Part shown: in pieces, positions 1 through 64,000 of the stretch
How the letters are laid out: the number at the start of each line of letters is the position of its first letter
How positions within the stretch are numbered: the stretch's first letter is position 1
Origin: Candidatus Saccharimonadota bacterium
GTDB lineage: Bacteria > Patescibacteriota > Saccharimonadia > Saccharimonadales > SZUA-47
Direction of reading: 5' to 3'
Assembly: GCA_016700315.1 (NCBI GenBank)
Contig: CP065013.1
Location: forward strand, 774,727 to 838,726
Length of the DNA: 64,000 nucleotides
Program-made: the position numbers and the translations under genes
Notes under the pieces: generated by a model
What the model saw: only the letters and a program-made list of their open reading frames with translations
Told to the model about the DNA's origin: nothing
The model's database searches: none

Positions 1-489
1 GAATACATCGTAAAGTCACTAGTTGGTAATCCTGACGCAGTCAAGCTAGTGCGGACCATTGACGAAAAAGGTGTGCTCTTGGAACTCACTGTTGATCCTG
101 AGGATCTCGGCCGTGTTATCGGTAAAAGAGGGGCAACTGCTCAGAGCCTAAGGACATTGTTGCGGGCATTGGGTACAAAAAACGAGGCTCGCTACAACCT
201 GAAGATTGTTGACAACGGTGAGCCAAGACCAGAGCGAGCGTCTCGTGATGAAAGCAGATATTCTGCAAGCAACGACTCTTCTTCTAGCTACGGATCAGAC
301 GATTCAACCAGTAGTGACGATTCGGTGACAAGCGTCTCTGATGACTCATCGAATGATACCATTAATAAAGCGAGCGATGATGCTTGGGGTATGCCAGAAC
401 CAAGTTCTGATAAAGATGAAGCAGATCACGAATCGGTTATGTCCAAGACCCGCAAAGAGCTAGAAGATCTCGACGACCTCGATATCTGA
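1..489 (+). CDS. khpA: KH-domain RNA-binding protein (KhpA/YlqC-like), 5' partial, with long acidic Ser/Asp-rich C-terminal tail
   Basis: Frame 1 is open from window start; VGRVIGKRGATAQSLR KH-type motif; classic position upstream of trmD. Confidence 0.6.
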   Translation, partial: EYIVKSLVGNPDAVKLVRTIDEKGVLLELTVDPEDLGRVIGKRGATAQSLRTLLRALGTKNEARYNLKIVDNGEPRPERASRDESRYSASNDSSSSYGSDDSTSSDDSVTSVSDDSSNDTINKASDDAWGMPEPSSDKDEADHESVMSKTRKELEDLDDLDI

Positions 490-916
490 GCAACATGCCA
501 GCCGGCCTTCTTTGGGGCGCAGTCCCAAACTCTGCCGACTTCTCTGGCTATCGAACGCTTTTTTACTGTGTTGCTCACTCGCCGTATATTAAATACGTCT
601 TGTTGCGTTACTCGCTAAAAACCGTACGCTAGCTCAGAGCATGTTACTCAGATGCTAATGTGGTTTGAAGCCCATATCTACTTCATTAATCCTTAATCGT
701 CAATCGTTATTCAGCGCCGAAGACGTATAAAGCGCTTGTGCTAGTGTTCGTGGTCTGTTAGGATATTTATTACGTCCGTTAAAAACAAAAGCGGCAACAA
801 AAACAAAAACAATTCAAAGCTCATTGCGAGCCATCGGGTTCAATAAGTAAGCCAGATGGGGGCTTTATGTGATTAAATGACTGTCGAACTGGCGGTCATT
901 TAAGTTAGGGCGAGAA

Positions 917-1357
917 TTACCTTACAAGAGTCAAGTGTCTAGCCCGGGAGGTACGTCGTACTGCCTTGATCTCGGGAGTGCCATTCCAATGGTTACTAAT
1001 TTCTTTACCCGCATCTATTGCTTTAGAAAGAATGCTCCAGATCACCTCGTCGTATGGCAGCTCTAGTACAGGCTGGCAATACTGCTCGCTGTGGTACTTA
1101 GTCATAACCATCTCAGCTAGCAGTCTGCGGCTAATAGTAGCGGCGGTATCTTGTTCATTATCATTATTTACAGCAAATAAGTGAGGATATCTTTTTTTTA
1201 GAAATTGATTACTATTCGTTTTATAAACATCAATCGCTAGGTTGAGCTTTATTGTAAAAGCCCTCGGATTTGGTTCATCAGACATATTTAGGCCATCGTT
1301 AGCTAAAAGTGCTTCCTGGGGACTAAATTTTATCTTCTCTTTATCTCGCAACATCAC
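917..1357 (-). CDS. hypothetical protein (sits where rimM is usually found between khpA and trmD, but antisense)
   Basis: 146-aa ORF, no recognisable motif. Confidence 0.35.
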   Translation of the reverse strand: MMLRDKEKIKFSPQEALLANDGLNMSDEPNPRAFTIKLNLAIDVYKTNSNQFLKKRYPHLFAVNNDNEQDTAATISRRLLAEMVMTKYHSEQYCQPVLELPYDEVIWSILSKAIDAGKEISNHWNGTPEIKAVRRTSRARHLTLVR

Positions 1358-1368
1358 AATATGTTATA

Positions 1369-2016
1369 ATGAAACTAATGAAAATACAAGTAATAACATT
1401 ATTCCCGCAGATGTTTGAGGGTGTTTTGGGTCAAAGTATGATGTGGAAGGCTCAAGACAAAGCTAAAGTCGAATTTGAGCTGATAGATCTGAGGCAATTT
1501 GGGTTGGGTCCCCGTCGGCAAGTTGATGATACTCCGTACGGTGGCGGTGACGGCATGCTTCTGATGATCGAGCCGCTGGTTAGAGCTATAGAATTTGCTA
1601 AAGTTAACTCGCCATCGGCCAAAGTAATTTTGCCTACGCCTCGCGGCAAAACCTACAAGCAATCGGACGCCAAGAGGCTAGCAGCAGCATCAAATGATCT
1701 GATAATCGTTTGCCCACGCTACGAAGGCTATGATGAGCGGGTTACTAATTGGGTAGACGAGCAGTTTTGCGTCGGTAATTACGTTCTAACTGGCGGCGAA
1801 TTGCCGGCTATGGTAATTATCGATTCAGTTGTCAGACTCCTGCCAGGTGTGTTGGGCGGCGAAAAAAGTGTTGAGATAGAGTCCTTTCAGGAGGACGATA
1901 AAAAGATCGAGTTTCCCCAGTACACCAGACCCGAAAAGTTCAGGGGCCAAAATGTGCCCAAGGTGCTATTAAACGGGCATCACGCAGAAATTGAAAAGTG
2001 GCGAGCCGAAAACTAA
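1369..2016 (+). CDS. trmD: tRNA (guanine37-N1)-methyltransferase TrmD
   Basis: VITLFPQMFEG, YGGGDGMLLMIEP, VLTGGELPAMVIIDSVVRLLPGVLG SPOUT-knot motifs. Confidence 0.9.
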   Translation: MKLMKIQVITLFPQMFEGVLGQSMMWKAQDKAKVEFELIDLRQFGLGPRRQVDDTPYGGGDGMLLMIEPLVRAIEFAKVNSPSAKVILPTPRGKTYKQSDAKRLAAASNDLIIVCPRYEGYDERVTNWVDEQFCVGNYVLTGGELPAMVIIDSVVRLLPGVLGGEKSVEIESFQEDDKKIEFPQYTRPEKFRGQNVPKVLLNGHHAEIEKWRAEN

Positions 2017-2087
2017 CATTAAACTTGCATGATCTGCATGTAAAGCGTATAATCACGTTTAATAAGTAGTGTATCGGAGGAGATATA

Positions 2088-3113
2088 ATGGGACGTGCTA
2101 GAGCTATAGGTTTAACAGTAGGATTATTTGGTGCTGGAGTTGGTGGGTCGTTGCTAAAAGGGGGAGAGGTTAGCGCACACGTGCCTTTAGTTACTCCGAC
2201 CTGTGACTCTCTGGATATCGATCTATCAAGGTATGAGGATAATGGTACGGGCCAAAACAACATTATCAGAGTTGTTGTAGATGGTACTCTAGTTACGAAC
2301 TCATTATTCGGCAGCAGATATGTCAAATCTATAGAGCTGAATCCCGCACAGAAACATGACTATGAGGTCACAGTAGACGCCAACAGGTTGATTGGCGATC
2401 CTGTAAAATGGGATTTTTCAACTAGCGGTACCACTGAGAAGTGCGTGTCTCCAACCGACCCCACAGAAAGTACCGAAGCTTCAACGACTACATCCACCAC
2501 CGAAGCTCCAACTACGACTACATCTACCACTGAAGCTCCAACTACGACTACATCTACCACTGAAGCTCCAACTACGACTACGTCGACAACTGAAGCCCCA
2601 ACTACGACTACATCTACCACTGAAGCTCCAACTACGACTACGTCGACAACTGAAGCCCCAACTACGACTACTACATCTACCACTGAAGCTCCAACTACGA
2701 CTACATCCACCACTGAGGCTCCTACAACTACCACAACCACCGAAGCTCCAACTACGACTACATCTACCACTGAGGCTCCTACAACTACCACAACCACCGA
2801 AGCTCCAACAACGACTACATCCACCACTGAAGCTCCAACAACGACTACATCCACCACTGAGGCTCCTACAACCACCTCAACCACTGAAGCTCCAACAACG
2901 ACAACTACCGAAGCCCCAACAACGACTTCAGCCACAGAAGCTCCAACAACCACAACAACTTCTGATGTTGTGCACACTACAACCACTGTTAGCGACAGAG
3001 AGACTCCAGGCACCGGTTCAGAACCAGGCGGCGTAGTATTATGGGCCAGTATAATTACTGGTTCAGGGTTAGCGATCTACGGTGCATCGCGTATTAGGAA
3101 AAGGACTGTCTAG
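2088..3113 (+). CDS. Thr-rich mucin-like surface protein with C-terminal hydrophobic anchor plus basic tail
   Basis: About 13 tandem STTEAPTTTTS repeats; C-terminus TPGTGSEPGGVVLWASIITGSGLAIYGASRIRKRTV resembles a cell-wall sorting signal. Confidence 0.7.
   Translation: MGRARAIGLTVGLFGAGVGGSLLKGGEVSAHVPLVTPTCDSLDIDLSRYEDNGTGQNNIIRVVVDGTLVTNSLFGSRYVKSIELNPAQKHDYEVTVDANRLIGDPVKWDFSTSGTTEKCVSPTDPTESTEASTTTSTTEAPTTTTSTTEAPTTTTSTTEAPTTTTSTTEAPTTTTSTTEAPTTTTSTTEAPTTTTTSTTEAPTTTTSTTEAPTTTTTTEAPTTTTSTTEAPTTTTTTEAPTTTTSTTEAPTTTTSTTEAPTTTSTTEAPTTTTTEAPTTTSATEAPTTTTTSDVVHTTTTVSDRETPGTGSEPGGVVLWASIITGSGLAIYGASRIRKRTV
2470..2960. repeat. 33-nt tandem repeat array (about 13-14 copies) encoding TEAPTTTTSTT units
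   Basis: Near-identical repeats accgaagctccaactacgactacatctaccact directly visible. Confidence 0.85.
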
Positions 3114-3718
3114 CTCTTCTTCGGCCTAATCAGCAGCCATAGTACTTCTGCTAAAATCAGGAAGAATACACAGTAAAACCCTACTTCTATGGCAAGCTCT
3201 GCTTTGTAGCCTTCGTTGAAATGCGTATGGAAGTACCACCAAGCGCTAAGTATATATAAGGCAATCGTGCATAGGGTGGTGACAAGTATTGAAAACTTTT
3301 TTAGCAGCAGTGAAGAAACCACAATCGGCAGAGTAAACAATATTACGGCTCTACTCGACATACCGCGCTGAGTGTAAATACTGAAAGTTGCGAGAGCTAG
3401 ATCGGCAGTTATTAGAGCCCAGATAACTCTCCTATGATGGCCGTGATCTCTGTTTGGTTTTGAAGAGTAAAACCAGGCTAAAATGTAGACGCTGGTTACG
3501 ACAAAAAGCGCTAGCCAACGCTGTTTGGCAGCGAAAGGTGTGATTAGATTCCAGGCATCAGAGAGGACGATGTAGACTGCATAAATTAATGCTAGAACTA
3601 TGTGTAGTTTAGCCGCAGGTCTTGAAACAGATTCTAGCCAATGATCGAGTTTTTTTTCGATGACTTTTTGTTTTTTCATTAACCTAATAAGTAAAGCATA
3701 AAACAAGATCCTGCGCAA
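3110..3718 (-). CDS. polytopic membrane protein, unknown function
   Basis: 202-aa ORF with 5-6 hydrophobic helices. Confidence 0.55.
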   Translation of the reverse strand: MRRILFYALLIRLMKKQKVIEKKLDHWLESVSRPAAKLHIVLALIYAVYIVLSDAWNLITPFAAKQRWLALFVVTSVYILAWFYSSKPNRDHGHHRRVIWALITADLALATFSIYTQRGMSSRAVILFTLPIVVSSLLLKKFSILVTTLCTIALYILSAWWYFHTHFNEGYKAELAIEVGFYCVFFLILAEVLWLLIRPKKS

Positions 3719-3753
3719 AAAAGTTCACAGGATCTTGATTGTTATCGTAATTT

Positions 3754-3927
3754 TTAGGCTTCTACGATTTCGGCATCGGCGGAAGCTCGTGCAACAGCCT
3801 CACAGCCTCGCTTGGCACCTGCTTTGTCGGCGTATTCTTCGCCTGTAGCAACTACTTCGCCATTACCGGCTTTTAGACGCCAACGGTAACCGTTTTTACT
3901 TTCATAAATCTCAAATTTTGCTGCCAT
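3754..3927 (-). CDS. YegP/DUF1508 (UPF0339) small protein
   Basis: 57-aa ORF not in track: MAAKFEIYESKNGYRWRLKAGNGEVVATGEEYADKAGAKRGCEAVARASADAEIVEA; FEIY-x-GY-RWRL-A-NGE core typical of YegP. Confidence 0.55.
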   Translation of the reverse strand: MAAKFEIYESKNGYRWRLKAGNGEVVATGEEYADKAGAKRGCEAVARASADAEIVEA

Positions 3928-4051
3928 GTTTAAGTAACCTCCTTAATTTAGTATCTTCATTTTACTCTCTCCGTGGCCTATCGGTCTACGGAAAATGGCT
4001 ATTGTTGACATTAAGACTATAATAAAAGCATAAGACTAAAGGAGAAAAACA

Positions 4052-4576
4052 ATGAAAAAAATAAAACTTATGAGCGCTGCCTTCTGCCTAATAGCCGCAA
4101 GCTTGCTCATGCTAGGGAGTAATTATGCATCCCTCACCGTAAAGGATCAGCTTTCAGCCCAAAAAATATCATTTCCAGATAAGGCAACGTTAGAAAAAGA
4201 CAACTCCAAGCTGGTCTCTTTTGCCGACAAAGCTGTAGATACGGGTGATGAAGCGAAAGCTTATTCGGATTACATCAAAGGCCACTTGGCAAAAGTTGCC
4301 AATGGCAAAACCTATTCGGAGGTAAGCGGCGAGTTTCAAAAAGATCGAACCAACAAAACCCTAGAGGCCCAGAGAACTAATCTTTTCATGGGCGAGACGT
4401 TACGCGGTTTACTACTCAACGCGTGGGGTTGGGGCTTAGTTGGAAAAATTGCTCTATGGGCCTCGTATGCAGTGTTCATAGTTTCGGTTGGACTGTTAGT
4501 GTGGGCAGTAGCCGACAGTGGTACTCGTAAATCGCTGCCAGCCCATACGGTTGCAAAACGAAAAGCCAAAAAGTAG
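4052..4576 (+). CDS. secreted/lipoprotein-like hypothetical protein with C-terminal TM helix
   Basis: N-terminal MKKIKLMSAAFCLIAASLLMLGSNYAS signal-like segment; C-terminal hydrophobic stretch plus KRKAKK. Confidence 0.5.
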   Translation: MKKIKLMSAAFCLIAASLLMLGSNYASLTVKDQLSAQKISFPDKATLEKDNSKLVSFADKAVDTGDEAKAYSDYIKGHLAKVANGKTYSEVSGEFQKDRTNKTLEAQRTNLFMGETLRGLLLNAWGWGLVGKIALWASYAVFIVSVGLLVWAVADSGTRKSLPAHTVAKRKAKK

Positions 4577-4579
4577 TTA

Positions 4580-5188
4580 CTAGGGTCGAAAGCTGCTAGG
4601 CAAGTTGTCGAAGTCAGTCTCGGCGATAATCGCATCCGCTTCTTTGTTCGCTGCAGCTATTTTATGACGCTGCTTTAGGGAATTGAATGCTAAATAAACT
4701 GCCTGGGCGGTGACGCCAATGCCGTCCGCTAGAAAATCTCCTAGCTCCTTATTTTCAGCCTTAGCCTTGTGGCTTGCAAGTAAGTCAGATAGCTTATAGA
4801 GCTCTGGGTGAGATTTGAAACCCCTTGAGGATATGTTATAAAACATTGATGTGGGATCATTGACTGCCAGAATGGTGCGACCGAAACCCTGAAGCTGGGT
4901 GCTGGCTAGCCTTCTGCACTCTGGAAAATCGGCTATTGGAAGGACACTTTGATCTAATGCTAAGCTAGTAATGCCTGATCCAATAACAAACGCATCCCTG
5001 CACTTAGCAACACCAGAAGCAGTATCAAAAAGCGGAAATACCGTCTCAGCGAGCAAAGTACACGCAGCTTTAATTTCTGAGTCAAAAAGATTTTCGATGC
5101 TGCCTACTAATTTCGTAGGATCAGCCAACGCTCTCTCATAGACATTGGACAGAGGGTCTAAAACCAAAGCCTCTGGATAAACAGGCAT
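4580..5188 (-). CDS. hypothetical protein adjacent to the tRNA-Gln island
   Basis: 202-aa ORF, no recognisable motif. Confidence 0.4.
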   Translation of the reverse strand: MPVYPEALVLDPLSNVYERALADPTKLVGSIENLFDSEIKAACTLLAETVFPLFDTASGVAKCRDAFVIGSGITSLALDQSVLPIADFPECRRLASTQLQGFGRTILAVNDPTSMFYNISSRGFKSHPELYKLSDLLASHKAKAENKELGDFLADGIGVTAQAVYLAFNSLKQRHKIAAANKEADAIIAETDFDNLPSSFRP

Positions 5189-5646
5189 GAGAATATCTTA
5201 CAACATTTAGAATAATATTCAATACCCCGGTATTGTTTTAGTCGTAAGTTTTATGATTGGCCGCGTTTTTCGACGCTAGTCAGATTTTAGATTGGACCGA
5301 GTTTTAGGCTATGATATCCTAGTAACACTTGTTTATGCACTAAGCGTGAAAAAGCCCTGAAGATCTTTCTGATGGCAGATCGTAAGAGAACTTTTCAGGT
5401 TCCACATTCGGGTGAGAAGCACCAGCGGTGCTTCGGAAACTCGGAAACAGATTTTGAACTTGTTCAAAGTATGTTGAGAGCGGTGAAGCAATCCTGTGAA
5501 TTGCTGCAAGTGAGTCCACTCTTGAAGATTCATTTTCAAAGAGGTGGCGAAGGGGTCGCAGAATGTGACCGGGACTCGGCTGAAACTTGTTTCACCAAGA
5601 TCGTGACGACAATCCCATTCGAACACCTCGCACCTTTAAGGTATAA

Positions 5647-7263
5647 TCAATCATATATTGGGGATTGGCCAAGCGGTAAGGCAACGGGTTCTGGTCCCGT
5701 GATCGGGGGTTCGAATCCCTCATCCCCAGCCATTTTCGGACTTTTTAAGAATTGGTCGCCCAAATGGGCGGCTTTTTCTTTGGCTGCGCGGAGCGCAAGC
5801 CAGATGTTTTCTTGGGGGGAATTGGAGCTACGGCGCGGCAGAAGCCGCGCTTGTTTTTTAGATAAAAAGAGGTTCAATCCGTCAATTTCAGCAAAAGCGG
5901 CTTTTATGGCAATCGGCTCGGCGTTTGTGGCTATTTTCTTGAGAGAAACAGCCGTTTTGAGCCACTGGCGCATAGGTTCAACCCAACTATTAGCGGCAAG
6001 TGTAAGTTTGGCGATTTGTTCTTCAAGCGACTTCTTTTCACTCATTAGTTCGGCTTGCTTGGTTTTGTATGTCGGCTGGTCAATGTCTTGGTCTAGGTAA
6101 CTGTCCAGAAGTCGCTGTAACTTGCTTTGCAAGTTACGCACCTTTTCTTGTGCTTCGGCTATGAATACGCCAGTGGTTCGCTCGGCTGTTTTCTCGTCCT
6201 CGTTCAGCATTTGCTCAAGCGTAGTTGCCCACGCGCTCGGCAGGGCGTAGCCCTGCAAAATATCGGACAACTGCGCCACAAGCTGTGGTTCGGTTATGGC
6301 TAGTTCAATGCACTTCATTATTTTACTTTTGCGCGTGCAACGGTAATAGGTGTATTCGTGTATATTGCCGTTCTTTTGGTGCTTGACTTTCTTTTCGGCA
6401 GTAATTGCCATATTGCACACGCCGCAAATTAGCAAACCGCATAAGGCTTGTGGCGCGTTCGCGCCTTTTCGCTTGTGCCCGCGCTTTTCGGCTACTGCTT
6501 GCACCGCGTCAAACAGTTTCTTGGACATAATCGGCGTGTGCTTGCCCTCGTACATCTCACCAGCATATCTAAAATGTCCGTAGTAAAACGGATTTGTCAG
6601 CATATATTTGATTTGGTCTTTTTTGAGGGGCAAGCCGCCGCTGGTTTTTATGCCGTTGTCGGCAAAATAGTCGGCAATCTCCTGCAACCCTTTGTCGCCT
6701 TTGCTGTACAGCTCAAAAGCCGATACAACCAGCGGCGCACGCCGTTTATCTACAACAATAGTGCGGGTACGCACATCATTTATGTAGCCGAGCGGTGCAA
6801 GTCCAGGCATTTCACCGCGTCTGACTTTTTGGCGTAGCCCACGCTTGGTGTTCTCGGACAGATTGTCTACATAGTATTTGCTCTGACCAAATGCGATGGA
6901 CAGCATAAACTTGCCCTGTGATGTGTTCTCAAACCAAAATGTCGGAAACTTCAGATTGGTCAGGTGCGTTTGGTCTAGCAAATATACGATTTGTCCGCCG
7001 TCAATGGAATTACGGGCAAGTCTGTCGGGGTGCCACGCGATTATACCGCTGGCTTCGCCAGCCTCAATGCGCTTCAACATCGTGCCGAACTTCGGGCGGC
7101 CTGGTATTTTAGCGGTGCGCTTTTCAATAATGGTATCTACAATATGCAAGCTGTTATCTCTGGCATACTTCCGCAGTTCGGCAATCTGCGCTTCAATACT
7201 TAAAACCTGCTTGTCCTCTACGTCTGTACTCTTGCGAGCGTACAAAAAGTATTTTTCGTTCAT
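5647..7263 (-). CDS. large serine recombinase (phage-integrase/TnpX/CcrAB-type); C-terminus uncertain because the ORF reads through IR-A and the antisense of tRNA-Gln with no stop
   Basis: N-terminal YARKSTDVEDKQVLSIEAQ catalytic Ser motif; recombinase domain; zinc ribbon CGVCNMAITAEKK...YYRC; C-terminal coiled coil. Confidence 0.85.
   Translation of the reverse strand: MNEKYFLYARKSTDVEDKQVLSIEAQIAELRKYARDNSLHIVDTIIEKRTAKIPGRPKFGTMLKRIEAGEASGIIAWHPDRLARNSIDGGQIVYLLDQTHLTNLKFPTFWFENTSQGKFMLSIAFGQSKYYVDNLSENTKRGLRQKVRRGEMPGLAPLGYINDVRTRTIVVDKRRAPLVVSAFELYSKGDKGLQEIADYFADNGIKTSGGLPLKKDQIKYMLTNPFYYGHFRYAGEMYEGKHTPIMSKKLFDAVQAVAEKRGHKRKGANAPQALCGLLICGVCNMAITAEKKVKHQKNGNIHEYTYYRCTRKSKIMKCIELAITEPQLVAQLSDILQGYALPSAWATTLEQMLNEDEKTAERTTGVFIAEAQEKVRNLQSKLQRLLDSYLDQDIDQPTYKTKQAELMSEKKSLEEQIAKLTLAANSWVEPMRQWLKTAVSLKKIATNAEPIAIKAAFAEIDGLNLFLSKKQARLLPRRSSNSPQENIWLALRAAKEKAAHLGDQFLKSPKMAGDEGFEPPITGPEPVALPLGQSPIYD
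5659..5732 (+). tRNA. tRNA-Gln (anticodon CTG)
   Basis: TGGGGAT acceptor; GCCAAGCGGTAAGGCA D-arm; anticodon loop TTCTGGT; GGTTCGAATCC T-arm; 3' end ATCCCCAGCCA; near-identical in layout to E. coli tRNA-Gln. Confidence 0.9.
5728..5863. repeat. IR-A left copy (136 bp), begins with the last 5 nt (AGCCA) of tRNA-Gln
   Basis: 100% identical to the reverse complement of 7414-7548 by direct comparison. Confidence 0.9.
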
Positions 7264-7392
7264 AGTTTACCCCCTAAAACTTAAATGACCGTCCTGGTGC
7301 AACCAACCTAGAAGAACTAGATTGTCCAAGACGGCCATTTAAGCCCTCAAATAAAAATAGTTCTTCACTGGTTGGTTGCTCTTTCATTATAT

Positions 7393-7413
7393 CAAGAAAA
7401 CCGCCTGTGGCGG
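7393..7413 (-). terminator. hairpin CCGCCACAGGCGG followed by TTTTCTT on the minus strand, at the IR-A boundary upstream of the recombinase gene
   Basis: GC stem plus T-run visible on the reverse strand. Confidence 0.35.
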
Positions 7414-7548
7414 TCTAAAAAACAAGCGCGGCTTCTGCCGCGCCGTAGCTCCAATTCCCCCCAAGAAAACATCTGGCTTGCGCTCCGCGCAGCCAAAGAA
7501 AAAGCCGCCCATTTGGGCGACCAATTCTTAAAAAGTCCGAAAATGGCT
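7414..7548. repeat. IR-A right copy (inverted)
   Basis: Reverse complement matches 5728-5863 exactly. Confidence 0.9.
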
Positions 7549-7758
7549 CATTTTTACAACGAGGCTAGAACCTATTTCCAACAAGATGTGTAAATGTAAG
7601 CCCCACCGTTTGCCAGCCAAAGGCTGACCCGCCCCGCCAGCCCTGACTTTTGCATTTTTGATGTTCCCCCCGCCGAATTTCTTCTTTCAGTTGAGAAAAG
7701 TCAGGTCTGTCGGGTCGGCTGCGCTGGAGCGCAGAAACGGCTGGGCTTGGTCGGTGGC
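7545..7758. repeat. IR-B left copy (214 bp), abuts IR-A right copy through a shared TGGC/GCCA core
   Basis: Reverse complement identical to 9320-9534; the two copies produce the identical 67-70 aa ORFs 7565..7777(-) and 9310..9513(+) seen in the track. Confidence 0.9.
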
Positions 7759-7953
7759 ACAACGTACAAAAAACCAAAAAATGCTGGACTTTTCATTGTA
7801 CCTATGCTACAATATATTTTATGAAATTGAGCAACAATTTCTCATCAGTTAAATCACTCGTTGCTCTGCATCTCTTGCACTGGGCTTAGTCCCGAATTGT
7901 CTTAAATTACCATTTGAATCTATATTATTTCTTAAACTTTTAGGAGAAAGACC

Positions 7954-8643
7954 ATGTCCGCCATAGGAATACTTGGCGGTATGGGGCCTCAAGCAAGCAA
8001 TAAGCTGTATGAGCTACTCATTAAGGGTACGCAGAACTATACGCCTGCCGCCGTTGATGATGACTATCCAGAAATTGTCTTGCTGAACGTCCCCGTACCC
8101 AACTTCATATCAGACAAAAGCGAATTGCCAAATGCGAGGCAAATGCTTATCGAACGCACAAAGCTGCTTGAACAAGCAGGCTGTACCGTCAATGGTATCG
8201 CCTGTAATACAGCACACATCTTACTGCCCGAACTGCAAGCAGTAACAAAAGTGCCGTTCTTGGCCATACCCGCGTTAGTGGCAGATAACATTAAGGCCGC
8301 TGGCTACAAGCGAGTAGGCTTGTTGGCTACGCCCACAACCTTAAACTCTACGATATATGACGAGGCTTTAGCCGATGTCGCTGAAATAGTGCGGCCAGAC
8401 ACTACATTTGCAGAGCAAATTGAGCAATACATCTATAAAAAGCTCAATGACAGTTTGACGGAACGTGAAAGGCAGCAATTTAGGCGACAGGTTAAAACAT
8501 TTAAGGAAGCGTACAACCTAGAAACAATTATTCTAGGCTGTACAGAATTGCCGCTAGTATACGGTGCCATTGATAGTGCGGATGTCATCGACACGTTGCA
8601 AGTTCTAGCCGATGAGCTGCTGAAAGAGTATTTTACTCCTTAG
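7954..8643 (+). CDS. aspartate/glutamate racemase family protein (aspartate racemase-like)
   Basis: MSAIGILGGMGPQAS start, NTAHILLPEL and GCTELPLV motifs of the Asp/Glu/hydantoin racemase fold. Confidence 0.8.
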   Translation: MSAIGILGGMGPQASNKLYELLIKGTQNYTPAAVDDDYPEIVLLNVPVPNFISDKSELPNARQMLIERTKLLEQAGCTVNGIACNTAHILLPELQAVTKVPFLAIPALVADNIKAAGYKRVGLLATPTTLNSTIYDEALADVAEIVRPDTTFAEQIEQYIYKKLNDSLTERERQQFRRQVKTFKEAYNLETIILGCTELPLVYGAIDSADVIDTLQVLADELLKEYFTP

Positions 8644-9283
8644 CAAGTTTCTCTTGGCTCGAACCGTTGATGATGTAAACATCACCGTCACGAAAGGTTT
8701 TATGTGGTATGTTGTTGCCCACAACATACTCATATTCCTTTTCGACTGCTTCGGACTCGTGGTGGTTTGAGTGAAAGTGTACGATTGGGTAGAAATCTAT
8801 ATAGCCCAAACCGTCCCATATTTCGCCAGACTCGTAGCCTGCTGCGCTTGCGTCTTTGTCATCGACCAGCTCAACGCCTTTGAGCGATTTTGTGAGTACA
8901 CAGAACGCTGCACTATAACCAGCATAGACCAGTTTGTCGGTTTCTATGAGTTCCCGAAAAACTTTGTCAAAACCACTTTGCTTAAAGGCTTTTGCGAGTA
9001 TAAATACATTTCCACCACTGAACCAAACTAAGTCGTATTGCTCCATTTTTTCAACGATGCCGTCTTTGCCAAAATAGTGGCGTAAATCTAGTTCTTCTGG
9101 CTGATAGCCGAGGCTTTTCATATCTTCAAGTTCTCGTTTGAGGACGATGTCATTTCTGACATCTGGCTCTGTACTATCAAGAGCATTAACGCAAACGGCC
9201 ACTTTTGCCGCTGGCTTACCAACCAGCTCTTTTAGTTTTTCGGTGTGATCTCCGAGGCGATACGATGACATATAGAGTTTCAT
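8633..9283 (-). CDS. peptidase S51 family (peptidase E / alpha-aspartyl dipeptidase-like)
   Basis: LVWFSGGNVFILAKAFKQSGFDKVF...YAGYSAAFCV motifs; start chosen at MKLYMSSY just outside IR-B. Confidence 0.75.
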   Translation of the reverse strand: MKLYMSSYRLGDHTEKLKELVGKPAAKVAVCVNALDSTEPDVRNDIVLKRELEDMKSLGYQPEELDLRHYFGKDGIVEKMEQYDLVWFSGGNVFILAKAFKQSGFDKVFRELIETDKLVYAGYSAAFCVLTKSLKGVELVDDKDASAAGYESGEIWDGLGYIDFYPIVHFHSNHHESEAVEKEYEYVVGNNIPHKTFRDGDVYIINGSSQEKLAKE

Positions 9284-9319
9284 AAGATAAGCATAGCAAA
9301 TCGCTAGGCTTGCAGCTAC

Positions 9320-9534
9320 GCCACCGACCAAGCCCAGCCGTTTCTGCGCTCCAGCGCAGCCGACCCGACAGACCTGACTTTTCTCAACTGAAAGAAGAAA
9401 TTCGGCGGGGGGAACATCAAAAATGCAAAAGTCAGGGCTGGCGGGGCGGGTCAGCCTTTGGCTGGCAAACGGTGGGGCTTACATTTACACATCTTGTTGG
9501 AAATAGGTTCTAGCCTCGTTGTAAAAATGAGCCA
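9320..9534. repeat. IR-B right copy (inverted), ends ...GTAAAAATGAGCCA
   Basis: Exact reverse-complement match to 7545-7758. Confidence 0.9.
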
Positions 9535-10231
9535 AATGCGACAGCAGAATTTCAGACCTAAGTCCCTAATTCTGCTATTACATATGGAAGCATCATTTAA
9601 TATCGTCAGTGCATTCTTCAAAGGCTCTTCAAATCAAGCCAAACTGGCAGCTGGATTGGAGGCAACAAAACACTCAGATAGTGATAGCTTTTTGTATTTA
9701 TCATATGTCATTGCAAGTATTTCTCAATCTGTAGCAGCCTTAGAAGCAGAAGCATTTAATATTATTAACTATGGCATAGGACATACGAAGGGCTCTAACG
9801 GTTACAACTTAGAATCGATTGTTGCCCTACATACAGATGCGGCGAAAATCGATAGGATGCCTATTGTAGATAGATATTCTGTTATTTTGCAAATATTGGG
9901 TAAGGAACCGATGAATTACGATGAAGATATAGTCCGTGATATGCATAATCTCTACAATCTGAGAAATGAAACCACACATTATAAGTCATTTGCCACAAAC
10001 GAAATTATTCCTGAACCTAATAACGATGAAGATTCTGCGTCTAGAGTAAATTTCAAATTACTTGATGATCTAGGCCTTAAGAAATCACATTTTTACGGCA
10101 AAGAGTACGGAGGTGTTCCATTACTGCAATATCTAGGATACGAAACAGCAAAATACTCGAATATCATCGCCAAAAACTTTCTCGTGTATTTTTATAACAA
10201 ATTAGGCGAAGACAATCCATATCTAGATTAA
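9527..10231 (+). CDS. hypothetical protein with C-terminal Rx4H (HEPN-like) motif LRNETTHY; cassette gene
   Basis: Start ATGAGCCAA overlaps the AGCCA core ending IR-B; no other recognisable domain. Confidence 0.5.
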   Translation: MSQMRQQNFRPKSLILLLHMEASFNIVSAFFKGSSNQAKLAAGLEATKHSDSDSFLYLSYVIASISQSVAALEAEAFNIINYGIGHTKGSNGYNLESIVALHTDAAKIDRMPIVDRYSVILQILGKEPMNYDEDIVRDMHNLYNLRNETTHYKSFATNEIIPEPNNDEDSASRVNFKLLDDLGLKKSHFYGKEYGGVPLLQYLGYETAKYSNIIAKNFLVYFYNKLGEDNPYLD

Positions 10232-10237
10232 TGTTCC

Positions 10238-10256
10238 AGACCCATATGCTCAGCCA
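10238..10256 (+). repeat. cassette-boundary repeat AGACCCATATGCTCAGCCA, followed by a decayed duplicate of the 5' end of the preceding gene
   Basis: Same 19-nt element with 2 mismatches at 10802-10820; 10246-10311 encodes MLSQMRQLNIRPMSVIL, versus MSQMRQQNFRPKSLILL at 9527. Confidence 0.6.
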
Positions 10257-10321
10257 GATGCGACAGTTGAATATTAGACCCATGTCAGTTATCCTGTTTT
10301 GCATCAGTTAAGCTAACAATT

Positions 10322-10795
10322 ATGAATAAAATATTGAGATTCAAGGATATTCTTTCAAAGATAAGTGGCGTTAGTACATCAATTGCTGGTGTACAGTGGC
10401 AGACTAGCAAGAGTGAACTTGCATGTGCAAAATCAGTGATTAATTACCTAGAAGATAGACGCGTGCTTTACAATCCCACTGAACTCGAGATGCCACATCA
10501 TTGTCTTAACTCAGTTAACGAAATCATGCATTTTCTTACGTCCGAGATTGATGGGTTGAAGGATCAGAGTAACCTAAAGCTTAATCTCAAGATCATGCGC
10601 GCAGCGTGCCGACGTTTTCTTGATTCTAGCCCAGAACCAGTCAATAGATTCCCAAATAGCTACGACTCATGGGTTTTCTATAGTAATTTAGGAGAGTTGC
10701 GTGGTGTCTTTGGACTTTGTCTCCGTGAGATTGTTCTGAACTTTGAGTTAGCAGTTGAAAATGACCTTGCGATGATAATGCCTGCGGAAGATTAA
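10322..10795 (+). CDS. hypothetical protein, cassette gene
   Basis: 157-aa ORF flanked by the 19-nt AGACCC..GCTCAGCCA repeats. Confidence 0.5.
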   Translation: MNKILRFKDILSKISGVSTSIAGVQWQTSKSELACAKSVINYLEDRRVLYNPTELEMPHHCLNSVNEIMHFLTSEIDGLKDQSNLKLNLKIMRAACRRFLDSSPEPVNRFPNSYDSWVFYSNLGELRGVFGLCLREIVLNFELAVENDLAMIMPAED

Positions 10796-10801
10796 AATAT
10801 T

Positions 10802-10820
10802 AGACCCGTAAGCTCAGCCA
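10802..10820 (+). repeat. cassette-boundary repeat AGACCCGTAAGCTCAGCCA
   Basis: Direct repeat of 10238-10256, 7 nt after the stop codon in both cases. Confidence 0.6.
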
Positions 10821-10828
10821 AGGAAAAT

Positions 10829-10852
10829 CCACCCGTTCATGGGTGGTTTTTT
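10829..10852 (+). terminator. rho-independent terminator
   Basis: CCACCC-GTTCAT-GGGTGG hairpin followed by TTTTTT. Confidence 0.6.
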
Positions 10853-11041
10853 CTTGGCTTGGATCAAAGACACAACAGATTGTGTCTTTGGGGACTCGAA
10901 CAGACACAAACCTTGTTCATTGGCATTCCGCGAACGGTTCGCCGGCGTCGCGAGCCTGAAAAAACAGCAAAGCTACGGAACGCCATTCGCAGACCAATTG
11001 ACGCATTGACTTACCCCCGTTTAGCGTGTGATAATCACTCT

Positions 11042-11590
11042 ATGAAACAGGTTGTTTTTGTAACAGGAAATAAGTGGAAAATATCTGACGCTAAAGCCGC
11101 CCTCACTGCGTATGGTATTACGGTAAGGCCACGCAGCTTAGAGCTAGAAGAGATACAGTCTCACGATCCACACCGTATCGCCATGCACAAAGCGCAGCAA
11201 GCTCACGATGCAATTCAACAACCACTCGTGGTAAACGATGCCTCTTGGTCCTTTCCGGCACTCGGTGGGTTCCCCGGGGGATATATAAAGGACGTCGTAC
11301 AGTGGTTTACTACAGAAGATTTTCTATCACTGCTTAGATTCAAGAAAGACAAGAGTCTAACGATAACAGAAACCGTGACCTATATCGACGGCGATACTAC
11401 CCAGACTTTTTCGCACAAGCTTCAAGGTACTATTATTCTGAGCCCTCGCGGCTCCGGCACAAGCATCGAAACCATCGCTGAATTCTCTGGACATACTTTA
11501 GCTGAACTACATTCACAAAATCTTGAGATTAAGCCAGATGGACCAAGTGCATGGGAAGCGTTTGGTAACTGGTACTCAAAGCAACCATGA
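11042..11590 (+). CDS. non-canonical purine NTP pyrophosphatase (Ham1/RdgB/ITPase family)
   Basis: MKQVVFVTGNKWK N-terminal signature; TTGACT-N17-TGTGATAAT promoter-like element just upstream. Confidence 0.8.
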   Translation: MKQVVFVTGNKWKISDAKAALTAYGITVRPRSLELEEIQSHDPHRIAMHKAQQAHDAIQQPLVVNDASWSFPALGGFPGGYIKDVVQWFTTEDFLSLLRFKKDKSLTITETVTYIDGDTTQTFSHKLQGTIILSPRGSGTSIETIAEFSGHTLAELHSQNLEIKPDGPSAWEAFGNWYSKQP

Positions 11591-11817
11591 TGCGACTCGT
11601 TAAATCCAAGAAACCTGTAGATATGTACAACATGGTTGGCTATTGCCCTCCTAGAATTTTAAAGTTCAGATTACCAAACCGGCATTTTGGAAATGACCAA
11701 AAGCTTCAAAAATGTTAGTAAAGCCAAGCCATGACGAACTGACTTTCTTTGATGAAGTGCATCTGTATGACGATAATAAAGAGCTAAGTCTATGATAAGT
11801 AGATCAGATTATCTCTG

Positions 11818-12579
11818 TTAGCTGTGCATCGGATCCAGATCTATGAGGCTGTATAGCGAATTTTCTTTACCATAGAACCAAGCCCACAACTGATCTCCAT
11901 ACGAGTAGTGCCACCATTCAACCATGCAACTGGCAAGACCAGCCTGGAGCATTGCAGTAAGTAGAATAAGCCTGTTAGATTTTTGCGTGTCAGTCAGCTC
12001 TTCACAAAATAGGTAAGACTTTTCGGTGTCATCGTTTAGCTTGCTACCAAAATCAACCAGCTTTCCTGTCGTGGTATCTATCATGTCTACATCGACTGCA
12101 GCTCCACATACATGGGGCGGTAAAGTGGTTTCGGGATCACTCACAAATTCGCGTGCATGCTCTAATGCTTCTTCATCACTAACTTGCGGGTTATCCTTCT
12201 TGTAATCATCTGCACAGTCAATAAGTATTTTTCTTTGCACATCGATTGGTCGATGGCCTGCACGTAGTACTAGTTTGTATCTACTGTCAAGATGATTTGC
12301 TGCGACAAGCAGCCGCTTTGCAAGTTCGGAACGTAGATAGATGGCATCATATTCTGGATGAAGTGACATGTAATCTCTGTAGCGTTGACCCTCCCAGTCG
12401 TTATCGAGTGTCCAACAAGGTTCAACGAGTAATCTTTCTGCAGATTCAACCCTCACCAAAGAATCTTTTTGATCGCTCGACTGATATTTAGAGAAATCTA
12501 CACTTTCGTTACTGCGAGCTCTGGCTAGTTTTTCTTCTATTGTCATAAGTTCATCATTCACATATATATTGTCACACAA
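11818..12579 (-). CDS. D-Ala-D-Ala dipeptidase, peptidase M15 (VanX/DdpX-like); true start may be the internal MTIEEKL
   Basis: HRPIDVQRK ... HVCGAAVDVDMID zinc-binding motifs typical of VanX. Confidence 0.7.
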   Translation of the reverse strand: MCDNIYVNDELMTIEEKLARARSNESVDFSKYQSSDQKDSLVRVESAERLLVEPCWTLDNDWEGQRYRDYMSLHPEYDAIYLRSELAKRLLVAANHLDSRYKLVLRAGHRPIDVQRKILIDCADDYKKDNPQVSDEEALEHAREFVSDPETTLPPHVCGAAVDVDMIDTTTGKLVDFGSKLNDDTEKSYLFCEELTDTQKSNRLILLTAMLQAGLASCMVEWWHYSYGDQLWAWFYGKENSLYSLIDLDPMHS

Positions 12580-12652
12580 AAGTAGCAGTCTAAGTAGTTT
12601 AAGTTGTTTTAGAACATAAGCTGATGAAAAATTTGCAAGTTAAAATATTCTT

Positions 12653-13837
12653 CTAGCGGCGGGCACAAGTTTGGCAGTTATCCTCGGTGGTATCGCTAGC
12701 ACGCCAGATAGTGAGCGCTCTAAGTGGGCCCATCAGGTCGGAGTAGCCGATAAAGTCAGCGAAGCGCCTCAGAATAGCAGGTAAAATGCCGCCAATTGTC
12801 AGGCGACCCCATTGCAACACGGCGCTGCGGTCGCCGATAGGCACGATTTGGATAGGCTTGGCGGGGTTGTAAGCTTTTCTTTTTTTGTTGTTAAGTCGTC
12901 TGGTTATGTCCTTATAGACAAAATTGCCATTTTGAACCGCAGTTAAGGCTAGACCAGAGTATTTGGTCGCTGCGTTATCGCCGATTACATAAATACTCGG
13001 CCGAATCTGTAGATACTGGTTGACTTTGATTTTGTTGCGTTCGCCAACGGGGAAAACATCCGCCTTATCGGCAAAAAATGGATTGTTGATAGCCCCAGCC
13101 GTCCAGATAATGGCGTGAGTTGGGATTGGCCCTTCGTTGGTGCGCAGCTCATCTAATCTGCCAGCTGTAACTTTGGTATTGAGTCGGATTTTGACACCTA
13201 ACTTCTCAAGTCTACGTTTAGCAATTCTGCTGGCGCGCTCGCTCATAACAGGCAAAAGCCGCGGTGCGCCTTCGACTAGCCAGATATTGATGCGTTTGCG
13301 ACTGCGGCGATGTTTGCGGGCAATTTTACGCAGGTAGTTTCCGAGACCTGCTGCTAATTCAACACCAGTTGGGCCACCACCGACCACCACAAAGTTGCGC
13401 GACGCCTCGTCGTCTAACATAAGTGTGTCGTGCAAATGCTTGCGAAGTTTGACGACTTCTTGGCTGGTTTTCATGCCGTAGGCGTATTCGTGGAGGCCCT
13501 CGATATTGAAGAAAGTACTGACAACGCCGATCGCAAAAACGATCTCGTCATATTCGATAATCTGGCCAGACTCTAGGTTTAACTTCTTGGTGTCGACGTC
13601 GATACTCAGTGCTTTGTCGATAATTAGGTTGAGGTTGGGGCAGTCTAAAAGCATCCATTCTAGCGGCAGGCGTGAGACTCCCACTTTATGGCCGGTCGCA
13701 GAGCGGTAAAGTGCCGGGCAGTAACGGAATTCCTCGCCGTCGCTTATCAGGGTAATATAGACGTTTTTGGTCCTGCGTAGTTTCCTAGCTAAGCGGACGC
13801 CAGCAAAGCCGCCGCCGACAATTACAAGATGTTTCAT
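12653..13837 (-). CDS. ndh: type II NADH dehydrogenase (NDH-2) / FAD-dependent pyridine nucleotide-disulfide oxidoreductase
   Basis: MKHLVIVGGGFAGV and second Rossmann VVVGGGPTGVELA. Confidence 0.8.
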   Translation of the reverse strand: MKHLVIVGGGFAGVRLARKLRRTKNVYITLISDGEEFRYCPALYRSATGHKVGVSRLPLEWMLLDCPNLNLIIDKALSIDVDTKKLNLESGQIIEYDEIVFAIGVVSTFFNIEGLHEYAYGMKTSQEVVKLRKHLHDTLMLDDEASRNFVVVGGGPTGVELAAGLGNYLRKIARKHRRSRKRINIWLVEGAPRLLPVMSERASRIAKRRLEKLGVKIRLNTKVTAGRLDELRTNEGPIPTHAIIWTAGAINNPFFADKADVFPVGERNKIKVNQYLQIRPSIYVIGDNAATKYSGLALTAVQNGNFVYKDITRRLNNKKRKAYNPAKPIQIVPIGDRSAVLQWGRLTIGGILPAILRRFADFIGYSDLMGPLRALTIWRASDTTEDNCQTCARR

Positions 13838-13902
13838 TAGTTTAATTTTAGCATAAGCGCTCTTGCGTGCCTTGCTAATTTCGCTTAAGCTATTAGTAAA
13901 CG

Positions 13903-15555
13903 ATGGGCAATCTTAAAGACGAGATATTGGGGTTAATCAAGGGTGAGGCTGAAGACTCGCCTGAGTTCAAAGAATTTTATAGCCATGACGCTAGCATGTT
14001 TGAGCTTATCCCAGAGGTCGTAGTAGCGCCGCAGGATAGTGAAGATGTTAAGACTTTGGTAAAGTATGCCCAAGAAAAACACAAGAAGGGTCAACGAATC
14101 TCCCTGACAGCTCGAAGCGGCGGGACAGATATGAGCGGTGCAGCCATTTCAGAATCTGTTGTGCTAGATTTTAGCAAACATTTTACTAAAATTGGCGAAG
14201 TAACTAGCACTTCCGCGCAGGTACAACCGGGTGTTTTTTATCGAGATTTTGAACCACTGACACTCCAAAAAGACGCAATAATGCCTAGCTATCCGGCTAG
14301 TCGAGACCTTTGTACGGTTGGTGGAATGGTAGCTAACAACTCAGGTGGAGAAAAATCGCTTCGATATGGAAAAGTAGAAAAATTTGTAAATTCACTAAAG
14401 GTAGTTTTTGCCGACGGCAATGAGTACGAGGTAAAACCACTCACCAAACGTGAGCTGGAAGCCAAAATCGCTCAAGGGGACTACGAGGGCGGAATTTACC
14501 GTAAAGTTTTTGAACTTGTTGATAAGCATTATGATGAAATTCAAGCGGCTCGACCAAAAGTTAGCAAAGATTCAACTGGCTATCATTTGTGGGATATTTG
14601 GAACCGTGAAACTGGAATTTTTGACCTCTGCCAAGCCATTATCGGTAGTCAAGGTACGCTCGGATTGGTGACAGATATCAACTTCAAGCTTGTGCCGGCT
14701 TATAAGCATTCTGGTACTTTAGTTATGTTCCTACGTTCAATTGATGATCTTGGCAGCCTGATAAATGATGTTATGGCGCATAAACCTGCTACTTTTGAAG
14801 GCTTTGATAATTACACGTTGATGTTGAGCTTTAAACTCTTCCCGCTTTTTCACAAGCGGCTAGGTTGGTGGGGCATGATCAAGCTAGCAATCCAGCTAAT
14901 ACCTAACGCTTTCATGCTTTTCCGTGGAATACCGAAAATGGTTATGTTGATTGAGTTTGACGGCAACGATCCGAGCGAGGTTGCCGCAAAAGTCCATGCT
15001 TTACGGGAATCTTTGCATAATTACGACCACGAAAGCCTGTTCGAGGAAGATGAGACAGAGGCTAAGAGCAAGAAGTTCTGGATAATGCGGCGTGAGAGCT
15101 TCAAGTTGCTCCGCGACAAAGTCCACGACAAGCACACGGCGCCGTTTATGGACGATCTAATTGTACGCCCAGAGTTTTTGCCAGAGTTTTTGCCAAAGAT
15201 CCGTACGATTATCAAAAAGTATAACTTGCTAGCGACCATTGCAGGCCACATGGGAGATGGAAACTTTCATATTATTCCGCTGATGAACATAGAGCGTGAA
15301 GATGAAAAAGCCAAACTAGAGCCTGCCATGCGCGAGATAAACAAAGTGGTACTGGACTATCAAGGTTCTCTCAGTGGTGAGCATAATGACGGTATGATTC
15401 GTGGGCCGTGGTTACGCGAAATGTATGGACCAAAAATGTTCAAGCATTTTAAAACACTCAAGGAAATATTTGACCCAAACTACATATTTAACCCACACAA
15501 AAAGACAGACTCTGACTGGCAATATTCGATGAAGCACCTTCGTGAAAAGTTCTAG
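13903..15555 (+). CDS. FAD-linked oxidase (GlcD / D-lactate dehydrogenase family)
   Basis: PCMH-type FAD-binding N-terminus (RSGGTDMSGAAI) and FAD-oxidase C-terminal domain. Confidence 0.75.
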   Translation: MGNLKDEILGLIKGEAEDSPEFKEFYSHDASMFELIPEVVVAPQDSEDVKTLVKYAQEKHKKGQRISLTARSGGTDMSGAAISESVVLDFSKHFTKIGEVTSTSAQVQPGVFYRDFEPLTLQKDAIMPSYPASRDLCTVGGMVANNSGGEKSLRYGKVEKFVNSLKVVFADGNEYEVKPLTKRELEAKIAQGDYEGGIYRKVFELVDKHYDEIQAARPKVSKDSTGYHLWDIWNRETGIFDLCQAIIGSQGTLGLVTDINFKLVPAYKHSGTLVMFLRSIDDLGSLINDVMAHKPATFEGFDNYTLMLSFKLFPLFHKRLGWWGMIKLAIQLIPNAFMLFRGIPKMVMLIEFDGNDPSEVAAKVHALRESLHNYDHESLFEEDETEAKSKKFWIMRRESFKLLRDKVHDKHTAPFMDDLIVRPEFLPEFLPKIRTIIKKYNLLATIAGHMGDGNFHIIPLMNIEREDEKAKLEPAMREINKVVLDYQGSLSGEHNDGMIRGPWLREMYGPKMFKHFKTLKEIFDPNYIFNPHKKTDSDWQYSMKHLREKF

Positions 15556-15674
15556 CCTAGTTTAGGCGGTAGCAACTACCCTTAACTAAGCCCCTAGCCT
15601 TAACCCTAATATATGCAGTTCAGGCTTCCTCACCTCTTGGTCTAAAAGCCTGTATAAAGTGGCAAAAAAGATAA

Positions 15675-15704
15675 TTGACCTAACTTGGTATCCCATGGTA
15701 TAAT
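15675..15704 (+). promoter_or_regulatory. sigma70-like promoter TTGACC-N18-TATAAT
   Basis: Consensus hexamers about 30 nt upstream of the 15734 start. Confidence 0.4.
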
Positions 15705-15733
15705 AATTGCGAATTTAACGGAGTAACAGATTC

Positions 15734-16585
15734 ATGGCAATCACTAGTTTAGTGCGACCGGAACAGAAACCAAAACTTCCCTTTGATCCAGGCCAAACAG
15801 CCGAACTTTTCGGTGAAGTCTTAGGTATATTAGGCTTTGTTGTTGATGACGCGGTCAGGCAAGAGCTTGCTAAAGACACAGATGATCTGGCTACCAGACT
15901 AGCAACTGCCAAATTTGCTGGTCAAGCCGTGACAGGCGAAGCCGTATTAAACATCCCATATAGTCTTTTAACTACAGCTGAGCTAATCGAAGGGATAGAC
16001 AGTGCAGATAGCCGTAAGTTCAGAGGTGCTAACCAAGGCAAAAAGTTTTTGGAAGCTGTTGTTTTTCATGAGCTTTGGACCCCAGGCACAGACGCCGATA
16101 GTTACACTGATGAGCAACTAGGTGCTGCTAGCGGTAAGCTTACCACCGTCAGGTTCCTAGTCAATAATCCACATAAAAACAGCAAAAACAAAGGTTATTC
16201 AGCAGAACCGCTACTCCACTTCTTAGGCGATCCATTCGATGCGAAGTATGCTAAAGACAGCCAGCAGACTCAGTTAGACAAAACAGCAGCTACAAAAGCT
16301 GATTTTCAGCGAACATACTCACAACTAGAATTACGAGCTGCCGCCCACCGCGAAATAGCAGTCTTAGGCCTAATGCGGCGTATTTGTGGCCAGCCGATGC
16401 CAATAGAATGGGGCTTTATGTACGACGGCAACCTGCCGCGCAAAACTGTGGGCGGCAACTCGTTCGTCGCGAGCGTTCGCTCGGACGATGGTCAGGCTAA
16501 CTTCGGCAGGGGCAATGGCTACGCGGATGACGACGCTGGCGTTGGCCTTTCGGCGGGGCTAGTAAGCGATCGTATTGAGCTTTAA
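15734..16585 (+). CDS. hypothetical protein
   Basis: 283-aa ORF, Gly/Asp-rich C-terminus, no recognisable motif. Confidence 0.45.
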   Translation: MAITSLVRPEQKPKLPFDPGQTAELFGEVLGILGFVVDDAVRQELAKDTDDLATRLATAKFAGQAVTGEAVLNIPYSLLTTAELIEGIDSADSRKFRGANQGKKFLEAVVFHELWTPGTDADSYTDEQLGAASGKLTTVRFLVNNPHKNSKNKGYSAEPLLHFLGDPFDAKYAKDSQQTQLDKTAATKADFQRTYSQLELRAAAHREIAVLGLMRRICGQPMPIEWGFMYDGNLPRKTVGGNSFVASVRSDDGQANFGRGNGYADDDAGVGLSAGLVSDRIEL

Positions 16586-16668
16586 GCCTTGGCATTTCTT
16601 TTTTCTTGTTTTGAAGCTAAATAATTTGTATAGTAATGTGCCGACCCTTACTCACTAAACTCTAAAGC

Positions 16669-17853
16669 TTAAGCTCTGCATTCTGATTCTGTCATCTCTT
16701 GGGGTAAGAAGCTGTCTTTGGGTTTGAAACCTGCCTGCCACTGATAGTCCTTGCCATAGCCTAAGTCTTTCATTAGCTCAGTTGGGGCGTTGCGGATCCA
16801 GAGCGGTACGCTTGCGTTAGGAAAGCGTTTGGCAAGATCAATCGCACTTGCCATTAAATCGGTTGCTTCTCGTGACTTTGGTGCTTTGGCTAAAACAGCT
16901 GCACAGTGAAAAAGGTTGTATTGACACTCTGGCATGCCGATTCGCTCAGCGGCTAGGAATGTACTAACTGCCAAATTTAGTGCGGCGCTAGCTGCCAGAC
17001 CAATATCCTCACTAGCAAAAATCACCATACGACGTGCAATAAACTTAGGGTCTTCACCGGCTTGGAGCATGCGGGCAAGGTAGTAGCAAGCTGCTTTTTC
17101 ATCGCTGCCTCGCATGGATTTGATAAACGCGCTGACAATATCGTAGTGACTGTCGCCTTTCTTATCATAGGCAGGAGCTACTGTTTGGGCGGCTTGTTCG
17201 ATAGTATCTTTGGTTATCTTCTGACCTCTGGCTAGCTTTACGGCCAACTCCAAATTACCAAGTGCGCTACGCGCATCACCGTGACTAAGGGTGACAATAG
17301 TATCTATGGCCTGTTTGGTTAATTTACCGCCAAGTTTTAAGTTCTTGCTCGCTCGGGCAATGATTTTGGACATATCGCTGTTACCAATTGGCTTTAAAAC
17401 AACTACTCTCGCCCGAGACAGAAGCGGCCGGATAACTTCGAAACTAGGGTTTTCAGTTGTAGCGCCAATCAGGGTTATTAACCCAGATTCGACATGCGGC
17501 AAAAAAGCGTCTTGTTGAGCTTTGTTGAAGCGGTGAATTTCATCAACAAAGAGCACGGTGTCTGTTTTTAGACGCTGATTTTGGCGGGCATGCTCGACTA
17601 TTTTCCTTACATCAGCTAATCCAGACGTAACAGCGCTAATTTCGATAAAGTCGGCATCTGCGTTACTGGCCAACATGCGAGCTAGGGTTGTTTTACCACT
17701 TCCTGGCGGCCCCCAAAATATCAGACTGCTAACCGATTTTGAATTAAACATATGCCTTAGCAGTCCGTTAGAGGATAATAACTCGTCTTGACCAAAAACT
17801 TCTTCAGGCTTTTTTGGTCGTAAAGCTTCGGCTAGAGGCCGGTTTGTTTGCAT
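16669..17853 (-). CDS. rarA: replication-associated recombination protein A (RarA/MgsA AAA+ ATPase)
   Basis: [17 protein letters not shown] Walker [17 protein letters not shown] Walker B/sensor, MgsA C-terminal domain. Confidence 0.9.
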
Positions 17854-17860
17854 ATACTCA

Positions 17861-17890
17861 TAATAACCCCAGCTCGACGTTAGTCAACCC
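17861..17890 (-). promoter_or_regulatory. conserved 26-nt motif GGGTTGACTAACGTCGAGCTGGGGTT immediately upstream of rarA
   Basis: Near-identical copies at 18013-18040 and 61206-61233, each oriented toward a DNA-repair or replication gene. Confidence 0.45.
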
Positions 17891-18012
17891 AAGTGAATAT
17901 AAATTTGTATCTGTAAATCTTATCACTACGGCGTAGTTTATGTGTTAACGGCTACGTAAAATACATTAAAAATGCAATCTTTACTAGCTAAAATGTATAT
18001 GTATATTTATAG

Positions 18013-18040
18013 GTGTTGTTATGTCGAGCTGGGGTTAATA
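18013..18040 (+). promoter_or_regulatory. second copy of the conserved motif, oriented toward rmuC
   Basis: GTGTTGTTATGTCGAGCTGGGGTTAATA; forms a 12-bp inverted repeat with the rarA copy 145 bp away. Confidence 0.4.
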
Positions 18041-18202
18041 GTAAGTGTTACGCGCGTGGGCATTTTCAGCAGCTTGCCAAAAAATCTAATTTTTTTAAAA
18101 CTATTAACCAAAAATAAATATCAAGGTAAGTTGTGAAAAATCAAAGATTGTGCAGTTTGCCAGATAAATATTGCGCACCATTTCTTAGATTGAGGTACAA
18201 TA

Positions 18203-19264
18203 GTGCTTATGAATGAGGTGAGTTATGTTTTTTTGGCGATTGTTGGGCTGCTACTTACTTGGCTGATTGCTAGAACCTACCGCACAAAAGATAGTAGCTC
18301 TAGTCAGATGCTACAGCAGAACATACTGCATCTGACAGATAATGTGACAAAGCTGAAAGATCAGCTACAGTCTCAGCTAGATACAAAACTTGATAAAAAC
18401 CAACGTAGTATGAGTGAGCAGCTGGCGGCTAGTGCCAAATTGATCGGCAATGTAACCGAAAGGCTGACTCGGTTAGATGATACAAATAAGCGAGTGGTCG
18501 ATGTTGCGGACGAACTAAAAGTGCTGAAGAATGTGCTACAGAATCCGAAGCAGCGCGGCGTACTCGGCGAGTTTTACCTCGATCAGATTTTGCAGAACTT
18601 GCTGCCACCAAATAGCTACAGCCTGCAATATAAACTGACCGAAGGCATGGTCGTTGACGCTGTGATTCATCTAGATGGCAAGATGTTGCCGATTGATAGC
18701 AAGTTTTCGCTAGAAAACTATAATCGACTAATTGATGCCGAAGGGGAACAGCGCGAGGCTTTGGAAAAGACCTTCAAAGAAGATTTAAAACGCCGAATTG
18801 ATGAAACTAGCAAATACATTCAGACCAAAAAAGGTACGCTCGACCAAGCTTTAATGTTTATCCCTAGCGAGGCGATCTATTACGATCTTTTGGCAAACAA
18901 AGTTGGTGCGGCTGGGGTAAATGGTCGTGATTTGATGCAGTACGCAGCAGTAGAGAAAAGAGTCGTCATTGTCGGTCCGAGCACTCTTAGCGCCATGATC
19001 CAGGTGATTGTTCAGGGCCTAAGAAGTCTCGAAATCCAGAAAGACACAGAAGTAATTAGAAAAAACATAGAGCAACTTCAAAAACATCTACTAGCTTATG
19101 ATGCTCATTTCAAAAAGGTCGGTAATTCGCTAGGTGCAACAGTCGGGCACTATAACAATGCCTCAAAAGAATTAGGCAAGATCGACAAAACGATAGTCAA
19201 AATTGGTGGTGGTGAGAGTGTTTTGGAGAATGAGATTCTCGATAAGCCACTAGCTGATGAGTAA
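18203..19264 (+). CDS. rmuC: DNA recombination protein RmuC
   Basis: N-terminal TM helix, long coiled coil and C-terminal RmuC-like nuclease region. Confidence 0.75.
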   Translation: MLMNEVSYVFLAIVGLLLTWLIARTYRTKDSSSSQMLQQNILHLTDNVTKLKDQLQSQLDTKLDKNQRSMSEQLAASAKLIGNVTERLTRLDDTNKRVVDVADELKVLKNVLQNPKQRGVLGEFYLDQILQNLLPPNSYSLQYKLTEGMVVDAVIHLDGKMLPIDSKFSLENYNRLIDAEGEQREALEKTFKEDLKRRIDETSKYIQTKKGTLDQALMFIPSEAIYYDLLANKVGAAGVNGRDLMQYAAVEKRVVIVGPSTLSAMIQVIVQGLRSLEIQKDTEVIRKNIEQLQKHLLAYDAHFKKVGNSLGATVGHYNNASKELGKIDKTIVKIGGGESVLENEILDKPLADE

Positions 19265-19332
19265 ACTAGGTAGAGGTTCTATCTATAACCTAATCCATGG
19301 TATGATTTTAAGCATAAGAGGGAGATTATTTT

Positions 19333-19902
19333 ATGGACAATGTTGCGAATGAACCAGCAAAAACAGAGAACCAAAGCACGCAAATCGTCTACAAAGAAAA
19401 GAATAAACTAAGCAACATCTTTACAAGAAGTTTACTCAGTTTACTCTTAGTGTTGTGCGGAATAGCTATAGTCTGGCAAATGCTCCAGAGTCGGACAAAA
19501 AATAACGAGATAAAGACGGCTAAGGAACAATTGTCGCAGTTGGAGAAAGATAAAAACCTCGTTCAAAATCAAGTTTCTGATCTCAAAGATAAGGTAAAAA
19601 ACTTAACCGCTGCGCCTGCTCCAGATACAAAATCTGATGATGAATCAATAAAGGATGCTGCGAGGGCTTATGTTCGAGCTGTAACTGCCACTCAAAATGA
19701 TGCCAATTTTACTTATACAATTATGAAAAAGGAATCTGATTTCGCAAGAGTTAACGTCGGCGTGCCAGAAGGCGGCGGCTATGCTATGGTGCTGAAAAAG
19801 TCCAACAGCCTATGGGTACGTGTCTATGAAGGGCAGGGGAACCCTAGCCAAGCCGACATTAGCAAATTTTCTATTCCGGCTGGTCTGTTTCCAACCAATT
19901 AA
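19333..19902 (+). CDS. membrane-anchored coiled-coil hypothetical protein
   Basis: Single TM helix LLSLLLVLCGIAIVW followed by coiled-coil region. Confidence 0.5.
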   Translation: MDNVANEPAKTENQSTQIVYKEKNKLSNIFTRSLLSLLLVLCGIAIVWQMLQSRTKNNEIKTAKEQLSQLEKDKNLVQNQVSDLKDKVKNLTAAPAPDTKSDDESIKDAARAYVRAVTATQNDANFTYTIMKKESDFARVNVGVPEGGGYAMVLKKSNSLWVRVYEGQGNPSQADISKFSIPAGLFPTN

Positions 19903-21224
19903 TCTTTGTTGTTTAGTAGATCGATGGTAAGAGCTGCTGTCCAGCTAAAATTTTCGGCCCCGGCGGGCTTACCCGAGTGCGCCGAAAAGTATTCACTTGG
20001 GCCATGATTTTTGACAAGGCTTAGAGTGTGTTCAGATAGTTCTCGCGCCTCCTCAGTCATGTCGTAGCGTTTTAGCCCGTCAATGATAAGCCAGTTAGTA
20101 TTTACCCAGGTTGGACCTTGCCAATAGCCGAGTTCTCGAAAGGCGTGGCTGCTAAACGGTACTGACGGTACAGGGTATTTGCCCCAGTAATCCTTATTAT
20201 TTTTTAGCATTTTGACTAAAATCTTGGCGCGTTCTGGTTCAATACAGCCAGCATAAAGAGGCATGAAAGTGGCTATTGAAGGCTCTTTGATGAGTTTATG
20301 TGTGACGAAGTTTCGGCTGTAGAATTGGCCAGTATATGGATCCCAAAGCTTCTCGTTTATATGTTCGCGGCCTTTATGAACCCGCTCATGCAGCCACTGC
20401 GGAATCTCGTGTCCAATAGTCTTGGAGATCGTTTTTAGGTGGCTATGGGCTCTGATCAGTATGCAGTTGAAGGTTAGGTCCTGTACGGCGAAGTCAGATT
20501 TGTTTAGTATGCCTTCTATATCCCAATTCTTACGCCTAAGCCGTCGAATGACGTTGTAATACAGCAGAGCGTCCATGTTACTAATGCGTTGGCCAGGGGG
20601 AGAGTGTTTGGTGTCGCGGCGAAATAGATTTACTAATCGATCTAAGTGAAGTTTCTGAAAACCGCTAGCCCACCATGGAGTTTGATGCATGTGAAGTTCG
20701 TGCATCCAGGGTGGTGTGTTGTCTAGGCCGGATTCCCACGGGTGTATCAGGAGAACTAACCCCTCTTCGTGCGGGTCTCGTTCGCGGTACAACCATTCGT
20801 GGTATGCCAGAAGTGCCGGGAAAGTATCGAGGTACCATTGCCGCCGTGCTTCGGGTTCTAGCTTTTTACCAATCCTAACAATAGCCTCTGCAAGCATTGG
20901 CGGCTGGGTGATGCCGCTGGTTTTTTGGTCGTCGGGCGCATAAGGGCTACGCCAGCTTTTCCACATATCACGATCTTGTTTATGCTCGGCATGATCAGTA
21001 AAAATCATGTTTGGGATCATACCGTTGCCCCATTGTCCTCTCAACAAGCTCAAGATCTCTTTTTTGGCACGATCAAGGTCGTAGTTAGCGAGTCCTATTG
21101 CTGTAAAACAACTATCCCATAACCACTGATGCGGGTAAAAGTTTGGTGCGGGCATAGTGTACTCGCCGCTGTAGTTGTCGGAGAGTACTTTTTTACATTT
21201 TTCTAGCAGTTCTTTATTGTCCAC
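19899..21224 (-). CDS. six-hairpin (alpha/alpha)6 glycoside hydrolase (GH63/MGH1-like glucosidase)
   Basis: YPHQWLWDSCF and WESGLDNTPPW motifs typical of GH63/mannosylglycerate-hydrolase-like enzymes. Confidence 0.6.
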   Translation of the reverse strand: MDNKELLEKCKKVLSDNYSGEYTMPAPNFYPHQWLWDSCFTAIGLANYDLDRAKKEILSLLRGQWGNGMIPNMIFTDHAEHKQDRDMWKSWRSPYAPDDQKTSGITQPPMLAEAIVRIGKKLEPEARRQWYLDTFPALLAYHEWLYRERDPHEEGLVLLIHPWESGLDNTPPWMHELHMHQTPWWASGFQKLHLDRLVNLFRRDTKHSPPGQRISNMDALLYYNVIRRLRRKNWDIEGILNKSDFAVQDLTFNCILIRAHSHLKTISKTIGHEIPQWLHERVHKGREHINEKLWDPYTGQFYSRNFVTHKLIKEPSIATFMPLYAGCIEPERAKILVKMLKNNKDYWGKYPVPSVPFSSHAFRELGYWQGPTWVNTNWLIIDGLKRYDMTEEARELSEHTLSLVKNHGPSEYFSAHSGKPAGAENFSWTAALTIDLLNNKD

Positions 21225-21263
21225 CTAGGAATTATAACGCTTCTGGTAGAATCATAGTATTTT

Positions 21264-21761
21264 CTAGCGGAAGTTTGTAAACGAAACAGGGAAGCCGAAG
21301 TTAGCTTCTCGCAGAAGCTGCATCGCTAGCTGTAGTTCGTCTTTTTTGGGGCTCATAATGCGAACTTCTTCGCCTTGAATCTGGGCTTTTACTTTTGGCA
21401 GTTTTTCACGAAGAAGATTTGTGATCTTTTTGGCTTTGTCTGCAGTGAGGCCTTTGACAAAGCTTACTTCCCAGCTCATTTTTAAGTTGCTAGTCACTGG
21501 TTCCTTAGAACTAGTATCAAAAGTTTTTTGGCTCAAGCCGCGCGAGGCAGCTTTTTTGCGGACCATATCGATAATTGAGTCTAGTTGAAACTGATTGTCA
21601 CCAGTAATTTTTAAACCCTGCTTGTCGTCCAGCCAGTCAATGCTAGCTGAAGTTCCTTTAAAATCATAACGACTGGAGATCTCGCGCTGAACTTGGTCGA
21701 AGACGTTGTTCATCTCGGCTTTGTCGTAATCACTAACACAGTCAAAACTAAATTGCGCCAT
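21264..21761 (-). CDS. yajQ: YajQ family (UPF0234) nucleotide/cyclic-di-GMP-binding protein
   Basis: MAQFSFDCVSDYDKAEMNNVFDQVQREISSRYDFKG N-terminus. Confidence 0.8.
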   Translation of the reverse strand: MAQFSFDCVSDYDKAEMNNVFDQVQREISSRYDFKGTSASIDWLDDKQGLKITGDNQFQLDSIIDMVRKKAASRGLSQKTFDTSSKEPVTSNLKMSWEVSFVKGLTADKAKKITNLLREKLPKVKAQIQGEEVRIMSPKKDELQLAMQLLREANFGFPVSFTNFR

Positions 21762-21777
21762 AAGGATATTTTAGCAG

Positions 21778-22353
21778 CTAGTTTGCTATTTCGTCACACC
21801 AATACAATCTAACGCCTGGAAAATACGCGTATGCCTTCGGCGAAGAATCTGTTAGCTCCGGTGTGAGTGGTGGGCAGAAGTTCATGCCGAGCCAAAAACC
21901 GTCATATTCGGGATTAGCAAGGCGGTCAAAAAGTTCTGGATCCCTATCTTTACCAAATATCGGATTTTCCTTAACCTCCGCAGACATGGTTTGGCTGTCT
22001 AGAATCCGATATGGCCAAACGGCCAGTGGAGGCATATTATTTAAGATTATCTCTTGATCAGAGCTTGTAGGTGATTTGGGCACGACCTTTAGGAAGTTAC
22101 CGGCAAATCTTATTGGTGAGGGTGCATACCTTGTTGTAAAATCCGTCTCAAAAGCTATTTGCTTTAAGACGCATCTGTCTAATATCTTTGTAAAAAAATT
22201 AATGAAACAGTCTTTTTGAACTTCCGAAGTATGAGGCTCGCCTGCCGGAAAATTGTGAGCAAAATCTAGGATATGGGTATCAATAGCTGTTAATAGCTGC
22301 TCAGGATAAAATCCCGGGTTCCACCCACTCGTTCCGTATAGTTCCTTAAACAT
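21778..22353 (-). CDS. hypothetical protein
   Basis: 191-aa ORF, no recognisable motif. Confidence 0.45.
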   Translation of the reverse strand: MFKELYGTSGWNPGFYPEQLLTAIDTHILDFAHNFPAGEPHTSEVQKDCFINFFTKILDRCVLKQIAFETDFTTRYAPSPIRFAGNFLKVVPKSPTSSDQEIILNNMPPLAVWPYRILDSQTMSAEVKENPIFGKDRDPELFDRLANPEYDGFWLGMNFCPPLTPELTDSSPKAYAYFPGVRLYWCDEIAN

Positions 22354-22419
22354 GTTTTTTTAGGATACTACACCCTTTGTAAAAATCATAAGGGCCATGC
22401 TTATTTTGTACGCTATCTG

Positions 22420-23451
22420 TTGTACAATAAAACTATGAACGAGTTAGACCAAAAACTAGTGCAAGAGTTGAGAGTACGTGCTGAGGCAGGTGAGAACGTC
22501 CTTCGTTCTGATGAATTTAGAGCACTCTTCGATGTTATCAAGACTCTGCCAGCAGAACAAAAGGCCGCTTACGGCGAAGCAGTCAATGAGCTTCGAGCAG
22601 AACTGGAGCAACTTTCACGTAGCACCGAGCCCGCTAACCAGGTTCCAGACAAAGGCGCTCTGGATGTAACTGCGCCGATGTCGACTAATCACGGAGCGCC
22701 ACAACTACTGAATACTGAAAATGGTTCGCAGCACCCTATAACAACTGAGCTTGAACGCGCATCAGATATCTTTGAGCTAATGGGCTTCGAGATTGTGGAA
22801 AGCCGCCAGATTGACGACGACTATCACATGTTCGAGACGCTGAACTTTCCGGCGGACCACCCAGCTCGTGATGACTACGATACGTTTATGACAGAAGAGG
22901 GGTTAATCGCTCCAGCGCATACTAGCACAATGCAAAACCGAGTGATAAAAGAGCGTCTCAAAAATCTTGAAAACGGTGAGCCGATTGCTGTAATGGTCGC
23001 CGGTAGAGTCTTCCGAAACGAAGATCTTGATGCTCGGCATGAACATACATTTCATCAGATCGAGGGTGTTTATGTTGGAAAAAACGTGACTGTCGGCAAT
23101 CTTATTGCGACACTGAAGACTTTTCTGGAGAGTTATTACGAGCAAGAACTAAAGACCAGAATCACACCGTTTTACTTCCCGTTTACTGAACCAAGCTTTG
23201 AATTTTCGCTTAGCTGCCCGTTTTGTAAGGGTGAAGGGTGCCATATCTGTAGTCAAGAGGGCTGGATTGAGCTACTCGGCTGCGGTATGATCCACCCAAA
23301 TGTACTTAAAGAAGCGGGTGTTGACCCAGAAGTTTACACTGGCTTTGCCTGGGGAATGGGAGTTGAAAGGTTAGTGATGATGAAGTATGACATAGATGAC
23401 ATCAGGCATTTTAACAGTGGTAAGTTGGCATTTTTGAGGCAGTTTAGATAA
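22420..23451 (+). CDS. pheS: phenylalanine--tRNA ligase alpha subunit
   Basis: Class II aaRS motifs (FRNEDLDARHEHTFHQIEG, GFAWGMGVERL). Confidence 0.9.
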   Translation: MYNKTMNELDQKLVQELRVRAEAGENVLRSDEFRALFDVIKTLPAEQKAAYGEAVNELRAELEQLSRSTEPANQVPDKGALDVTAPMSTNHGAPQLLNTENGSQHPITTELERASDIFELMGFEIVESRQIDDDYHMFETLNFPADHPARDDYDTFMTEEGLIAPAHTSTMQNRVIKERLKNLENGEPIAVMVAGRVFRNEDLDARHEHTFHQIEGVYVGKNVTVGNLIATLKTFLESYYEQELKTRITPFYFPFTEPSFEFSLSCPFCKGEGCHICSQEGWIELLGCGMIHPNVLKEAGVDPEVYTGFAWGMGVERLVMMKYDIDDIRHFNSGKLAFLRQFR

Positions 23452-23472
23452 CCGATTAAGGATTAAAGATTA

Positions 23473-24213
23473 ATGATTGTGGAAGAGAGCTCCGTAGCTA
23501 ACCAACAAATTGATATTCCTTGTGTTGGCTATGATGTGAAAGCTGACTTCTACGAAGGCGACGCCGACATTGCAGTAATGATTTATATTGGCTTTACATC
23601 GAATAAGTCTAGGTACAAGGCGCTAGCCGGCTTGCTAAACGAGCAACTAGGCGCTTCGGTTTTGGTGCTTGATTACAGTGGCCATGGCGCAAGTCCGTTC
23701 GATATTGATGATGTTTGTCCGGCTCAAAACTTCCTTGAGTCGATCACGGCCTTTGACTTGCTAAAGGCAAAGTATCCGAAGCGTCAGATGTTTGTTATTG
23801 GTACAAGCTATGGCGGATTTATGGCGACCCAGCTCACCAAATACCGTGAGTTTGATAAGTTAGTGCTGCGAGTGCCGGCACTATACAAGCCGCATGACTT
23901 TTATACTAAGTGGGGCGAATATGATTCAATCGAAACAAGACACGATTACAGACTTAACGCCAAGGATCTTGGATCTCACCCACTGCTAAAAAGGGCAGCC
24001 GATTTTAAGGGCAAGACGCTGGTTGTGACACATGAACTAGACACGATCTGTCCGCCGAACTCAACGGCCCCTTTTATTAAGGCTTTCCGGGCTGATCATT
24101 GGGTGGAGACTGGCTTGGGGCATTCATTCCGCGAAAGTGGTGTCACTAAGGCTCAGGCCGAAAAATATTACAATAAAATAATTGATTGGTTAAAAAATGA
24201 AAAAAGCAATTAG
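23473..24213 (+). CDS. alpha/beta hydrolase (esterase/lipase-like)
   Basis: GTSYGG nucleophile elbow, HG oxyanion region. Confidence 0.65.
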   Translation: MIVEESSVANQQIDIPCVGYDVKADFYEGDADIAVMIYIGFTSNKSRYKALAGLLNEQLGASVLVLDYSGHGASPFDIDDVCPAQNFLESITAFDLLKAKYPKRQMFVIGTSYGGFMATQLTKYREFDKLVLRVPALYKPHDFYTKWGEYDSIETRHDYRLNAKDLGSHPLLKRAADFKGKTLVVTHELDTICPPNSTAPFIKAFRADHWVETGLGHSFRESGVTKAQAEKYYNKIIDWLKNEKSN

Positions 24214-24586
24214 TAGCGTTCATGCTCCAAGGTCGACCGATATTTATTCACAAGCTATTGAGTCAAATGGTTTTGTCTTTGTTTCGGGGCAAATTCATAT
24301 GACGACTGAGGGTGTAGTGGTTGAGGCTAGTGTCGAGGGAAAGCTGGAGCAAATTATGGACAACATCACGGCAATACTAAAAGAAGCCGGTCTAAAACTA
24401 GACAACATAGTAAAAATCACAGTTTATCTCACAAGCATCGATGATGCTAAAGAGTTCAATGCAGCTTACGGAAGGTATTTTGTCCAGCCGTTGCCAGCAC
24501 GTGAACTGATTTGTGTGCAGGCCCTACCTCGTGGTGCAACAATTGAGCTGAGCGTCATAGCGGCTAGGAGCACTAAGAGTGAATAA
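24197..24586 (+). CDS. ridA: RidA/YjgF family reactive-intermediate deaminase
   Basis: Size and conserved C-terminal region of the YjgF fold. Confidence 0.75.
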   Translation: MKKAISSVHAPRSTDIYSQAIESNGFVFVSGQIHMTTEGVVVEASVEGKLEQIMDNITAILKEAGLKLDNIVKITVYLTSIDDAKEFNAAYGRYFVQPLPARELICVQALPRGATIELSVIAARSTKSE

Positions 24587-25013
24587 GCTGAACGAAAATA
24601 AATATTGTACGCTTTCAACAGTTTGCGAAGACGGTCAACCTTGGGGTAGTCCTGTCTTTTTTGTGGCTGACGAGGCGGGGAATATATATTGGTGGTCCCC
24701 TGTAAAATCAGTTCATTCCATTAACATAAGAAGAACAGGCACGGTTTTTGTGACAGTGTTTGATTCCAGTGTTCAAGAGGGTAAAGGGCAAGCTCTATAT
24801 ATGCAGTGTGAAGCAACTGAGCTCGAAAATGACGAGGCTGAAGAAGCCAGATTACTTTATAACAAAAAAGCTAAGTTTTTTAAGTTGGAAGCAAAAGATA
24901 TTTTGGGCGAAGCTCCTACTAGAATCTACTGCGCAAAGCCGAAGAAAAAATGGCGGAACGTAGACGCCGAAGAAAACGGCTATTTCATCGATGCTCGTGA
25001 GGAAGTAGAATAG
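24579..25013 (+). CDS. pyridoxamine 5'-phosphate oxidase-like FMN-binding split-barrel protein
   Basis: Weak similarity to general-stress-protein-26/PNPOx fold. Confidence 0.4.
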   Translation: MNKLNENKYCTLSTVCEDGQPWGSPVFFVADEAGNIYWWSPVKSVHSINIRRTGTVFVTVFDSSVQEGKGQALYMQCEATELENDEAEEARLLYNKKAKFFKLEAKDILGEAPTRIYCAKPKKKWRNVDAEENGYFIDAREEVE

Positions 25014-25017
25014 TATT

Positions 25018-27519
25018 ATGAAGTTCAGTCTAAACTTAGCGCAGTATTACTCGAATGTTGACCTCAAATCTTTCGATCGGGACGAGCTTATCGGTCGAAT
25101 TGGCGACAGGATCGGAGCGATTGAGCAAGTTGAGGAGCTTGCGCCTAAGTATGCAGGTGTAATAGTCGTCAAGGTGGTCAATTGCGAAAAACATTCTGAT
25201 GCTGACAAGCTAAGTGTTTGCAGAATTGATGATGATGGTGCTGCGCAGAATGTTGAACGCGACCAGCAGGGCCTTATAACAGTAGTTTGTGGTGCGCCAA
25301 ATGTTCGAGCGGGCTTACTTGTTGTATGGATCCCGCCGGGCGCAACAGTACCTTCTACGTATGACAAAGAGCCATTCGTGCTCGAGGCTCGGGCTATTCG
25401 CGGGATTGTCAGTAACGGTATGCTAGGAAGTCCTAGAGAGCTTGGCGTTAGCGAGGAGCATGGTGGCATTCTAGAGATAGAGGCAAGTGATGTAGGTGAG
25501 GAACTAGCAAGGCCTGGTACTGCATTTGTGAAGCTTTATGGCCTGGATGACTTTGTAGTTACCTGCGAAAACAAGATGTTTACTCATCGGCCAGACTGCT
25601 TTGGCAATCTTGGTATCGCTCGTGAGGTTAGCGGAATTTTTGATCAACAATTTAAATCACCAGATTGGTACGTAGAGCCAATCAGCCATGCCGTCGGCCC
25701 CAATCCAGTTGCAATTGAAGCCGTAAATCAAGTGCCTGAACTTGTGCCGAGATTTATGTGCCAAGCAGTTACAGGGCTTAGCGTACAGACCTCGCCAGTA
25801 TGGCTTCAGAGTTATTTGAATCGAATGGGAGTAAAGAGCATTAACAATGTTGTTGATTACTCAAACTATTTCATGCTGCTGACCGCTCAACCAACACATG
25901 CCTTCGACTACGATAAGCTCGTTAAGTTGACGGGCCAGTCAAAAATAACTCTTGGTCCGAGACTTGCTAAAAAAGGCGAAAAACTAGCACTTTTGAACGG
26001 CAAAACTGTTGAACTATCCGATAAAGACATGGTTATTGATGCTTGCGGAGTGCCTGTTGCGCTAGCGGGAGTTATGGGCGGTCAGCAGAGCGAAGTTGAC
26101 AGCACAACCAAGACAATAGTTATTGAATGCGCAACTTTTGACATGTACGCTGTGCGGCGTACCAGCATGCGGCATGGTTTGTTCACCGATGCCGTTACTC
26201 GCTACACCAAGAATCAAAGTCCTTTGCAGAATCCTCAGGTTTTGGCTAAGTTTGTTGATGAGCTTGTTCATTCGGTTGGTGGGGTGGTTGCCAGCGATGC
26301 CCTCGATATTTTTGATCAAGCAAAGCTGGATTCGGTACGTAAGTCTATTATGATCAGTCCTGATTTCGTAAATAGTCGTTTGGGCACAGAACTTACAAAA
26401 GAAGATATCGCCCAGATCCTGGCTAATGTTGAGTTTGACTGTACGTATCAGGATGAAAAAGTTATTATAAAATCCCCATTTTGGCGTACTGATATAGAAC
26501 TACCCGAGGATATTGTCGAAGAAGTTGGCAGGCTCTATGGTTTCAGTCGTTTGCCGTCAGGCTTACCACATCGATTAGCAAAGCCTGTGGGCCAAGACGC
26601 TTATTTGAAGCTAAAGACTAAGATTCGCCATATTCTAGCGCGAGCTGGTGCAAATGAGGTGCTCAGTTATAGTTTTGTGCATGGCAATCTGCTAAAAAAG
26701 GCCGGGCAAAAACCAGAAGACTCCTTCGCCATTCGTAATGCGCTCAGCCCGGATCTTCAGTATTATCGTCAAACTCTAACTCCGTCACTGCTCGAAAAAG
26801 TCCACCCAAATATCAAAGCTGGCAATGACGAGTTTGCTATTTACGAACTCAATAAAACCCATAACAAAGTTCATGGCAATGACGAGCAGGGGTTGCCGGG
26901 AGAACTAAACATGCTGGCTCTAGTTTTTGCCAGTAAAAATGGCAAATCTGACTATGCCTATTTTGAGGCCAAAAAATATCTCGAGTTTTTGGCTGAACAA
27001 CTTGGTTTCACGCTAGAGTTCAAAAAGGCAGAACAGGTGGAGTTTCCTGTCACAAAGCCGTTTGGCTTGTCTAGATCCAGTTATGTAAGTATCAAAGAGA
27101 CGGGTGATTTTCTGGGAATGGTAGGCTGTTTTCGCGATGAAGTGACTACTAACTTCAAGCTTCCGGCTTCGGCGGGGTTTGAGATTGGACCAGAAGTTTT
27201 TCTCGAAGCCTCAAGAAAATACAAAGGCAAGATCTACAGGCGATTGGGTAAATACCCATCGACTGAACAAGATCTAACACTTAGACTACCAGCAACCGTA
27301 GTTTACTCAGAACTAGAATCAAAAATCGAGGAAGCACTTAAATCGACAGGCTATGCCTGGACATTGGAACCAGTAAGTATTTTTCAAAAAGAACAAGAAC
27401 CTACAAAGAACTTTACTTTCAGGCTTACGCTAAGCCACAAAGATAGAACATTGACCACTATTGAGGCCAACCAATTACTTGATGATTTGACCCTGGCCGC
27501 GCAAGCTGAAAGAGTTTAA
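25018..27519 (+). CDS. pheT: phenylalanine--tRNA ligase beta subunit
   Basis: tRNA-binding, B3/B4, B5 and FDX-ACB domains in order; adjacent to pheS. Confidence 0.9.
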   Translation: MKFSLNLAQYYSNVDLKSFDRDELIGRIGDRIGAIEQVEELAPKYAGVIVVKVVNCEKHSDADKLSVCRIDDDGAAQNVERDQQGLITVVCGAPNVRAGLLVVWIPPGATVPSTYDKEPFVLEARAIRGIVSNGMLGSPRELGVSEEHGGILEIEASDVGEELARPGTAFVKLYGLDDFVVTCENKMFTHRPDCFGNLGIAREVSGIFDQQFKSPDWYVEPISHAVGPNPVAIEAVNQVPELVPRFMCQAVTGLSVQTSPVWLQSYLNRMGVKSINNVVDYSNYFMLLTAQPTHAFDYDKLVKLTGQSKITLGPRLAKKGEKLALLNGKTVELSDKDMVIDACGVPVALAGVMGGQQSEVDSTTKTIVIECATFDMYAVRRTSMRHGLFTDAVTRYTKNQSPLQNPQVLAKFVDELVHSVGGVVASDALDIFDQAKLDSVRKSIMISPDFVNSRLGTELTKEDIAQILANVEFDCTYQDEKVIIKSPFWRTDIELPEDIVEEVGRLYGFSRLPSGLPHRLAKPVGQDAYLKLKTKIRHILARAGANEVLSYSFVHGNLLKKAGQKPEDSFAIRNALSPDLQYYRQTLTPSLLEKVHPNIKAGNDEFAIYELNKTHNKVHGNDEQGLPGELNMLALVFASKNGKSDYAYFEAKKYLEFLAEQLGFTLEFKKAEQVEFPVTKPFGLSRSSYVSIKETGDFLGMVGCFRDEVTTNFKLPASAGFEIGPEVFLEASRKYKGKIYRRLGKYPSTEQDLTLRLPATVVYSELESKIEEALKSTGYAWTLEPVSIFQKEQEPTKNFTFRLTLSHKDRTLTTIEANQLLDDLTLAAQAERV

Positions 27520-28178
27520 AAGTCGATCACTTGTTCTTCATTGAGTAGGTAGTCTTCCATATGGCGATGGGCATTAGGTTTGCCAGAAGTTACTAATCTT
27601 AGGACAAAGTTGCCGCCATTCATCGAGCGTCGATAGTCATGTACTTTCAATGAGCTAGAACGAAACTTAGACATGACGTCGTCTAGGCCAACAAGGCTAG
27701 TTGCGGTGATGGTGTAGGTGCGTTCGCGCTTGAGGTGGTCTATCCAGTGCTCGAAGCCCGGTAGAGCAATAAGTGCGAACATAGCAATTATTGTTGCCAC
27801 AGCAGCAAGCGAAAAGTCACCCATACCTGACGCGATACCAATCCCGGCACCAACCCAGATCGTTGAAGATGTAGTGAGGCCTTTGATTGAGAAGCCGTCT
27901 TTAGCGATAGCTCCAGCACCGATAAAACCTATGCCAGCAATAATATAGCCGATGATTCTTGCAGGATCGCTACTGCCATGCATTGACGAGAGGTCGAGCG
28001 CCGAGATAGTGAACAAGGCTGTGCCCAGAGCGATTAATAGCTGTGTTCGAAAGCCAGCTGATTTATCGCGGTACTCACGCTCTAAGCCGATGATGCCGCC
28101 TAGGCCTGCGGCAACTAATAACCTCAATACTGCATCTGTGAATTCCATAAAGAGAATTATAGCACCATAATTACTCAT
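27516..28178 (-). CDS. MgtC/SapB family membrane protein
   Basis: N-terminal MgtC transmembrane domain plus C-terminal ACT-like soluble domain. Confidence 0.75.
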   Translation of the reverse strand: MSNYGAIILFMEFTDAVLRLLVAAGLGGIIGLEREYRDKSAGFRTQLLIALGTALFTISALDLSSMHGSSDPARIIGYIIAGIGFIGAGAIAKDGFSIKGLTTSSTIWVGAGIGIASGMGDFSLAAVATIIAMFALIALPGFEHWIDHLKRERTYTITATSLVGLDDVMSKFRSSSLKVHDYRRSMNGGNFVLRLVTSGKPNAHRHMEDYLLNEEQVIDF

Positions 28179-28186
28179 GCTTAAGC

Positions 28187-28308
28187 AGGAATTACGCGTT
28201 TAGTGCACTTTCGGATGAAAATCGAGTGCCGCAAGCCGAGCCGTACTTAACGTACGGTGAGCGCGGAACGGAGATTTTCGCCAAAAAGGTGCAACGCGTG
28301 ATTCCTGT
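28187..28308 (+). repeat. 122-nt element with 13-bp terminal inverted repeat (copy 1); candidate structured ncRNA or MITE
   Basis: CAGGAATTACGCG...CGCGTGATTCCTG termini, internal CCGTAC-TTAAC-GTACGG hairpin; second copy at 47934-48056. Confidence 0.6.
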
Positions 28309-28991
28309 TAAGCTTGGAGCGTCTCAATCTCGGCTAAAGTCATGTGTAAGTTGCGTTCTTGGTAGGGAAGTAGTACTTTGGCTTCTTCGGTGTACCAATT
28401 GTGGGTCGAATAAAATACGACCTGGTTCTGCAAAAACACTAATCGATTCTCTGGTCCTGGCTGTTCGCCCTTCAGAGACTCTGAGTAAAGCCGATCACTG
28501 CGAACTTTTGACTCCTCGGGCGGCAGGCCGGCGGCCGACACGTCGGCATCACACATTAGCTGCCCAAGATAATCTTCGCCGGCTGACTGCCAGAAACCGT
28601 GTTGATTTACGCCGCAGACGGTCGCCATAATAATATTTTCTACTCGGGAGACTAATGGCTTTTTAAAGACGTCGGGTGTTTGCTTGATCATCCACTTGGC
28701 GATTTTTTTAGCACTTTGCTGCTCATTCACACCATTCCCAGTCATACCATGAACGAGGTCGTGCCCGGCAGCCGCAATTTGCAAGATAGCTAGCTCAGTA
28801 GGGCTAATTTTGCCCTTGGTCATGGCTAGTTCTCCAAGTGAACTAGCGGCCGCAACAACATCAAGTGTGTGTAGGTGGTTATGGTAGGGAAGCGGCAATC
28901 GGCCGAATTCGCCATAAACCCTACGAGTGTAAGCATAGGAATGAGCTATCAATAGCTCACTGGCTTTATCTAATTTATTTGACCTTTTCAT
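28308..28991 (-). CDS. HD-domain phosphohydrolase
   Basis: H..HxLHTLDV and HDLVH metal-binding motifs. Confidence 0.7.
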   Translation of the reverse strand: MKRSNKLDKASELLIAHSYAYTRRVYGEFGRLPLPYHNHLHTLDVVAAASSLGELAMTKGKISPTELAILQIAAAGHDLVHGMTGNGVNEQQSAKKIAKWMIKQTPDVFKKPLVSRVENIIMATVCGVNQHGFWQSAGEDYLGQLMCDADVSAAGLPPEESKVRSDRLYSESLKGEQPGPENRLVFLQNQVVFYSTHNWYTEEAKVLLPYQERNLHMTLAEIETLQA

Positions 28992-29020
28992 TGCCGCTGT
29001 AATTTTATCATGTTTAAATA

Positions 29021-30799
29021 GTGGTAATGAAAGATATTTTGAGGATCCTAAAATCCGGTCGGGAGCTGAAGTGGCACTACTTTGCCATTAGCCTACTGAC
29101 GACCGTTCTGTCGCTAGTCACAATCATGACGCCTCTTTTGAGTGGCTGGGCGATCGATGAGATAAGAAAGGGCACGGGTGCGAATGTGCGCTACGCCGCC
29201 TTGCTGGCGGTGGGGATCTTTGCTCTCGACTTAATGCAAACAGTGGTCAGTAACATCAATGGCTATATTGGTGATAGGGTGCTGGCTAAACTGACGGCCA
29301 TTTTAAGCCGAGACTATTACTCGCATCTGCTGACTTTGCCGCAAAGTTACTTCGATCGCGAGCTATCTGGGAAAATCATCAACCGCCTAAACCGCTCAAT
29401 CTCTCAAATAACTCAGTTTATTCATATGATGAGCAATAACTTTTTGCAGTTTATTTTTAGTACTGTTTTAAGCTTGGGAGTGGTCGCTTATTATTCCTGG
29501 CAGGTAGCACTAATGCTCTTTGCGCTTTACCCTATCTTTATCTGGATGACAGTCAGGACAAGCGCCCGCTGGCAAGTTTTTCAAAAGCAAAAAAACGAGC
29601 ACAATGACATTGCGAGCGGTCGCTTTGGCGAGTCGATCAACCAAGTCAAGGTGGTGAAAAGCTTCGTCCAAGAAGCGCGGGAGCTGAAGTTTTTTAACCG
29701 GCACTATCGATCGATGGTAGATATCTCTAAGCCGCAGTCGGCACTGTGGCATAAGCAAGACGTCATCAGGCGACTGATTTTAAACATAATTTTCTTTGCG
29801 GTTTATTTATTCATCTTTGTCAAAGGAGCGCAAGGTGTCTTCACACCAGGCCAAGCTGTGGCTTTGATTCTCTATGCCATGAATATCCGCATCCCTATTT
29901 TTTCGATTAGTTATCTGGTCGAAAACACTCAGCGAGCAGTTGCCGATAGCCGAGATTACTTTGAGATTATGGAGATAAAACCTGATATCAAAGATGAGCT
30001 GGCAGCCGAAGACTTAGTTGTGAAGTCGGCGCGGGTGGAGTTTCGGGATGTCGTTTTTGGTTATGGCGATCAGGACGTGCTGAAAAATATTTCACTACTG
30101 ATTGAACCGGGAACTAAGGTAGCGTTGGTAGGAGAGAGCGGCGAAGGCAAGACTACGCTAACCAACTTGCTGCTGCGGCTCTACGAAGCGCGAGATGGCG
30201 AGATCTTCATTGATTCTCAGAACATACGTAAGGTAACGCAGAGCTCACTAAGGGGCAACATCGGTGTAGTATTCCAGGATCCAGCGCTTTTTAGCGGCAC
30301 TATAGCCGAGAATATTTCTTATGCTAATCCAAAGGCGACCGATCGGCAGATATTGGCGGCCGCCAAAGCTGCCAATGCCGATGAGTTTGTATCAAAACTT
30401 AAAAAAGGCTACGACACAGAGATCGGCGAACGAGGACTGAAACTGTCAGGCGGCCAAAAACAGCGTATCGCTATTGCTAGAGCGCTGCTCAAAGACGCAC
30501 CAATCTTGATACTTGATGAAGCAACCAGTAGCCTAGACAGCAAAAGCGAGATTATGGTGCAAGAGGCTTTGGAGCGTCTGATGCAGGGGCGTACTACCAT
30601 TATTATTGCTCACCGCCTTAGCACCATCGCTCATGTTGATCAAATTGTGACTCTCAAGAACGGCCAGATTAATGAAGTAGGCAGCCCAGCCAAACTAGCC
30701 AAAAGCGGCGGTATTTATGCTAATCTTCTAAAACTTCAACATGGCAAAGATAAGGAATCAACCAAACTCAAACTCAGCCAGTACGACATCAACGCCTAA
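29021..30799 (+). CDS. ABC transporter permease/ATP-binding fusion (MsbA-like exporter)
   Basis: 6-TM domain followed by an NBD with GESGEGKTT Walker A, LSGGQKQR signature, ILILDEATS Walker B. Confidence 0.85.
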   Translation: MVMKDILRILKSGRELKWHYFAISLLTTVLSLVTIMTPLLSGWAIDEIRKGTGANVRYAALLAVGIFALDLMQTVVSNINGYIGDRVLAKLTAILSRDYYSHLLTLPQSYFDRELSGKIINRLNRSISQITQFIHMMSNNFLQFIFSTVLSLGVVAYYSWQVALMLFALYPIFIWMTVRTSARWQVFQKQKNEHNDIASGRFGESINQVKVVKSFVQEARELKFFNRHYRSMVDISKPQSALWHKQDVIRRLILNIIFFAVYLFIFVKGAQGVFTPGQAVALILYAMNIRIPIFSISYLVENTQRAVADSRDYFEIMEIKPDIKDELAAEDLVVKSARVEFRDVVFGYGDQDVLKNISLLIEPGTKVALVGESGEGKTTLTNLLLRLYEARDGEIFIDSQNIRKVTQSSLRGNIGVVFQDPALFSGTIAENISYANPKATDRQILAAAKAANADEFVSKLKKGYDTEIGERGLKLSGGQKQRIAIARALLKDAPILILDEATSSLDSKSEIMVQEALERLMQGRTTIIIAHRLSTIAHVDQIVTLKNGQINEVGSPAKLAKSGGIYANLLKLQHGKDKESTKLKLSQYDINA

Positions 30800-30846
30800 A
30801 TTTTGTAATAATCGCTAAAAATCTTCATGATATACTATCTTGTACT

Positions 30847-32025
30847 ATGGTTTTTAGAAATACGCTAGAAATTCCTGTTCCGCCGGATGTGATTATGCGG
30901 GCTAATGCACGCTACCAACAGGCTGTTGCTGCTGGCAGAGATGTTATAAACACCGGCATTGGTGTTGTGGTGGCTGACAGCGGTGACATATTCATGCCAA
31001 CGGACGTGCGTTCAGCCTATGCCGACATTGCCAGCGAACTTAGTGAGAACCCAATCGGTTATCAGACACCTCGTGGGCACGTCGGCTACTTAAGTAAACT
31101 GGTCGAACTGCATGAGTTGGGTGATAGTAGTAGAATTGCAAGTGTTCAGACTGCGGGCGGTACGGGCGCATTGTCACTAGCCGCAGCGGTTTTACCGACA
31201 TTATTTGATCTTCCGGCTAGCAGCCAGATTTTTAGCGATGGGGGTTGGCCAAACTACGAAGCCATTTTTAGTGATTATAATGTTCTACAAGCTAGGCATT
31301 TGGATAGCGAGGGGCGATACGATCATCAGAGTTTTCTTGGTGAGATTGACTCAGCTGATGCAGGTAGCATTGTCTTGATGCAGTCGTCTGGCTTTAATGA
31401 CGACGGCATGGACCGCTCGCCAGAACAGTGGGACGATATTGTCCAAATAATTGGAAGAAGGGGCTTACTGCCAATTATTGATTGCGCTTACTCTGGTCTG
31501 ACGAATCCCATGCTCGAGTCTGTGGCAGATCCTATCGGGAAATATCTTGATTCCGAATATCCTCACCTAGTTACTTATTCAAGTTCAAAAAATCTAGGCT
31601 TGTATCATAACCGTTTGGGAGCGTTAATGGTTTTTGGCGGTAATAGTAGCCAGGTTGCTGGGGTTCAGAATGTGCTAGAAAAAGCTGTACGTAGAAGCGT
31701 GTCCAGCCTAGCTTATTTACCAGCAGAGGCAGCTTATCGAGCTATGTATGACGGCAGTTTACTTACTTTAGAGCAAAATGAGATGGCCCAAACATTGGCT
31801 GCAAGAAGAAGGAGGTTTGCATCCGTTTTGGGAGGTGGCTTCAAACACGTAAGCGATGGAAACGGGCTGTTCGCTAAAATTTTACCTAGTGGTTTTAGCG
31901 AAGATCAACATAAAAAGGTCGAAGAACAAGGAGTCATAATCTTGCCAAGCTCCAGAGTGAACATTGGCGGCGTGCCGACTCCCAAAATACCCTCTGTAGC
32001 CGAAGCAATAAAAAACGTTTTGTAG
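30847..32025 (+). CDS. class I/II (aspartate/aromatic-type) aminotransferase, divergent
   Basis: SSSKNLGLYHNRLG matches the AspC SxSKNFGLYxERxG PLP-lysine motif. Confidence 0.6.
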   Translation: MVFRNTLEIPVPPDVIMRANARYQQAVAAGRDVINTGIGVVVADSGDIFMPTDVRSAYADIASELSENPIGYQTPRGHVGYLSKLVELHELGDSSRIASVQTAGGTGALSLAAAVLPTLFDLPASSQIFSDGGWPNYEAIFSDYNVLQARHLDSEGRYDHQSFLGEIDSADAGSIVLMQSSGFNDDGMDRSPEQWDDIVQIIGRRGLLPIIDCAYSGLTNPMLESVADPIGKYLDSEYPHLVTYSSSKNLGLYHNRLGALMVFGGNSSQVAGVQNVLEKAVRRSVSSLAYLPAEAAYRAMYDGSLLTLEQNEMAQTLAARRRRFASVLGGGFKHVSDGNGLFAKILPSGFSEDQHKKVEEQGVIILPSSRVNIGGVPTPKIPSVAEAIKNVL

Positions 32026-32151
32026 TTTCTGTGCTCCTTATCTTCCTTGTCTAACTAAAGTGATTAGTATTAATATTGTGCTGTGTCAGCTAGCGTTTGA
32101 CTTTTTTCTTAAAGTTTAAGTAGTTGACGAAGTCCATAGCTACTTATGTGA

Positions 32152-33372
32152 TTATTTATCATGCTTTTGGTATATAAATAGTTTACTACTATCTGATAGG
32201 TTATTCTTTCTAAGATCCGGCTTAAGGCAAACGGACAAGTTTTGTCCATCAACCGCAGTGACTGTAACGTCTTTTTGTACTTCTGGAGTCTGGGTGAAGA
32301 CAGAGGTTTTGCCTGCGGTGTAGTTACCTAGTACATTAATACACTGACCTTCATCCAGCTCTTTTACGAGCAAAGAACCACCTGAGGACTCGTCGTCATC
32401 TTTTATAGCAATCTTTCTGCTTAGACTAACGGCGTAAAGTCCTGGCGAAGACTCGTGAAAGGTTTGACCTTCTTTGGAAGTCGTATAGAGTGAGCTAGGC
32501 GCATCGGTTGTATCATATTCGACCATCAGGGGTATTTGCTCAACTCGCTTGCCAATCAGGACAGGGGCTGCTCCATCTGGTTCGGGGAAGCCTTGTGCTA
32601 CGTGATCTGGGCTGTTGTTCCAGTCAACAAGTGCCTCTATAGGGTTTGGTAAAGGTATGCCTAGTAGCTTGGCATCAGAGCTGTTATCAAATATCTGTGG
32701 GCCCCAACCAATCGTTACCGCTATTAGTGAGTACAAAGCTCTCTTCATCCGCCGCCTTCCGAGCGGTATACGGTTGCCAGTAAATGCAGCGCTAACTCCT
32801 ACAGGGTCAGTGTAGTATGTCTTGATTTTGCCTAACATGTTCAGTATAGAGTTTGCTGCTTTTTTAGCATGACTTGCGCCCTTCTCTTTGGGAGTGAGTT
32901 TTTCGCTAGTTTGTTCGGAAATTCTGTCAATAATATCTTTTGCGAGCTTCAGATATCTAGGGTCATTGACTAGAGGGTCTGAGAATTCAATTCCATTAAA
33001 GACTTGTAAGAAAGCATTGCCCGAAACCGGATCTTTAAAGAATTTCATTGCCTGAGGATTGTTAGAATCAATTTTAGTGTCTTCGGTCTCGTCGAATACA
33101 ATAAATGGCAAACCTTCAACTTTACCTTTTGTGTCCGTGAACGCTGCTATTCGTGCGTAATAAAACGTATCGTTCCCTTTTAAGCATTGCGGGGCGTAAG
33201 CTTTGCTTACTACTGCCCGGCGAGAGTCAATAACTGCATTATAACTATCAGTTTTTAGTATAGCCCCGCAGGTAGCAGACAGGGTATCGGCAAAGCCTGT
33301 GTCACTCGACAATGCTGCTCTAAGCTCTGGATAATCTGATTCTGCCGTTTCGATTTCTGGATTGTATGACAT
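32152..33372 (-). CDS. membrane-anchored protein of unknown family (paralog A of a tandem pair)
   Basis: GGAGAG SD before ATG at 33372; shares GWGPQ...DAKLLGIPLPNPIE...NNSPDH...ESSPGLYA...GNYxxGKT blocks with 33527..34333. Confidence 0.55.
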   Translation of the reverse strand: MSYNPEIETAESDYPELRAALSSDTGFADTLSATCGAILKTDSYNAVIDSRRAVVSKAYAPQCLKGNDTFYYARIAAFTDTKGKVEGLPFIVFDETEDTKIDSNNPQAMKFFKDPVSGNAFLQVFNGIEFSDPLVNDPRYLKLAKDIIDRISEQTSEKLTPKEKGASHAKKAANSILNMLGKIKTYYTDPVGVSAAFTGNRIPLGRRRMKRALYSLIAVTIGWGPQIFDNSSDAKLLGIPLPNPIEALVDWNNSPDHVAQGFPEPDGAAPVLIGKRVEQIPLMVEYDTTDAPSSLYTTSKEGQTFHESSPGLYAVSLSRKIAIKDDDESSGGSLLVKELDEGQCINVLGNYTAGKTSVFTQTPEVQKDVTVTAVDGQNLSVCLKPDLRKNNLSDSSKLFIYQKHDK

Positions 33373-33526
33373 AATCTCTCCTATGATATATAGTATACTA
33401 GAAAAATAACATAGGGTCAACACTATATTATAATAAAAGTATTTCTAAATCTTATTGTCACTTGATGTTCTGAACATAAGCACGCATACAAATCCGGTTA
33501 AACGCGTCATCAAAGCCTGAGTTATC

Positions 33527-34333
33527 CTAATTATTGTGCGGATCTTGGTATATGTACAGCCTACTATTTGGGCTTAGCGAATCTTCGCCGGCTATACAGA
33601 CACTCATGCGTCTCTCGTCACCCATTCTTGTTGGATATACGTAGATATGTTCTGCAACCGAGCTATCAGTAACAAATATTTTTGTTTTTCCAGGTCCATA
33701 ATTACCCTCTACAACAAAACAATCATTATCTGGTGCTTCATCTTTAGGATTATTCAAGTCTAGAGCGTACAGTCCAGGTGAAGATTCTTGTCTCTCGGGC
33801 TGCATGAACGGAAGTCTACGAAAAGCAGTGCTCGGCACACCTTTAGTGTCATAATCCCATATAACCGGAATATTGTTCCTTGGTTTCTGGGCCGAGAATG
33901 TTTCATTAATATCTGGAGACGGGAATTGTCGTGCAGTGTGATCAGGCCTGTTGTTCAAATCCACGATGATTTCTATAGGTTGGGGTAAGGGGATACCAAA
34001 CAACTTTGCATCTGTGTGCTCGTTTTGTACCTGAGGACCATAGCCAAGCACAGCTGTTCCTAGAAGTAATACAGTTCGTTTTTTATTTTTTTTGGCTCTA
34101 ACACCAGCGGATGTCTCGTTATTGTCGTTTGTCGGTTCATGTTCTCGCTCAGTGCCGAAAATTTTCTCTCGTATTCGCTTAAAAAAACCCGGTCTAGGCT
34201 GCACGCCTATATGTACATCTATTGTTTCAGGAATATTTGTTGTACGGCTGGCATAAGGGTAGTTAGGATTTAGGGTTTCTGCTGTGACAGTCCTGTAGGT
34301 AGGTCTTTTGATGAAAGTTTTACTGTTTGACAT
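33527..34333 (-). CDS. membrane-anchored protein of unknown family (paralog B)
   Basis: Shared conserved blocks with the upstream paralog; single TM helix RTVLLLGTAVLGYG. Confidence 0.55.
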   Translation of the reverse strand: MSNSKTFIKRPTYRTVTAETLNPNYPYASRTTNIPETIDVHIGVQPRPGFFKRIREKIFGTEREHEPTNDNNETSAGVRAKKNKKRTVLLLGTAVLGYGPQVQNEHTDAKLFGIPLPQPIEIIVDLNNRPDHTARQFPSPDINETFSAQKPRNNIPVIWDYDTKGVPSTAFRRLPFMQPERQESSPGLYALDLNNPKDEAPDNDCFVVEGNYGPGKTKIFVTDSSVAEHIYVYPTRMGDERRMSVCIAGEDSLSPNSRLYIYQDPHNN

Positions 34334-34545
34334 AATACACCTTTCTAAATTAGATTATAACAAATAGATACTAAAATGTCAACATGATTTTGTAGTATAT
34401 TGTAAAAAGTACTAGCGGAATAGCTTGAAAGCTAGGCGATGGGGTGCGATACTTGAGTAGTAATAAATGAGTTTAGAAGCTTAGGTTCAGAATTGAGAGA
34501 CTGACCCAGGCTTATTGACTCAAAGGAGGGATAACACAAAAATTT

Positions 34546-35055
34546 ATGGCAAATAAATCTCAACGGGCTGCGGCATTGATGTTAGCGGGTTTGTTCTTTT
34601 TGACTACGGTCGGAACAACAGCTTACGTTATTTGGCAAATTAACCGCGAAGACCCAGTCGCAACGGGCGATCAAATTCAGACACCAACTAATAACAACCA
34701 AACGGAGAAAAAAGTGCTAAAAGGTACACCGCTAGCGGATTTCACGCCAACCAAAGAGCCGATCAGTTCTATTCAAAAAATCGACACAGTTGTAGGCTCT
34801 GGAGCAGAAGCTGTGGCGTCGAGTACGGTGACAGTTAATTATACGCTAGCCAATATGGACGATGGTGTAGTTCGCGAAAGCTCGCTCGACAGCCAACCGC
34901 TAACTAGCCCCCTATCTGGTCTAATTAAAGGCTGGCTAGATGGCGTGCCCGGTATGAAAGTTGGCGGTAAACGACGTCTGCTGATACCATCGGCTCAAGC
35001 TTACAACGACGGCAAAGACCTCGTTTTTGACATCGAACTACTTGATGTAAAATAG
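34546..35055 (+). CDS. FKBP-type peptidyl-prolyl cis-trans isomerase, membrane/signal anchored
   Basis: VTVNYTLANMDDGVV...GWLDGVPGMKVGGKRRLLIPSAQAYND FKBP signature. Confidence 0.8.
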   Translation: MANKSQRAAALMLAGLFFLTTVGTTAYVIWQINREDPVATGDQIQTPTNNNQTEKKVLKGTPLADFTPTKEPISSIQKIDTVVGSGAEAVASSTVTVNYTLANMDDGVVRESSLDSQPLTSPLSGLIKGWLDGVPGMKVGGKRRLLIPSAQAYNDGKDLVFDIELLDVK

Positions 35056-35219
35056 CGAAAAATGGACTAAAAACCACAACATATAGCGTATTGAAAAATT
35101 TTCAGACCCTATATACAATTAGAACCATAAGCTCTTCTAATAAACAAAAATGAAGAGAAAAAGCATTAAAAACTAATAGAAAAACCCCTAAAAAGTGGGC
35201 AAAAAGGAAACCAGAAAAA

Positions 35220-35468
35220 ATGAGTAAAAAAGTAACCGTTTTCACGACTTCAACATGCGCTTATTGCGTTATGGTTAAAAAATACCTAGACAGCAAAGGC
35301 GTAGCCTACGATGTAGTAAACCTAGAAGAGCAGCCACAACGCCAAGCAGAAGTCATGGCTAAAAGTGGGGCTATGACAGTGCCAGTCACGCTGGTGCAGA
35401 ACGATGACTTGAGCGAACAAGTGATTGTTGGTTTCAATCTGTCAAAACTAGCGCCAGCTATTGCATAA
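35220..35468 (+). CDS. glutaredoxin-like (NrdH/Grx) small redox protein
   Basis: VTVFTTSTCAYCVMVKKYL with CxxC. Confidence 0.7.
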   Translation: MSKKVTVFTTSTCAYCVMVKKYLDSKGVAYDVVNLEEQPQRQAEVMAKSGAMTVPVTLVQNDDLSEQVIVGFNLSKLAPAIA

Positions 35469-35576
35469 GATCTATAAAATCTAAATCCTAAATCATAAAT
35501 TCTAAAAAATCTATATAAAATTTAAAGTGCTAATTATTTTTGAGTAAAAAACATCAAAAAGAGTTACAATAAGTTT

Positions 35577-35927
35577 GTGAATGAGGGTGTACAGACGAAG
35601 TATGATTTAGAAGAGAGGACTCTGGAATTCGCTAGGTCAATAAGAGGGTATTACCTAGGAAAACAAAGTGCCTACTTGATACAAGACGATCTAAAACAAG
35701 TTATTAGATCGTCTGGCTCAATAGGCGCTAACTATATTGAAGCTAATGATGGACTAAGCAAAAAAGACAGTATCTTAAGGATGAAGATAGCCAAAAAAGA
35801 GGCACGCGAAACCATTTATTGGCTAAAGCTCCTAGATGCCCCTGAAGATCTCATAGAGGAAGCAAGACAAATATCATTCATATTAGCTTCTATAATTAAT
35901 AAATTGAGTGAAAAAGAAAGGAGCTAA
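35577..35927 (+). CDS. four-helix-bundle protein (23S rRNA intervening-sequence protein family)
   Basis: IGANYIEANDGLSKKDSILRMKIAKKEARETIYWLKLL conserved block. Confidence 0.6.
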   Translation: MNEGVQTKYDLEERTLEFARSIRGYYLGKQSAYLIQDDLKQVIRSSGSIGANYIEANDGLSKKDSILRMKIAKKEARETIYWLKLLDAPEDLIEEARQISFILASIINKLSEKERS

Positions 35928-35984
35928 TTTTTGAGCTTTTTAAATTTTTTAGAATTTAGAGTTTAGAAATTAGAATTTTAATAC

Positions 35985-37154
35985 ATGAAAGATGTTTTAT
36001 TATATGGGGCTTCGTGGTGTCCGTTCTGTCGTGCAGTCAAGAATTGGCTGGACACCAAAGGCATCAAATACTCTTATAAAGATGTTGATGAGGCTGGCGT
36101 GCGCGATGAAATGAAAACGCATGTGCCCAACAACGAAACAATTCCAGTCATAGTTATCGACGGCAAAGGCTATGTTAACCCCGAAATTAGTTTCTTGGCT
36201 CAAGAGCTTAACATTGCTGCGGCCACAGACAAAAAAGTCTACGATGTAGCAGTAGTTGGCGCCGGACCGTCGGCTTTGAGTGCCGCAATCTATACAACCC
36301 GCGAAGACCTTGACACGGTGTTGATTGAAAAAGGCGTCATTGGTGGCTTGGCAGCCATCACCGATCAGGTGGATAACTATCCTGGATTCCCAGAAGGTGT
36401 AACTGGTTTGGATCTTGCTGATAATCTACAAAAACAGGCAGAGAGATTTGGTACGAAGTTTGAATTTGCCCAGGTTGAGGCGATTGAGACCCGACCAAGT
36501 GGCGAAAAACGCGTAGTTACCACTGACGGCGAGCTTTTTGCCAGAGCAGTATTAGTGGCAACAGGTAGCGACTACAAGAAGCTGGGTATACCTGGTGAGC
36601 AGGAGTTCTATGGACGTGGCGTTCACTACTGTGCGACCTGTGACGGTCCCGTGTTTCGTGATAAAAAGTTAGTGGTAGTTGGCGGTGGCAATTCTGCCGT
36701 TCAAGAAGCGATTTTCTTAACCAAGTTTGCTTCACATATTGACCTTCTAGTCCGAGGCGACCAGATGCGAGCTAGCGATGTTCTGCAGCACGAGTTAGAA
36801 AAACACAAGGATAAGATAACTATACACTTTAAAACTCAGCCGCTAGAGGTGGTTGGCAACAAGTTTGTTAGTGGTATAAAGACGAAGTCTGACGGTCAGG
36901 ACAAGTTGTTTGAGTGTGACGGTGTTTTTGTATTCATAGGCCTACTGCCTAACACCGACTTCTTAAAACATAGCCTCGAACTCGATGAAGTTGGGTTCGT
37001 GAAAACCGACGAGCGTTTGCAAACCAGCATGGAAGGCGTTTTCGCATCTGGCGACGTTCGAAGCGGTGCAACTATGCAAATCGCTAGTGCTGTCGGCGAG
37101 GGCGCTACCGCTGCTCTCAAAATTCGTGAATACCTCGAAGCAAAAAACCGATAA
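35985..37154 (+). CDS. trxB: glutaredoxin-domain / thioredoxin-disulfide reductase fusion
   Basis: N-terminal CPFC glutaredoxin module fused to a TrxR with VVGAGPSALSAAIY FAD site and CATCDG redox-active disulfide. Confidence 0.85.
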   Translation: MKDVLLYGASWCPFCRAVKNWLDTKGIKYSYKDVDEAGVRDEMKTHVPNNETIPVIVIDGKGYVNPEISFLAQELNIAAATDKKVYDVAVVGAGPSALSAAIYTTREDLDTVLIEKGVIGGLAAITDQVDNYPGFPEGVTGLDLADNLQKQAERFGTKFEFAQVEAIETRPSGEKRVVTTDGELFARAVLVATGSDYKKLGIPGEQEFYGRGVHYCATCDGPVFRDKKLVVVGGGNSAVQEAIFLTKFASHIDLLVRGDQMRASDVLQHELEKHKDKITIHFKTQPLEVVGNKFVSGIKTKSDGQDKLFECDGVFVFIGLLPNTDFLKHSLELDEVGFVKTDERLQTSMEGVFASGDVRSGATMQIASAVGEGATAALKIREYLEAKNR

Positions 37155-37173
37155 TTCCTGCCGCTAAAGTCGG

Positions 37174-37848
37174 TTAGTCTTGGTGTAAAGGGTAATGCTT
37201 ACGGTACCGATCGGGGTGATTGGTGGTAATGAAAGCCCGCTTGTAAAACTTCTGCGCCAGCCAGATCCACAGACTATGGTTGATTGTATAGGCGTTTATC
37301 TCTTTGCCGTACTTGCCGCATAGCCAATAGGTCGAGGGGTTTAGCCACCATTTGTTAAGTGTGACACCGCTAAAGCCGTAGTCACGTGCCAGTTCTATTG
37401 CCGCAACAGGGCCGTGCCAGTAAGGCTGAGAAATAAATGTTCTGCTGTGAGGGAAAGCCTTTTTTAACTCATACAATGTGCCAGGGTGCGGTGAGGTGAA
37501 GCTAAACTCCCTTGGCATGCCTTCGTTTTTGAGGGTGCTAATCAGCTCGTCAGTAGCTGTTGTGCATTTGATATCGAAAAGTAGCGGCGCCTCGGTTTTG
37601 TGCTTGAGGGCTTGATTTAGGGTGGCTAGGTATGGGTGCTCAGCTTTGAGCTGCTCAAAAGTTTCCTTGCGGGGAGCGCCACTTAATGTCTGTTTGAGGG
37701 CCCCGTGAAAAAGAATGAATACACCGTCAATGGTACGATGTAAGTCAACTTCTATGAACTTAGGTCTAAAACGGTTAGCTATCGTGATGCTATCTAACGA
37801 ATTTTCTGGTGCTAGACCGGCAGCTCCTCGATGAGAAATTAAAGCCAT
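37174..37848 (-). CDS. glycerophosphodiester phosphodiesterase family protein
   Basis: ISHRG...PENS...EVDLHRTIDG GDPD motifs. Confidence 0.7.
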   Translation of the reverse strand: MALISHRGAAGLAPENSLDSITIANRFRPKFIEVDLHRTIDGVFILFHGALKQTLSGAPRKETFEQLKAEHPYLATLNQALKHKTEAPLLFDIKCTTATDELISTLKNEGMPREFSFTSPHPGTLYELKKAFPHSRTFISQPYWHGPVAAIELARDYGFSGVTLNKWWLNPSTYWLCGKYGKEINAYTINHSLWIWLAQKFYKRAFITTNHPDRYRKHYPLHQD

Positions 37849-37920
37849 AAAGATAGTTTATAGTTTATAGTTGATAGTTTCTAGTTATAATAAAAGTAGA
37901 AATAAAATTTAGGAGGGTAA

Positions 37921-38448
37921 ATGGCGGATTTTAACCAAGTTTTAACACCGGGCGATGTTGATAATGGAGTCATCAATACAGTAATTGAAATACCAAAATG
38001 GTCAACGCTCAAGATAGAGTGGAACCGTAAGGTGGCAGCTTTTCAGCTTGACCGCGTGGAGCCTAGTATTTTTGCCAAGCCTGTTAATTACGGCTTTATT
38101 CCTCAGACTCTAGATGAAGACGGCGATGAGTTGGATACGCTCGTGCTTACCAATGATCCGATCCCGACCGGGGTATTCTTGGAGGCGACGGTAATAGGTG
38201 TGCTCAAGTTTGAAGACGACGGAGAGGTCGATGACAAAATCATCTGTGTGCCGGCTGATGATCGCAACACCGATAATGCCATTAGTTCAATTGATGATCT
38301 ACACGCGCGCTGGCGTCAGAAAATCGAGCATCATTTTACCCATTACAAAGATTTGAAGAAACCCGGAAGCACGAAAGTTATCGGTTGGGGTGACGCCGAA
38401 GAGGCCAAACGGATTATTAAAGAGTGCATCACCCGATATAGTAAATAG
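37921..38448 (+). CDS. ppa: inorganic pyrophosphatase (family I)
   Basis: Family I PPase size and DEDGDELD / KFEDDGEVDDKI acidic active-site clusters. Confidence 0.85.
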   Translation: MADFNQVLTPGDVDNGVINTVIEIPKWSTLKIEWNRKVAAFQLDRVEPSIFAKPVNYGFIPQTLDEDGDELDTLVLTNDPIPTGVFLEATVIGVLKFEDDGEVDDKIICVPADDRNTDNAISSIDDLHARWRQKIEHHFTHYKDLKKPGSTKVIGWGDAEEAKRIIKECITRYSK

Positions 38449-39036
38449 ATGAAAAAGATAATACCGACCGGAGTAAACCTAATACCAGATCGCGCCTCTA
38501 AAGTTTTTACTGGAAAAATTTTTGATGTTTATCAGTGGGATCAAACGCTCTATGATGGGTCTAGTGGTGTATTCGAAGCACTAAAGCGTCCAGACACAGT
38601 ATCGGTGTTCGCTGTAGTTAATGACAAAATCATCATATTAGAAGATGAGCAGCCACACCGTTCGATGGTCATAGCTTTGCCAGGAGGTCGTGTGGACTTT
38701 GACGATACCTCTACGCTTGAAGCGGCAAAGCGCGAAGTAAAAGAAGAGACAGGCTATGAGTTCGCTGATTGGAAGTTGGTATACGTAAATAAACCCTTAG
38801 AAAAAATAGAGTGGTTTATATACACATACATAGCAAGTGGGGTGAAAAAAATTAGCGAGCCACATATCGACGCTGGAGAAAAAATAAAAGTTAAATTTTT
38901 GTCTTTCGAAGAGGTTAAAAACCTGGCACTAAAAGGCGAAAAAAGATTTACCGAGCAAGATGTGCTGATTAAGGCTAGTGGTTTAAGGTCGTTTTTGGAG
39001 GCACCGGAGTTTGTCGGCGTAGAAGTTGACAGGTAA
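38449..39036 (+). CDS. NUDIX hydrolase
   Basis: GGRVDFDDTSTLEAAKREVKEETGYE Nudix box. Confidence 0.7.
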   Translation: MKKIIPTGVNLIPDRASKVFTGKIFDVYQWDQTLYDGSSGVFEALKRPDTVSVFAVVNDKIIILEDEQPHRSMVIALPGGRVDFDDTSTLEAAKREVKEETGYEFADWKLVYVNKPLEKIEWFIYTYIASGVKKISEPHIDAGEKIKVKFLSFEEVKNLALKGEKRFTEQDVLIKASGLRSFLEAPEFVGVEVDR

Positions 39037-39131
39037 AATCCCTTTGTTCAATACATATCTCATTGTCTATTCTTTTCTAAACTCGTACAATAAAGCCATA
39101 AGCATTAAAAACTTAAGGTGGAGATAACTAA

Positions 39132-40142
39132 ATGAAAACAAAAGTTGCAATTAATGGATTCGGACGAATTGGCCGTAACGCCTTTAGAATAGCCTTTGAC
39201 AGAAGTGACGTAGAAATTGTCGGGATTAACGATCTGACAGATACCAAGACGTTAGCGCACCTGCTTAAGTACGATACAAGCTACGGCAAGTATCATCACG
39301 AAGTCGCGCATGACGACACCCACATTATTGTCAAGGGAGTCAAGATCCCAATTAGCGCCGAAAAAGACCCTTCAGTGTTGCCGTGGAAGAAGCTGGGCGT
39401 TGACGTTGTGATTGAATCGACCGGGCGCTTTACCAAGGGTGAAGACGCCATGGCGCATATCAAAGCCGGTGCCCGCAAAGTCGTTATCAGCGCTCCTGCC
39501 AAAGGCGATGATGTCCAAACACTGGTAATCGGCGCCAATGAAGACGAAATGTCCAAGAGCGGTCCGATTGTCAGCAACGCTTCCTGCACAACAAACTCGG
39601 TTGCGGCAGTGATGGATATTATGGATCGTGAGTTTGGCGTCGAAAAAGCCATGCTAACAACGGTGCACAGTTACACTGCCAGTCAGGTGCTTCAAGATGC
39701 CCCGGCAAAAGATCTCCGCGAAGGCCGTGCAGCAGCAGAAAACATAGTCCCGACTACTACGGGGGCAGCAATTGCAGTTGCCTTGACGGTGCCTAACCTC
39801 AAGGGTAGGTTCGATGGACTAAGCATCCGAGTACCTACCCCAGTTGTTTCGATTAGTGACGTCACAATGGTGCTAAAGCGCGATACCACCAAAGAAGAAA
39901 TAAACGAAGTTTTTAAGAAGGCTGCCAAAGAGCCTTACTATCAGGGAATAGTAGGTGTTAGTGAAGAACCTTTGGTGAGCAAAGACTATGTTGGAAATAG
40001 CCATTCTGGTGTGGTTGACCTGTTACTCACTAATGTTGTTGCCGGAAACCTGGTCAAAGTAGTTGTCTGGTATGACAACGAATGGGGCTACTCTAATCGT
40101 TTAGTTGAGCTAGTAGCTGATATTGGCAAAGCACTAAAGTAA
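39132..40142 (+). CDS. gap: glyceraldehyde-3-phosphate dehydrogenase
   Basis: INGFGRIGR, SNASCTTNS catalytic Cys, WYDNEWGYS. Confidence 0.9.
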   Translation: MKTKVAINGFGRIGRNAFRIAFDRSDVEIVGINDLTDTKTLAHLLKYDTSYGKYHHEVAHDDTHIIVKGVKIPISAEKDPSVLPWKKLGVDVVIESTGRFTKGEDAMAHIKAGARKVVISAPAKGDDVQTLVIGANEDEMSKSGPIVSNASCTTNSVAAVMDIMDREFGVEKAMLTTVHSYTASQVLQDAPAKDLREGRAAAENIVPTTTGAAIAVALTVPNLKGRFDGLSIRVPTPVVSISDVTMVLKRDTTKEEINEVFKKAAKEPYYQGIVGVSEEPLVSKDYVGNSHSGVVDLLLTNVVAGNLVKVVVWYDNEWGYSNRLVELVADIGKALK

Positions 40143-40274
40143 AAATCTAAATGATAAATTCTAAATTCTAAAAAGACAGGAAATTTAGAAAATGCTAGTG
40201 AGAAACATCGTAATAGCGTCATCATTCATCATTCATCATTCGTCATTCAACGACTCTATATCGGAGCTACACTG

Positions 40275-40724
40275 ATGAAGATTTATCTTGGTAGCGATCA
40301 TAATGGTTTTCGGCTTAAGGCGACTTTAGTTGATCATCTTAAGCGCTCTGGTTATGAAGTGGTTGATGATGGCCCAGATAAACTTGATCCAAATGATGAC
40401 TTTCCAGTTTTTGCCGCAAAGGTAGTTACTGCTGTACTTGGCTCTGACGACAAAGATGCGCGAGGGATTTTGATTTGTGGCAGCGGGCAGGGAATGGTTA
40501 TGGCGGCTAACAGGCACCGTGGGATTAGGGCTGCCTTGATTTACGATCGTGAGTCGGCGCGTAGTTCTCGTAACGATGACGACGCGAATGTGATGGCGCT
40601 GCCAGCGCATCTACTCGCAGGCGACTTGCATGAGGCATCGGTAATTGTAGAAATCTTTATGCTTACGCCGTTTGCTGCAGCTGAGCGCTTCAAGCGCCGC
40701 ATCCAAGAACTCGATAACCTCTAA
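40275..40724 (+). CDS. rpiB: ribose-5-phosphate isomerase B
   Basis: MKIYLGSDHNGF...ILICGSGQGM LacAB/RpiB motifs. Confidence 0.85.
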   Translation: MKIYLGSDHNGFRLKATLVDHLKRSGYEVVDDGPDKLDPNDDFPVFAAKVVTAVLGSDDKDARGILICGSGQGMVMAANRHRGIRAALIYDRESARSSRNDDDANVMALPAHLLAGDLHEASVIVEIFMLTPFAAAERFKRRIQELDNL

Positions 40725-40873
40725 GCCTAAAACTCTTCAAGGCTCCAATCGTAATATTTGGGAGCAACTCAATTTGCATGAATGTACGACATAAAAACCA
40801 CGATCGTGGTTTTTATGTTGACACACCGCTGTAACCTTATAGGGGTTAAAGGTTTTTGGGGTATAATTTGGGT

Positions 40874-41509
40874 ATGAGTAGAATTTGTCCGACTGTGACG
40901 GCCAATGATTTACATGAATACCGCGAGCAGCTGGAGCGAGTTGAGAGCTTTGCTGAGCGGGTGCATATTGATCTTATGGACGGTAAGCTTGCGCCGACAA
41001 TGTCGCCAGCACTAAGCGAGATTTGGCTGTCTGAAAAACTAATTTGTGATATCCACTTGATGTACCAGAATCCGAGTGACTTCATCAAGGGGTTGGTAGC
41101 TCTTAAGCCGAACATGGTGATTGTACATGCTGAAATACATGAAGCAAATGATCTTCCCTTTATGGCGACTCAGTTACGTGAAGCTGGGATAAAGTTCGGT
41201 TTAGCCTTGCTGCCTCAGACTAGTGTCGAATCAATAAAATACTTACTGCCTCACTGTCAGGCAGCATTGGTATTTGCAGGCAAACTAGGTTATCACGGAG
41301 GCGAGGCCGACTTGTCACAGCTAAACAAAATTAAAGAGCTCAAAGACGAACATCGCTGGTTAGAAATTCACTGGGACGGCGGCGTTAATGGTAAAAACAC
41401 TAAGCAGATTGTCGAAGCCGGGGTAGATGTTCTGAACGTCGGTGGGTTTATCCAGAAATCAGAAAACCCAAAAGAGAGTTACAAAAAATTACAAACTATT
41501 CTGAACTAG
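40874..41509 (+). CDS. rpe: ribulose-phosphate 3-epimerase-like TIM-barrel protein
   Basis: HIDLMDGKLAP and WDGGVN...AGVDVLNVGGFI resemble Rpe metal/phosphate-binding motifs; sits in a pentose-phosphate cluster. Confidence 0.55.
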   Translation: MSRICPTVTANDLHEYREQLERVESFAERVHIDLMDGKLAPTMSPALSEIWLSEKLICDIHLMYQNPSDFIKGLVALKPNMVIVHAEIHEANDLPFMATQLREAGIKFGLALLPQTSVESIKYLLPHCQAALVFAGKLGYHGGEADLSQLNKIKELKDEHRWLEIHWDGGVNGKNTKQIVEAGVDVLNVGGFIQKSENPKESYKKLQTILN

Positions 41510-42465
41510 CTTTTTTGACTTTTAAAGTAGGCCAGTAGAACTGGTGCACCAAGCTTGTTAGCGAATTCTCGGTGTTGCTTGGCCGTCTTGATGTCGGCAA
41601 TTCTCCCTCTTACATAGGCGAGTCTTTCGGCGCGGCCTTTTGCGCGTAGGTCAGAGGTTCTTCTGATTGATTTGAGGGAAATTGGTGTGCCGCCAGCTTC
41701 GGTTCTCTCCGCTACGGCGATTATAGAGGACTCGATGGGAAGGATAAGCCAATCTATATACTTACCGCTATTTAAGTTTTTAAGCACAGTTTCCCATATA
41801 CCCAGTTTCTGACACAATAACTTCTTTAGCTTTATTGATTCCGGAGCGTAGCTAATCGCCGAGGCAAACGAGTTAACAAGTTTAGCTCCATCAATTCCAA
41901 GAGCCTTAAAGTTCTCCATCTTCTCTGCCACTGATTCCGGAGCGTAGCTAATCGCCGAGGCAAACGAGTTAACAAGTTTAGCTCCATCAATTCCAAGAGC
42001 CTTAAAGTTCTCCATCTTCTCTGCCACTGATTCCGGTGCGTAACTAATCGCAGAAGCAAACGAGTTAACAAGTTTAGGAATATTAATACTGTATTGATTA
42101 TAGGTTCTAAAGGTTGCAAGCACTGTAGCGAGAGGCATAAGGGTATGTTTTTGATTCTCGAAGTTTGTTCTGCCGTTTGGGGCCTCAATGCCTTCTGGCG
42201 TATAGGGCATGTCAGTCAAGTCAAAAAAGTTTCTGCGTGCCAAAAGTGCTTGAGAGTAGTCTACTGGTTTGTGTGTAAGGTGTTCGACGTCGCTTCCTAG
42301 TAGCTCATTGAGCTGAATAAGCACACCAACGTCTGGTTCAATGCCACAGTTTATTAGCCAGCCAGCATCTAGCTCAGCTGAGACACTCTGGGCGCGTTCA
42401 AAAGCTGCTGCCGATGTGGGTGGCATATCAAATCGCTTGAGTTCGGGGGATACAACTACTGACAT
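41506..42465 (-). CDS. hypothetical protein with three 32-aa internal repeats
   Basis: SVAEKMENFKALGIDGAKLVNSFASAISYAPE repeated about three times. Confidence 0.5.
   Translation of the reverse strand: MSVVVSPELKRFDMPPTSAAAFERAQSVSAELDAGWLINCGIEPDVGVLIQLNELLGSDVEHLTHKPVDYSQALLARRNFFDLTDMPYTPEGIEAPNGRTNFENQKHTLMPLATVLATFRTYNQYSINIPKLVNSFASAISYAPESVAEKMENFKALGIDGAKLVNSFASAISYAPESVAEKMENFKALGIDGAKLVNSFASAISYAPESIKLKKLLCQKLGIWETVLKNLNSGKYIDWLILPIESSIIAVAERTEAGGTPISLKSIRRTSDLRAKGRAERLAYVRGRIADIKTAKQHREFANKLGAPVLLAYFKSQKS
41839..42080. repeat. 96-nt tandem repeat (about 2.5 copies) inside the CDS
   Basis: ttccggagcgtagctaatcgccgaggcaaacgagttaacaag... recurs at 41839, 41935 and 42031. Confidence 0.8.
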
Positions 42466-42525
42466 TCATAATATCGCACAATTAAGTTCTATATAAGTCA
42501 ATACTTTGTTACAATCATAAGCAGA

Positions 42526-43404
42526 ATGAGTGAGCCAAAGAATTTTAATAAGACTAAACGTAGTCTTGAAGACCTTGAGTTGATTGCCGATGATATGCGA
42601 ATCGACATTATCAAGATGCTTGAGGTAGCTGGTAGCGGGCACTCAGCCGGGCCGCTCGGTTTGGCCGATATATTTACGGCGCTATATTTTGACGTAATGA
42701 AACATGACCCTAAGAACCCTGATTGGGAAGATCGAGATATTCTCATCTTGAGTAACGGTCATTGTGCGCCGGTATTATATGCTGCGATGGCAGCGAGCGG
42801 TTACTTTGAGAAAAGCGAGCTGAAAACCCTCAGAAAGTTCGGTTCTAGGCTGCAGGGTCACCCAGAGAGAACTAAACTTCCGGGGCTTGAAACAACAAGT
42901 GGACCCTTGGGTTGCGGGCTCAGTCAGGCGGCTGGTATGGCGCTTGCGCTTCGAATGGACAAAGACATGCACCGTTGGATTTATGTTGTGATGGGAGATG
43001 GTGAGCAGAATGAAGGTAACGTTTGGGAAGCGGCGATGTTGGCAGCAAAGTATCAGCTGAACAACATCATTGCCATTACAGACCGAAATTATATACAGAT
43101 TGACGGTAACACCGAAAACGTCATGCCTCTAGAGGACCTTAAGGCCAAGTGGGAGTCATTTGGCTGGCATGTGATCGACATAAATGGTAATGACATTGAA
43201 GCTGTAATAGATGCTTGCGCAATGGCTCGGGCGGTGGCCGACAAACCTATTATGATTTTGGCCCATACTATTCCTGGCAAGGGTGTTGATTTTATGGAGT
43301 ATGACTTCCATTGGCACGGTAAACCGCCTAATCATGAGGAGGCTAAAAAGGCACTGCATGAACTGAGGACTTTGAAGGGGAAGATTAGGAGCGAACATGA
43401 GTAG
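42526..43404 (+). CDS. tkt: transketolase, N-terminal (TPP-binding) subunit of a split enzyme
   Basis: GHSAGPLG, GDGEQNEG, split arrangement as in archaea and some bacteria. Confidence 0.85.
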   Translation: MSEPKNFNKTKRSLEDLELIADDMRIDIIKMLEVAGSGHSAGPLGLADIFTALYFDVMKHDPKNPDWEDRDILILSNGHCAPVLYAAMAASGYFEKSELKTLRKFGSRLQGHPERTKLPGLETTSGPLGCGLSQAAGMALALRMDKDMHRWIYVVMGDGEQNEGNVWEAAMLAAKYQLNNIIAITDRNYIQIDGNTENVMPLEDLKAKWESFGWHVIDINGNDIEAVIDACAMARAVADKPIMILAHTIPGKGVDFMEYDFHWHGKPPNHEEAKKALHELRTLKGKIRSEHE

Positions 43405-43542
43405 CCGCTCGCATTTGAACACGCAGGCAGCGTTTTCGCGCGAAGAGGCATTAGCCTCTTCGGCTGCACTTCGCCTAACTACCTGCTTAGTCAAATCCTC
43501 GCTCTTTAGTAGGCGATTAACTCTTCTGTCTGGAGATGGAAT

Positions 43543-44520
43543 ATGAGTAGTTTGTTTCTTAATTCTTTGTCAGATGATATGCCGAAAGAGCCGACCCGAA
43601 AAGGTTTTGGACGGGGCTTAAAAAAGGCAGGTGAACTTGATGAAAACGTCGTGGCGGCATGTGCCGATCTTACTGAGTCTACACAGATAAGCATTTTTGC
43701 TGAAGCGTTTCCCGAAAGATTTGTCGAGGTTGGCATTGGCGAGCAAAACCTGGCTACCGTGGGCGCGGGGTTGGCTAAGATGGGTAAAATACCTTTTGTC
43801 GCGAGCTATGCGGCTTTTAGCCCAGGGCGCAACTGGGAACAGATCAAGACGACTGCGGCTCTCAACGAGCTTCCGGTCAAGATTGTTGGAGCGCATGCAG
43901 GACTATACACAGGTGCTGACGGAGCTACTCACCAGATGCTTGAGGACATTGCTTTGATGCGTGTCATGCCAAATATGGTTGTAGTAGTGCCTGCTGACTC
44001 AATCGAGGCTGAGAAAGCTACTTTGGCGCTTGCGGCAGACAAAAAGCACCCAGGCTATATCCGACTTGCTCGTGAGGCAACACCAATTATGACAACTGAA
44101 CAAACACCGTTTGAAATTGGCAAAGCTCAGGTTTGGAGCGAAGGATCCGACGTGACGATTATCTCAACTGGTCCAATGACTTATATCGCACTTCAGGCGG
44201 CGGAAAAGCTGTTTAAAGACGGCATAGATGCCGAGGTTGTACATGTGGCGACAATAAAGCCACTTGATGCGGCCACCATTTTGACTAGTGTGCGCAAGAC
44301 TGGTTATGTAGTGACGGTAGAAGAAGCGCAAATTGCGGGCGGGCTCGGTGGCGCAGTGGCTGAGCTGCTAGGAGAGAACTTGCCAACGCCGATGAGGCGA
44401 ATCGGAGTACGCGATAAATATGGTGAATCGGGTAAGCCAGATGAGCTTTTTAAACTTCACGGACTGACAGACAAGCACATAGCTATTACGGTTCATGAAC
44501 TTCTCAACAATAATCGTTGA
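43543..44520 (+). CDS. tkt: transketolase, C-terminal (pyrimidine-binding) subunit
   Basis: GIGEQNLATVGAGLA Pyr-domain motif and C-terminal TKC domain. Confidence 0.85.
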   Translation: MSSLFLNSLSDDMPKEPTRKGFGRGLKKAGELDENVVAACADLTESTQISIFAEAFPERFVEVGIGEQNLATVGAGLAKMGKIPFVASYAAFSPGRNWEQIKTTAALNELPVKIVGAHAGLYTGADGATHQMLEDIALMRVMPNMVVVVPADSIEAEKATLALAADKKHPGYIRLAREATPIMTTEQTPFEIGKAQVWSEGSDVTIISTGPMTYIALQAAEKLFKDGIDAEVVHVATIKPLDAATILTSVRKTGYVVTVEEAQIAGGLGGAVAELLGENLPTPMRRIGVRDKYGESGKPDELFKLHGLTDKHIAITVHELLNNNR

Positions 44521-44579
44521 CTGCCCAAGCTTAAGCACTTACAATATAACTAACTAATGGTGGGAGATTCTATTAACTT

Positions 44580-45491
44580 ATGTCGCAAAGTCTGAGACAG
44601 ATTAGGGAAAACTGCGCAAAAGCACGAGAGCTGATGCAGCGAGCACATGCTCAGAAGTTTGCGGTCGGCGCCTTTAATATCGACAATCAAGAAACGCTAA
44701 TTGCTGTTTGTCGAGCTGCTCAGAAACACAACTCACCAGTATTGGTCGAAGTTAGTAAGGGTGAAGTGGATGCTATCGGTCTCGAAAACGTTCGGGACAT
44801 GGTTGATAATTACAAACAGCAGTTCGGCATTGAAATATATGTAAACCTCGATCACAGCCCAACTGTTGCCGACGCTATTGCTGGAATCGAGGCGGGCTTC
44901 GAATTTATCCATATCGATGTCAGCCAAGCGAACCACGATGCTAGCGAAGAACAGATTATCGAGGCCACTAAACAAGTCGTGACTTGTGCCAAACTAACTG
45001 GCGCGATCGTAGAAAGTGAACCACATTACTTTGGTGGTAGTAGCAATATTCACAGCGAAGCCTTTGACTACAATGAGGTCAAAAAGACATTCAGTACGCC
45101 CGAAGGAGCCAAGCATTTTGTCGAAGCGACAGGCATAGATACTTTTGCGGCCGCGATTGGTAATTTGCATGGTCTGTACCCTGTGCCAAAAGTATTGGAC
45201 ATCGAACTACTAAAACGTGTTAGAGAAGCGATTGGGTGCAATATCAGTTTGCACGGTGGCAGCGGCACGCCTGGGAATTATTTTGAAGAAGCAGTTAAGG
45301 TTGGAGTACAAAAAATCAATATCAATAGCGATATGCGCAAGGCTTACCGCGATACACTTGAAAAAGTTTTAGCCGACAATAAAACAGAGTATGCCGTCGT
45401 TAAACTTATGAAGGAAGTTGAGGATGCTGTCCAGGCTGTAGTAGAAAGTAAAATCGCTTTATTTAATAGTGCCGGCAAAGCGAGGCCTTAA
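44580..45491 (+). CDS. fba: class II fructose-bisphosphate aldolase
   Basis: FNIDNQETL, NLDHS, LHGGSG zinc/cation-binding motifs. Confidence 0.85.
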   Translation: MSQSLRQIRENCAKARELMQRAHAQKFAVGAFNIDNQETLIAVCRAAQKHNSPVLVEVSKGEVDAIGLENVRDMVDNYKQQFGIEIYVNLDHSPTVADAIAGIEAGFEFIHIDVSQANHDASEEQIIEATKQVVTCAKLTGAIVESEPHYFGGSSNIHSEAFDYNEVKKTFSTPEGAKHFVEATGIDTFAAAIGNLHGLYPVPKVLDIELLKRVREAIGCNISLHGGSGTPGNYFEEAVKVGVQKININSDMRKAYRDTLEKVLADNKTEYAVVKLMKEVEDAVQAVVESKIALFNSAGKARP

Positions 45492-45612
45492 TAATGTATT
45501 TAGCAGGAAGCAAGGAACAGGTGACAGAAAATTTTCAGGTATCAGGCGGCAGACTGAAGACAGAAGTTTTAGTCTGTAAAATGCTAAATGCTAAATTTCT
45601 GCAAGATGCTAA

Positions 45613-46666
45613 GTGTTGTTTGACAAATTTAAGTTCTGGAGGTGTCAAGTGAGTGATAGCGAAAAAAGACAGTTAGACGTTTTGTCGGTAGGAGACGTAG
45701 TTACTGATGCCTTTATCAAACTAATTGACGATAAGGCTTGGTCTTATAAAGACGAAAACGGAATGAAAGTGCTCGCTATGGAGTATGGCACTAAAACACC
45801 TTACGATCATGCTGAAGTTCTTGAGGGTGTCGGCAATGCCGCCAACGCCGCTGTTTCCTTTTCGCGGCTTGGGCTAGACTCAGGTTTGGTTAGTAATGTT
45901 GGTAGCGACTCTTGGGGTCGGGACATCATAAATGCGCTCCAGAAAAAGAAGGTAGACACCCGCTTTGTCCACGTCAATCACGGCAAGAAGAGTAACTATC
46001 ACTATGTACTCTGGTACAAAGAAGAACGGACAATTCTGATAAAACACGAGCAATACTGATTATGATTGGCCACGTTTTCGAAAAAGTGATCTGCCAAAGT
46101 GGGTTTACTTCAGCTCGGTTAGCGATAATGCGCTGCCTTATCATGACGAAATCGCTGAGTGGCTTGAGGAAAACCCTTCTGTCAAATTTGCCTTTCAGCC
46201 TGGAACTTTCCAGATAAAAGCTGGTGCAGAGCGGCTGAAGGCGCTCTATAGGCGTGCGGAGATACTGTTCCTTAACCGTGAGGAGGCAGTAACTGTCGGT
46301 GGCGGTGACTATGATAATATGCATGACTTATTCGATAAACTACATGCTCTTGGCCCAAAGAACGTTGTTATAACAGATGGGCCGGCTGGTAGTTACGCCA
46401 GTGACGGTACTAATAGGTTTAAGATGATCAACTACCCAGACCCGGCACCACCATTTGAACGTACCGGAGCTGGCGATGCCTATGCTTCGACATTTGTGGC
46501 GGCACTGATAAAAGGCGCTGACTTACAAGGTGCCATGCTCTGGGCGCCGATTAACTCTATGAACGTTGTCCAGCACACTGGCGCTCAAGCCGGGTTGCTA
46601 ACGACTAAGGAGATCGACTACTACCTACGAAATGCTCCAGCCAACTATCGTCCTGAAGTACTTTAG
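45613..46666 (+). pseudogene. PfkB-family carbohydrate kinase interrupted by a +1 frameshift near 46057
   Basis: N-terminal half (GNAANAAVSFSRLG) ends ...KHEQY*; frame 2 continues DYDWPRF... through the GAGDAY anion hole; deleting one T at 46057 restores EQYDYDW. Confidence 0.6.
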
Positions 46667-46679
46667 TTAGAAAATTCAT

Positions 46680-47915
46680 ATGAGCAGAATAATACGAGAA
46701 CTCTATGTCGAACCCGAACAAGCTAAGCAGCTTCTAGCGAGGCTTGAGCAGCTCAGCGGCAATAATGGGATAGACATTGTTTTGGCTACCGAGTTAGCCT
46801 CGACTCTCAAGCAAACATTTATCGAGCTAAAACTCGACCCTAAAGACACATCTTTGAAAGAGTTATATGCTGCTCTTCTAGCTAGGCTAAATCGAGACGA
46901 AACTAGTTTTGTTGATGAGCTAAGTTTAACTACCACAAGTGAGCAAGAATTCGTGGATAAATTATCTTTTAAACTCAATCAGGTTTTTAGTACCAAAATG
47001 CTGCTTGTACCGAAAAGAAGTGTCGTAAAATCAATCCTAAAAAAACTACCACCAAAAAATGCCCTAAAGCTTCTACACTATCGGTCGCTCGATTCGGCAC
47101 TAAGACGTTGCCCAGAGTCGGTGCTTATGGCAGCATGTGAATTAACGGAGTCGAAAAAATGGCTTATTTCTTTTAATGAAGCGATTGATAGGCTCAAGAG
47201 TAACGATTTTGAAAAACGTGCGATTGAATACTCTAGCGTTGATGATAAAAAATGGAGAATGTTACACGCTAAACTCATATCTCGTAGCGGACACTCTGTT
47301 TACCGAGTCAATGTTGCGGGAGGGATTATTATCGTGCCTTCGTCACACGAGCTAAAGCCTGGTGTTGCAAGCTTGACGCTTGCGGCTTGCATCAGTGCTA
47401 CACAAAAACTCAGAATTCATAGTAGTTTCACGGTTAGAGTTCTACTCGACGAGTCTGTGCCGACCAGCATAAGCGAACATCTTAATGACCTGGATCAAGG
47501 CTCGTTGGTTATCAGGAGTGTACATTTTGGATGGCAAGATCTGCATCATCATTTAGTAGAATCGTCTCGATCATTAGCTCTTTTTGAGCCGCACATCACA
47601 GAATCAGATATAGAAGGCGATAGCTTCGTACAACTTCTAAATAATGTAACCAAGGCTTATGGTTGGTGGCTTAGCCGGCTGGCGGTTGGGTACAACGAGG
47701 GTAGCATAACAGTTTCGTGTAATATCTACGATATGGCCCGCAATCTCGCCTTTTCGCGTGAGTTTGGACAGCATACATTAGTTGCTATGCGTCGAGAAAT
47801 AGATCATCTGCTTAGATCTCGCTACTTGAAAAATGACATACTCCAAAGCAGAATATATGACATGTTAAACGCCGCGAGCAATTTCGGCACTTCCGCAGAT
47901 TTCAACGATATATAA
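46680..47915 (+). CDS. hypothetical protein
   Basis: 411-aa ORF, no recognisable motif. Confidence 0.5.
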   Translation: MSRIIRELYVEPEQAKQLLARLEQLSGNNGIDIVLATELASTLKQTFIELKLDPKDTSLKELYAALLARLNRDETSFVDELSLTTTSEQEFVDKLSFKLNQVFSTKMLLVPKRSVVKSILKKLPPKNALKLLHYRSLDSALRRCPESVLMAACELTESKKWLISFNEAIDRLKSNDFEKRAIEYSSVDDKKWRMLHAKLISRSGHSVYRVNVAGGIIIVPSSHELKPGVASLTLAACISATQKLRIHSSFTVRVLLDESVPTSISEHLNDLDQGSLVIRSVHFGWQDLHHHLVESSRSLALFEPHITESDIEGDSFVQLLNNVTKAYGWWLSRLAVGYNEGSITVSCNIYDMARNLAFSREFGQHTLVAMRREIDHLLRSRYLKNDILQSRIYDMLNAASNFGTSADFNDI

Positions 47916-47933
47916 TCTGTCGCCAATCACTAT

Positions 47934-48056
47934 CAGGAATTACGTGTTTAGTGCATTTTCGGATGAAAATCGAGTACCGAAAGCCGAGCCGTACTTAACG
48001 TACGGTGAGCGCGGAACGGAGATTTGCGCCAAAAAGGTGCAAGCGCGTAATTCCTG
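47934..48056 (+). repeat. 123-nt element, copy 2 of the 28187-28308 element
   Basis: About 92% identical to copy 1 in the same orientation; terminal stem maintained with a G-U instead of a mismatch. Confidence 0.6.
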
Positions 48057-48057
48057 A

Positions 48058-48770
48058 CTATTTTATGAAGGAGTTTTCGATGCGTGTTTTATTGTGTTCA
48101 TATTGTTCGTTGATTATTTTTCGGGCGTAGTTTAGGTCGTTCGTAATATGGTAGAGCTTACGATCTCCTTTGCTGATTAAACCATTCTTGAGCATATGAC
48201 GCTTGATGTAGCGATCGAGCGGGTTCCAGAATTTCTTACCAACTAGGATTATTGGAACCGGCGCCATTTTGCCAGTTTGGATTATTGTTATAACCTCAAA
48301 AAACTCGTCGAATGTGCCAAAACCCCCAGGAAAAAAATGAAACCATGTGAATAGAAAGTCATCATAACTTTACGAGTGAAAAAGTAGTTAAAGGCGAGGC
48401 TGCTGGTAGTGTAAGGGTTGAGGTGTTGTTCTTTAGGCAATACTATGTTAAATCCAATCGAGACATGCTGCTCATCGAACGCGCCGCGGTTGCTCGCTTC
48501 CATGACGCCACCACCACCGCCAGAAACTATAGCAAAGCCGTCTTGTGCTAGCATGGCAGCTAAATCGTGGGCTTCGCGGTAAGCTTTGAATCTGTTGGAA
48601 ATTCTTGCTGACCCGAAAAAAGTTACTCGCTTTGGGTATTTTTTTAAGATCTTGAAGGCTTCTTCGAATTCTTCGTCACTTGTACGTAGCTTGCGTGATG
48701 ATTTCTGGATACTGGCAATCTGCTCGGCGCTCATTTTCCATACTTTATCTTCGTGTGTGTGTTTGTGCAT
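48058..48770 (-). pseudogene. LOG-family (cytokinin riboside 5'-monophosphate phosphoribohydrolase-like, TIGR00730) gene frameshifted at an A7/T7 homopolymer (48330-48336)
   Basis: Upstream ORF ends ...FNYFFTRKVMM; alternative frame after the T7 run gives FFPGGFGTFDEFFEVITIIQTGKMAPVPIILVGKKFW, the canonical LOG motif. Confidence 0.65.
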
Positions 48771-49390
48771 ATGCTTATCATTGTACAGCGTATAGCGGTT
48801 AGGGTGAAGCGGTAAATAGCAAGTAGCAAGTCCGCCGATGGCGGCTTGGAACGATGAACGAGGAACTATGAACGAGGGAAAGCTAGCGGTTAGCGTATAG
48901 GGGTTAGGGTTTAGTAGTAAGCGTAAAATTCTAAACTCTAAGCACTAAATTCTAAAATAGACCCTAGCTCTTGGCTCATGACTCTTGGCTCTATTTGAGC
49001 GGTACGCAGTACAGGGTACGGGGTACGGGGTAATATTTGCTGGTCCCTAGTCCCTGGACCCTGGTCCCTAGTAGGTACGCGGTACGGAGTAATTTTTACT
49101 AACTACTAACTACTAGTCCCTAGACCCTCGACCCTCGACCCTGGATGGTACGTGGTACGCGGTACGGGGTAATATCTACTAACTACTAACTACCAACTAC
49201 TAACTACTAGCTACTAACTACCAACTACCAACTACCAACTACCAACTACTAGTCCGTAGCCCTAATCACTTTAACCTCTAACCTCTAACCTAATCATGGC
49301 TCTTCTATCAACTATCAACCATAAACTATCAACTCGTCATTACTCAGTAAACAGTATTCAGTTATCATTCCATTGTCTATAATGTAGCTA
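48771..49390. repeat. 620-bp non-coding satellite of heptamer microsatellites arranged in about three higher-order units
   Basis: Runs of GGTACGG, CTAACTA/CCAACTA, GACCCTC, ACCTCTA heptamers visible directly. Confidence 0.75.
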
Positions 49391-51358
49391 ATGACTAAGT
49401 TTAAGATAACGAGCGACTATAAGCCCGAAGGAGATCAGCCGGAGGCCATAGAAAGCCTAGTAAAGGGGCTAGAAAATGGGGCCAAGGAACAAGTTTTGCT
49501 TGGAGTAACTGGTTCTGGTAAGACTTTTACCATGGCTAATGTTGTGGAGCGGGTTCAACGCCCAACGTTAGTAATTTGCCATAACAAAACTTTAGCAGCC
49601 CAGCTGTACGAAGAGTTTAAAAGTTTCTTCCCAGACAATGCAGTGCACTATTTTGTATCATACTTTGATTACTATCAGCCGGAAGCCTATATACCAAGAA
49701 GCGACACATATATAGAAAAAGACAGTGACATAAATGAAGAGATCGACCGCCTGCGCCACGCAGCGACGGACTCTCTGCTAACCCGCCGTGATGTTTTGAT
49801 AGTGGCCAGTGTGTCTTGTATCTACGGTATTGGCAGCCCCACAGACTACGCCGATCTGGCCGAACATGTCGTAAAAGGCCAGCGTAAGGTTCGTGATAAG
49901 TTTATTCGTCGCTTGACGGATATCCAGTATCAGAGAAACGACATTGACTTTCATCGAGGTACTTTCCGGGTACGCGGCGATTCTATTGATGTTTTCCCGG
50001 CGGCCGAAGAGCTAGCTTACCGGATAGAGTTTTTTGGCGACGAAGTAGAGAGGATCCTCAAAATTGATCCTTTGACTGGAGAAATACTGGCTAAGCCAGA
50101 GAGAATCGGTATTTTCCCAAGCAGTCACTATGTTACACCGCAGGAAAAGGTAAAATCAGCGCTTGCCAAGATTGAGGTTGAGCTAGCTGAGCGCACAGCA
50201 TACTTTAAGAAACATAATCAACTCCTTGAGGCACAGCGGCTTAACCAGCGTACACGTTTTGACGTCGAGATGCTCGAAGAAACAGGGTTTGTGAAAGGTA
50301 TCGAGAATTACAGTCGCTACCTGACAGACCGCGAACCAGGTGAACAGCCCGCAACGCTGCTAGATTACTTCCCAGATGATTTTTTGATGCTGATCGATGA
50401 GAGTCATATGACCTTACCGCAAATTAGAGGAATGTATAATGGCGACCGAGCTCGCAAAGAGGTTTTGGTAGATTACGGCTTCCGATTGCCTAGTGCATTG
50501 GACAACCGCCCCCTAACGTTTAGTGAGTTTGAGCGGCACGTTAATCAGGTTGTATATGTTAGTGCAACCCCGGCCGAGTACGAGCTGAGCCGCAGCCCTA
50601 AGCCCGTTGAGCAGGTGATTCGACCGACCGGGCTAATTGATCCGCCGATTGAGGTGAGGCCCGTCGAAGGCCAAGTTGATGATCTGATAGCAGAAATTCG
50701 CCAACGGGTTAACGCCAACCAACGAGTTTTGGTGACAACTTTAACCAAGCGTATGAGCGAAGACCTCACCGAGTATCTCCAGGAACTAGGAATGAAGGTT
50801 GCATATCTTCACAGCGATGTTGATACGATGGAGCGAAGCGATATATTGAGGGATCTAAGACTCGGTGTTTATGATGTTTTGGTGGGCATAAATCTACTAA
50901 GAGAAGGGCTAGACTTGCCGGAAGTGTCGCTGGTTGCAATTTTAGACGCCGACAAAGAAGGTTTCTTGCGTTCAGCTCCAGCGCTTATCCAGACAATTGG
51001 TCGCGCCGCAAGACATGAACAGGGCAAGGTAATTATGTATGGCGACGTAATAACCGGTAGCATGAAAACTGCGATTGATGAAACCAATCGACGACGCACA
51101 ATCCAGCAAAGCTACAACGAAAAACACGGGATCACGCCTACTAGTGTCAAGAAGCGTATTGCCGAGCGGCTCAGCCATGAAGATTCGGCCGACGACAAGA
51201 AGAAAAAGATTGACCTGCGCAAAATTCCAAAAGAAGAATATAAGCACCTGATCCGTGATCTAACATCGCAGATGAACTTGGCTAGTGCCAACCTCGAATT
51301 CGAAAAAGCAGCCGAGCTGCGTGACCTAATAAAAGAGATAAACGCAAAGCTTGAATAG
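49391..51358 (+). CDS. uvrB: excinuclease ABC subunit B
   Basis: [12 protein letters not shown] Walker A, helicase motifs, C-terminal UvrB/UvrC interaction helix. Confidence 0.95.
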
Positions 51359-51434
51359 AAATAGATTAAAAAAATTTTACATGAGTAATAGAATAGTGTT
51401 ATAATAACTTTTAATAAGTAATTAGGCGAACTAT

Positions 51435-52742
51435 TTGAAATCTATTGTTGATGAGTTCTGGGACGAATTAAAAAATAACAGCATTATATATTTATATATA
51501 TTTTTATTTTTTAATGGCATAATTTTTATAATTTACTATAAATTTAAGTCATTCAACTCCAGTAGTCTTTCTGACATATTTTATCTATACTCTGTCCTGA
51601 CTCTTGTAACACTACTGATAAAATACGTTGCATGTCTTTTCCACCCACAAGATAGATGGGCGATGATTAGGCCTCGAAAATGGCCGTCAATAGACATTAT
51701 AATACCTGGTTATAATGAAGGAAGTGCTGTGTATGAAACTGTACGAAGTATAAATAATTCAAACTATCCTAAAGATAGATTGAATATCGTCCTAATTAAC
51801 GATGGTTCAACAGATGATACGCTTGCACATATGAAGCGAGCTCAAGAAAAATACAAAAAGCGAAATGTTGCTGTCATTAACTTTAGAAAAAATAAAGGTA
51901 AAAAAGAAGCGATGGCGGCTGGTTTTCGAAAAACAAAAAGTGAGTACGTAGTTTTTGTTGATAGTGATAGTAAAATAAAAAAAGATTGTTTGAAAGAGTT
52001 GATTCGTCCTTTTTATAGTAAAAATTCAAAGATTCGTGCCGTATCTGGTCATGCACTAGTATGGAATAGTGATGTAAATCTACTAACAAAAATGCAAGAA
52101 ATTAGATATTTCAATGCTTTCAGATCCACTAAAGCTGCCGAGAGTCTTCTTGGTTTTGTTTCATGTTGTCCAGGATGTTGTTCTGCATACGAAAGAACCG
52201 CTATGAAAAAGATCCTAAAACCGTGGTTAGATCAATCATTCTTAGGAGCCAAATGTACATATGGCGATGACAGAAGTCTCACTAATTTCATTCTTAAAGA
52301 CGGACATCATACTGTATATAACCAAAAAGCTGTAGCATATACGATAGCCCCGCATACATATAAAAAATTTGCTAAACAGCAATTAAGATGGAAAAAATCT
52401 TGGGCACGTGAAAGTGTCGTAGTAATGTCGTTCGTATGGAAGAGAAATCCTATAGTATCTCTCATGATTGGTATAGATATCATTACACCTTTCCTTGCAC
52501 CAATAGTAATTATTCAGATCTTCCTTTTCCACTCTTTTGTTAACACTGCGTCATTTTATGCTTACCTAGTCGGAATTTTAATATTTGCGAGTTGTTTCGG
52601 CTTATTTTACAAAATACACAATTCACAAAGTAAAAACTGGCTTCGAGCTTCGCTAATTTCATCGCTGGTCAGCATTATTTTATTCTGGCAATTGCCATAC
52701 GCACTTATGACGCTAAAAGATACCAAGTGGGGTACGCGATAA
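51435..52742 (+). CDS. processive family-2 glycosyltransferase of the hyaluronan-synthase / NodC / chitin-synthase type
   Basis: N-terminal TM helices, DGSTDDT, DSDS, GDDRSLTN and QQLRWKKSW motifs; about 30% GC versus about 48% in flanks. Confidence 0.75.
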   Translation: MKSIVDEFWDELKNNSIIYLYIFLFFNGIIFIIYYKFKSFNSSSLSDIFYLYSVLTLVTLLIKYVACLFHPQDRWAMIRPRKWPSIDIIIPGYNEGSAVYETVRSINNSNYPKDRLNIVLINDGSTDDTLAHMKRAQEKYKKRNVAVINFRKNKGKKEAMAAGFRKTKSEYVVFVDSDSKIKKDCLKELIRPFYSKNSKIRAVSGHALVWNSDVNLLTKMQEIRYFNAFRSTKAAESLLGFVSCCPGCCSAYERTAMKKILKPWLDQSFLGAKCTYGDDRSLTNFILKDGHHTVYNQKAVAYTIAPHTYKKFAKQQLRWKKSWARESVVVMSFVWKRNPIVSLMIGIDIITPFLAPIVIIQIFLFHSFVNTASFYAYLVGILIFASCFGLFYKIHNSQSKNWLRASLISSLVSIILFWQLPYALMTLKDTKWGTR

Positions 52743-52822
52743 GAGAGATTTTTCTTTTTTTGAAGAATTTAACAATTCATGTATAATAGTTGTAATAGGT
52801 TTTTTTAAAGGAGTGATTTTTA

Positions 52823-52993
52823 ATGAGTGAAACTGGAAATACAGGAACAGCAGTTCTCGGAGCGTCAACAACAGTAGCAAGCACTGTGGCGTTAGCTAAG
52901 ACAGGAGCTCCGTTAGTGATGTCTATAGCCGTAGGCGCGACGCTAATAACTTTAACACTTACTGTTTTTCTTAGCAGAAGAAAAAGCAACTAA
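52823..52993 (+). CDS. 56-aa peptide with LAKTG-hydrophobic-SRRKSN C-terminus (sortase sorting-signal-like) and no N-terminal signal peptide
   Basis: AAAGGAG SD 8 nt upstream of ATG; MSETGNTGTAVLGASTTVASTVALAKTGAPLVMSIAVGATLITLTLTVFLSRRKSN. Confidence 0.4.
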   Translation: MSETGNTGTAVLGASTTVASTVALAKTGAPLVMSIAVGATLITLTLTVFLSRRKSN

Positions 52994-53010
52994 AAAAATA
53001 GCCAAACAGT

Positions 53011-54348
53011 ATGACTAAGAATGATCTTGGTTCAGTTTGTGTTATTGGTCTTGGATATGTTGGCTTACCTCTTGCCGTACAAGCGGCGCACAAAGGATTT
53101 ACCGTATTTGGTATCGATCTTAATAAAGACATTGTCGATAAAGTAAACAGCAGAATCTCACCTTTTGTAAATGATCCTGGATTTGAACATGAGTTACAAA
53201 GCCTTGAAAGTGGTAGCCTAAAAGCCCATACATCTTATGGCCCTATCGTATCTTCTGATGTAGTTATCATATGTGTTCCGACTCCTACTGATAATAACAT
53301 CCCAGATTATAGTTATGTAGAATCTACTGCGGAAGAAATAGCTAAAAGATTGAAAAAAGGTCATCTTATACTATTAGAGAGTACTATTAATCCTGGAGTA
53401 ACACGAGACAAAGTTTTACCAATCCTTGAGTCAGCGTCGGGCCTTACAGCAGGAATAGATTTCCACCTTGCGCATTGTCCAGAAAGAATTGACCCAGGCA
53501 ACAAAAGATTTAATGTTAAAAACCTAAATCGTGTCGTGGGTGGAATTAGCTTAGAGTGTAGCGAAAAAGCGGCCGCGTTTTATAGAAAAATTATAAACGC
53601 TAAAATCATTCAACTTGATACGACTGAAGAAGCCGAATTTGTAAAATCATGGGAAAATAGTCACCGCAATGTAATGATAGCGCTAGCAAATCAAGCTGCG
53701 GTTATTTGTGATTCATTAGGAATGAATATCGATAATGTACTACTTGGGCTCAATTCAAAAGTTGAACAATTCGGTCTCAAGCTAGCTAAGCCCGGTATTG
53801 GACCTGGTGGGCATTGTATCCCAGAAGATATTCACTATGTTATTAGCAGGGCAAGACAAAGCGGTTTAGACACTAGTCTCTTAGACGGTGCTGTACGTTT
53901 TAATGACGGTATGCCGAGTTACGCAGTGTATAAACTTGAAACTATGGTCAAATCTGATGGTAAAAATTTTAAGAGTATGAAAGTTGGAATACTAGGAATA
54001 GCCTACAAAGAAAACGTAGCTGACCCAAGAAGGAGCCCTGCAATTGATCTCGTGAATTCGCTCGTCCAAAAATGTCAAAAAGTTATTATACATGACCCGT
54101 ATGTTGATAGGTCGTACCTTGAATCAATAAAGAACGTGGGAGTGTCAAGCACACTAGATGAGTTATTAAACACATGTGATGCGTTTATTCTAGCAACAGC
54201 TCATACGGTATATATAGATTCTATTAATAAAGAAATTATTAAGAAGAGTAGCATTAAATATGTGCTTGATGGACGTAATGCGTTTGATACGGAAATGTTT
54301 AGAAACGTAGATGTTAGGTACTCCGGAATAGGTAAAAACTTAAAATAG
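53011..54348 (+). CDS. UDP-glucose/GDP-mannose dehydrogenase family (nucleotide-sugar 6-dehydrogenase)
   Basis: VIGLGYVGLP NAD fold, GGHCIPED catalytic Cys region. Confidence 0.8.
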   Translation: MTKNDLGSVCVIGLGYVGLPLAVQAAHKGFTVFGIDLNKDIVDKVNSRISPFVNDPGFEHELQSLESGSLKAHTSYGPIVSSDVVIICVPTPTDNNIPDYSYVESTAEEIAKRLKKGHLILLESTINPGVTRDKVLPILESASGLTAGIDFHLAHCPERIDPGNKRFNVKNLNRVVGGISLECSEKAAAFYRKIINAKIIQLDTTEEAEFVKSWENSHRNVMIALANQAAVICDSLGMNIDNVLLGLNSKVEQFGLKLAKPGIGPGGHCIPEDIHYVISRARQSGLDTSLLDGAVRFNDGMPSYAVYKLETMVKSDGKNFKSMKVGILGIAYKENVADPRRSPAIDLVNSLVQKCQKVIIHDPYVDRSYLESIKNVGVSSTLDELLNTCDAFILATAHTVYIDSINKEIIKKSSIKYVLDGRNAFDTEMFRNVDVRYSGIGKNLK

Positions 54349-54368
54349 GTACTCATTTCTTTAAAGAA

Positions 54369-54890
54369 ATGATGCGACCGATAACCTTCGAAGATCTTTC
54401 GGGCGATGTTTGTGGAACTAGCACTCATACTACCGATATTCTTCATCCGGCCATCAAAGTAGTCAAGGAAGGGCCTGCATCGGCTCCAGCAGGCGGCAAA
54501 GTCACCTACAACTTCAGCGTTACAAACACAGGTGATACAACTTTGTCGATTGAATCGGTTATAGACGATATTGCCGGAGTGGGTACTTACGTATCAGGCG
54601 ACACCAACTCAAATGCTAAGCTAGATGCCGGTGAGATCTGGCTGTACCAAGCGCAGTACATGGTACCATCTAGCCAAACCGCCAATGTTAATAACACAGT
54701 GGTTGTCTGCGTTAGGGACGGCTTGCAGCTACAGGTTTGCAGTAGCGACAAGCACAGCTTGACTATTCCAAAAGTTCTAGGACTTCAAACTACAGGGCAT
54801 GGCACGACAGCGCAGCTAGTCTGTGGACTGTCGATAATCTTTGCTGTTAGTTTGTTGCTAGCCACGCGCAAAATCAAAACAGATCGATAA
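54369..54890 (+). CDS. DUF11-like repeat-domain surface protein (possibly a fragment) with C-terminal LQTTG-hydrophobic-TRKIKTDR tail
   Basis: KVTYNFSVTNTGDTTL typical of conserved-repeat-domain proteins; no signal peptide. Confidence 0.45.
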   Translation: MMRPITFEDLSGDVCGTSTHTTDILHPAIKVVKEGPASAPAGGKVTYNFSVTNTGDTTLSIESVIDDIAGVGTYVSGDTNSNAKLDAGEIWLYQAQYMVPSSQTANVNNTVVVCVRDGLQLQVCSSDKHSLTIPKVLGLQTTGHGTTAQLVCGLSIIFAVSLLLATRKIKTDR

Positions 54891-54908
54891 ATCCTAAAAC
54901 GCAAAAAA

Positions 54909-54938
54909 GAAAAGCCCCAGCATTGGCCGGGGCTTTTC
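54909..54938 (+). terminator. rho-independent terminator (bidirectional hairpin)
   Basis: AAAAGCCCC...GGGGCTTTTCT. Confidence 0.55.
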
Positions 54939-54957
54939 TGGTATAATTATTTATAAG

Positions 54958-55251
54958 ATGTCGAAATTAACTCTGGATGAAGTTTTTCATTTGGCCAAAT
55001 TGGCTCGCCTCAAATTGTCTGAAGATGAAGCGCTACATTTTAAGGACGAGTTAAGCGCAATTTTGAGCTACGTCGAGATGCTGAATAACGTTGATGTTGG
55101 CGACCTTATGCCGACTTATCAGGTGACTGGCTTACAAAATGTGACCAGGCCAGACGTAGTCGATACTAATCAAACCTTAAAAGCCGACCTGTTCAAAAAC
55201 CTTCCGGCTACCCAAGATGACCAGATCAAGGTTAAAAGGATGATTGTATGA
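54958..55251 (+). CDS. gatC: Asp-tRNA(Asn)/Glu-tRNA(Gln) amidotransferase subunit C
   Basis: Size, VxHxAxLARL N-terminus, translationally coupled to gatA. Confidence 0.85.
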   Translation: MSKLTLDEVFHLAKLARLKLSEDEALHFKDELSAILSYVEMLNNVDVGDLMPTYQVTGLQNVTRPDVVDTNQTLKADLFKNLPATQDDQIKVKRMIV

Positions 55252-56714
55252 GCGGGCTGGCCAATACTGTTAGCGATGATGACGGAGCGCGTTCGGCTTG
55301 GCCGCTGATTGAAGACATAGCCAAAGAGGTTACCGATAGTAAATTTGGTGCTCTTAGAAACGTTAACGAGGCTTTAAAGAGACTAAAAGAAACTAGTGAC
55401 TTCAATCACAGCATCTGTTTACTAGAAGACTCAGCGGTTGCTAGAGCCAAGCAGATTGATAATAGACTATCGCGCGGCGAAGACGTGGGGGTTTTGGCCG
55501 GTGTGCCTTTTGTCGCCAAAGATAATTTTTTGGTACTGAGCGGGCAAACTACCGCTGCGAGCAACATCCTGGAAAATTTTGAAGCACCTTATCAGGCAAC
55601 GGCCATTAACAAACTAGAGGCAGCAGGTGCGATTTGTGTAGCCAAGGCCAATCTTGATGCCTTTGCTCATGGGTCTAGCACCGAAAATAGCGACTTTATG
55701 GTCACTAAAAACCCGCATGATAAGTCTAGAGTTCCTGGCGGGTCTTCGGGTGGTTCGGCAGCTGTTGTAGCACTCGGCTGTGTACCGTTCGCCCTTGGTA
55801 GTGATACTGGCGGTTCAATCCGTCAGCCAGCTAGCTTATGCGGCATTGTGGGCTACAAACCAACCTACGGGTTAATTAGTCGTAGCGGAGTAGTGGCTAT
55901 GGCCAGTAGCACCGACTGTATCGGCGCTTTTACTACTAACAGCCGAGACATGGGCGTTGTGATTGATGTGATGGCGGGTAAGGATCCGCTAGATTCTACT
56001 ACCATCGAACGCGAAGATTCATACCGATCTACAAACAAAGCTAGTCTAAAGGGTCTAAAAATCGGATTGGTTAGCGAGTACATGAAAGAAGGACTCGAGC
56101 CAATTGTTAAAGAAAAAGTCCTAGCCAGCATTGACAAGCTAAGGGCGGCCGGGGCCGAGATTATCGACATTTCGCTGCCTAGTCTGCCACTTGCTTTAGC
56201 AGTTTATTATATAGTTGTGCCTGCTGAGGTTAGCAGTAATCTGGCCCGTTATGATGGTCAGCGTTATGGGTACTCCAATGCCGATGCTAAGTCTCTTGAA
56301 GACAGTTATTCTCTAAGTCGAAGCCAAGGTTTCGGTGCAGAGGCTAAGCGGAGAATTATGATTGGTACCTATGTTCTTAGTAGCGGCTACTATGATGCAT
56401 ACTACAAAAAGGCTCAGACAGTACGAACCAAACTTATCAAAGAATTTAATGATGCATTTACAAAGATAGATTTGCTTGTCGGGCCGACTACACCTTCCCA
56501 GGCGTTCAAAATTGGCGAAAACACAGATAACCCGCTGCAGATGTATCTATCAGATATTATGACTGTTTCAGCTAATCTGGTGGGCGTGCCCGCTATAAGC
56601 TTACCTCTATCAGTAAGCGCTGGGCAGCTACCAGTCGGTCTACAGTTAATGGCGCCACAAAAACAAGATGCCAAACTATTGAAACTTAGTAAGCTTGTTG
56701 AAAAGGAGATATAA
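55248..56714 (+). CDS. gatA: Asp-tRNA(Asn)/Glu-tRNA(Gln) amidotransferase subunit A
   Basis: Amidase signature GGSSGGSAAVVA, catalytic Ser-cisSer-Lys. Confidence 0.9.
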   Translation: MSGLANTVSDDDGARSAWPLIEDIAKEVTDSKFGALRNVNEALKRLKETSDFNHSICLLEDSAVARAKQIDNRLSRGEDVGVLAGVPFVAKDNFLVLSGQTTAASNILENFEAPYQATAINKLEAAGAICVAKANLDAFAHGSSTENSDFMVTKNPHDKSRVPGGSSGGSAAVVALGCVPFALGSDTGGSIRQPASLCGIVGYKPTYGLISRSGVVAMASSTDCIGAFTTNSRDMGVVIDVMAGKDPLDSTTIEREDSYRSTNKASLKGLKIGLVSEYMKEGLEPIVKEKVLASIDKLRAAGAEIIDISLPSLPLALAVYYIVVPAEVSSNLARYDGQRYGYSNADAKSLEDSYSLSRSQGFGAEAKRRIMIGTYVLSSGYYDAYYKKAQTVRTKLIKEFNDAFTKIDLLVGPTTPSQAFKIGENTDNPLQMYLSDIMTVSANLVGVPAISLPLSVSAGQLPVGLQLMAPQKQDAKLLKLSKLVEKEI

Positions 56715-57143
56715 ATGAAAGACTTAACCAATATTACACCAGAGAAGCTCCTCGTGATTATGCTTGTTGGGATAGTTCTAATTCTGGGCTTTGTATTGCT
56801 GCTAAAGAAAAAACCACGGAAATTAAAGTCAGACATGTACCTAGAGCGATGGCGTGAGATTCAGTCTCTTTTGAAAGACAAAAAACAGTGGCCGATGGCA
56901 GTATTAAATGCTGATGCTCTACTTGATGAAGTGCTCAAAAAACGTAAGGTGCGCGGATCTAGCATGGGCGAAAGAATGGTTAAAGTTCAAAAAAAGTTTT
57001 CAGATCACGATGCTGTTTGGGCGGCTCATAAACTTCGAAACAAAATTGCTCATGGAGAGTTAAAGATGCCTAACCAAGAAGATGTTAAAAGTGCGTTACT
57101 TGCGATAAGACAAGCTTTAAAAGACATAGGAGCGCTTAAGTGA
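56715..57143 (+). CDS. small membrane-anchored hypothetical protein inserted between gatA and gatB
   Basis: Single TM helix then a basic, helical domain. Confidence 0.45.
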   Translation: MKDLTNITPEKLLVIMLVGIVLILGFVLLLKKKPRKLKSDMYLERWREIQSLLKDKKQWPMAVLNADALLDEVLKKRKVRGSSMGERMVKVQKKFSDHDAVWAAHKLRNKIAHGELKMPNQEDVKSALLAIRQALKDIGALK

Positions 57144-57275
57144 TTACAAGGCAATTTTCAATTTTCAGAATTGCATCCACTCCCATTAAAAGAAAAAGTA
57201 GTTTATTAGATATTGATTATTGGAAATTGATTAAAAATTGCAAATTGAAAATTGTAAATTGTGAAGCGGTAATAT

Positions 57276-58751
57276 ATGGTTGAGGAGAAATATAAAGTAA
57301 ATGGCTATTATCCAACTATAGGGATAGAGTGTCATGTGCAGCTCAAAACCGCAACAAAGCTGTTTGCTGCAGTTGGTAATGATGCACGTGAAGCTGCCCC
57401 GAATACACTCGTTAGCCATATATGTTTTGGTATGCCCGGAGCATTGCCAGTACTAAATGAAAAGGCAATCGAGATTGCATGTCGCGCCGCTTTTGCACTA
57501 GAGACAGTGCCACAACAATTTAGTAAATTTGATCGTAAGCACTATTTTTATCCGGACCTACCCAAGGGCTATCAGATTACTCAGTATGATGAACCAATAA
57601 TTCTGGGTGGGTCGGTTGAGATAAATGTCAATGGCAAAGTTAAACAGATTGCAATTACGCGAGCGCACCTAGAAGAAGATGCTGGTAAGTCTACACACCC
57701 AAATGGCGCCGATTATTCTTTAGTAGATTTGAACCGCGCCGGTACGCCACTACTAGAAATTGTCAGCGAGCCGCAAATTCACTCAGCGGCCGAAGCCAAA
57801 GCTTATGCGCGTGAGCTGTACCTGCGCATGAAGTTTGCCGATGTATCTGATGCTAATTTGTATTACGGCAACATGCGTTTCGATGTTAATGTAAGCGTAA
57901 GTCGTGACCCAAGTAAATTTGGTACTCGCAGCGAGACCAAAAACCTCAACTCTTTCCGCAGTGTCGAAAAGGCTGTCGAGTATGAAATTAAACGCCAGAT
58001 CGAGCTATTAGAGAAAGGTGAGCAAGTTGTTCAAGAGACCCGTGGCTGGCATGATGACAAACAAAAAACTTTTTCACAGCGTAGTAAGGAAGATGCCCAC
58101 GATTATCGCTATATGCCGGAGTCAGATGTTCCACCTGTGGTGCTGACAGATGCACAGATTGAGAAAGCCAAGGCTGAAACACCGATTTTACCGCATGAAT
58201 GGCGCAAAAAGTTTACTGAGCTGGGTTTTGACACGTCACTAGCCGAGGCGCTTTTGGACGCTGAAGTTGAGTTTGAAGACTCTAAGTATCTAGATCTTAT
58301 AGTCGAGTTCTCGGACGATAAAGTACTGACTAAGCGTTATGCAAATTGGGTGGTGAATCTTCTGGCACCCTTGAAACGAGAAAAAAATATTGGCTTGAAA
58401 ATGCCAGACCTAAAAACTCTGATCGTAGCAGTGGACGACTTACTCAAAACAAACAAACTAAGTTCGACAGCCGCAAAACAGTTGATTGAGAGTGTCTTGC
58501 AGTCAAAAAAACTGCCGAAGGACATAGCAGGCTTTGCCAAAGCAGAAGGGCTAATCCAGCTGTCAGATACTAGCGAGCTTGATAAAATAGTCAGCGAAGT
58601 ACTAACGGGCAATCAAAAGGCGGCAGACGATGTACGAAATGGCGAGACAAAAGCTATTGGATTCCTGATTGGTCAGTGCATGAAACTTTCTAAAGGGCAG
58701 GGAAACCCACAACTATTTCAAGAACTAATCAAAAAGCAACTTGGGGTATAA
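57276..58751 (+). CDS. gatB: Asp-tRNA(Asn)/Glu-tRNA(Gln) amidotransferase subunit B
   Basis: GIECHVQL N-terminus, GatB/YqeY C-terminal domain. Confidence 0.9.
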   Translation: MVEEKYKVNGYYPTIGIECHVQLKTATKLFAAVGNDAREAAPNTLVSHICFGMPGALPVLNEKAIEIACRAAFALETVPQQFSKFDRKHYFYPDLPKGYQITQYDEPIILGGSVEINVNGKVKQIAITRAHLEEDAGKSTHPNGADYSLVDLNRAGTPLLEIVSEPQIHSAAEAKAYARELYLRMKFADVSDANLYYGNMRFDVNVSVSRDPSKFGTRSETKNLNSFRSVEKAVEYEIKRQIELLEKGEQVVQETRGWHDDKQKTFSQRSKEDAHDYRYMPESDVPPVVLTDAQIEKAKAETPILPHEWRKKFTELGFDTSLAEALLDAEVEFEDSKYLDLIVEFSDDKVLTKRYANWVVNLLAPLKREKNIGLKMPDLKTLIVAVDDLLKTNKLSSTAAKQLIESVLQSKKLPKDIAGFAKAEGLIQLSDTSELDKIVSEVLTGNQKAADDVRNGETKAIGFLIGQCMKLSKGQGNPQLFQELIKKQLGV

Positions 58752-59301
58752 GATGCAAAAGTGGCAAAGAGTGGGCACGGACAAAACGGAAAAAGTTGGC
58801 TGGAGGTGGCTGGTTCATAAAAAATTCCGCCTACCAAATGGGTATGAAGGCGTATTTACTACTTTAGATAGTGTTGGCAAAAAATATGCATGCGTAATTG
58901 CTCTTACTAAACAGAACGAGGTTATAATAGTTCGTCAATTTAGGCCTGGCCCAGAAGCAATATTTGATGAAGTCATTGGTGGCGCCGTTGAGGATGGCGA
59001 AGTACCCCTCGAAGCAGCAAAGAGAGAATTAGCCGAAGAAGCAGGGTATCGCGTTGGAGCTATAGAGTGCATAGGGTCTGCTTTCAAAGACTCATATACC
59101 AATGGGTATTATTATTTTTATCTGGCACTCAACTGTGAGCCTCTTGCTAGAGGGAATAATCCAGATATTTCTGAAAATATTGAGGTGCGTAAAATTAGCA
59201 TTGATCAGTTGATAAAAAACGCAAAGATTGGTCTAATGTCCGATCCGCAAGCTGTACTTATGGCGTATGATAGGCTTATGGAAATAAAAAAGGGGGAATG
59301 A
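58741..59301 (+). CDS. NUDIX hydrolase
   Basis: GGAVEDGEVPLEAAKRELAEEAGY Nudix box. Confidence 0.65.
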   Translation: MGYKMQKWQRVGTDKTEKVGWRWLVHKKFRLPNGYEGVFTTLDSVGKKYACVIALTKQNEVIIVRQFRPGPEAIFDEVIGGAVEDGEVPLEAAKRELAEEAGYRVGAIECIGSAFKDSYTNGYYYFYLALNCEPLARGNNPDISENIEVRKISIDQLIKNAKIGLMSDPQAVLMAYDRLMEIKKGE

Positions 59302-60182
59302 TGAGAGTTAGAAAAGCAATTATCGCAGCTGCTGGTTTTGGAACTAGATTTTTGCCGCAAACAAAAGCCATGCCAAAAGAGATGTTGCCCCTAATCGATA
59401 AACCAGTTATTCAGTACGTTGTTGAGGAACTGGTCTCTGCCGGCATCCAAGATATTATTATCGTCACAGGCTACAGCAAGCGTAGTATTGAGGATCACTT
59501 TGACTACCCAAACCAAGACCTCGTAGCAAATTTAAAGGCTGGGGGTGAGGCAAAAGCGGAATTACTGGACGAGGTTAGGCAAATCGCCAACCTAGCCAAT
59601 TTTATTTACGTCAGACAAAAGGGGCCGTATGGTCTTGCCACCCCTATACTTTCGGCAGCGCATCTGATCGGAGACGAGCCATTTATTTTTACGCTCGCCG
59701 ATGACTTTTTTGTTGCAGAAACGGGCAGGACAAAACAACTTATTGAAGTCCACGAACAGTATCAGTCCAGTGTGTTCGCCTGCAAAAAAGTGATTAACGA
59801 CGTAGAGTACGACCGATATGGCATTGCAGCGGGTGAAAATATAGATGAAAACACCATAAAAATGTCGACAATAATCGAAAAACCAGGCAAACAAAACGCC
59901 CCATCAGATATGGCTAGTGTCAGTGGCTACTTATTCACTCCAGATGTAATAAAATATGTCGAGAAAGCTGCCGAGTCGCATACTGATGGGGAGCTAATGC
60001 TCCAGCCTATAGTGCAAAAAATGATAGATGACGGGCATGATTTTTATGCAAGAAAGATTGTCGGAGCTGAGTACTTTGACACAGGCACAAAACTAGAATA
60101 CTTAAAAACAGTTTTTAACTTTGCGCTCAAAAATGAAAAAATGGCCGAGCCGCTTAAAGATTACCTTAGAACAATGTTATAG
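59298..60182 (+). CDS. galU: UTP--glucose-1-phosphate uridylyltransferase
   Basis: AAGFGTRFLPQTKAMPKEMLPLIDKP N-terminal signature. Confidence 0.85.
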   Translation: MMRVRKAIIAAAGFGTRFLPQTKAMPKEMLPLIDKPVIQYVVEELVSAGIQDIIIVTGYSKRSIEDHFDYPNQDLVANLKAGGEAKAELLDEVRQIANLANFIYVRQKGPYGLATPILSAAHLIGDEPFIFTLADDFFVAETGRTKQLIEVHEQYQSSVFACKKVINDVEYDRYGIAAGENIDENTIKMSTIIEKPGKQNAPSDMASVSGYLFTPDVIKYVEKAAESHTDGELMLQPIVQKMIDDGHDFYARKIVGAEYFDTGTKLEYLKTVFNFALKNEKMAEPLKDYLRTML

Positions 60183-60225
60183 CTAACTGCGCACGAAATT
60201 AATAAAGAAAGAGTATAATTAGATT

Positions 60226-60474
60226 ATGAACACATGGTTTCAAGTACTAGTAATAATATTATCAGTAACATTAACGATCTTCTTATTTGTTGCAATCGCG
60301 GCATTGTTTATGGTCCTGAGGTTGTTAAAAAAAGCTAAAAACGCAAGCGAAAAGGTAAGCCTTGTAGCTGATAATGTATCACAGCTTACAGGTTCAGTAA
60401 GTAAACTTGCAAGCGGAGGAATGCTGCTTTCAATGGTTGATAGGATATTTAAAAAGGCACGTAATAAGCGCTAG
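60226..60474 (+). CDS. DUF948-like small membrane protein
   Basis: One TM helix plus coiled-coil tail; adjacent to a YtxH-like gene as is typical. Confidence 0.45.
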   Translation: MNTWFQVLVIILSVTLTIFLFVAIAALFMVLRLLKKAKNASEKVSLVADNVSQLTGSVSKLASGGMLLSMVDRIFKKARNKR

Positions 60475-60482
60475 GAGGAATT

Positions 60483-60887
60483 ATGTCAGAGAATAACAAA
60501 TCGAATGGTGCAAAGGTCGCTGTCGGTGCAGTTCTTGGGGTTGTAGGCGGATTTGTAGCCGGACTTTTGTTTGCTCCAAAAAGCGGCAAAGAAACTAGGG
60601 CAGATATTAAACAAGCTGCCGAAAAACTCATAGATAAAGTTCAGAAGGAAGCTGAAGATATTTTCGCTCAAGCAAAAAAAGTCGAGTCAACTTTGGAAGA
60701 AAAAGCTAAGGCCGAGCTTGTCAGGTTAAAACATAAAGCAGAAGAAGCGCGAGACAAAGTAAAGGCTGCTGCTTCTAAAGCTGCAGACAAAAAAGACGAC
60801 GCCGCACTTCAAGCTGCGCTAGATGATGCACACAGCGCTTTTTCTAATCTAAAAGCTTTCGTCAAGAATGTTGCCAAGAAAAAATAA
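60483..60887 (+). CDS. YtxH-domain protein
   Basis: GAVLGVVGGFVAGLLFAPKSGKETR N-terminal motif, Ala/Lys-rich helical tail. Confidence 0.6.
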   Translation: MSENNKSNGAKVAVGAVLGVVGGFVAGLLFAPKSGKETRADIKQAAEKLIDKVQKEAEDIFAQAKKVESTLEEKAKAELVRLKHKAEEARDKVKAAASKAADKKDDAALQAALDDAHSAFSNLKAFVKNVAKKK

Positions 60888-61134
60888 GCGCAGTCAGAGC
60901 GAACTAATCGAAATCGGCAGTGCTGTAGTAGCCATTTTTGAAACCGGAAAAATAAACCGAAAAGAGCTTTTCAAAACCAGCTTTTTTAAAGGTGTGGTAA
61001 CGGGTTTCGGTGGAGTTATTGGCGCTACTGTTGGCGTGGCATTATTTCTTTGGTTGATAAGTTTATTCAAAAATGTCTGGTTTTTGGACAGTCTAGTTGA
61101 AAAAATAGTCAACGCAGTCAATGCGGCTAATTAA
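60868..61134 (+). CDS. small membrane hypothetical protein
   Basis: 88-aa ORF with a C-terminal TM helix. Confidence 0.35.
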   Translation: MLPRKNKRSQSELIEIGSAVVAIFETGKINRKELFKTSFFKGVVTGFGGVIGATVGVALFLWLISLFKNVWFLDSLVEKIVNAVNAAN

Positions 61135-61205
61135 CCCCCCTAACTAGATATAACAACAGCTATAAATGTACATTTTAGCTAGTAGAGATTGTATTATATT
61201 TTCTT

Positions 61206-61233
61206 GGGTTGACCAATGTCGAGCCGGGGTTGG
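61206..61233 (+). promoter_or_regulatory. third copy of the conserved motif GGGTTGACCAATGTCGAGCCGGGGTT, upstream of dnaE
   Basis: 24 of 26 identical to the rarA copy; oriented toward dnaE, about 70 nt before its start. Confidence 0.45.
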
Positions 61234-61301
61234 GTAGGTTAGCTAGTTTGTTGTTATTATCACGGACAAATTACAGCGCCATTAACGCTATAATATAGCT
61301 A

Positions 61302-64000
61302 ATGAGCGAGGGTAAAAAACAGAAATCTATAGAAGTGAGTGCTAGTGACTATGTTCATTTGCATAACCACACTCACTATTCTCTTTTAGATGGTCTCCAG
61401 AAAATCGCACCAATGGTAGCGGCAGTTAAAGAATTTAATATGAAGGCTGTGGCCATTACAGACCATGGCACTTTAAGTGGTAGCATTGAGTTTTATAAGG
61501 AGGCCGAAGCTGTCGGTATTAAGCCGATTATCGGCATGGAGACTTACATAGCCGCCAGAAGTCACCGAGAAAAGGAAGCGGTAAAGGATAAGCCAAACTA
61601 CCATCTTACACTTTTAGCTATGAACAATCAGGGTTATCAAAATTTACTTCAGCTTTCTACAATAGCTAACCTCGAAGGTTTTTACTACAGGCCGAGAATC
61701 GATCACAATTTACTTAAAAAGTATAATGAAGGTTTAATCGTACTTTCTGGTTGTATCGGAGGAGAGCTAGGGGATTTCTTGCGCCAAGATCAGTACGATC
61801 AGGCCCTAGAACGAGCTAAACTGTATAAGCAAATTTTTGGTGATCGTTACTACATTGAAATCCAAGATCATGGACATCCAGATCATCCCTCTCATTGGAG
61901 TGAGCAGGCTAAAGTTAATACCCAGTTGCTTCAGTTGGCAGGTGAGTTAAGGATTAAGACGGTCGTTACTTGCGACGCTCATTATTTACGTCATGAAGAC
62001 CAAGAGGCGCATGAGATCCTATTGTGTGTTCAGACAGGCTCCTTTTTAAGCGACGAAAACAGGATGAGTCTAAAGAATTTTGAACTTCATCTTACTGACC
62101 CTCAAGAGATTGTCGACCGATGGGCAAAAACTAACCCAGAAGTGATACTAAATTCTAGAGAAATTGCAGACCGCTGCAACGTTCAAATTGAGCTTGGCAA
62201 GATTCTAATTCCAAAATTCCCAGTACCCAAAGGAGAAAACGAAAAATCATATCTTGATAAGTTGGTTTATCAGGGTTTAGCGTGGCGTTATGGCGGGGTT
62301 GATCGAGTGAAATCAAAGCTGCTATCAGTAGACCAATCGATCAAAAAACTATCAGAAGATGTTAGGAAACGAGCTAAATATGAACTTTCAGTTGTTCAAC
62401 AAATGGGATTTAATGGTTATTTTTTGATTATTGCCGACTTTATTAACTGGGGCAAGGACCAAGGGATTGTTTTTGGTCCTGGAAGGGGAAGTGCTGCAGG
62501 TTCGATAATTGCTTATGCCCTAAATATTACTACGCTTGACCCAATGAAATACGATCTGCTTTTCGAGCGTTTTCTCAACCCTGATCGAATATCAATGCCA
62601 GATATTGATATAGATATCCAGGATACAAGAAGAGACGAAGTCATAAAGTATTGTGTTGAAAAATATGGTTCTGATAGAGTAGCCAACATCGTAACTTTTG
62701 GTAAAATGGCCGCTCGCAACGCCGTACGCGACGTTGCCAGAGTTTTACAAGTACCTTACGCAGAGGCTGATCGGATAGCCAAGATGATACCACCACCTGT
62801 TCAGGGTCGCCATATCCCATTGATTAAATCATTAGAAGATAACGCAGACCTTAAAAACGAATACAATGCCAGCGAGATTAGCAAAAAAGTCTTTGATCTA
62901 GCAGTTCGGATCGAGGGGACTATCAGAAGTCACGGTGTCCATGCGGCCGGTGTGGTGATAGCACCTGATGAAATTGTAAAATTTACACCACTCGAGATGG
63001 CTCAAAAAGGCGTTGTTACTACCCAGTATTCCATGGGGCCTATTGAAGAGCTCGGACTTCTAAAAATGGATTTTTTGGGGCTTTCTAATCTCACCATTAT
63101 TAAGAATACTTTGCGCATAGTTAAACGTGTCCATGGCCAGGATATAGACATTAATAGTTTACCGCTTGATGACAGTGCCGCCTACGAGCTTTTGCAACGT
63201 GGTGATACAACTGGGGTTTTTCAGTTTGAATCGGCCGGAATGAAAAAATACTTACGCGAACTTAAGCCAACACAGTTCGACGATATTGTGGCCATGGGTG
63301 CCCTGTATCGTCCTGGGCCTCTAAGTGCGGGCCTAACTGATAGCTTTATCAAGCGTAAAAACGGCCTGCAAAAAGTGACATACGATCATCCTGCGATGAA
63401 ACCAGCACTTGAAAGCACCTTTGGCGTGCTTGTCTATCAGGAGCAATTTATGCAAATAAGCCGCGATGTATGTGGTTTTAGTGGGGGTGAGGCCGATACG
63501 CTCAGAAAGGCAATCGGTAAGAAAAAGCGTGATGTCATGGCCAAAATGGAAACACGGTTCATAGAAGGCGCTATCGAACATTCAGGTATCAGCCGCGCTA
63601 TGATCGAGGATTTTTGGAAAAAACTACTAGGCTTTGCCGACTACTGTTTTAATAAGTCACACTCGGCCTGCTATGGCATGATCTCGTACTGGACTGCATA
63701 TCTTAAAGCGCACTTTCCAGACGCATTTATGGCGGCCCTGATGACTAGTGATTCCGATGATACCGATCGCCTCAGTATTGAAATAAGCGAATGTTTGCAT
63801 CAGGGTATTAATGTTTTAACGCCAGACGTTAATGAATCTTTTGCTGAGTTTGCGGTTGTGCCTGGTCAAAAAGCAATTCGTTTTGGCATGGCAGCTATTA
63901 AGAACGTTGGTCATGGCGCAGCTGAAGAGATAGTTCGGGTACGAACTGAAGGTGGTAACTATCAGTCACTGGAGGATTTTTTTGCGCGCAACAACAGCCG
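61302..64000 (+). CDS. dnaE: DNA polymerase III alpha subunit, 3' partial (runs off the window)
   Basis: PHP domain HLHNHTHYSLLDG; ITDHGTLSG; frame is open from 61302 to window end, which is why it is absent from the complete-ORF track. Confidence 0.9.
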   Translation, partial: MSEGKKQKSIEVSASDYVHLHNHTHYSLLDGLQKIAPMVAAVKEFNMKAVAITDHGTLSGSIEFYKEAEAVGIKPIIGMETYIAARSHREKEAVKDKPNYHLTLLAMNNQGYQNLLQLSTIANLEGFYYRPRIDHNLLKKYNEGLIVLSGCIGGELGDFLRQDQYDQALERAKLYKQIFGDRYYIEIQDHGHPDHPSHWSEQAKVNTQLLQLAGELRIKTVVTCDAHYLRHEDQEAHEILLCVQTGSFLSDENRMSLKNFELHLTDPQEIVDRWAKTNPEVILNSREIADRCNVQIELGKILIPKFPVPKGENEKSYLDKLVYQGLAWRYGGVDRVKSKLLSVDQSIKKLSEDVRKRAKYELSVVQQMGFNGYFLIIADFINWGKDQGIVFGPGRGSAAGSIIAYALNITTLDPMKYDLLFERFLNPDRISMPDIDIDIQDTRRDEVIKYCVEKYGSDRVANIVTFGKMAARNAVRDVARVLQVPYAEADRIAKMIPPPVQGRHIPLIKSLEDNADLKNEYNASEISKKVFDLAVRIEGTIRSHGVHAAGVVIAPDEIVKFTPLEMAQKGVVTTQYSMGPIEELGLLKMDFLGLSNLTIIKNTLRIVKRVHGQDIDINSLPLDDSAAYELLQRGDTTGVFQFESAGMKKYLRELKPTQFDDIVAMGALYRPGPLSAGLTDSFIKRKNGLQKVTYDHPAMKPALESTFGVLVYQEQFMQISRDVCGFSGGEADTLRKAIGKKKRDVMAKMETRFIEGAIEHSGISRAMIEDFWKKLLGFADYCFNKSHSACYGMISYWTAYLKAHFPDAFMAALMTSDSDDTDRLSIEISECLHQGINVLTPDVNESFAEFAVVPGQKAIRFGMAAIKNVGHGAAEEIVRVRTEGGNYQSLEDFFARNNS

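Follow-up and report, generated by a model that had tools for sequence, protein, structure and literature searches.

The locus adjoining the tRNA-Gln gene of the window, i.e. the whole 64-kb stretch of DNA that was analysed, raises the question of why a serine recombinase gene and a neighbouring gene pair are each enclosed by perfect inverted repeats that meet at copies of the tRNA end. A sequence-only reading had seen here a shufflon or DNA-inversion switch, or else very recent inversion events. A different answer is preferred: 5733-9534 is probably one integrated copy of a mobile element of about 3.8 kb, carrying a large serine recombinase (LSR) and a mirrored attP, and not a shufflon-like switch.

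Organization of the tRNA-Gln locus

5647-7263, minus strand: LSR, 538 aa (Pfam PF00239, PF07508, PF13408)
5659-5732, plus strand: tRNA-Gln(CTG), complete including the encoded CCA (ARAGORN; Rfam tRNA, 60 bits)
5728-5732, plus strand: core c1, AGCCA, equal to tRNA N72, N73, C, C, A; putative attL crossover region (tRNA/IR-A)
5728-5862, plus strand: IR-A outer arm, 135 nt, 100% complementary to 7414-7548 (repeat finder)
5754-5783 and 5832-5861, both pointing away from the tRNA: intrinsic terminators in the IR-A outer arm (terminator scan)
7264-7413, minus strand: U1, unique leader of the recombinase, read from the sequence; same module in L214 and L219
7414-7548, minus strand: IR-A inner arm (IR-A'), mirror copy of 5728-5862 (repeat finder)
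7516-7576 (extent approximate), minus strand: putative intact, inverted internal attP, P arm/AGCCA/P' arm
7544-7758, plus strand: IR-B inner arm, with core, P half-site and conserved hairpin module
7759-9319, no strand: cargo segment, racemase and S51 peptidase genes, convergent, each with its own upstream region
7954-8643, plus strand: Asp/Glu racemase (Pfam)
8633-9283, minus strand: S51 peptidase (Pfam)
9320-9534, plus strand: IR-B outer arm (IR-B'), with core c3 (9530-9534) at its end; putative attR together with the adjoining flank

The tRNA-Gln gene is the single tRNA detected by ARAGORN in the window and ends at 5732 with the core, in agreement with the proposed anchoring of the island at a tRNA 3' end. 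The nested perfect repeats meeting at the tRNA core are also real: perfect identity holds for IR-A, whose length is 135 nt and not the 136 first given, and the IR-B arms (7544-7758 and 9320-9534) are 215 nt long and equally 100% complementary by the repeat finder. In the rest of the window the same program found no inverted repeat above 40 nt or 89% complementarity, which excludes a chance origin of IR-A and IR-B. IR-A' and IR-B share five nucleotides, TGGCT (7544-7548), the reverse complement of AGCCA at the tRNA end (5728-5732) and at 9530-9534; indeed, alignment of the three junctions reveals AGCCA in all of them. The outer IR-A arm contains the core, a putative attP right (P') half-site, the two terminators and also, in minus-strand sense, the final ~45 recombinase codons, while the racemase and peptidase-S51 pair described between the IR-B arms was recovered by Pfam.

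Perfect repeats are where assemblers err, and one contig of low coverage (L001, 1x) is joined differently, with the cargo segment inverted, although this may represent a chimeric path through the repeat. However, a collapsed or mis-joined duplication generating false inverted copies is effectively refuted. Assemblies from independent samples have the same sequences and joins, L010 being identical to window positions 7758-5498, and the architecture recurs in dozens of genomes produced by different assemblers, with arms that are often 97-99.6% rather than 100% identical. In the closed genome CP064994 the arms are 98.6% and 99.5% identical, and thus the repeats are not an assembly duplication. 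Other assemblies break at precisely these repeats: many contigs of GTDB genomes end exactly there, and many short-read contigs end at IR-B edges.

The recombinase gene and its leader

The 538-aa protein contains Resolvase, Recombinase and Zn_ribbon_recom domains (Pfam), with the catalytic Ser within YARKSTDVEDKQ. It matches the A118 and SPbeta integrases distantly, its identity with any characterised member being at most 28%, while more than 8000 homologues were found. As had been noticed from the sequence, the 3' end of the gene sits in the repeat: the reading frame stays open through IR-A, the core and most of the antisense tRNA, and the stop lies inside the latter. The IR-A-encoded tail is retained in homologues, which read on into the antisense of differing tRNAs; the EGFEP of their tails corresponds to the reverse complement of GGTTCGAATCC. 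A duplicate of the recombinase tail is found by tblastn at 7405-7548, in the inner IR-A arm.

Inspection of U1 suggests that it may act as the promoter of the recombinase: an extended -10-like element, TGATATAAT (about 7394-7386), precedes a 5' UTR that is long and structured, and the Shine-Dalgarno sequence is GGGGG. Its terminator-like hairpin (7413-7401) is followed by a T run; the whole, CCGCC-ACA-GGCGG then TTTTCTT on the minus strand (7413-7392), lies directly at the IR-A' boundary, as previously described, and is kept in relatives, and it is absent from the listing of the consensus terminator scan.

Putative attachment sites and tRNA mimicry

The suspicion that the cores are att-like crossover sites is supported by the alignment, in which the three junctions can be read as LSR sites: attL (tRNA/A), an intact, inverted attP (B'/A) and attR (B'/chromosome). 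The tRNA-Gln portion from the T-arm to CCA (5708-5732) aligns as a half-site of attB type, the left one of attL. The internal attP reads ...AAATAGGTTCTAGCCTCGTTGTAAAAATG AGCCA TTTTCGGACTTTTTAAGAATTGG... on the minus strand, and its left arm resembles a tRNA T-arm (GGTTCGA ... NNCCA). The P-arm motif AAAATAGGTTCGAGC..GTAAAA adjoins IR-A' in nearly all loci and is conserved beside both c2 and c3. Across loci, the distance from GTTC to CCA has a mode of 25 nt in the P arm, the value found in the window, and of 21 nt in tRNAs. The T-arm-like motif is thus 4 nt further from the core in attP than in the tRNA, matching the known offset of LSR sites, in which the outer recognition motif lies 4 nt nearer the centre in attB-type than in attP-type half-sites (PMC11722253).

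These data are consistent with a mechanism in which the LSR would target a tRNA gene, here that of tRNA-Gln, and insert the element at its 3' CCA end. The attP of the element would be B'-core-A, with a left (P) arm that mimics the tRNA from T-arm to CCA and a right (P') arm located in IR-A; the 4-nt displacement of the GGTTC motif would be the feature by which serine integrases distinguish attP from attB. Integration at the core, with a crossover inside its five nucleotides and probably around N73-C74, would generate attL (tRNA/A, 5728) and attR (B'/downstream DNA, 9534). Between recombinase and cargo (7414-7758) there would be a further, complete attP in mirrored orientation, bringing flanking sequence of about 130 nt on the A side and about 210 nt on the B side. 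Since the element would carry this mirrored copy, IR-A would be the right part of both attL and the internal attP, and IR-B the left part of both the internal attP and attR. Excision would release a circle containing two attP repeats of ~350 bp in inverted orientation.

The shared core equals the 3'-terminal nucleotides of the tRNA in all 34 loci compared, and the flank past c3 in relatives is ordinary chromosome, such as, in L035 and L075, the following tRNA gene of an operon. Conversely, the right half of attB differs from locus to locus, an unusual trait in LSR sites that counts against an integrative element. No empty tRNA-Gln site belonging to a close relative of the window genome was found; placement of the right boundary at 9534 therefore relies on the analogy of other loci. 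No recombination directionality factor is apparent in the ~3.8-kb element.

A family of elements in Patescibacteria

The locus was compared with 80 loci from GTDB Patescibacteria genomes. IR-A flanks the recombinase in 66 of these and in the window; IR-B, beginning 3-11 nt into IR-A', is also present in 33 and in the window. The order tRNA, IR-A, recombinase, IR-A' plus IR-B, variable cargo, IR-B' is found in nearly every locus of sufficient length. The neighbouring tRNA belongs to about 15 different types, and in one case (L048) the element occupies a site resembling a tRNA 3' end that ARAGORN does not call. Elements measure 3-10 kb with accessory cargo and occur in several copies per genome, L214 being a tandem array. 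The family is very common in these tiny bacteria of the candidate phyla radiation (CPR) and is apparently undescribed so far. A search of IMG/VR returned only three weak matches, in line with an element that is not a phage.

The cargo changes in almost every related locus, 102 ORFs falling into 92 clusters that include restriction-modification genes, aminoacyl-tRNA synthetases and racemases. Where it is common to several loci its orientation is identical, in all four such groups.

Arms are 100% identical in 37 of 67 IR-A pairs and 16 of 34 IR-B pairs; when A arms of different loci are compared, the highest identity is mostly 76-96%. Perfect arms are therefore typical of the family, and cannot be taken as a sign of recent activity at this locus. 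The identity may be maintained by gene conversion or recombination between arms; homogenisation is not universal, because in some loci the arms are only 82-93% identical and the recombinase is intact.

Such a pattern might also be expected if the mirrored attP had arisen once, e.g. by inversion and deletion in a tandem dimer, and had no function, the copy being preserved by gene conversion between nearby repeats and the inversions representing neutral homologous recombination. Possible precursor arrays exist (L214), and the A-pair and B-pair identities within one element are uncorrelated, ranging from 82% to 100% with intact recombinases, as sporadic gene conversion predicts. This origin is nevertheless very unlikely, as frequent loss would be expected of a 350-bp repeat without use, whereas the architecture survives in many CPR classes and across recombinases diverged to about 50% identity. 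The repeat boundaries are conserved as well, the distance from the DGLNL codons to the start of IR-A being 4-12 nt in the 12 closest loci measured and the end of IR-A lying at ...GAGGTTCG in ten others, and the P-arm motif of the internal copy is intact in nearly every locus.

Orientation of the recombinase segment

Alternative arrangements in related genomes, for which the sequence-only reading proposed to look, do occur: the recombinase segment can be encountered in either orientation, with flips in L219/L220 (two samples), L054 and L057. The enzyme might recombine attL with the internal attP, and the internal attP with attR, flipping both segments at appreciable frequency. Each repeat pair has its cores at the outer ends, and attP-attP tetramers of an LSR were observed by cryo-EM (PMC11722253). 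The sole coding change upon inversion would concern the last ~15-25 residues of the recombinase, which ends ...KMAGDEGFEPP... when its 3' end is at the tRNA and ...KMAHFYNEARTYFQQDV when flipped; an attP-read-through tail, FYNxARTYF, is present in 15 of 120 homologues. Two C-terminal isoforms, e.g. one competent for integration and one for excision, would then constitute a built-in directionality switch, in an element of 3.8 kb where a separate directionality factor is not evident.

A switch of this kind is, however, unlikely. Only 2 of ~64 genome loci are flipped, the 3' end of the recombinase being beside the tRNA in about 97%, and the cargo orientation is the same in 4 of 4 groups sharing cargo. 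At least one attP-type tail derives from the L214 tandem array and not from a flip, and the P arm and tRNAs are conserved at the DNA level, which explains the post-core tail. Canonical LSRs are known to recombine only attP with attB, or attL with attR together with a directionality factor, and not attL or attR with attP. Accounts of the locus as a shufflon or phase-variation switch, or as the product of very recent inversions, find no support, since its geometry is the family-wide architecture of attL, inverted attP and attR sharing half-sites.

As for the integrated element preferred here, it would tolerate an inversion of the recombinase segment now and then, or integration by way of the mirrored attP, because either orientation gives the tRNA the same terminators and the recombinase the same 3' end. 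Against this reading, integration of a circle with two equivalent attP sites should yield both orientations equally; the ~97% bias needs selection or an unrecognised asymmetry.

The IR-B hairpin module

The stem of a long-range hairpin in the inner IR-B arm, H1 (7629-7651/7696-7718), shows compensatory changes across loci: 94% of cells are paired, with 23 double-change cells versus 7.6 in shuffles, a value reached in 0 of 500 shuffles, and slid registers are far worse. A second hairpin varies in sequence and keeps its pairing in every locus, and the loop motif TCGGCGGGG is almost invariant. The B' strand folds better (-84.4 kcal/mol, z -3.9) than its complement (-75.7 kcal/mol, z -2.4), and a terminator follows the core in both B'-core-A copies. 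These features would suit a mirrored B'-core-A kept as a unit outside recombination, either a small structured RNA gene or a site of synapsis through a cruciform or accessory factor. In the former case the transcript would run from the IR-B module towards the core, acquire a tRNA-like ...GGTTCTAG...AGCCA end and stop at the IR-A terminators. On either view the element would need two copies, or one independent of integration. We consider this quite unlikely: the scan identified no promoter inside IR-B, the module has no Rfam match, either strand, and also the DNA, could pair equally well, and we know of no RNA cofactor of a serine recombinase.

Comparison with known systems

The arrangement is, as initially stated, unusual for serine recombinases. 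Serine integrases usually target protein-coding genes, whereas this element appears to target the 3' CCA of many tRNA types through T-arm mimicry. It shares with the LSR integrases (A118/LI, SPbeta SprA, Bxb1, phiC31, TP901-1) the resolvase catalytic, recombinase (DBD1) and zinc-ribbon (DBD2) domains, a quasi-palindromic attP of about 50-60 bp adjoining the integrase gene, and the 4-nt attP/attB motif offset (PMC11722253). Differently from them, its recombinase ORF runs across the putative crossover site, the integrated form retains an inverted, intact attP flanked by long stretches of identity, and the 3-10-kb unit carries accessory cargo and is not a phage, with no evident directionality factor.

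Serine invertases include Hin/hix, Gin/gix and Cin/cix, the phage P1 C segment having inverted repeats of about 0.6 kb with crossover sites at their outer ends. Here too inverted repeats bound a segment with a serine recombinase beside or within it, and, as in P1, the cores are at the outer ends of long repeats that belong to the invertible unit. In contrast to the ~190-aa invertases with their C-terminal HTH, however, the enzyme is a 538-aa LSR; its sites are of att type instead of 26-bp hix/gix, inversion switches no structural gene, and orientation is strongly biased. In shufflons the tyrosine recombinase Rci acts on multiple segments separated by 19-bp sfx repeats; adjoining segments bounded by core-sharing inverted repeats are a common trait, but the repeats are here 135 and 215 nt, the recombinase class differs, there are only two segments, and the one alternative C-terminus is the recombinase's own read-through tail.

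The yeast 2-micron plasmid replicates and carries Flp/FRT within 599-bp perfect inverted repeats, inversion serving copy-number amplification. The putative excised circle would likewise have two identical inverted repeats (~350 bp), each with a recombinase site, and two unique segments, one encoding the recombinase, with four possible isomers; however, Flp is a tyrosine recombinase acting on identical FRT sites, and the element has an LSR and lacks replication genes.

Finally, tRNA islands with tyrosine integrases, including tycheposons, differ in their recombinase class and in lacking nested inverted repeats; the element creates no direct repeats of tRNA 3' segments, only a core of 5-10 nt being shared. 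They nevertheless resemble it in being small, in their hypervariable cargo at tRNA 3' ends, in the repeated use of the same tRNA, which leads to arrays, and in having several copies per genome.

A tRNA-anchored island between nested inverted repeats

The only tRNA gene in the window, tRNA-Gln(CTG) (Rfam, 60 bits), anchors an island whose organization is the one proposed by the sequence-only reading: an inverted-repeat search recovered two pairs of nested, perfect inverted repeats, of which IR-A flanks a recombinase gene and IR-B encloses a gene pair for an Asp/Glu racemase and an S51 peptidase. The arms are named A/A' and B/B', with A and B' reading in the tRNA sense.

5647-7263, minus strand: recombinase ORF, 538 aa, between the IR-A arms, with Resolvase, Recombinase and Zn_ribbon_recom domains
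5659-5732: tRNA-Gln(CTG)
5728-5862 / 7414-7548: IR-A, 135 nt, perfect
7544-7758 / 9320-9534: IR-B, 215 nt, perfect

The two repeats overlap by the 5 nt TGGCT (7544-7548), the reverse complement of both the tRNA terminal AGCCA (5728-5732) and AGCCA at 9530-9534. All other inverted repeats found across the 64 kb are at most 40 nt long and at most 89% complementary. An assembly artefact had been named as part of what would overturn this picture; in the closed genome CP064994 the corresponding arms are 98.6% and 99.5% identical, which excludes an assembly duplication. Most short-read contigs from other samples stop at the IR-B edges, as expected of a true repeat, and the majority of those bearing the racemase or the peptidase break at IR-B; one contig from another sample (L010) is identical to window positions 7758-5498. 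As regards an empty site, a metagenome scan for the tRNA-Gln 3' end followed by A returned 120 loci, none of them from close relatives, and exact-protein look-ups of the flanking genes gave one short contig ending within the tRNA (L091) and otherwise no match; the placement of the element's right end at 9534 rests on analogy with the family.

The recombinase

The protein is a large serine recombinase (LSR). The three Pfam domains suggested for verification were all matched: the catalytic domain PF00239 covers residues 6-151 (E 1.3e-21), followed by PF07508 (the Recombinase domain, DBD1; E 4.7e-17) and PF13408 (the zinc ribbon, DBD2; E 3.1e-6, exceeding the gathering score). The nucleophilic serine, Ser12 in YARKSTDVEDKQ, is invariant across 23 homologues, and C275, C280, C283, C309 and C318 are invariant in the homologue alignment. 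The nearest solved structures are A118 and SPbeta; residues 216-452 align with the C-terminal domain of the A118 integrase (4kis), and the region of DBD2 where a coiled-coil motif would be expected is covered by the A118 and SPbeta alignment, heptad-like LQ..L repeats being abundant around residues 355-425. Identity to the phage collection does not exceed 28% and, judged by sequence, the recombinase is only a distant relative of phage integrases. Its homologues at 50-91% identity number in the thousands, the closest one in the genome scan (L011) having 88%.

The ORF indeed reads through IR-A, the core and the antisense of the tRNA before reaching a stop codon. The C-terminal stretch encoded by IR-A, KKxARLxPRPxSxSPQENIWxALRxxKEKAA..GD.F.KS..LA, is common to all aligned homologues and is followed by ..EGFEP.., which the antisense strand of the universal tRNA T-loop GGTTCGAATCC encodes; beyond this point the homologues diverge, and each abuts a different tRNA.

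Upstream of the gene, the leader (7264-7413, minus strand) is conserved and is also found at 1520-1672 of L214, a locus with a tandem array, and at 9140-9285 of L219, a locus with a flipped segment. It consists, in order, of a hairpin with a T run, an extended -10-like TGnTAnAAT and a long 5' UTR, in which interleaved pairings are possible (TTAAATGACCGTCC.. with ..GGACGGCCATTTAA, and GCAACCAACC..GAACTA with TAGTTC..GGTTGGTTGC). The 3' strand of the pairing adjoins a GGGGG ribosome-binding site, and the leader could be a translational control element.

Attachment sites and target

Three junctions from each of 34 loci were aligned in the tRNA-sense orientation: c1 at the tRNA end, c2 between A' and B, and c3 at the far IR-B end. 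In all 34 loci they share a core formed by the last tRNA nucleotides, N72-N73-C-C-A, often with one to three additional A. Junctions c1 and c2 are identical to the right of the core (arm A), and c2 and c3 to its left (arm B'). The end of B' is kept throughout the family as AAAATAGGTTCGAGCnnnGTnGTAAAAnnn followed by the core, and the GGTTCGA that it contains is a copy of the tRNA T-arm; GTTC and CCA are separated by a modal 25 nt in B' (the left arm of attP, P) and by a modal 21 nt in the tRNAs. For LI and SPbeta integrase, the zinc ribbon binds a motif that lies 5 bp or 4 bp nearer the centre in attB than in attP half-sites, and this offset is what distinguishes attB from attP (PMC11722253). 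The tRNA and P-arm sites show the same relation, with the shared outer motif nearer the core on the attB side by 4 nt between the modes. Shared core, arm sharing, GTTC offset and the published rule together lead to the reading of the junctions as attL, attP and attR: c1 is read as attL, an attB-type tRNA half joined to a P' (right arm) half, c2 as an inverted but complete attP (P + P'; about 7516-7576), and c3 as attR, a P half joined to the chromosome side. The junctions display a hybrid structure of attP and attB types, and the far side of c3, where recognizable, is ordinary chromosome, as in two loci where the next tRNA of a tRNA operon follows after 7-12 nt (L035, L075). LSRs cross over conservatively at a central 2-bp dinucleotide, which makes attL and attR hybrids of attP and attB. 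From the alignment, the crossover here can only be placed inside the shared core of 3-11 nt; a hand calculation on one locus puts the attP dyad centre near N73-C74.

A second att-like site was considered at the inner IR-A boundary, where GGTTCAATCC at 5871 encodes DGLNL; the third codon positions vary as in coding DNA (CTC/CTG/CTA, GGA/GGG/GGT), so that a DNA-level role, though conceivable, is unsupported. This T-arm-like sequence (window 5869-5880; alignment columns ~740-747) lies 7 nt within the boundary, at the invariant DGLNL codons. In ten more distant loci IR-A stops exactly at ...GAGGTTCG.

The element is an integrated site-specific mobile element at a tRNA gene and works like the genomic islets of serine integrases. 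It differs from them in its target, the CCA end of a tRNA, in the ORF that runs across the crossover site and in the nested inverted repeats, which derive from the internal inverted attP.

Contents of the arms

Each IR-A arm carries two strong intrinsic terminators, which point away from the core and lie beyond the P' half-site.

5754-5783 and 5832-5861: terminators in arm A
7522-7493 and 7444-7415: their mirrored copies in arm A'

On the opposite strand the recombinase gene has its final ~45 codons. Between loci, the stems of the terminators covary (GTCGCCC/GGGCGGC, GAGCGCA/TGCGCTC, GACGGCG/CGCCGTC), which indicates that the terminator part of the recombinase "tail" is shaped by DNA or RNA structure, while the SPxENIW block, as read from the alignment, shows synonymous changes (ATC/ATT/ATA, GAA/GAG) that leave its amino acids unaltered, indicating that IR-A also holds real coding sequence.

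Past the P half-site, IR-B is a module kept family-wide. Its long-range hairpin (7629-7651 / 7696-7718) shows compensatory changes, with 94% of cells paired; double-change cells number 23 versus 7.6 in shuffles, none of 500 shuffles reaches 23, and slid registers score much lower. The loop motif TCGGCGGGG is nearly invariant, and a second hairpin varies in sequence in almost every locus with its pairing always kept. Folding is somewhat more favourable for the B' strand (z -3.9) than for its complement (z -2.4). The Rfam search gave no match for IR-B, its sole match being the tRNA. A rival and less likely reading of the repeats is that they hold an RNA or DNA cofactor module.

Family distribution, cargo and mobility

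Species-representative genomes, when scanned, yielded more than 590 matches. Almost all of these lie in metagenome-assembled genomes of Patescibacteria (the candidate phyla radiation, CPR), in groups that include Saccharibacteria, Moran-, Nomura-, Magasanik-, Yanofsky-, Falkow-, Doudna-, Harrison- and Liptonbacteria. The IMG/VR search returned three weak loci only, and the family is almost absent from viral contigs. Full-text literature searches found no description of it; many subscription papers lie outside the reach of such searches and an earlier description is possible. Self-comparison of 80 fetched loci revealed a common plan in almost every locus with a sufficiently long contig:

a tRNA antisense to the recombinase
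IR-A of ~100-180 nt flanking the recombinase
an overlap of 3-11 nt between the upstream IR-A arm and IR-B (~120-315 nt)
the partner arm of IR-B 0.9-8 kb onward

IR-A was found in 66 loci besides the window, and both repeats in 33 loci besides the window; about 15 tRNA types serve as target, and many of the fetched contigs end precisely at a repeat edge.

The segment between the IR-B arms varies in nearly every locus, its 102 ORFs falling into 92 clusters. Pfam matches comprise cytosine and adenine methylases, Vsr, HaeII/EcoRII/NgoFVII nucleases, aminoacyl-tRNA synthetases, alanine racemase, dehydrogenases and ABC transporters, among others, and the cargo comparison across loci found no conserved extra ORF; for excision, LSRs use a separate recombination directionality factor. 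Several genomes hold more than one copy, at different tRNAs. In L214 (Ga0268731_1000100, 1-10339) two family members form a tandem array at tRNA-Gly, which indicates that a newcomer can target the "tRNA|A" junction of a resident:

L214: tRNA, A2 - recombinase remnant - A2', B2 - cargo - B2', A1 - rec1 - A1', B1 - cargo

No gene is called for its tRNA-proximal recombinase, which has only patchy nucleotide similarity of 72-79% to rec1, the distal recombinase; the proximal copy nevertheless keeps IR-A arms that are 100% identical. The distal gene is intact and runs into the attP arm of its neighbour.

The element of another locus, L048 (CAURII010000001.1, 9684-14250), is inserted at a site resembling a tRNA 3' end without an ARAGORN tRNA call. 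The site is 2.6 kb from a real tRNA-Gly, with a distant recombinase homologue (33% identity) in between, and the 58 nt past the far end of the element match the 58 nt past the tRNA at 93%. These similarities suggest that the target was supplied by another island with long direct repeats.

Past attR, the window contains two one-gene cassettes, an ORF with no Pfam match (9584-10231) and a DUF6650 gene (10322-10795), each bounded by AGCCA (10252-10256, 10816-10820). Their left ends are alike (9530-9574 and 10252-10296, 76%), as are their right ends (10225-10256 and 10789-10820, 78%). Of the 192 other AGCCA sites in the window, the one at 10252 is preceded by the 20 nt that most resemble the tRNA-Gln 3' end (12/20), and 3' of 10820 there is a hairpin with a T run, similar to the native tRNA-Gln terminators of metagenome loci. 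Region 9535-10820 thus seems to have arisen by earlier insertion events at this tRNA end, and the whole island may extend over 5733-10820; a similarity search with 9535-10900 found no related sequence or protein in any fetched locus.

Orientation of the segments

The arrangement had been likened to invertible segments, either a shufflon or a DNA-inversion switch. The geometry holds to the extent that both recombinase orientations occur in relatives, but flips were seen in only 2 of ~64 genome loci. Flipped isomers from two samples (L219, L220) share the following order, and two further loci (L054, L057) have it as far as their contigs go:

L219 and L220: housekeeping genes - tRNA-Ser(+) - core - A - leader - recombinase(+) - A' - core' - B - cargo

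Invertases of the Hin/Gin/Cin/Pin type are proteins of ~190 aa with a C-terminal helix-turn-helix that act on inverted sites of ~26 bp; they switch the expression of a target gene or its C-terminal part, and both orientations are common in populations. A 538-aa protein with LSR domains, repeats of 135 and 215 nt and att-type sites does not belong to this class. Nor is the locus a shufflon, in which an Rci-type tyrosine recombinase reshuffles the 3' end of a gene through several segments with short sfx repeats: here a serine recombinase is found with two segments bearing long repeats, and no target gene with multiple exons is present. A geometric parallel is offered by the P1 C segment, whose long inverted repeats have the crossover sites at their outer ends.

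A rival, less probable explanation is a recombinase-driven switch of its own C-terminal isoform. The only coding sequence that inversion would alter is indeed the tail of the recombinase. Among the 120 closest homologues this tail is antisense-tRNA in 87, ..FYNxARTYF.., the antisense of the attP P arm, in 15, and other in 18. The 15 attP-type tails were considered as a count of flips; the L214 tandem array yields the same tail, so that this number is unusable as a flip rate. Cargo orientation relative to the recombinase is the same in all four groups of loci sharing cargo genes. In L001, a contig at 1x coverage, the cargo of the window element is inverted, possibly through a false or chimeric path across the repeat. 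Either inversion happens, or the mirrored attP can serve integration, and the arrangement is mostly static.

Identity of the arms

Arms are 100% identical in 37 of 67 IR-A pairs and 16 of 34 IR-B pairs, most others being at least 97% identical; a lower tail reaches 82-93%, with recombinase genes still intact. The best match of an A arm at any other locus is mostly 76-96%, lower than the identity within an element, and the two arms of an element thus evolve in concert. Inside one element the identity of the A pair shows no correlation with that of the B pair, a pattern that a single clock-like origin fits less well than sporadic gene conversion does. Arm identity bears no relation to recombinase integrity, nearly all copies being intact. 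A frozen accident is a further, improbable rival reading of the repeats.

Mechanism and significance

Integration would take place by recombination of attP with the tRNA attB inside the core, and excision would yield a circle in which two ~350-bp repeats, each carrying an attP, lie in inverted orientation, an arrangement with a geometric parallel in the 2-micron plasmid. Gene conversion would hold the arms identical. The repeat design would render either orientation harmless, since in both the tRNA would be followed by the same two terminators and the recombinase would keep its 3' coding end and its upstream terminator, promoter and leader, the only difference being in the residues past the core. 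Two equivalent attP on the circle predict an equal use of both orientations; what is observed differs, and this is the main difficulty. A single-stranded folded form, in which A:A' and B:B' pairing rebuilds one double-stranded attP as in the CTX phage, was rejected by reasoning, because double-strand cleavage by a serine recombinase would lead to hairpin-capped chromosome ends.

That the mirrored attP is a working part of an LSR directionality or mobility mechanism is, in our judgement, improbable. It could take two forms. Inversion of the segment between attL and the internal attP could possibly swap the antisense-tRNA and attP-arm tails, toggling integration and excision without a separate directionality factor; or the conserved, covarying hairpin module of IR-B could serve the recombinase as a cofactor, in the form of structured RNA or DNA. 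We know of no LSR with such a mechanism. If either form were true, the element would be a self-contained integration system targeting tRNA-CCA ends, with a very broad target range given by the T-arm and NCCA common to all tRNAs.

CPR bacteria have tiny genomes and, to our knowledge, little has been established on their gene exchange, for which this family, with its more than 590 genome matches and thousands of homologous proteins, looks like a major vehicle. The accessory genes that its copies bring include those for restriction-modification systems, aminoacyl-tRNA synthetases, racemases and transporters. With an attP arm that mimics the tRNA in "stretched" form, the targets of serine integrases would come to include a universal one, the stretch of tRNA genes from T-arm to CCA. 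We are aware of no counterpart in characterized serine-integrase systems for the conserved feature of this family, an intact inverted attP that the integrated element keeps inside it, together with long flanks of identical sequence and a structured module. Serine integrases serve as tools in genome engineering, and a short, predictable and ubiquitous target, possibly with built-in directionality, is of engineering interest. The repeats also account for the frequent breaks of CPR assemblies beside tRNA genes.

Other repeats in the window

The ORF at 2088-3113 contains a 30-nt repeat, encoding TTEAPTTTTS, in ~14 tandem copies, and its protein has a signal-like segment at the N-terminus and a hydrophobic anchor at the C-terminus; this product is probably a Thr/Pro-rich surface protein. 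Three tandem 96-nt units are found at 41836-42123, the first two 100% identical and the third 67%. Within 48926-49260 there are arrays of a 14-nt unit (TACTAACTACTAAC-like) and 80-nt repeats, at ~49.0-49.3 kb, and a low-GC stretch (51-53 kb, GC 0.35-0.36) lies 2 kb past them. Another low-GC stretch at 35-36 kb (GC 0.34) is close to copies of a TCTAAAT-rich motif of ~35 nt, dispersed in direct and inverted orientation at 35.5, 35.9, 40.1 and 48.9 kb (including 35476-35513, 35941-35980 and 40140-40174). Finally, a 109-nt direct repeat (28186-28294 / 47934-48042) is 95% identical between copies 19.7 kb apart.

Follow-up and report, generated by a model that had tools for sequence, protein, structure and literature searches.

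In the window, the whole 64,000-nt stretch of Candidatus Saccharimonadota DNA analysed here, a tRNA-Gln gene is followed by an oppositely oriented large serine recombinase (LSR) gene, two cargo genes, two single-gene units and a bidirectional terminator (Table 1). Beyond the A arm and the core, the recombinase ORF continues across the entire antisense tRNA; its product matches the structures of the A118 and SPbeta integrases and has more than 8,000 homologues. Read outward from the tRNA, the A arm (family arm profile, E = 9e-30) carries two terminator-like hairpins (5754-5773 and 5832-5851), and its antisense strand codes for the recombinase's conserved last ~45 residues, a tail that is kept in 30 homologues. 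The inverted copy of the A arm precedes the recombinase start codon by ~150 nt. The P arm combines a conserved structured region with a mimic of the T-loop, AAATAGGTTCTAGCC, located 4 nt farther from the core than in the tRNA.

Table 1. Features of the tRNA-Gln locus (positions in the window)
Feature	Position	Strand	Evidence
tRNA-Gln(CTG)	5659..5732	+	ARAGORN; Rfam tRNA, 60 bits
Site 1 core AGCCA, attL (tRNA / core / A arm)	5728..5732	+	Empty-site contigs join 5732 to 9530
A arm (P' arm); with core, IR-A 5728-5862	5733..5862	+	135-nt 100% inverted repeat
LSR gene, 538-aa ORF	5647..7263	-	Pfam Resolvase, Recombinase, Zn_ribbon_recom
Inverted copy of A arm + core	7414..7548	-	135-nt repeat; terminators recur on - strand
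Site 2 core, intact inverted attP (P arm / AGCCA / A arm)	7544..7548	-	In 36/36 scorable loci
Inverted copy of P arm; with core, IR-B 7544-7758	7549..7758	-	215-nt 100% inverted repeat
Cargo gene 1, Asp/Glu-type amino-acid racemase	7954..8643	+	Pfam PF01177, 1.9e-32; TIGR00035
Cargo gene 2, peptidase S51 family, start codon uncertain	8633..9283	-	Pfam PF03575, 6e-14
P arm; with core, IR-B' 9320-9534	9320..9529	+	Covarying hairpin; family arm profile E = 1e-12
Site 3 core, attR (P arm / AGCCA / R2)	9530..9534	+	Empty-site contigs
R2, conserved imperfect palindrome, ~60 nt including core	9535..9589	+	nhmmer E = 7e-17; 24 metagenome contigs
E2 gene, 215-aa hypothetical protein	9585..10231	+	Identical 215-aa protein P0121
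L2 arm + site 4 core (AGCCA 10252-10256)	10232..10256	+	Sequence; L-type arms recur in other loci
R1, second, more diverged R palindrome copy	10257..10312	+	nhmmer E = 3e-14
E1 gene, DUF6650 protein, 157 aa	10322..10795	+	Pfam PF20355
L1 arm + site 5 core (AGCCA 10816-10820)	10796..10820	+	78% match to L2 arm region; AGACCCRTAWGCTCAGCCA repeat
Native bidirectional terminator of tRNA-Gln locus	10829..10856	+	Terminator prediction

An earlier note on this DNA had pointed out that AGCCA recurs at five segment junctions, and we confirm all five, with site 2 at 7544-7548 (-). The pentamer by itself proves nothing, as it occurs 193 times in the window against 138 ± 11 expected, or ~1 per 330 nt over both strands; the evidence lies in the flanking sequence. 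The 135-nt and 215-nt perfect inverted repeats overlap by exactly the 5-nt core. Downstream, 9530-9574 is 76% identical to 10252-10296 over 45 nt and 10225-10256 is 78% identical to 10789-10820 over 32 nt. When all 18,528 AGCCA site pairs in the window were scored, the right flanks of 9530/10252 (19/25) ranked joint best outside the perfect repeats, tied with the self-complementary terminator pair 10816/10855, and the left flanks of 10252/10816 (13/20) were among the top three. In addition, AGACCCRTAWGCTCAGCCA occurs just twice against 0.03 expected. The note was right to propose that recombination formed the junctions at all five AGCCA sites.

The 3,797 bp at 5733-9529 form a separate mobile element with a precise insertion. 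Three independent metagenome contigs (L081, L082 and L083), each from its own assembly and matching the window at 99.3-99.7% identity, join tRNA-Gln 5732 directly to 9530, all reading ...CCCTCATCCCC AGCCA AATGCGACAG..., and retain both downstream units as well as the Ham1 gene. This empty site in near-identical genomes supports the earlier proposal of an LSR element at the tRNA-Gln 3′ end. The 3′ half of tRNA-Gln is the chromosomal (B) half-site, and the site 1 core is made up of the last acceptor-stem base, the discriminator and CCA. A further independent metagenome contig (L001) exactly matches 5498-7758 and ends precisely at 7758. For the window element we saw neither a circular junction nor an excision product nor an inversion polymorphism, and we infer its mobility from its presence/absence and from its relatives.

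The layout with a spare inverted attachment site is common to hundreds of relatives across the tiny-genome Patescibacteria, and no description of it was found in the literature searched. At least 577 genomic matches, all from MAG or metagenome sequence, fall into several Patescibacteria lineages; the LSRs use more than 12 tRNA identities, and in 65 of 79 LSR copies residue 470 is followed, at a distance of ~120 nt, by an antisense tRNA. It is a family trait that the LSR reading frame extends into this tRNA. A chain search gave 38 loci. With L011 and L071, where other repeats were paired, and the window left out, the 36 related loci that remain, those with enough flank and a scorable layout, all have two abutting inverted-repeat pairs with a common 3-10-nt core. 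The LSR segment measures ~1,530-1,690 nt in 35 of them and 2,054 nt in L009. In all ~34 loci read, the distance between core and GTTC motif is exactly 4 nt greater in the P arm than in the tRNA (the script gave +4 in 18, and values of -7 and +9 arising from a second regex match were corrected by eye), so that the resemblance of the IR-B end to the tRNA T-arm, which the earlier note had called faint, is real and holds family-wide. In most family loci site 3 adjoins a terminator with no cassette array. Family members carry genes of accessory metabolism as cargo, and this cargo lacks any genes for replication, transfer or directionality. In one locus (L075) the LSR segment is flanked by two convergent tRNAs.

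Mis-joining of contigs at an invertible or repeated region could also give repeats that are 100% identical and whose edges are break points of many short-read contigs. Such an artefact is extremely improbable and effectively refuted by the family-wide conservation: the layout was assembled independently in the 36 related loci, among them those on the complete chromosomes CP064994 and CP060229, divergence has brought some repeat pairs down to 92-98% identity, and a second assembly exactly reproduces the junctions. On the evidence of the arm sequences the repeat arms evolve in concert; between the window and L009 the A arms match at 89%, but within each element they are 100% identical, an identity that ordinary gene conversion could maintain with no site-specific function. 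Cargo has been swapped between divergent elements, whose LSRs are just 61-62% identical.

We propose that the element entered by LSR-type recombination between its own P arm/AGCCA/A arm and the chromosomal tRNA 3′ half/AGCCA/R, yielding site 1 as attL and site 3 as attR. The hybrid arms of sites 1-3, which the earlier note read as footprints of serial events, are instead attL, attR and a built-in inverted copy of attP that is present in every family member. The LSR probably recognizes the universal T-loop GGTTCGA of tRNA genes, a motif that the P arm bears as well, 4 nt farther from the crossover, and the two or three bases preceding CCA probably set the choice of tRNA. After insertion the A arm provides the tRNA with its CCA and with two terminators, and the LSR gene is convergent with the tRNA gene, reading into it. 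The hallmark of the family is the complete inverted attP retained at site 2 between the LSR gene and the cargo, which accounts for both perfect inverted repeats, the one of 135 nt and the one of 215 nt. Its most likely role is that of a partner site that needs no directionality factor. In the integrated element site 2 would also be the only site still able to react with a tRNA target. Recombination of site 2 with the tRNA-side site could flip the LSR segment. The textbook rule for canonical large serine integrases allows recombination of attP with attB alone, and inversion between attL and the internal attP would break it.

Flipped isomers of the LSR segment do occur (L123 and L071), and in ~15 of 120 homologue clusters the LSR reads into a P arm and not a tRNA. 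Together with two neighbouring segments that are each bounded by perfect inverted repeats with a common core, this would suit a shufflon-like system in which the LSR is mainly an invertase that flips both segments as an expression switch. We regard such phase variation as quite improbable. Both window cargo genes lie entirely within their own segment, each with its own upstream sequence, so inversion should not alter them. The LSR orientation is strongly skewed among relatives (65 canonical vs 1-2 flipped) and the cargo orientation is alike in 8 of 9 homologous pairs, so frequent flipping is not supported. The window element is a presence/absence polymorphism, and many different tRNAs are occupied, unlike an invertase locus. 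The P-arm tails stem in part from tandem arrays and not from flips, as in L121, a tandem chain of family elements.

The window LSR has the same domain set as the large serine integrases (A118/LI, SPbeta SprA, Bxb1, phiC31), and the A118 integrase structure 4KIS aligns with its recombinase/zinc-ribbon region. These integrases likewise use short sites with just 3-10 nt in common and one recognition motif that is offset between donor and target half-sites, by ~5 bp in the published systems and by 4 nt in the family. Unlike them, the family has no directionality-factor gene that we could see, its LSR gene crosses the crossover into the target, its target is the T-loop-to-CCA end of many tRNAs, it keeps an intact inverted attP within the integrated element, and it is essentially absent from viral contigs. 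The best curated match of the window LSR is CcrB of the SCC elements of staphylococci and enterococci (E = 2.7e-37), although its score of 129 bits is far under the family cut-off of 900 bits. SCC elements too are small cargo islands that adjoin a conserved gene at its 3′ end. They occur in composite or tandem arrays together with partners that lack a recombinase, and they operate without a separate directionality factor; their target is rlmH rather than a tRNA, they use a CcrA/CcrB pair rather than one recombinase, and they have no internal inverted attachment site. The tycheposons of Prochlorococcus are also site-specific at tRNA genes, carry adaptive cargo in streamlined genomes and occur in populations mixed for presence and tandem junctions, a minority of them with a large serine recombinase. 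In contrast to the family, most have tyrosine recombinases and many have replication genes, and the double inverted-repeat layout is not described in the tycheposon paper. If the element excises, its hypothetical circle would carry two identical inverted recombination sites, as in the yeast 2-micron plasmid and other flip systems, and these would divide it into a recombinase and a cargo segment. Unlike the 2-micron system, no such circle was observed, there is no replication origin or copy-number role, and the recombinase class differs, Flp being a tyrosine recombinase.

Beyond site 3, R2 is the native sequence after tRNA-Gln in the window's lineage. It overlaps the E2 gene start, 88% of its palindrome stem positions are paired, and the R palindrome is found before at least six unrelated genes elsewhere. 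Where the earlier note saw a duplicate of the first 20 codons, the repeat is real, but it is the non-coding palindrome R, with the gene starting only at 9585. The E2 protein has no family match, and its relatives (45-86% identity) all sit beside a tRNA-Gln 3′ end. The L2 arm and its core, GTTCCAGACCCATATGCTCAGCCA, give an ungapped alignment with the final 24 nt of tRNA-Gln (17/24). L-type arms lie 4-19 nt past the stop codon in 7/7 E2- and E1-type loci; in the window, the 19-nt element follows the stop codon after 6 nt, not the 7 nt given earlier. E2 occurs without the other unit in L084, L085, L087 and L088, E1 is alone or first in L090-94 and in L095 (an 87% homologue as first unit after the tRNA end), and other genes are bracketed by R and L-type ends in L097, L099, L109 and L110. 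Since the units are found singly, in either position and with other genes elsewhere, they behave as cassettes, and the modularity claimed for them stands: related genomes carry one or the other, or different genes, between the same end sequences, and unit number and identity differ between genomes. Units 9535-10256 and 10257-10820 predate the LSR element, without which they also occur.

We consider it likely that the tRNA-Gln CCA end is a layered insertion hotspot that holds the LSR element and two older modular cassettes. Its first layer belongs to a large family of minimal integrative elements that spans the Patescibacteria, with one LSR and one to six accessory genes per element. The second layer (9535-10820) consists of two older single-gene units without a recombinase, each with an R palindrome at its start and a tRNA-end-like L arm plus AGCCA at its end.

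Alternatively, all five sites could be substrates of one LSR that captures, orders and shuffles single-gene cassettes after tRNA-Gln. AGCCA is common to all junctions, with the cut at the identical point of the tRNA end, and the cassette content varies as described; family LSR elements are inserted beside R in three lineages (the window, L117 and L118) and form tandem chains (L121), and the GTTC..AG motif of the L arm resembles the P-arm motif. We nevertheless find this integron-like reading unlikely. Cassettes occur in genomes without an LSR element at tRNA-Gln, E2 holds the tRNA-Gln position in lineages as far apart as 45% protein identity, the family two-arm profiles do not detect the cassette ends, and R/L cassettes are present in 0/78 genome loci. 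Because the spacing of the left arm is target-type and not donor-type, L/AGCCA/R looks like attB and not attP, and under the usual LSR rule the LSR should not mobilize the cassettes. Integron arrays likewise consist of single, mostly promoterless genes with a conserved, partly palindromic ~60-90-nt junction and vary in unit number and order beside one fixed site. Unlike integrons, the window cassettes lack both an IntI tyrosine recombinase and attC core sites, their crossover is at the tRNA CCA end, at most two units are seen and no integrase is linked to them. No integron integrase, attC or sign of ongoing shuffling was found at the tRNA-Gln locus, and of the tRNA-anchored cassette system proposed earlier the modular units hold, whereas its integron-like nature and its being driven by the present LSR are unproven.

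The repeats at sites 3-5 could also act at the RNA level rather than in recombination, with R as a 5′ leader hairpin and L plus AGCCA as a mimic of the tRNA end that punctuates a tRNA-mRNA co-transcript, the genes being replaced by homologous recombination after natural transformation. R begins at the tRNA's CCA and extends over the E2 start codon, both R and L are conserved far above neutral expectation, L aligns with the tRNA 3′ end, and the units have no accompanying recombinase. Even so, we assign this explanation a low probability, as R shows almost no covariation and no Rfam match, each gene of the two-unit array has its own copy of R and L, the same unit takes the first place in one genome and the second place in another, and unrelated element insertions all break at the same AGCCA.

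The recombinase beside tRNA-Gln belongs to a very large family whose elements insert at tRNA ends, keep a conserved layout of two inverted repeats and are spread over several lineages of Patescibacteria, a result that goes beyond the original claim, and its element adjoins a second, recombinase-less cassette system at the same tRNA gene. The earlier note had placed AGCCA at five junctions downstream of this tRNA, and the pentamer is present at all five of these places (sites 1–5, see table). The window contains 193 copies of AGCCA, a common pentamer, so the informative part is its flanks. Two perfect inverted repeats overlap by exactly the 5-nt core, and sites 1–3 are three sites made from four arms: the tRNA, the arm that joins the core at the tRNA side of the element (A arm), the element's other arm (P arm) and the palindrome R2. 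The 19-nt left arm common to sites 4 and 5 occurs twice in the window against 0.03 expected occurrences, sites 3 and 4 have a right arm of 45 nt in common (76% identity), and the shared flanks of sites 3–5 lie in the extreme tail of the 18,528 AGCCA-site pairs in the window. The observation is confirmed, and its interpretation is supported in part, namely for insertion at the tRNA end and for modular cassettes.

Features at the tRNA-Gln hotspot (window positions) and contigs carrying the empty site
Feature	Position or accession	Strand	Description
tRNA-Gln(CTG)	5659–5732		intact
Large serine recombinase (LSR) gene	7263 to 5647	minus	538 aa; resolvase, recombinase and zinc-ribbon domains
Inverted repeat, 135 nt, perfect	5728–5862 / 7414–7548		
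Inverted repeat, 215 nt, perfect	7544–7758 / 9320–9534		
Site 1	5728		tRNA + AGCCA + A arm
Site 2 (inverted)	7544	minus	P arm + AGCCA + A arm
Site 3	9530		P arm + AGCCA + R2
Site 4	10252		
Site 5	10816		
Cargo between P-arm copies			amino-acid racemase gene and peptidase S51 gene
Structured P-arm module	9350–9504		
R palindromes (R2, R1)	9530–9589, 10251–10312		
E2 unit, first downstream	9535–10256		215-aa hypothetical protein
E1 unit, second downstream	10257–10820		DUF6650 protein
Bidirectional terminator, third downstream			
Empty-site contig L081	JGI 3300045332		
Empty-site contig L083	JGI 3300045333		
Empty-site contig L082	SRR5381731		

A search for relatives of the E2 protein returned three contigs from independent assemblies, 99.3–99.7% identical to the window, in which tRNA-Gln (5732) is joined straight to 9530; the two cassettes and the gene after them are kept. 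The LSR element at 5733–9529 (3,797 bp) is thus a presence/absence segment with its limits exactly at the cores, and the E2 and E1 units, being retained in the empty-site contigs, are older than the element. A fourth contig from another assembly matches 5498–7758 base for base and ends at the edge of the 215-nt repeat. Site 1 is attL, site 3 is attR, and the empty target consists of tRNA-Gln, AGCCA and AATGCGACAG. It is shown that the element enters site-specifically, at the CCA end of the tRNA gene, and substitutes its own CCA and terminator for those of the tRNA.

The LSR has a resolvase catalytic domain at its N terminus and, after it, recombinase and zinc-ribbon domains that bind DNA (PF00239, 1.3e-21; PF07508, 4.7e-17; PF13408, 3.1e-6), and matches the A118 and SPbeta integrase structures, with residues 216–452 aligning to the A118 integrase (4KIS). 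Serine integrases cleave both strands in concert with a 2-bp overhang and recombine attP with attB only unless a directionality factor is present. They also recognise the same motif at different distances from the crossover in donor and target, a feature that the LSR family shares. All testable serine-integrase features are found in the enzyme, which places it in the large serine integrase family. Its reading frame is stop-free through the A arm, the core and the entire antisense tRNA. Two terminator-like hairpins in the A arm point away from the tRNA, and with the inverted A-arm copy the same two also separate the LSR promoter region from the cargo. The idea that the P arm or the inverted A arm encodes a small protein or a directionality factor was rejected because the longest ORFs vary in strand and frame among loci; the window ORF at 7372–7593 has a TTG start only and, by eye, no obvious ribosome-binding site. 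PADLOC returned no matches to defence-system cargo.

Homologues of the LSR form >8,000 clusters at 65–91% identity, with at least 577 genomic matches, in Saccharibacteria and in metagenome-assembled genomes labelled Nomura-, Morani- and Paceibacteria, Gottesman-, Woese- and Shapirobacteria, among others; hundreds of genomes have the family, often in several copies. A phage origin is rejected: a viral collection gave a single match (41% identity), and hardly any viral contigs carry the family. In 65 of 79 LSR copies an antisense tRNA gene is found ~120 nt beyond residue 470, the targets including tRNAs for Gln, Asn, Ser, Leu, Arg, Gly, Lys, Thr, His, Cys, Val, Ile and Tyr, and the near-universal G-F-E-P of LSR tails arises because the antisense T-loop is translated.

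A search for two abutting repeat pairs gave 38 loci. Leaving out L011 and L071, where other repeats had been paired, and the window itself, the layout of the window is present in all 36 remaining related loci, two of them on complete chromosomes. The A-arm pair (~56–157 nt) encloses an LSR segment of ~1,530–1,690 nt in 35 of the 36 (2,054 nt in the related locus L009), the P-arm pair (69–286 nt) encloses 0.9–8 kb of cargo, and the two pairs overlap in a 3–10-nt core that is the tRNA 3′ end. The right flank of site 3 is in most loci a terminator hairpin, the native post-tRNA sequence. Given this layout in every locus, the intact inverted attP at site 2 is a part of the design and neither debris of serial events nor an assembly error, and the earlier reading of the hybrid arms as the footprint of serial recombination is not upheld.

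The P arm follows the family consensus (A/G)AAATAGGTTC(G/T)AGC, ~8 nt, GTA.AA and core, and mimics the tRNA T-loop GGTTCGA. The distance of GTTC from the core is 23 nt for the P arm versus 19 nt for the tRNA (22 versus 18 in a few loci), exactly 4 nt more in all ~34 loci read (18 scored as +4 by script, the others by eye after a second regex match). Serine integrases, according to work on the A118/LI integrase, tell their sites apart by an offset of ~5 bp between the half-sites of donor and target. As in those enzymes, identity shared by the three sites is confined to the core in the 36 loci. The core of site 3 has mismatches to sites 1 and 2 in four of the related loci (L012, L029, L067 and L069), which places the crossover at the CCA or just before it. 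The LSR therefore seems to recognise something that every tRNA gene has, and the short core would choose the tRNA that is used. The outer P arm is a conserved structured region with a hairpin that has compensatory changes in 7 of 11 pairs. This module, also found in the P arms of ~20 related loci (alignment A4), has the order ...TCGGCGGGGGAAA...TTTTTCTGGCGGGGCG, hairpin, AGGCGGCGGGGCTGAGC, and may represent a small RNA, or else a DNA structure with an accessory role. A search of Rfam gave no match for R or the P arm, the tRNA being the sole match.

Across the family the internal attP is kept, the arms are homogenised, the cargo turns over, and both orientations as well as tandem chains exist. 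The cargo is accessory metabolism, with six NUDIX hydrolases, methyltransferases and short-chain dehydrogenases, besides inositol monophosphatase, alanine racemase and leucyl-tRNA synthetase, and the family cargo screened held no replication, transfer or directionality genes. Related cargo (75–88% protein identity) travels with LSRs that are 61–62% identical and sit at different tRNAs, and an LSR pair 92.6% identical carries different cargo. In the related locus L123 the tRNA lies upstream of the LSR gene, which reads into the P arm, making it a true flipped isomer; L071 is similar. Of 120 homologue clusters, about 15 have the terminal motif ...FYN.ARTYF, the ending of an LSR frame that reads into a P arm, and 86 read into a tRNA. 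LSR orientation is canonical in 65 cases versus flipped in 1–2, and frequent flipping is supported neither by this nor by cargo orientation.

The tandem chain is found in L121 (JGI Ga0268731_1000100, 1367–10340), where two family elements at tRNA-Gly are arranged as P+c+A – LSR – A′+c′+P – cargo – P+c+A – LSR – A′+c′+tRNA; the tRNA-adjacent LSR seems to be degraded, and a DNA methyltransferase and a ResIII helicase make up the cargo. This array and the flipped isomers hint that partner choice may be relaxed relative to the attP × attB rule. In L075, a complete chromosome (CP060229.1, 8420–11580), the LSR segment lies between two convergent tRNAs, both joined to A arms, which fits the product expected of the internal attP recombining with a second tRNA gene, or of cassette exchange. 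In L063 (CAYGTP010000021.1, 2652–12530) a relative of the LSR (56% identity) has its own flanking inverted repeat without a tRNA and is surrounded by at least seven direct copies of GGGCGACGTCGTGGAGGACGTTCGAACTGTG, 0.9–1.7 kb apart, an arrangement that may reflect another target or a cassette array of greater length. In L007 (11524–14524) a 2.7-kb restriction-modification module lies between an LSR element and tRNA-Leu; on both sides it is bordered by a 29-nt copy of the 3′ end of the tRNA, in direct orientation, so a different kind of element uses the same hotspot.

The A arms of the window and of L009 are 89% identical to one another and 100% identical within each element, and arm copies in a few elements have drifted to 92–98%; the arms evolve in concert. 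A switch that flips the LSR segment is a tentative idea that we hold to be possible rather than probable. The tandem chain suggests that tRNA+core+A would still be usable as a target. In that case site 1 could recombine with the inverted attP inside the element and so flip the LSR segment, which would leave both site types unchanged and would require no directionality factor. The LSR gene, as it is usually oriented, runs head-on into a highly expressed tRNA gene, to which it is antisense; this collision could silence it, selection would explain the 65-to-1–2 bias, and flipping would release the gene. The sober alternative is ordinary gene conversion between arm copies that are functionally required. 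More broadly, we think it unlikely, though worth stating, that the family is, in all of the following parts, an undescribed kind of gene shuttle for the ultra-small genomes of Patescibacteria. Its LSR would read the universal tRNA T-loop, a change in a few pre-CCA bases of its own site would target a new tRNA, the second, inverted attP would permit reversible self-inversion, chaining and cargo exchange without a directionality factor, and the units at tRNA-Gln, attB-like in their ends, would be natural capture substrates.

An integron has an IntI tyrosine recombinase beside attI, whereas the recombinase at 5300–11100 is of the serine type only; attC carries paired cores 3′ of the cassette, whereas here the junction is L+AGCCA+R, L being the 3′ arm of a unit, with the palindrome 5′ of the gene, and no GTTRRRY-type cores occur in the sequence. 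Without tyrosine integrase and attC the locus is not an integron. SCC elements insert through CcrA/B or CcrC at rlmH (orfX), whereas the window element targets a tRNA gene, and at 128.7 bits against a CcrB cut-off of 900 the LSR is not a Ccr recombinase. A tRNA island in the classical, Islander sense has a tyrosine integrase, a restored tRNA and a displaced tRNA fragment at the far end; here the tRNA is likewise intact, but the recombinase is of the serine type and the LSR element duplicates the 5-nt core only. In serine-invertase and shufflon systems a dedicated invertase flips segments between short inverted sites and thereby changes expression; inverted sites exist here and relatives have flipped isomers, no expression effect is evident, and orientation is strongly biased. 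SCC composite islands and Prochlorococcus tycheposons are the closest functional parallels, but an internal inverted attachment site, present in the LSR element, is undescribed for either. The literature searched, covering a part of the journals, holds no account of the LSR family or its layout, and an earlier description is possible.

Few mobile elements have been described in Patescibacteria, and gene exchange among their roughly 1-Mb genomes is poorly understood. The LSR family is an abundant carrier of accessory metabolic genes that are swapped between elements, and its layout raises the questions of what an intact inverted attP does inside an integrated element and whether such a recombinase can act without a directionality factor. 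Closely related integrases that appear to read the T-loop and differ mainly in a short core are attractive as genome-engineering tools, and the LSRs are possible genetic handles for organisms that are hard to manipulate.

The cassettes at tRNA-Gln point to another module system without a recombinase at the same hotspot. Homologues of E2 at 86%, 74%, 48% and 45% protein identity all lie directly after the tRNA-Gln 3′ end or an orphan copy of it, and their units end 4–19 nt after the stop with (C/T)(C/T)AGAC(C/T)....(A/G)C(T/C)C AGCCA and then a terminator. E1 homologues are found alone, and in the related locus L095 the unit next to the tRNA is E1; an exact look-up of the E1 DUF6650 protein found no record. 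Scanning metagenomes with the right-arm pattern gave 24 contigs, all genuine (L097–L120). R is a conserved ~60-nt imperfect palindrome, always preceded by CAGCCA in these contigs, with 88% of stem positions paired versus 32–49% in slid controls and negligible covariation (RNAalifold gave a 3-pair stem only; the long stem was tested explicitly). To its left lies a genuine tRNA-Gln, an arm of the L type, the P arm of an LSR element (L117 and L118) or an orphan tRNA end. To its right no fewer than six genes or gene sets, unrelated to one another, occur, several of them closed by an L arm. Such varied content between R and L-type ends means that the units behave as modular cassettes. To that extent the proposal of cassettes at one hotspot stands. 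Arrays have one or two units, none longer than two having been found, and R and L-type ends bracket at least six different gene contents. R sequence is conserved far beyond the genes that follow it.

L2, the 3′ arm of E2, aligns to the last 24 nt of tRNA-Gln without gaps (17/24), so its GTTC spacing is that of the tRNA and not that of the P arm; in this the cassette L arms resemble the displaced tRNA fragment of classical tRNA islands. The cassette junction looks like a target-type rather than a donor-type site. Profiles of the family arms did not detect the cassette ends, and none of 78 genome loci has cassettes. That R1 and R2 might be decayed A arms was suggested by their antisense translation, which resembles an LSR tail, and was rejected because the profiles match true arms only and R is separately conserved. 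A crossover at AGACC instead of AGCCA was likewise rejected, since a 39-nt segment would then be orphaned and the dyad-symmetry test is failed.

AGACCYRT occurs in direct orientation in both the R loop and the L arm (10271–10284 and 10796–10809; also 9554 and 10238), and E1 is bracketed by AATATTAGACCC(A/G)T, which fits none of the models considered. In the related locus L087 (5780–6110) the 5′ half of tRNA-Gln occurs three times in tandem, and in L088 (3455–5951) orphan tRNA-Gln 3′ ends (CCCTCATCCCCAGCCA) lie between further islands. A 341-aa ORF at 2088–3113, with ~20 tandem TTEAPTTTTS repeats and then a C-terminal hydrophobic stretch, looks like a surface protein. Just outside the hotspot (11818–12579) lies a gene for a D-Ala-D-Ala dipeptidase (peptidase M15), which with the racemase and S51 cargo makes a cluster of cell-wall or peptide metabolism genes.

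Follow-up and report, generated by a model that had tools for sequence, protein, structure and literature searches.

A 122-nt intergenic repeat in a Saccharibacteria genome is very probably a MITE with ISPlag1/ISAba11-type ends

Two copies of a palindromic repeat in the window

The window, that is, the whole 64,000-nt stretch of DNA analysed here, contains two copies of a short intergenic repeat in the same orientation (Table 1). Copy 1 is bordered by an mgtC-like gene on the minus strand and by the stop codon of an HD-domain-like gene that encodes 227 aa on the same strand (28308-28991), and copy 2 is bordered by a convergent pair consisting of a gene for a 411-aa protein (plus strand) and a LOG-family gene (minus strand). 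The two copies are 94.3% identical over 123 columns (BLAST E = 1e-49), which replaces the figure of about 92% given in an earlier note on this DNA, and their similarity is bounded exactly by CAGG... and ...CCTG. The same note had placed copy 1 one base off, at 28187-28308, and had located copy 2 correctly; its description of two intergenic copies with 13-bp terminal inverted repeats is borne out.

Table 1. Positions in the window of the two element copies, which are very probably MITEs, and of their terminal and target-site repeats
Feature	Position	Strand	Sequence or context
Copy 1 of the probable MITE, 122 nt	28186-28307	+	intergenic
Copy 1, left terminal inverted repeat	28186-28198	+	CAGGAATTACGCG
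Copy 1, right terminal inverted repeat	28295-28307	-	CAGGAATCACGCG on the - strand
Copy 1, left target-site duplication	28181-28185		TTAAG
Copy 1, right target-site duplication	28308-28312		TTAAG; holds the TAA stop codon (-) of the 227-aa gene
Copy 2 of the probable MITE, 123 nt	47934-48056	+	intergenic
Copy 2, left terminal inverted repeat	47934-47946	+	CAGGAATTACGTG
Copy 2, right terminal inverted repeat	48044-48056	-	CAGGAATTACGCG on the - strand
Copy 2, left target-site duplication	47929-47933		ACTAT
Copy 2, right target-site duplication	48057-48061		ACTAT; holds the TAG stop codon (-) of the LOG-family gene

The 13-nt arms read CAGGAATTACG(C/T)G at the 5' end and CGCGT(A/G)ATTCCTG at the 3' end, and the terminal helix of each window copy comprises 12 Watson-Crick pairs and one G·T pair on the plus strand; both substitutions in the helix arms give G·T on that strand, as had been claimed. 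The whole element is a single long imperfect palindrome that folds as one long imperfect hairpin, and with its 122-123 nt it has no transposase coding capacity. Perfect 5-bp direct repeats flank both copies, and their sequence differs between copy 1 and copy 2.

Frame 2 of the plus strand is open across the entire element (28187-28306; RNYAFSALSDENRVPQAEPYLTYGERGTEIFAKKVQRVIP). A gene could in principle tolerate the element as an in-frame insertion, for which Rickettsia palindromic elements are a precedent. No case of in-frame insertion of the present element into a gene was found, and the concatenated open frames of the element had no match in a collection of 5.8 billion proteins, which thus yielded no ORF called across other copies.

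Further copies and insertion sites in related strains

The search for other copies combined a one-genome-per-species scan for the two element ends, a look-up of the flanking proteins and a metagenome scan for the 5' end. An identically flanked orthologue of copy 1 was found in a Candidatus Saccharibacteria MAG (L009), further orthologues of copy 1 are present at loci L010, L011 and L027, and copy 2 has an orthologue in strain L015. Both window insertions are present in all the close strains sampled, and a polymorphic empty site was not found among them.

The metagenome scan revealed two new sites, one with TAATA on both sides (L025) and the other flanked by TCCGC and TCTGC, which match at 4/5 positions (L026). 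Duplications of 5 bp therefore accompany the element at four independent sites, three being perfect (TTAAG, ACTAT and TAATA) and one 4/5 (TCCGC/TCTGC), and the joint probability of such a set arising by chance is estimated at about 1e-11. The assemblies behave accordingly for a dispersed repeat, with at least 12 independent short-read contigs breaking off 16-42 nt into the element. In addition, contig L036 joins the left flank of copy 2 through the element to a foreign right flank, which implies a fifth site and is explained either by recombination or by an assembly chimera through the repeat. The tally thus stands at two copies within the 64 kb of the window, two additional sites on related contigs and the hybrid fifth flank of L036.

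Contig L036 (JGI 3300045388, Ga0490039_006367, 1-4208) carries phage-like genes, namely DUF5675 and the N-terminal part of a large terminase, in an in-frame fusion with the final 70 codons of the 411-aa gene; the element comes next, and then the unrelated right flank. The junction could be a prophage junction, the product of recombination between element copies or an assembly chimera. A protein that joins the terminase domain to 70 residues of the 411-aa protein (P0018) was considered as a mobile-element lead and was discarded, since it derives from this hybrid contig, joined at or near the element.

The scan for the 5' end found nothing in viral contigs, and blastn of a plasmid collection with the element gave no match, as was also the case for the elements at two cyanobacterial loci (L007 and L001). 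Degenerate copies were likewise not detected in the window or in the loci of a syntenic relative (nhmmer, filters off). Four matches from the genome scan (L003, L004, L006 and L008) were rejected as chance matches, of which about eight were expected from database size by our estimate, because they are not palindromic beyond the search pattern; two of them, L004 and L006, are nearly the same match found twice, in two genomes of Mesobacillus.

Comparisons between strains give 93-97% identity for the element and mostly 96-99.9% for its flanks. In most comparisons it therefore diverges at least as fast as the coding sequences around it and is not unusually conserved. The divergence of the element does not run parallel to that of its flanks: at L027 the element is identical to copy 1 and the flanks are only 97.8% identical, and at L009 the flanks are 98.2-99.7% identical to the copy 1 locus and the element only 93.5%, some of its variant bases being those of copy 2. 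Such mismatches between element and flank divergence (L027, L011 and L009) suggest that copies have undergone gene conversion or that the assembly confused one repeat with another.

Empty sites in a syntenic relative

The element is missing from both window sites in a syntenic relative (L028 and L031) whose flanking proteins are 55-58% identical to those of the window, and this distant relative is the source of the known empty sites. The spacers measure 30 and 19 nt in the relative and 130 and 142 nt in the window, and the first empty spacer holds a single TTAAGCAT that matches the sequence beside copy 1. No copy of the element was found in about 60 kb of the relative. The earlier note had offered a MITE as the alternative to a structured RNA, and this alternative gains from the target-site duplications at every copy and from the empty syntenic sites. 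Taken together, the fixed-length duplications, the inverted ends, the dispersion and the empty sites indicate that the 122-nt repeats are, with high confidence, copies of a MITE.

The comparison with the relative also bears on the gene downstream of copy 1. In L028 the mgtC-like gene begins at the equivalent of the second ATG of the window ORF (28148-28146, minus strand, MEF...) and not at that of the first (28178), and the second ATG is probably the true start. An extended -10-like motif, TGCTATAAT (28164-28156, minus strand), lies 7 nt upstream of this second ATG, a position that suggests a very short mgtC leader. The idea that copy 1 disrupts the translational coupling of two genes 2 nt apart was abandoned, because the comparison with L028 puts the element in a spacer of about 35 nt. 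Copy 1 lies between the upstream stop codon and the -10-like motif, so that its insertion need not disturb expression.

The hairpin and selection on RNA structure

The earlier note had read the two wobble-preserving changes in the helix arms as a sign of selection on RNA structure. Two such changes out of two have a chance expectation of 25%, and the genes around copy 1 are transcribed from the minus strand, on which the same changes give C·A mismatches. A structured noncoding RNA family expressed from the plus strand, its long hairpin kept by RNA-level selection, would be in line with the plus strand folds of copies 1 and 2 (-62.3 and -52.2 kcal/mol; z = -8.8 and -6.6). The minus strand folds reach -53.5 and -40.9 kcal/mol, and the z-scores over both strands range from -4.9 to -8.8; the plus strand fold is the more stable in six of seven copies, but L025 folds better on the minus strand, and z-scores of this size arise from any long inverted repeat.

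An alignment of seven distinct full-length sequences from four sites, with a hairpin of 47 pairs, was used to look for selection on pairing. On the plus strand the outer 22 pairs can form in every copy (100% pairable), but none of the 47 pairs was altered on both sides, and the covariation score of the seven sequences equalled that of 500/500 shuffles. Non-pairing cells occur in eight pairs of the alignment. The internal hairpin CCGTAC-TTAAC-GTACGG, described earlier as conserved, is indeed present in both window copies, but in other strains it is mutated without compensation: it is weakened by one A·C mismatch in L015 and destroyed in L026 (CCGTAC TTAAC CTGTGT). The further copies thus combine uncompensated mismatches with target-site duplications.

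Other lines of evidence also argue against an RNA family. A scan of Rfam 15 gave no match at the gathering thresholds for the whole window or, around copy 1, even at E <= 10, and neither promoter-like nor terminator-like motifs were found in the element. Its orientation relative to the neighbouring genes is inconsistent, since copy 1 and L025 are antisense to co-directional genes, L026 has the sense orientation and copy 2 is flanked by genes that converge on it.

One point still speaks for the RNA reading, and it concerns the wobble pairs. Among the transitions at paired positions in the seven copies, nine give G·U on the plus strand and three on the minus strand, and a partial copy (L035) adds a tenth plus strand case, which brings the ratio to 10 versus 3 (one-sided binomial, 0.073 for 9/12 and 0.046 for 10/13). 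The polymorphisms of the terminal helix are all of the plus strand G·U type, and in the consensus palindrome the bias is only 4 versus 2. A purely DNA-level element would not be predicted to show more G·U than A·C on the plus strand. However, the GC skew of the plus strand around the copies is positive (+0.086 to +0.10), and with such a skew C-to-T and A-to-G changes would be expected to be over-represented there even without selection, so that the marginal G·U excess is explained equally well by local base composition. With no compensatory change, a covariation score at the level of shuffled alignments, uncompensated mismatches, no Rfam match, and duplications and empty sites that show transposition, selection on RNA structure as proposed in the earlier note is not sustained, and a structured RNA family as the origin of the repeat is highly improbable.

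A MITE might also have been co-opted secondarily as a cis-acting RNA hairpin, for instance as a 3'-end stabiliser, a processing site or a terminator-like barrier. ERIC, Correia and REP elements have been reported to act as cis-acting RNA hairpins in neighbouring transcripts. Here, both copies directly follow stop codons that lie inside the duplications and would thus fall in 3' untranslated or intercistronic regions, their hairpins are very stable on both strands, and both insertions are kept in all sampled strains. A neutral insertion for which no mechanism of excision exists would nevertheless be retained in the same way. The hairpin is not followed by a U-tract on either strand, the orientation is not consistent, the stems decay without compensation, and in most strain comparisons the element diverges at least as fast as its coding flanks (see above). 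We therefore regard such a role as unlikely. In a MITE the hairpin simply follows from the inverted-repeat architecture, and any effect on neighbouring transcripts would be secondary.

The element ends resemble those of ISPlag1 and ISAba11

The tip of the element, CAGGAATTACGCG, fits (C/T)AGGACTTACGCA, the terminus of ISPlag1, ISAba11 and their relatives in cyanobacteria and proteobacteria. It agrees at 13/13 positions with one end of an element from Nostoc (L007), at 12-13/13 with the AATT variants of cyanobacteria, at 11/13 with the ISPlag1 end CAGGACTTACGCA and at 10/13 with the ISAba11 end TAGGACTTACGCA. The literature search with the terminal sequence returned nothing relevant except through the ACTT variant of the tip, which led to ISPlag1.

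ISPlag1 of Planktothrix agardhii is a 1,306-bp element with a 337-aa transposase of the IS701 group and a published inverted repeat of the CAGGACTTACGCA type, and 197-bp remnants of it have been reported (PMC2464740); its classification as IS701 has been given elsewhere (PMC9366434). In our searches the transposase scored 408 bits on the IS701-family model NF049921 of NCBIfam (cutoff 250), and it also matched Pfam DDE_5 and DDE_Tnp_1. Of the full-length copies recovered, one has a perfect 5-bp duplication (ACAGT) and two have none. Like the element in the window, ISPlag1 has short non-autonomous derivatives with the same ends, comprising the 197-bp remnants and forms of 428 and 812 bp found here. 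These plainly arose from ISPlag1 by deletion, whereas no parent was found for the interior of the window element, and ISPlag1 differs further in its 29-bp inverted repeats, its subterminal sequence and its coding capacity.

Several full-length ISPlag1 copies lack matching duplications, which is consistent with ISPlag1-mediated rearrangements (PMC2464740). Two Planktothrix plasmids (L040, 2478-2928, and L043, 37124-37574) carry nested or tandem ISPlag1 derivatives in which an extra terminal repeat lies 23 nt outside another.

Transposases at increasing distance from that of ISPlag1 belong to insertion sequences with comparable ends. An element of Paraburkholderia (58% transposase identity) shows a 5-bp duplication, ACCTC; one of Acinetobacter baumannii (47%) shows a 4-bp duplication, AGGT; and ISAba11 (30%) shows, in the copy examined, the 5-bp duplication CATAT at an AT-rich target. 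All three have TAGGACTTACGCA ends. ISAba11, an IS701 element of A. baumannii, resembles the window element in tip and footprint but measures 1,101 bp, encodes its own DDE transposase and belongs to a different host phylum, whereas the window element is 122 nt long and non-coding; nothing beyond the tip is held in common. To judge from these sequences, the tip and the 5-bp footprint are conserved across this branch of IS701 in distant phyla.

Closer counterparts in size are found in filamentous cyanobacteria. Four matches from the genome scan, in Oscillatoriaceae, Kamptonema, Calothrix and Nostoc, are elements of 114-131 nt with perfect inverted ends (CAGGAATTACGC), and an AT-rich 5-bp duplication is perfect in Kamptonema (CTATA) and 4/5 in two of the others. 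Two of the four matched plasmid elements of Brasilonema and Nostoc whose ends are of the CAGGACTTACGCA type and whose duplications, TTATT and ATTAT, are perfect. The 90% identity over 50 nt between L002 and L037 indicates that the AATT and ACTT variants of the tip belong together. Considered as a set (L001, L002, L005, L007, L037 and L038), these MITE-like elements with CAGGA(A/C)TTACGC ends share with the Saccharibacteria element a small size (93-131 nt), a tip identical at 12-13/13 positions, an intergenic location and AT-rich 5-bp duplications, but they differ from it in host phylum and their interiors are unrelated.

The terminal sequence and the 5-bp footprint together point to the ISAba11/ISPlag1 group of IS701 as the probable source of the mobilising transposase, a putative enzyme that may be present in this genome. 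Searches of the window and of the related Saccharibacteria loci with the ISPlag1 transposase (tblastn, E <= 1) found no transposase of this type, and no full-length insertion sequence with CAGGAATTACGCG-type ends was present in the window or in the related loci that were fetched. Past the 13-nt tip, neither ISPlag1 nor ISAba11 shows any similarity to the element, and no direct parent was found.

A long hairpin-forming palindrome could in principle also be a REP/RAYT- or IS200/IS605-type element that moves through single-stranded DNA hairpins by means of an HUH transposase, and G·T pairs would add to the stability of a hairpin in single-stranded DNA as well. To our knowledge, elements mobilised by HUH enzymes create no target-site duplications. 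The 5-bp duplication at every copy contradicts this mode of movement and the ends match those of DDE-type IS701-family elements, so that an HUH-type origin is almost certainly wrong.

Origin and significance of the repeat

The best explanation overall, to which we assign a probability of about 0.8, is that the repeat is a MITE mobilised by a DDE transposase, most likely, though with more moderate confidence, one of the IS701 family (ISAba11/ISPlag1 group). The transposase, supplied in trans, would bind the 13-bp terminal inverted repeats, and insertion would take place at a 5-bp staggered cut whose repair would leave the 5-bp direct repeat. Most of the observed insertion targets are AT-rich. 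Both insertions in the window are old: every strain sampled has them in fixed form, and the copies have diverged from each other by 5-8%, which suggests an old family. Both sit just past stop codons, and their positions are harmless. The documented insertion sites number only four or five.

The element is of an ordinary kind and calls for no new mechanism. Correia/NEMIS of Neisseria, ERIC/IRU of enterobacteria and RUP of pneumococcus are similarly intergenic elements of 100-160 nt with terminal inverted repeats that form long hairpins when transcribed and are mobilised in trans, but they differ in terminal sequence, in the length of the duplication and in the parent IS family. The Correia duplication, for example, is TA. 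Regulatory effects have been documented for some of these classical elements.

The genomes of Saccharibacteria (TM7) are small and streamlined. The present element is apparently the first MITE described in this group, and the literature search found no paper naming both Saccharibacteria and MITEs. With it, the host range of the ISAba11/ISPlag1-type terminus now covers Cyanobacteria, Beta- and Gammaproteobacteria and Saccharibacteria. The repeat also accounts for breaks of metagenomic assemblies of this lineage at the positions of the element, and it offers a marker by which strains can be typed and recombination or assembly chimeras of the L036 kind recognised.

Two bolder scenarios, a takeover of the MITE by the host as a strand-specific structured RNA and a recent cross-phylum transfer of an ISPlag1-like transposon, are very unlikely. 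If the former were true, the plus strand wobble excess would reflect real selection on a plus strand transcript, which at copy 1 would be antisense to the mgtC operon; if the latter were true, the transfer would be recorded by the identical tip in Saccharibacteria and filamentous cyanobacteria.

Other features of the window

Next to copy 2, the LOG-family gene (48058-48770, minus strand; lysine decarboxylase-like, PF03641) is split into ORFs of 69 and 160 aa. In strain L015 the gene is intact (266 aa), and its DNA alignment with the window has a single 1-nt gap; either a frameshift in the window or an error in its sequencing accounts for the split. Between this gene and uvrB, the segment 49009-49260 contains dense heptanucleotide arrays in which CTACTAA occurs about 11 times, together with heptamers of the GGTACGG and GGTCCCT types in an 80-nt higher-order repeat. 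The same segment in strain L015 is 82% identical, with gaps, compared with 96-99% for its flanks, and it may be a variable-number repeat.

Two further tandem repeats lie elsewhere in the window. At 2412-2957 a 30-nt unit with the consensus ACGACTACATCTACCACTGAAGCTCCAACT is present in about 14 copies; if translated, it would yield a Thr/Ser/Pro-rich 10-residue repeat typical of surface-protein linkers. At 41836-42123 a 96-nt unit is present three times, first in two identical copies and then in one that is 67% identical, and it may constitute a 32-residue repeat in a putative gene; the perfect identity of the first two units suggests a very recent duplication.
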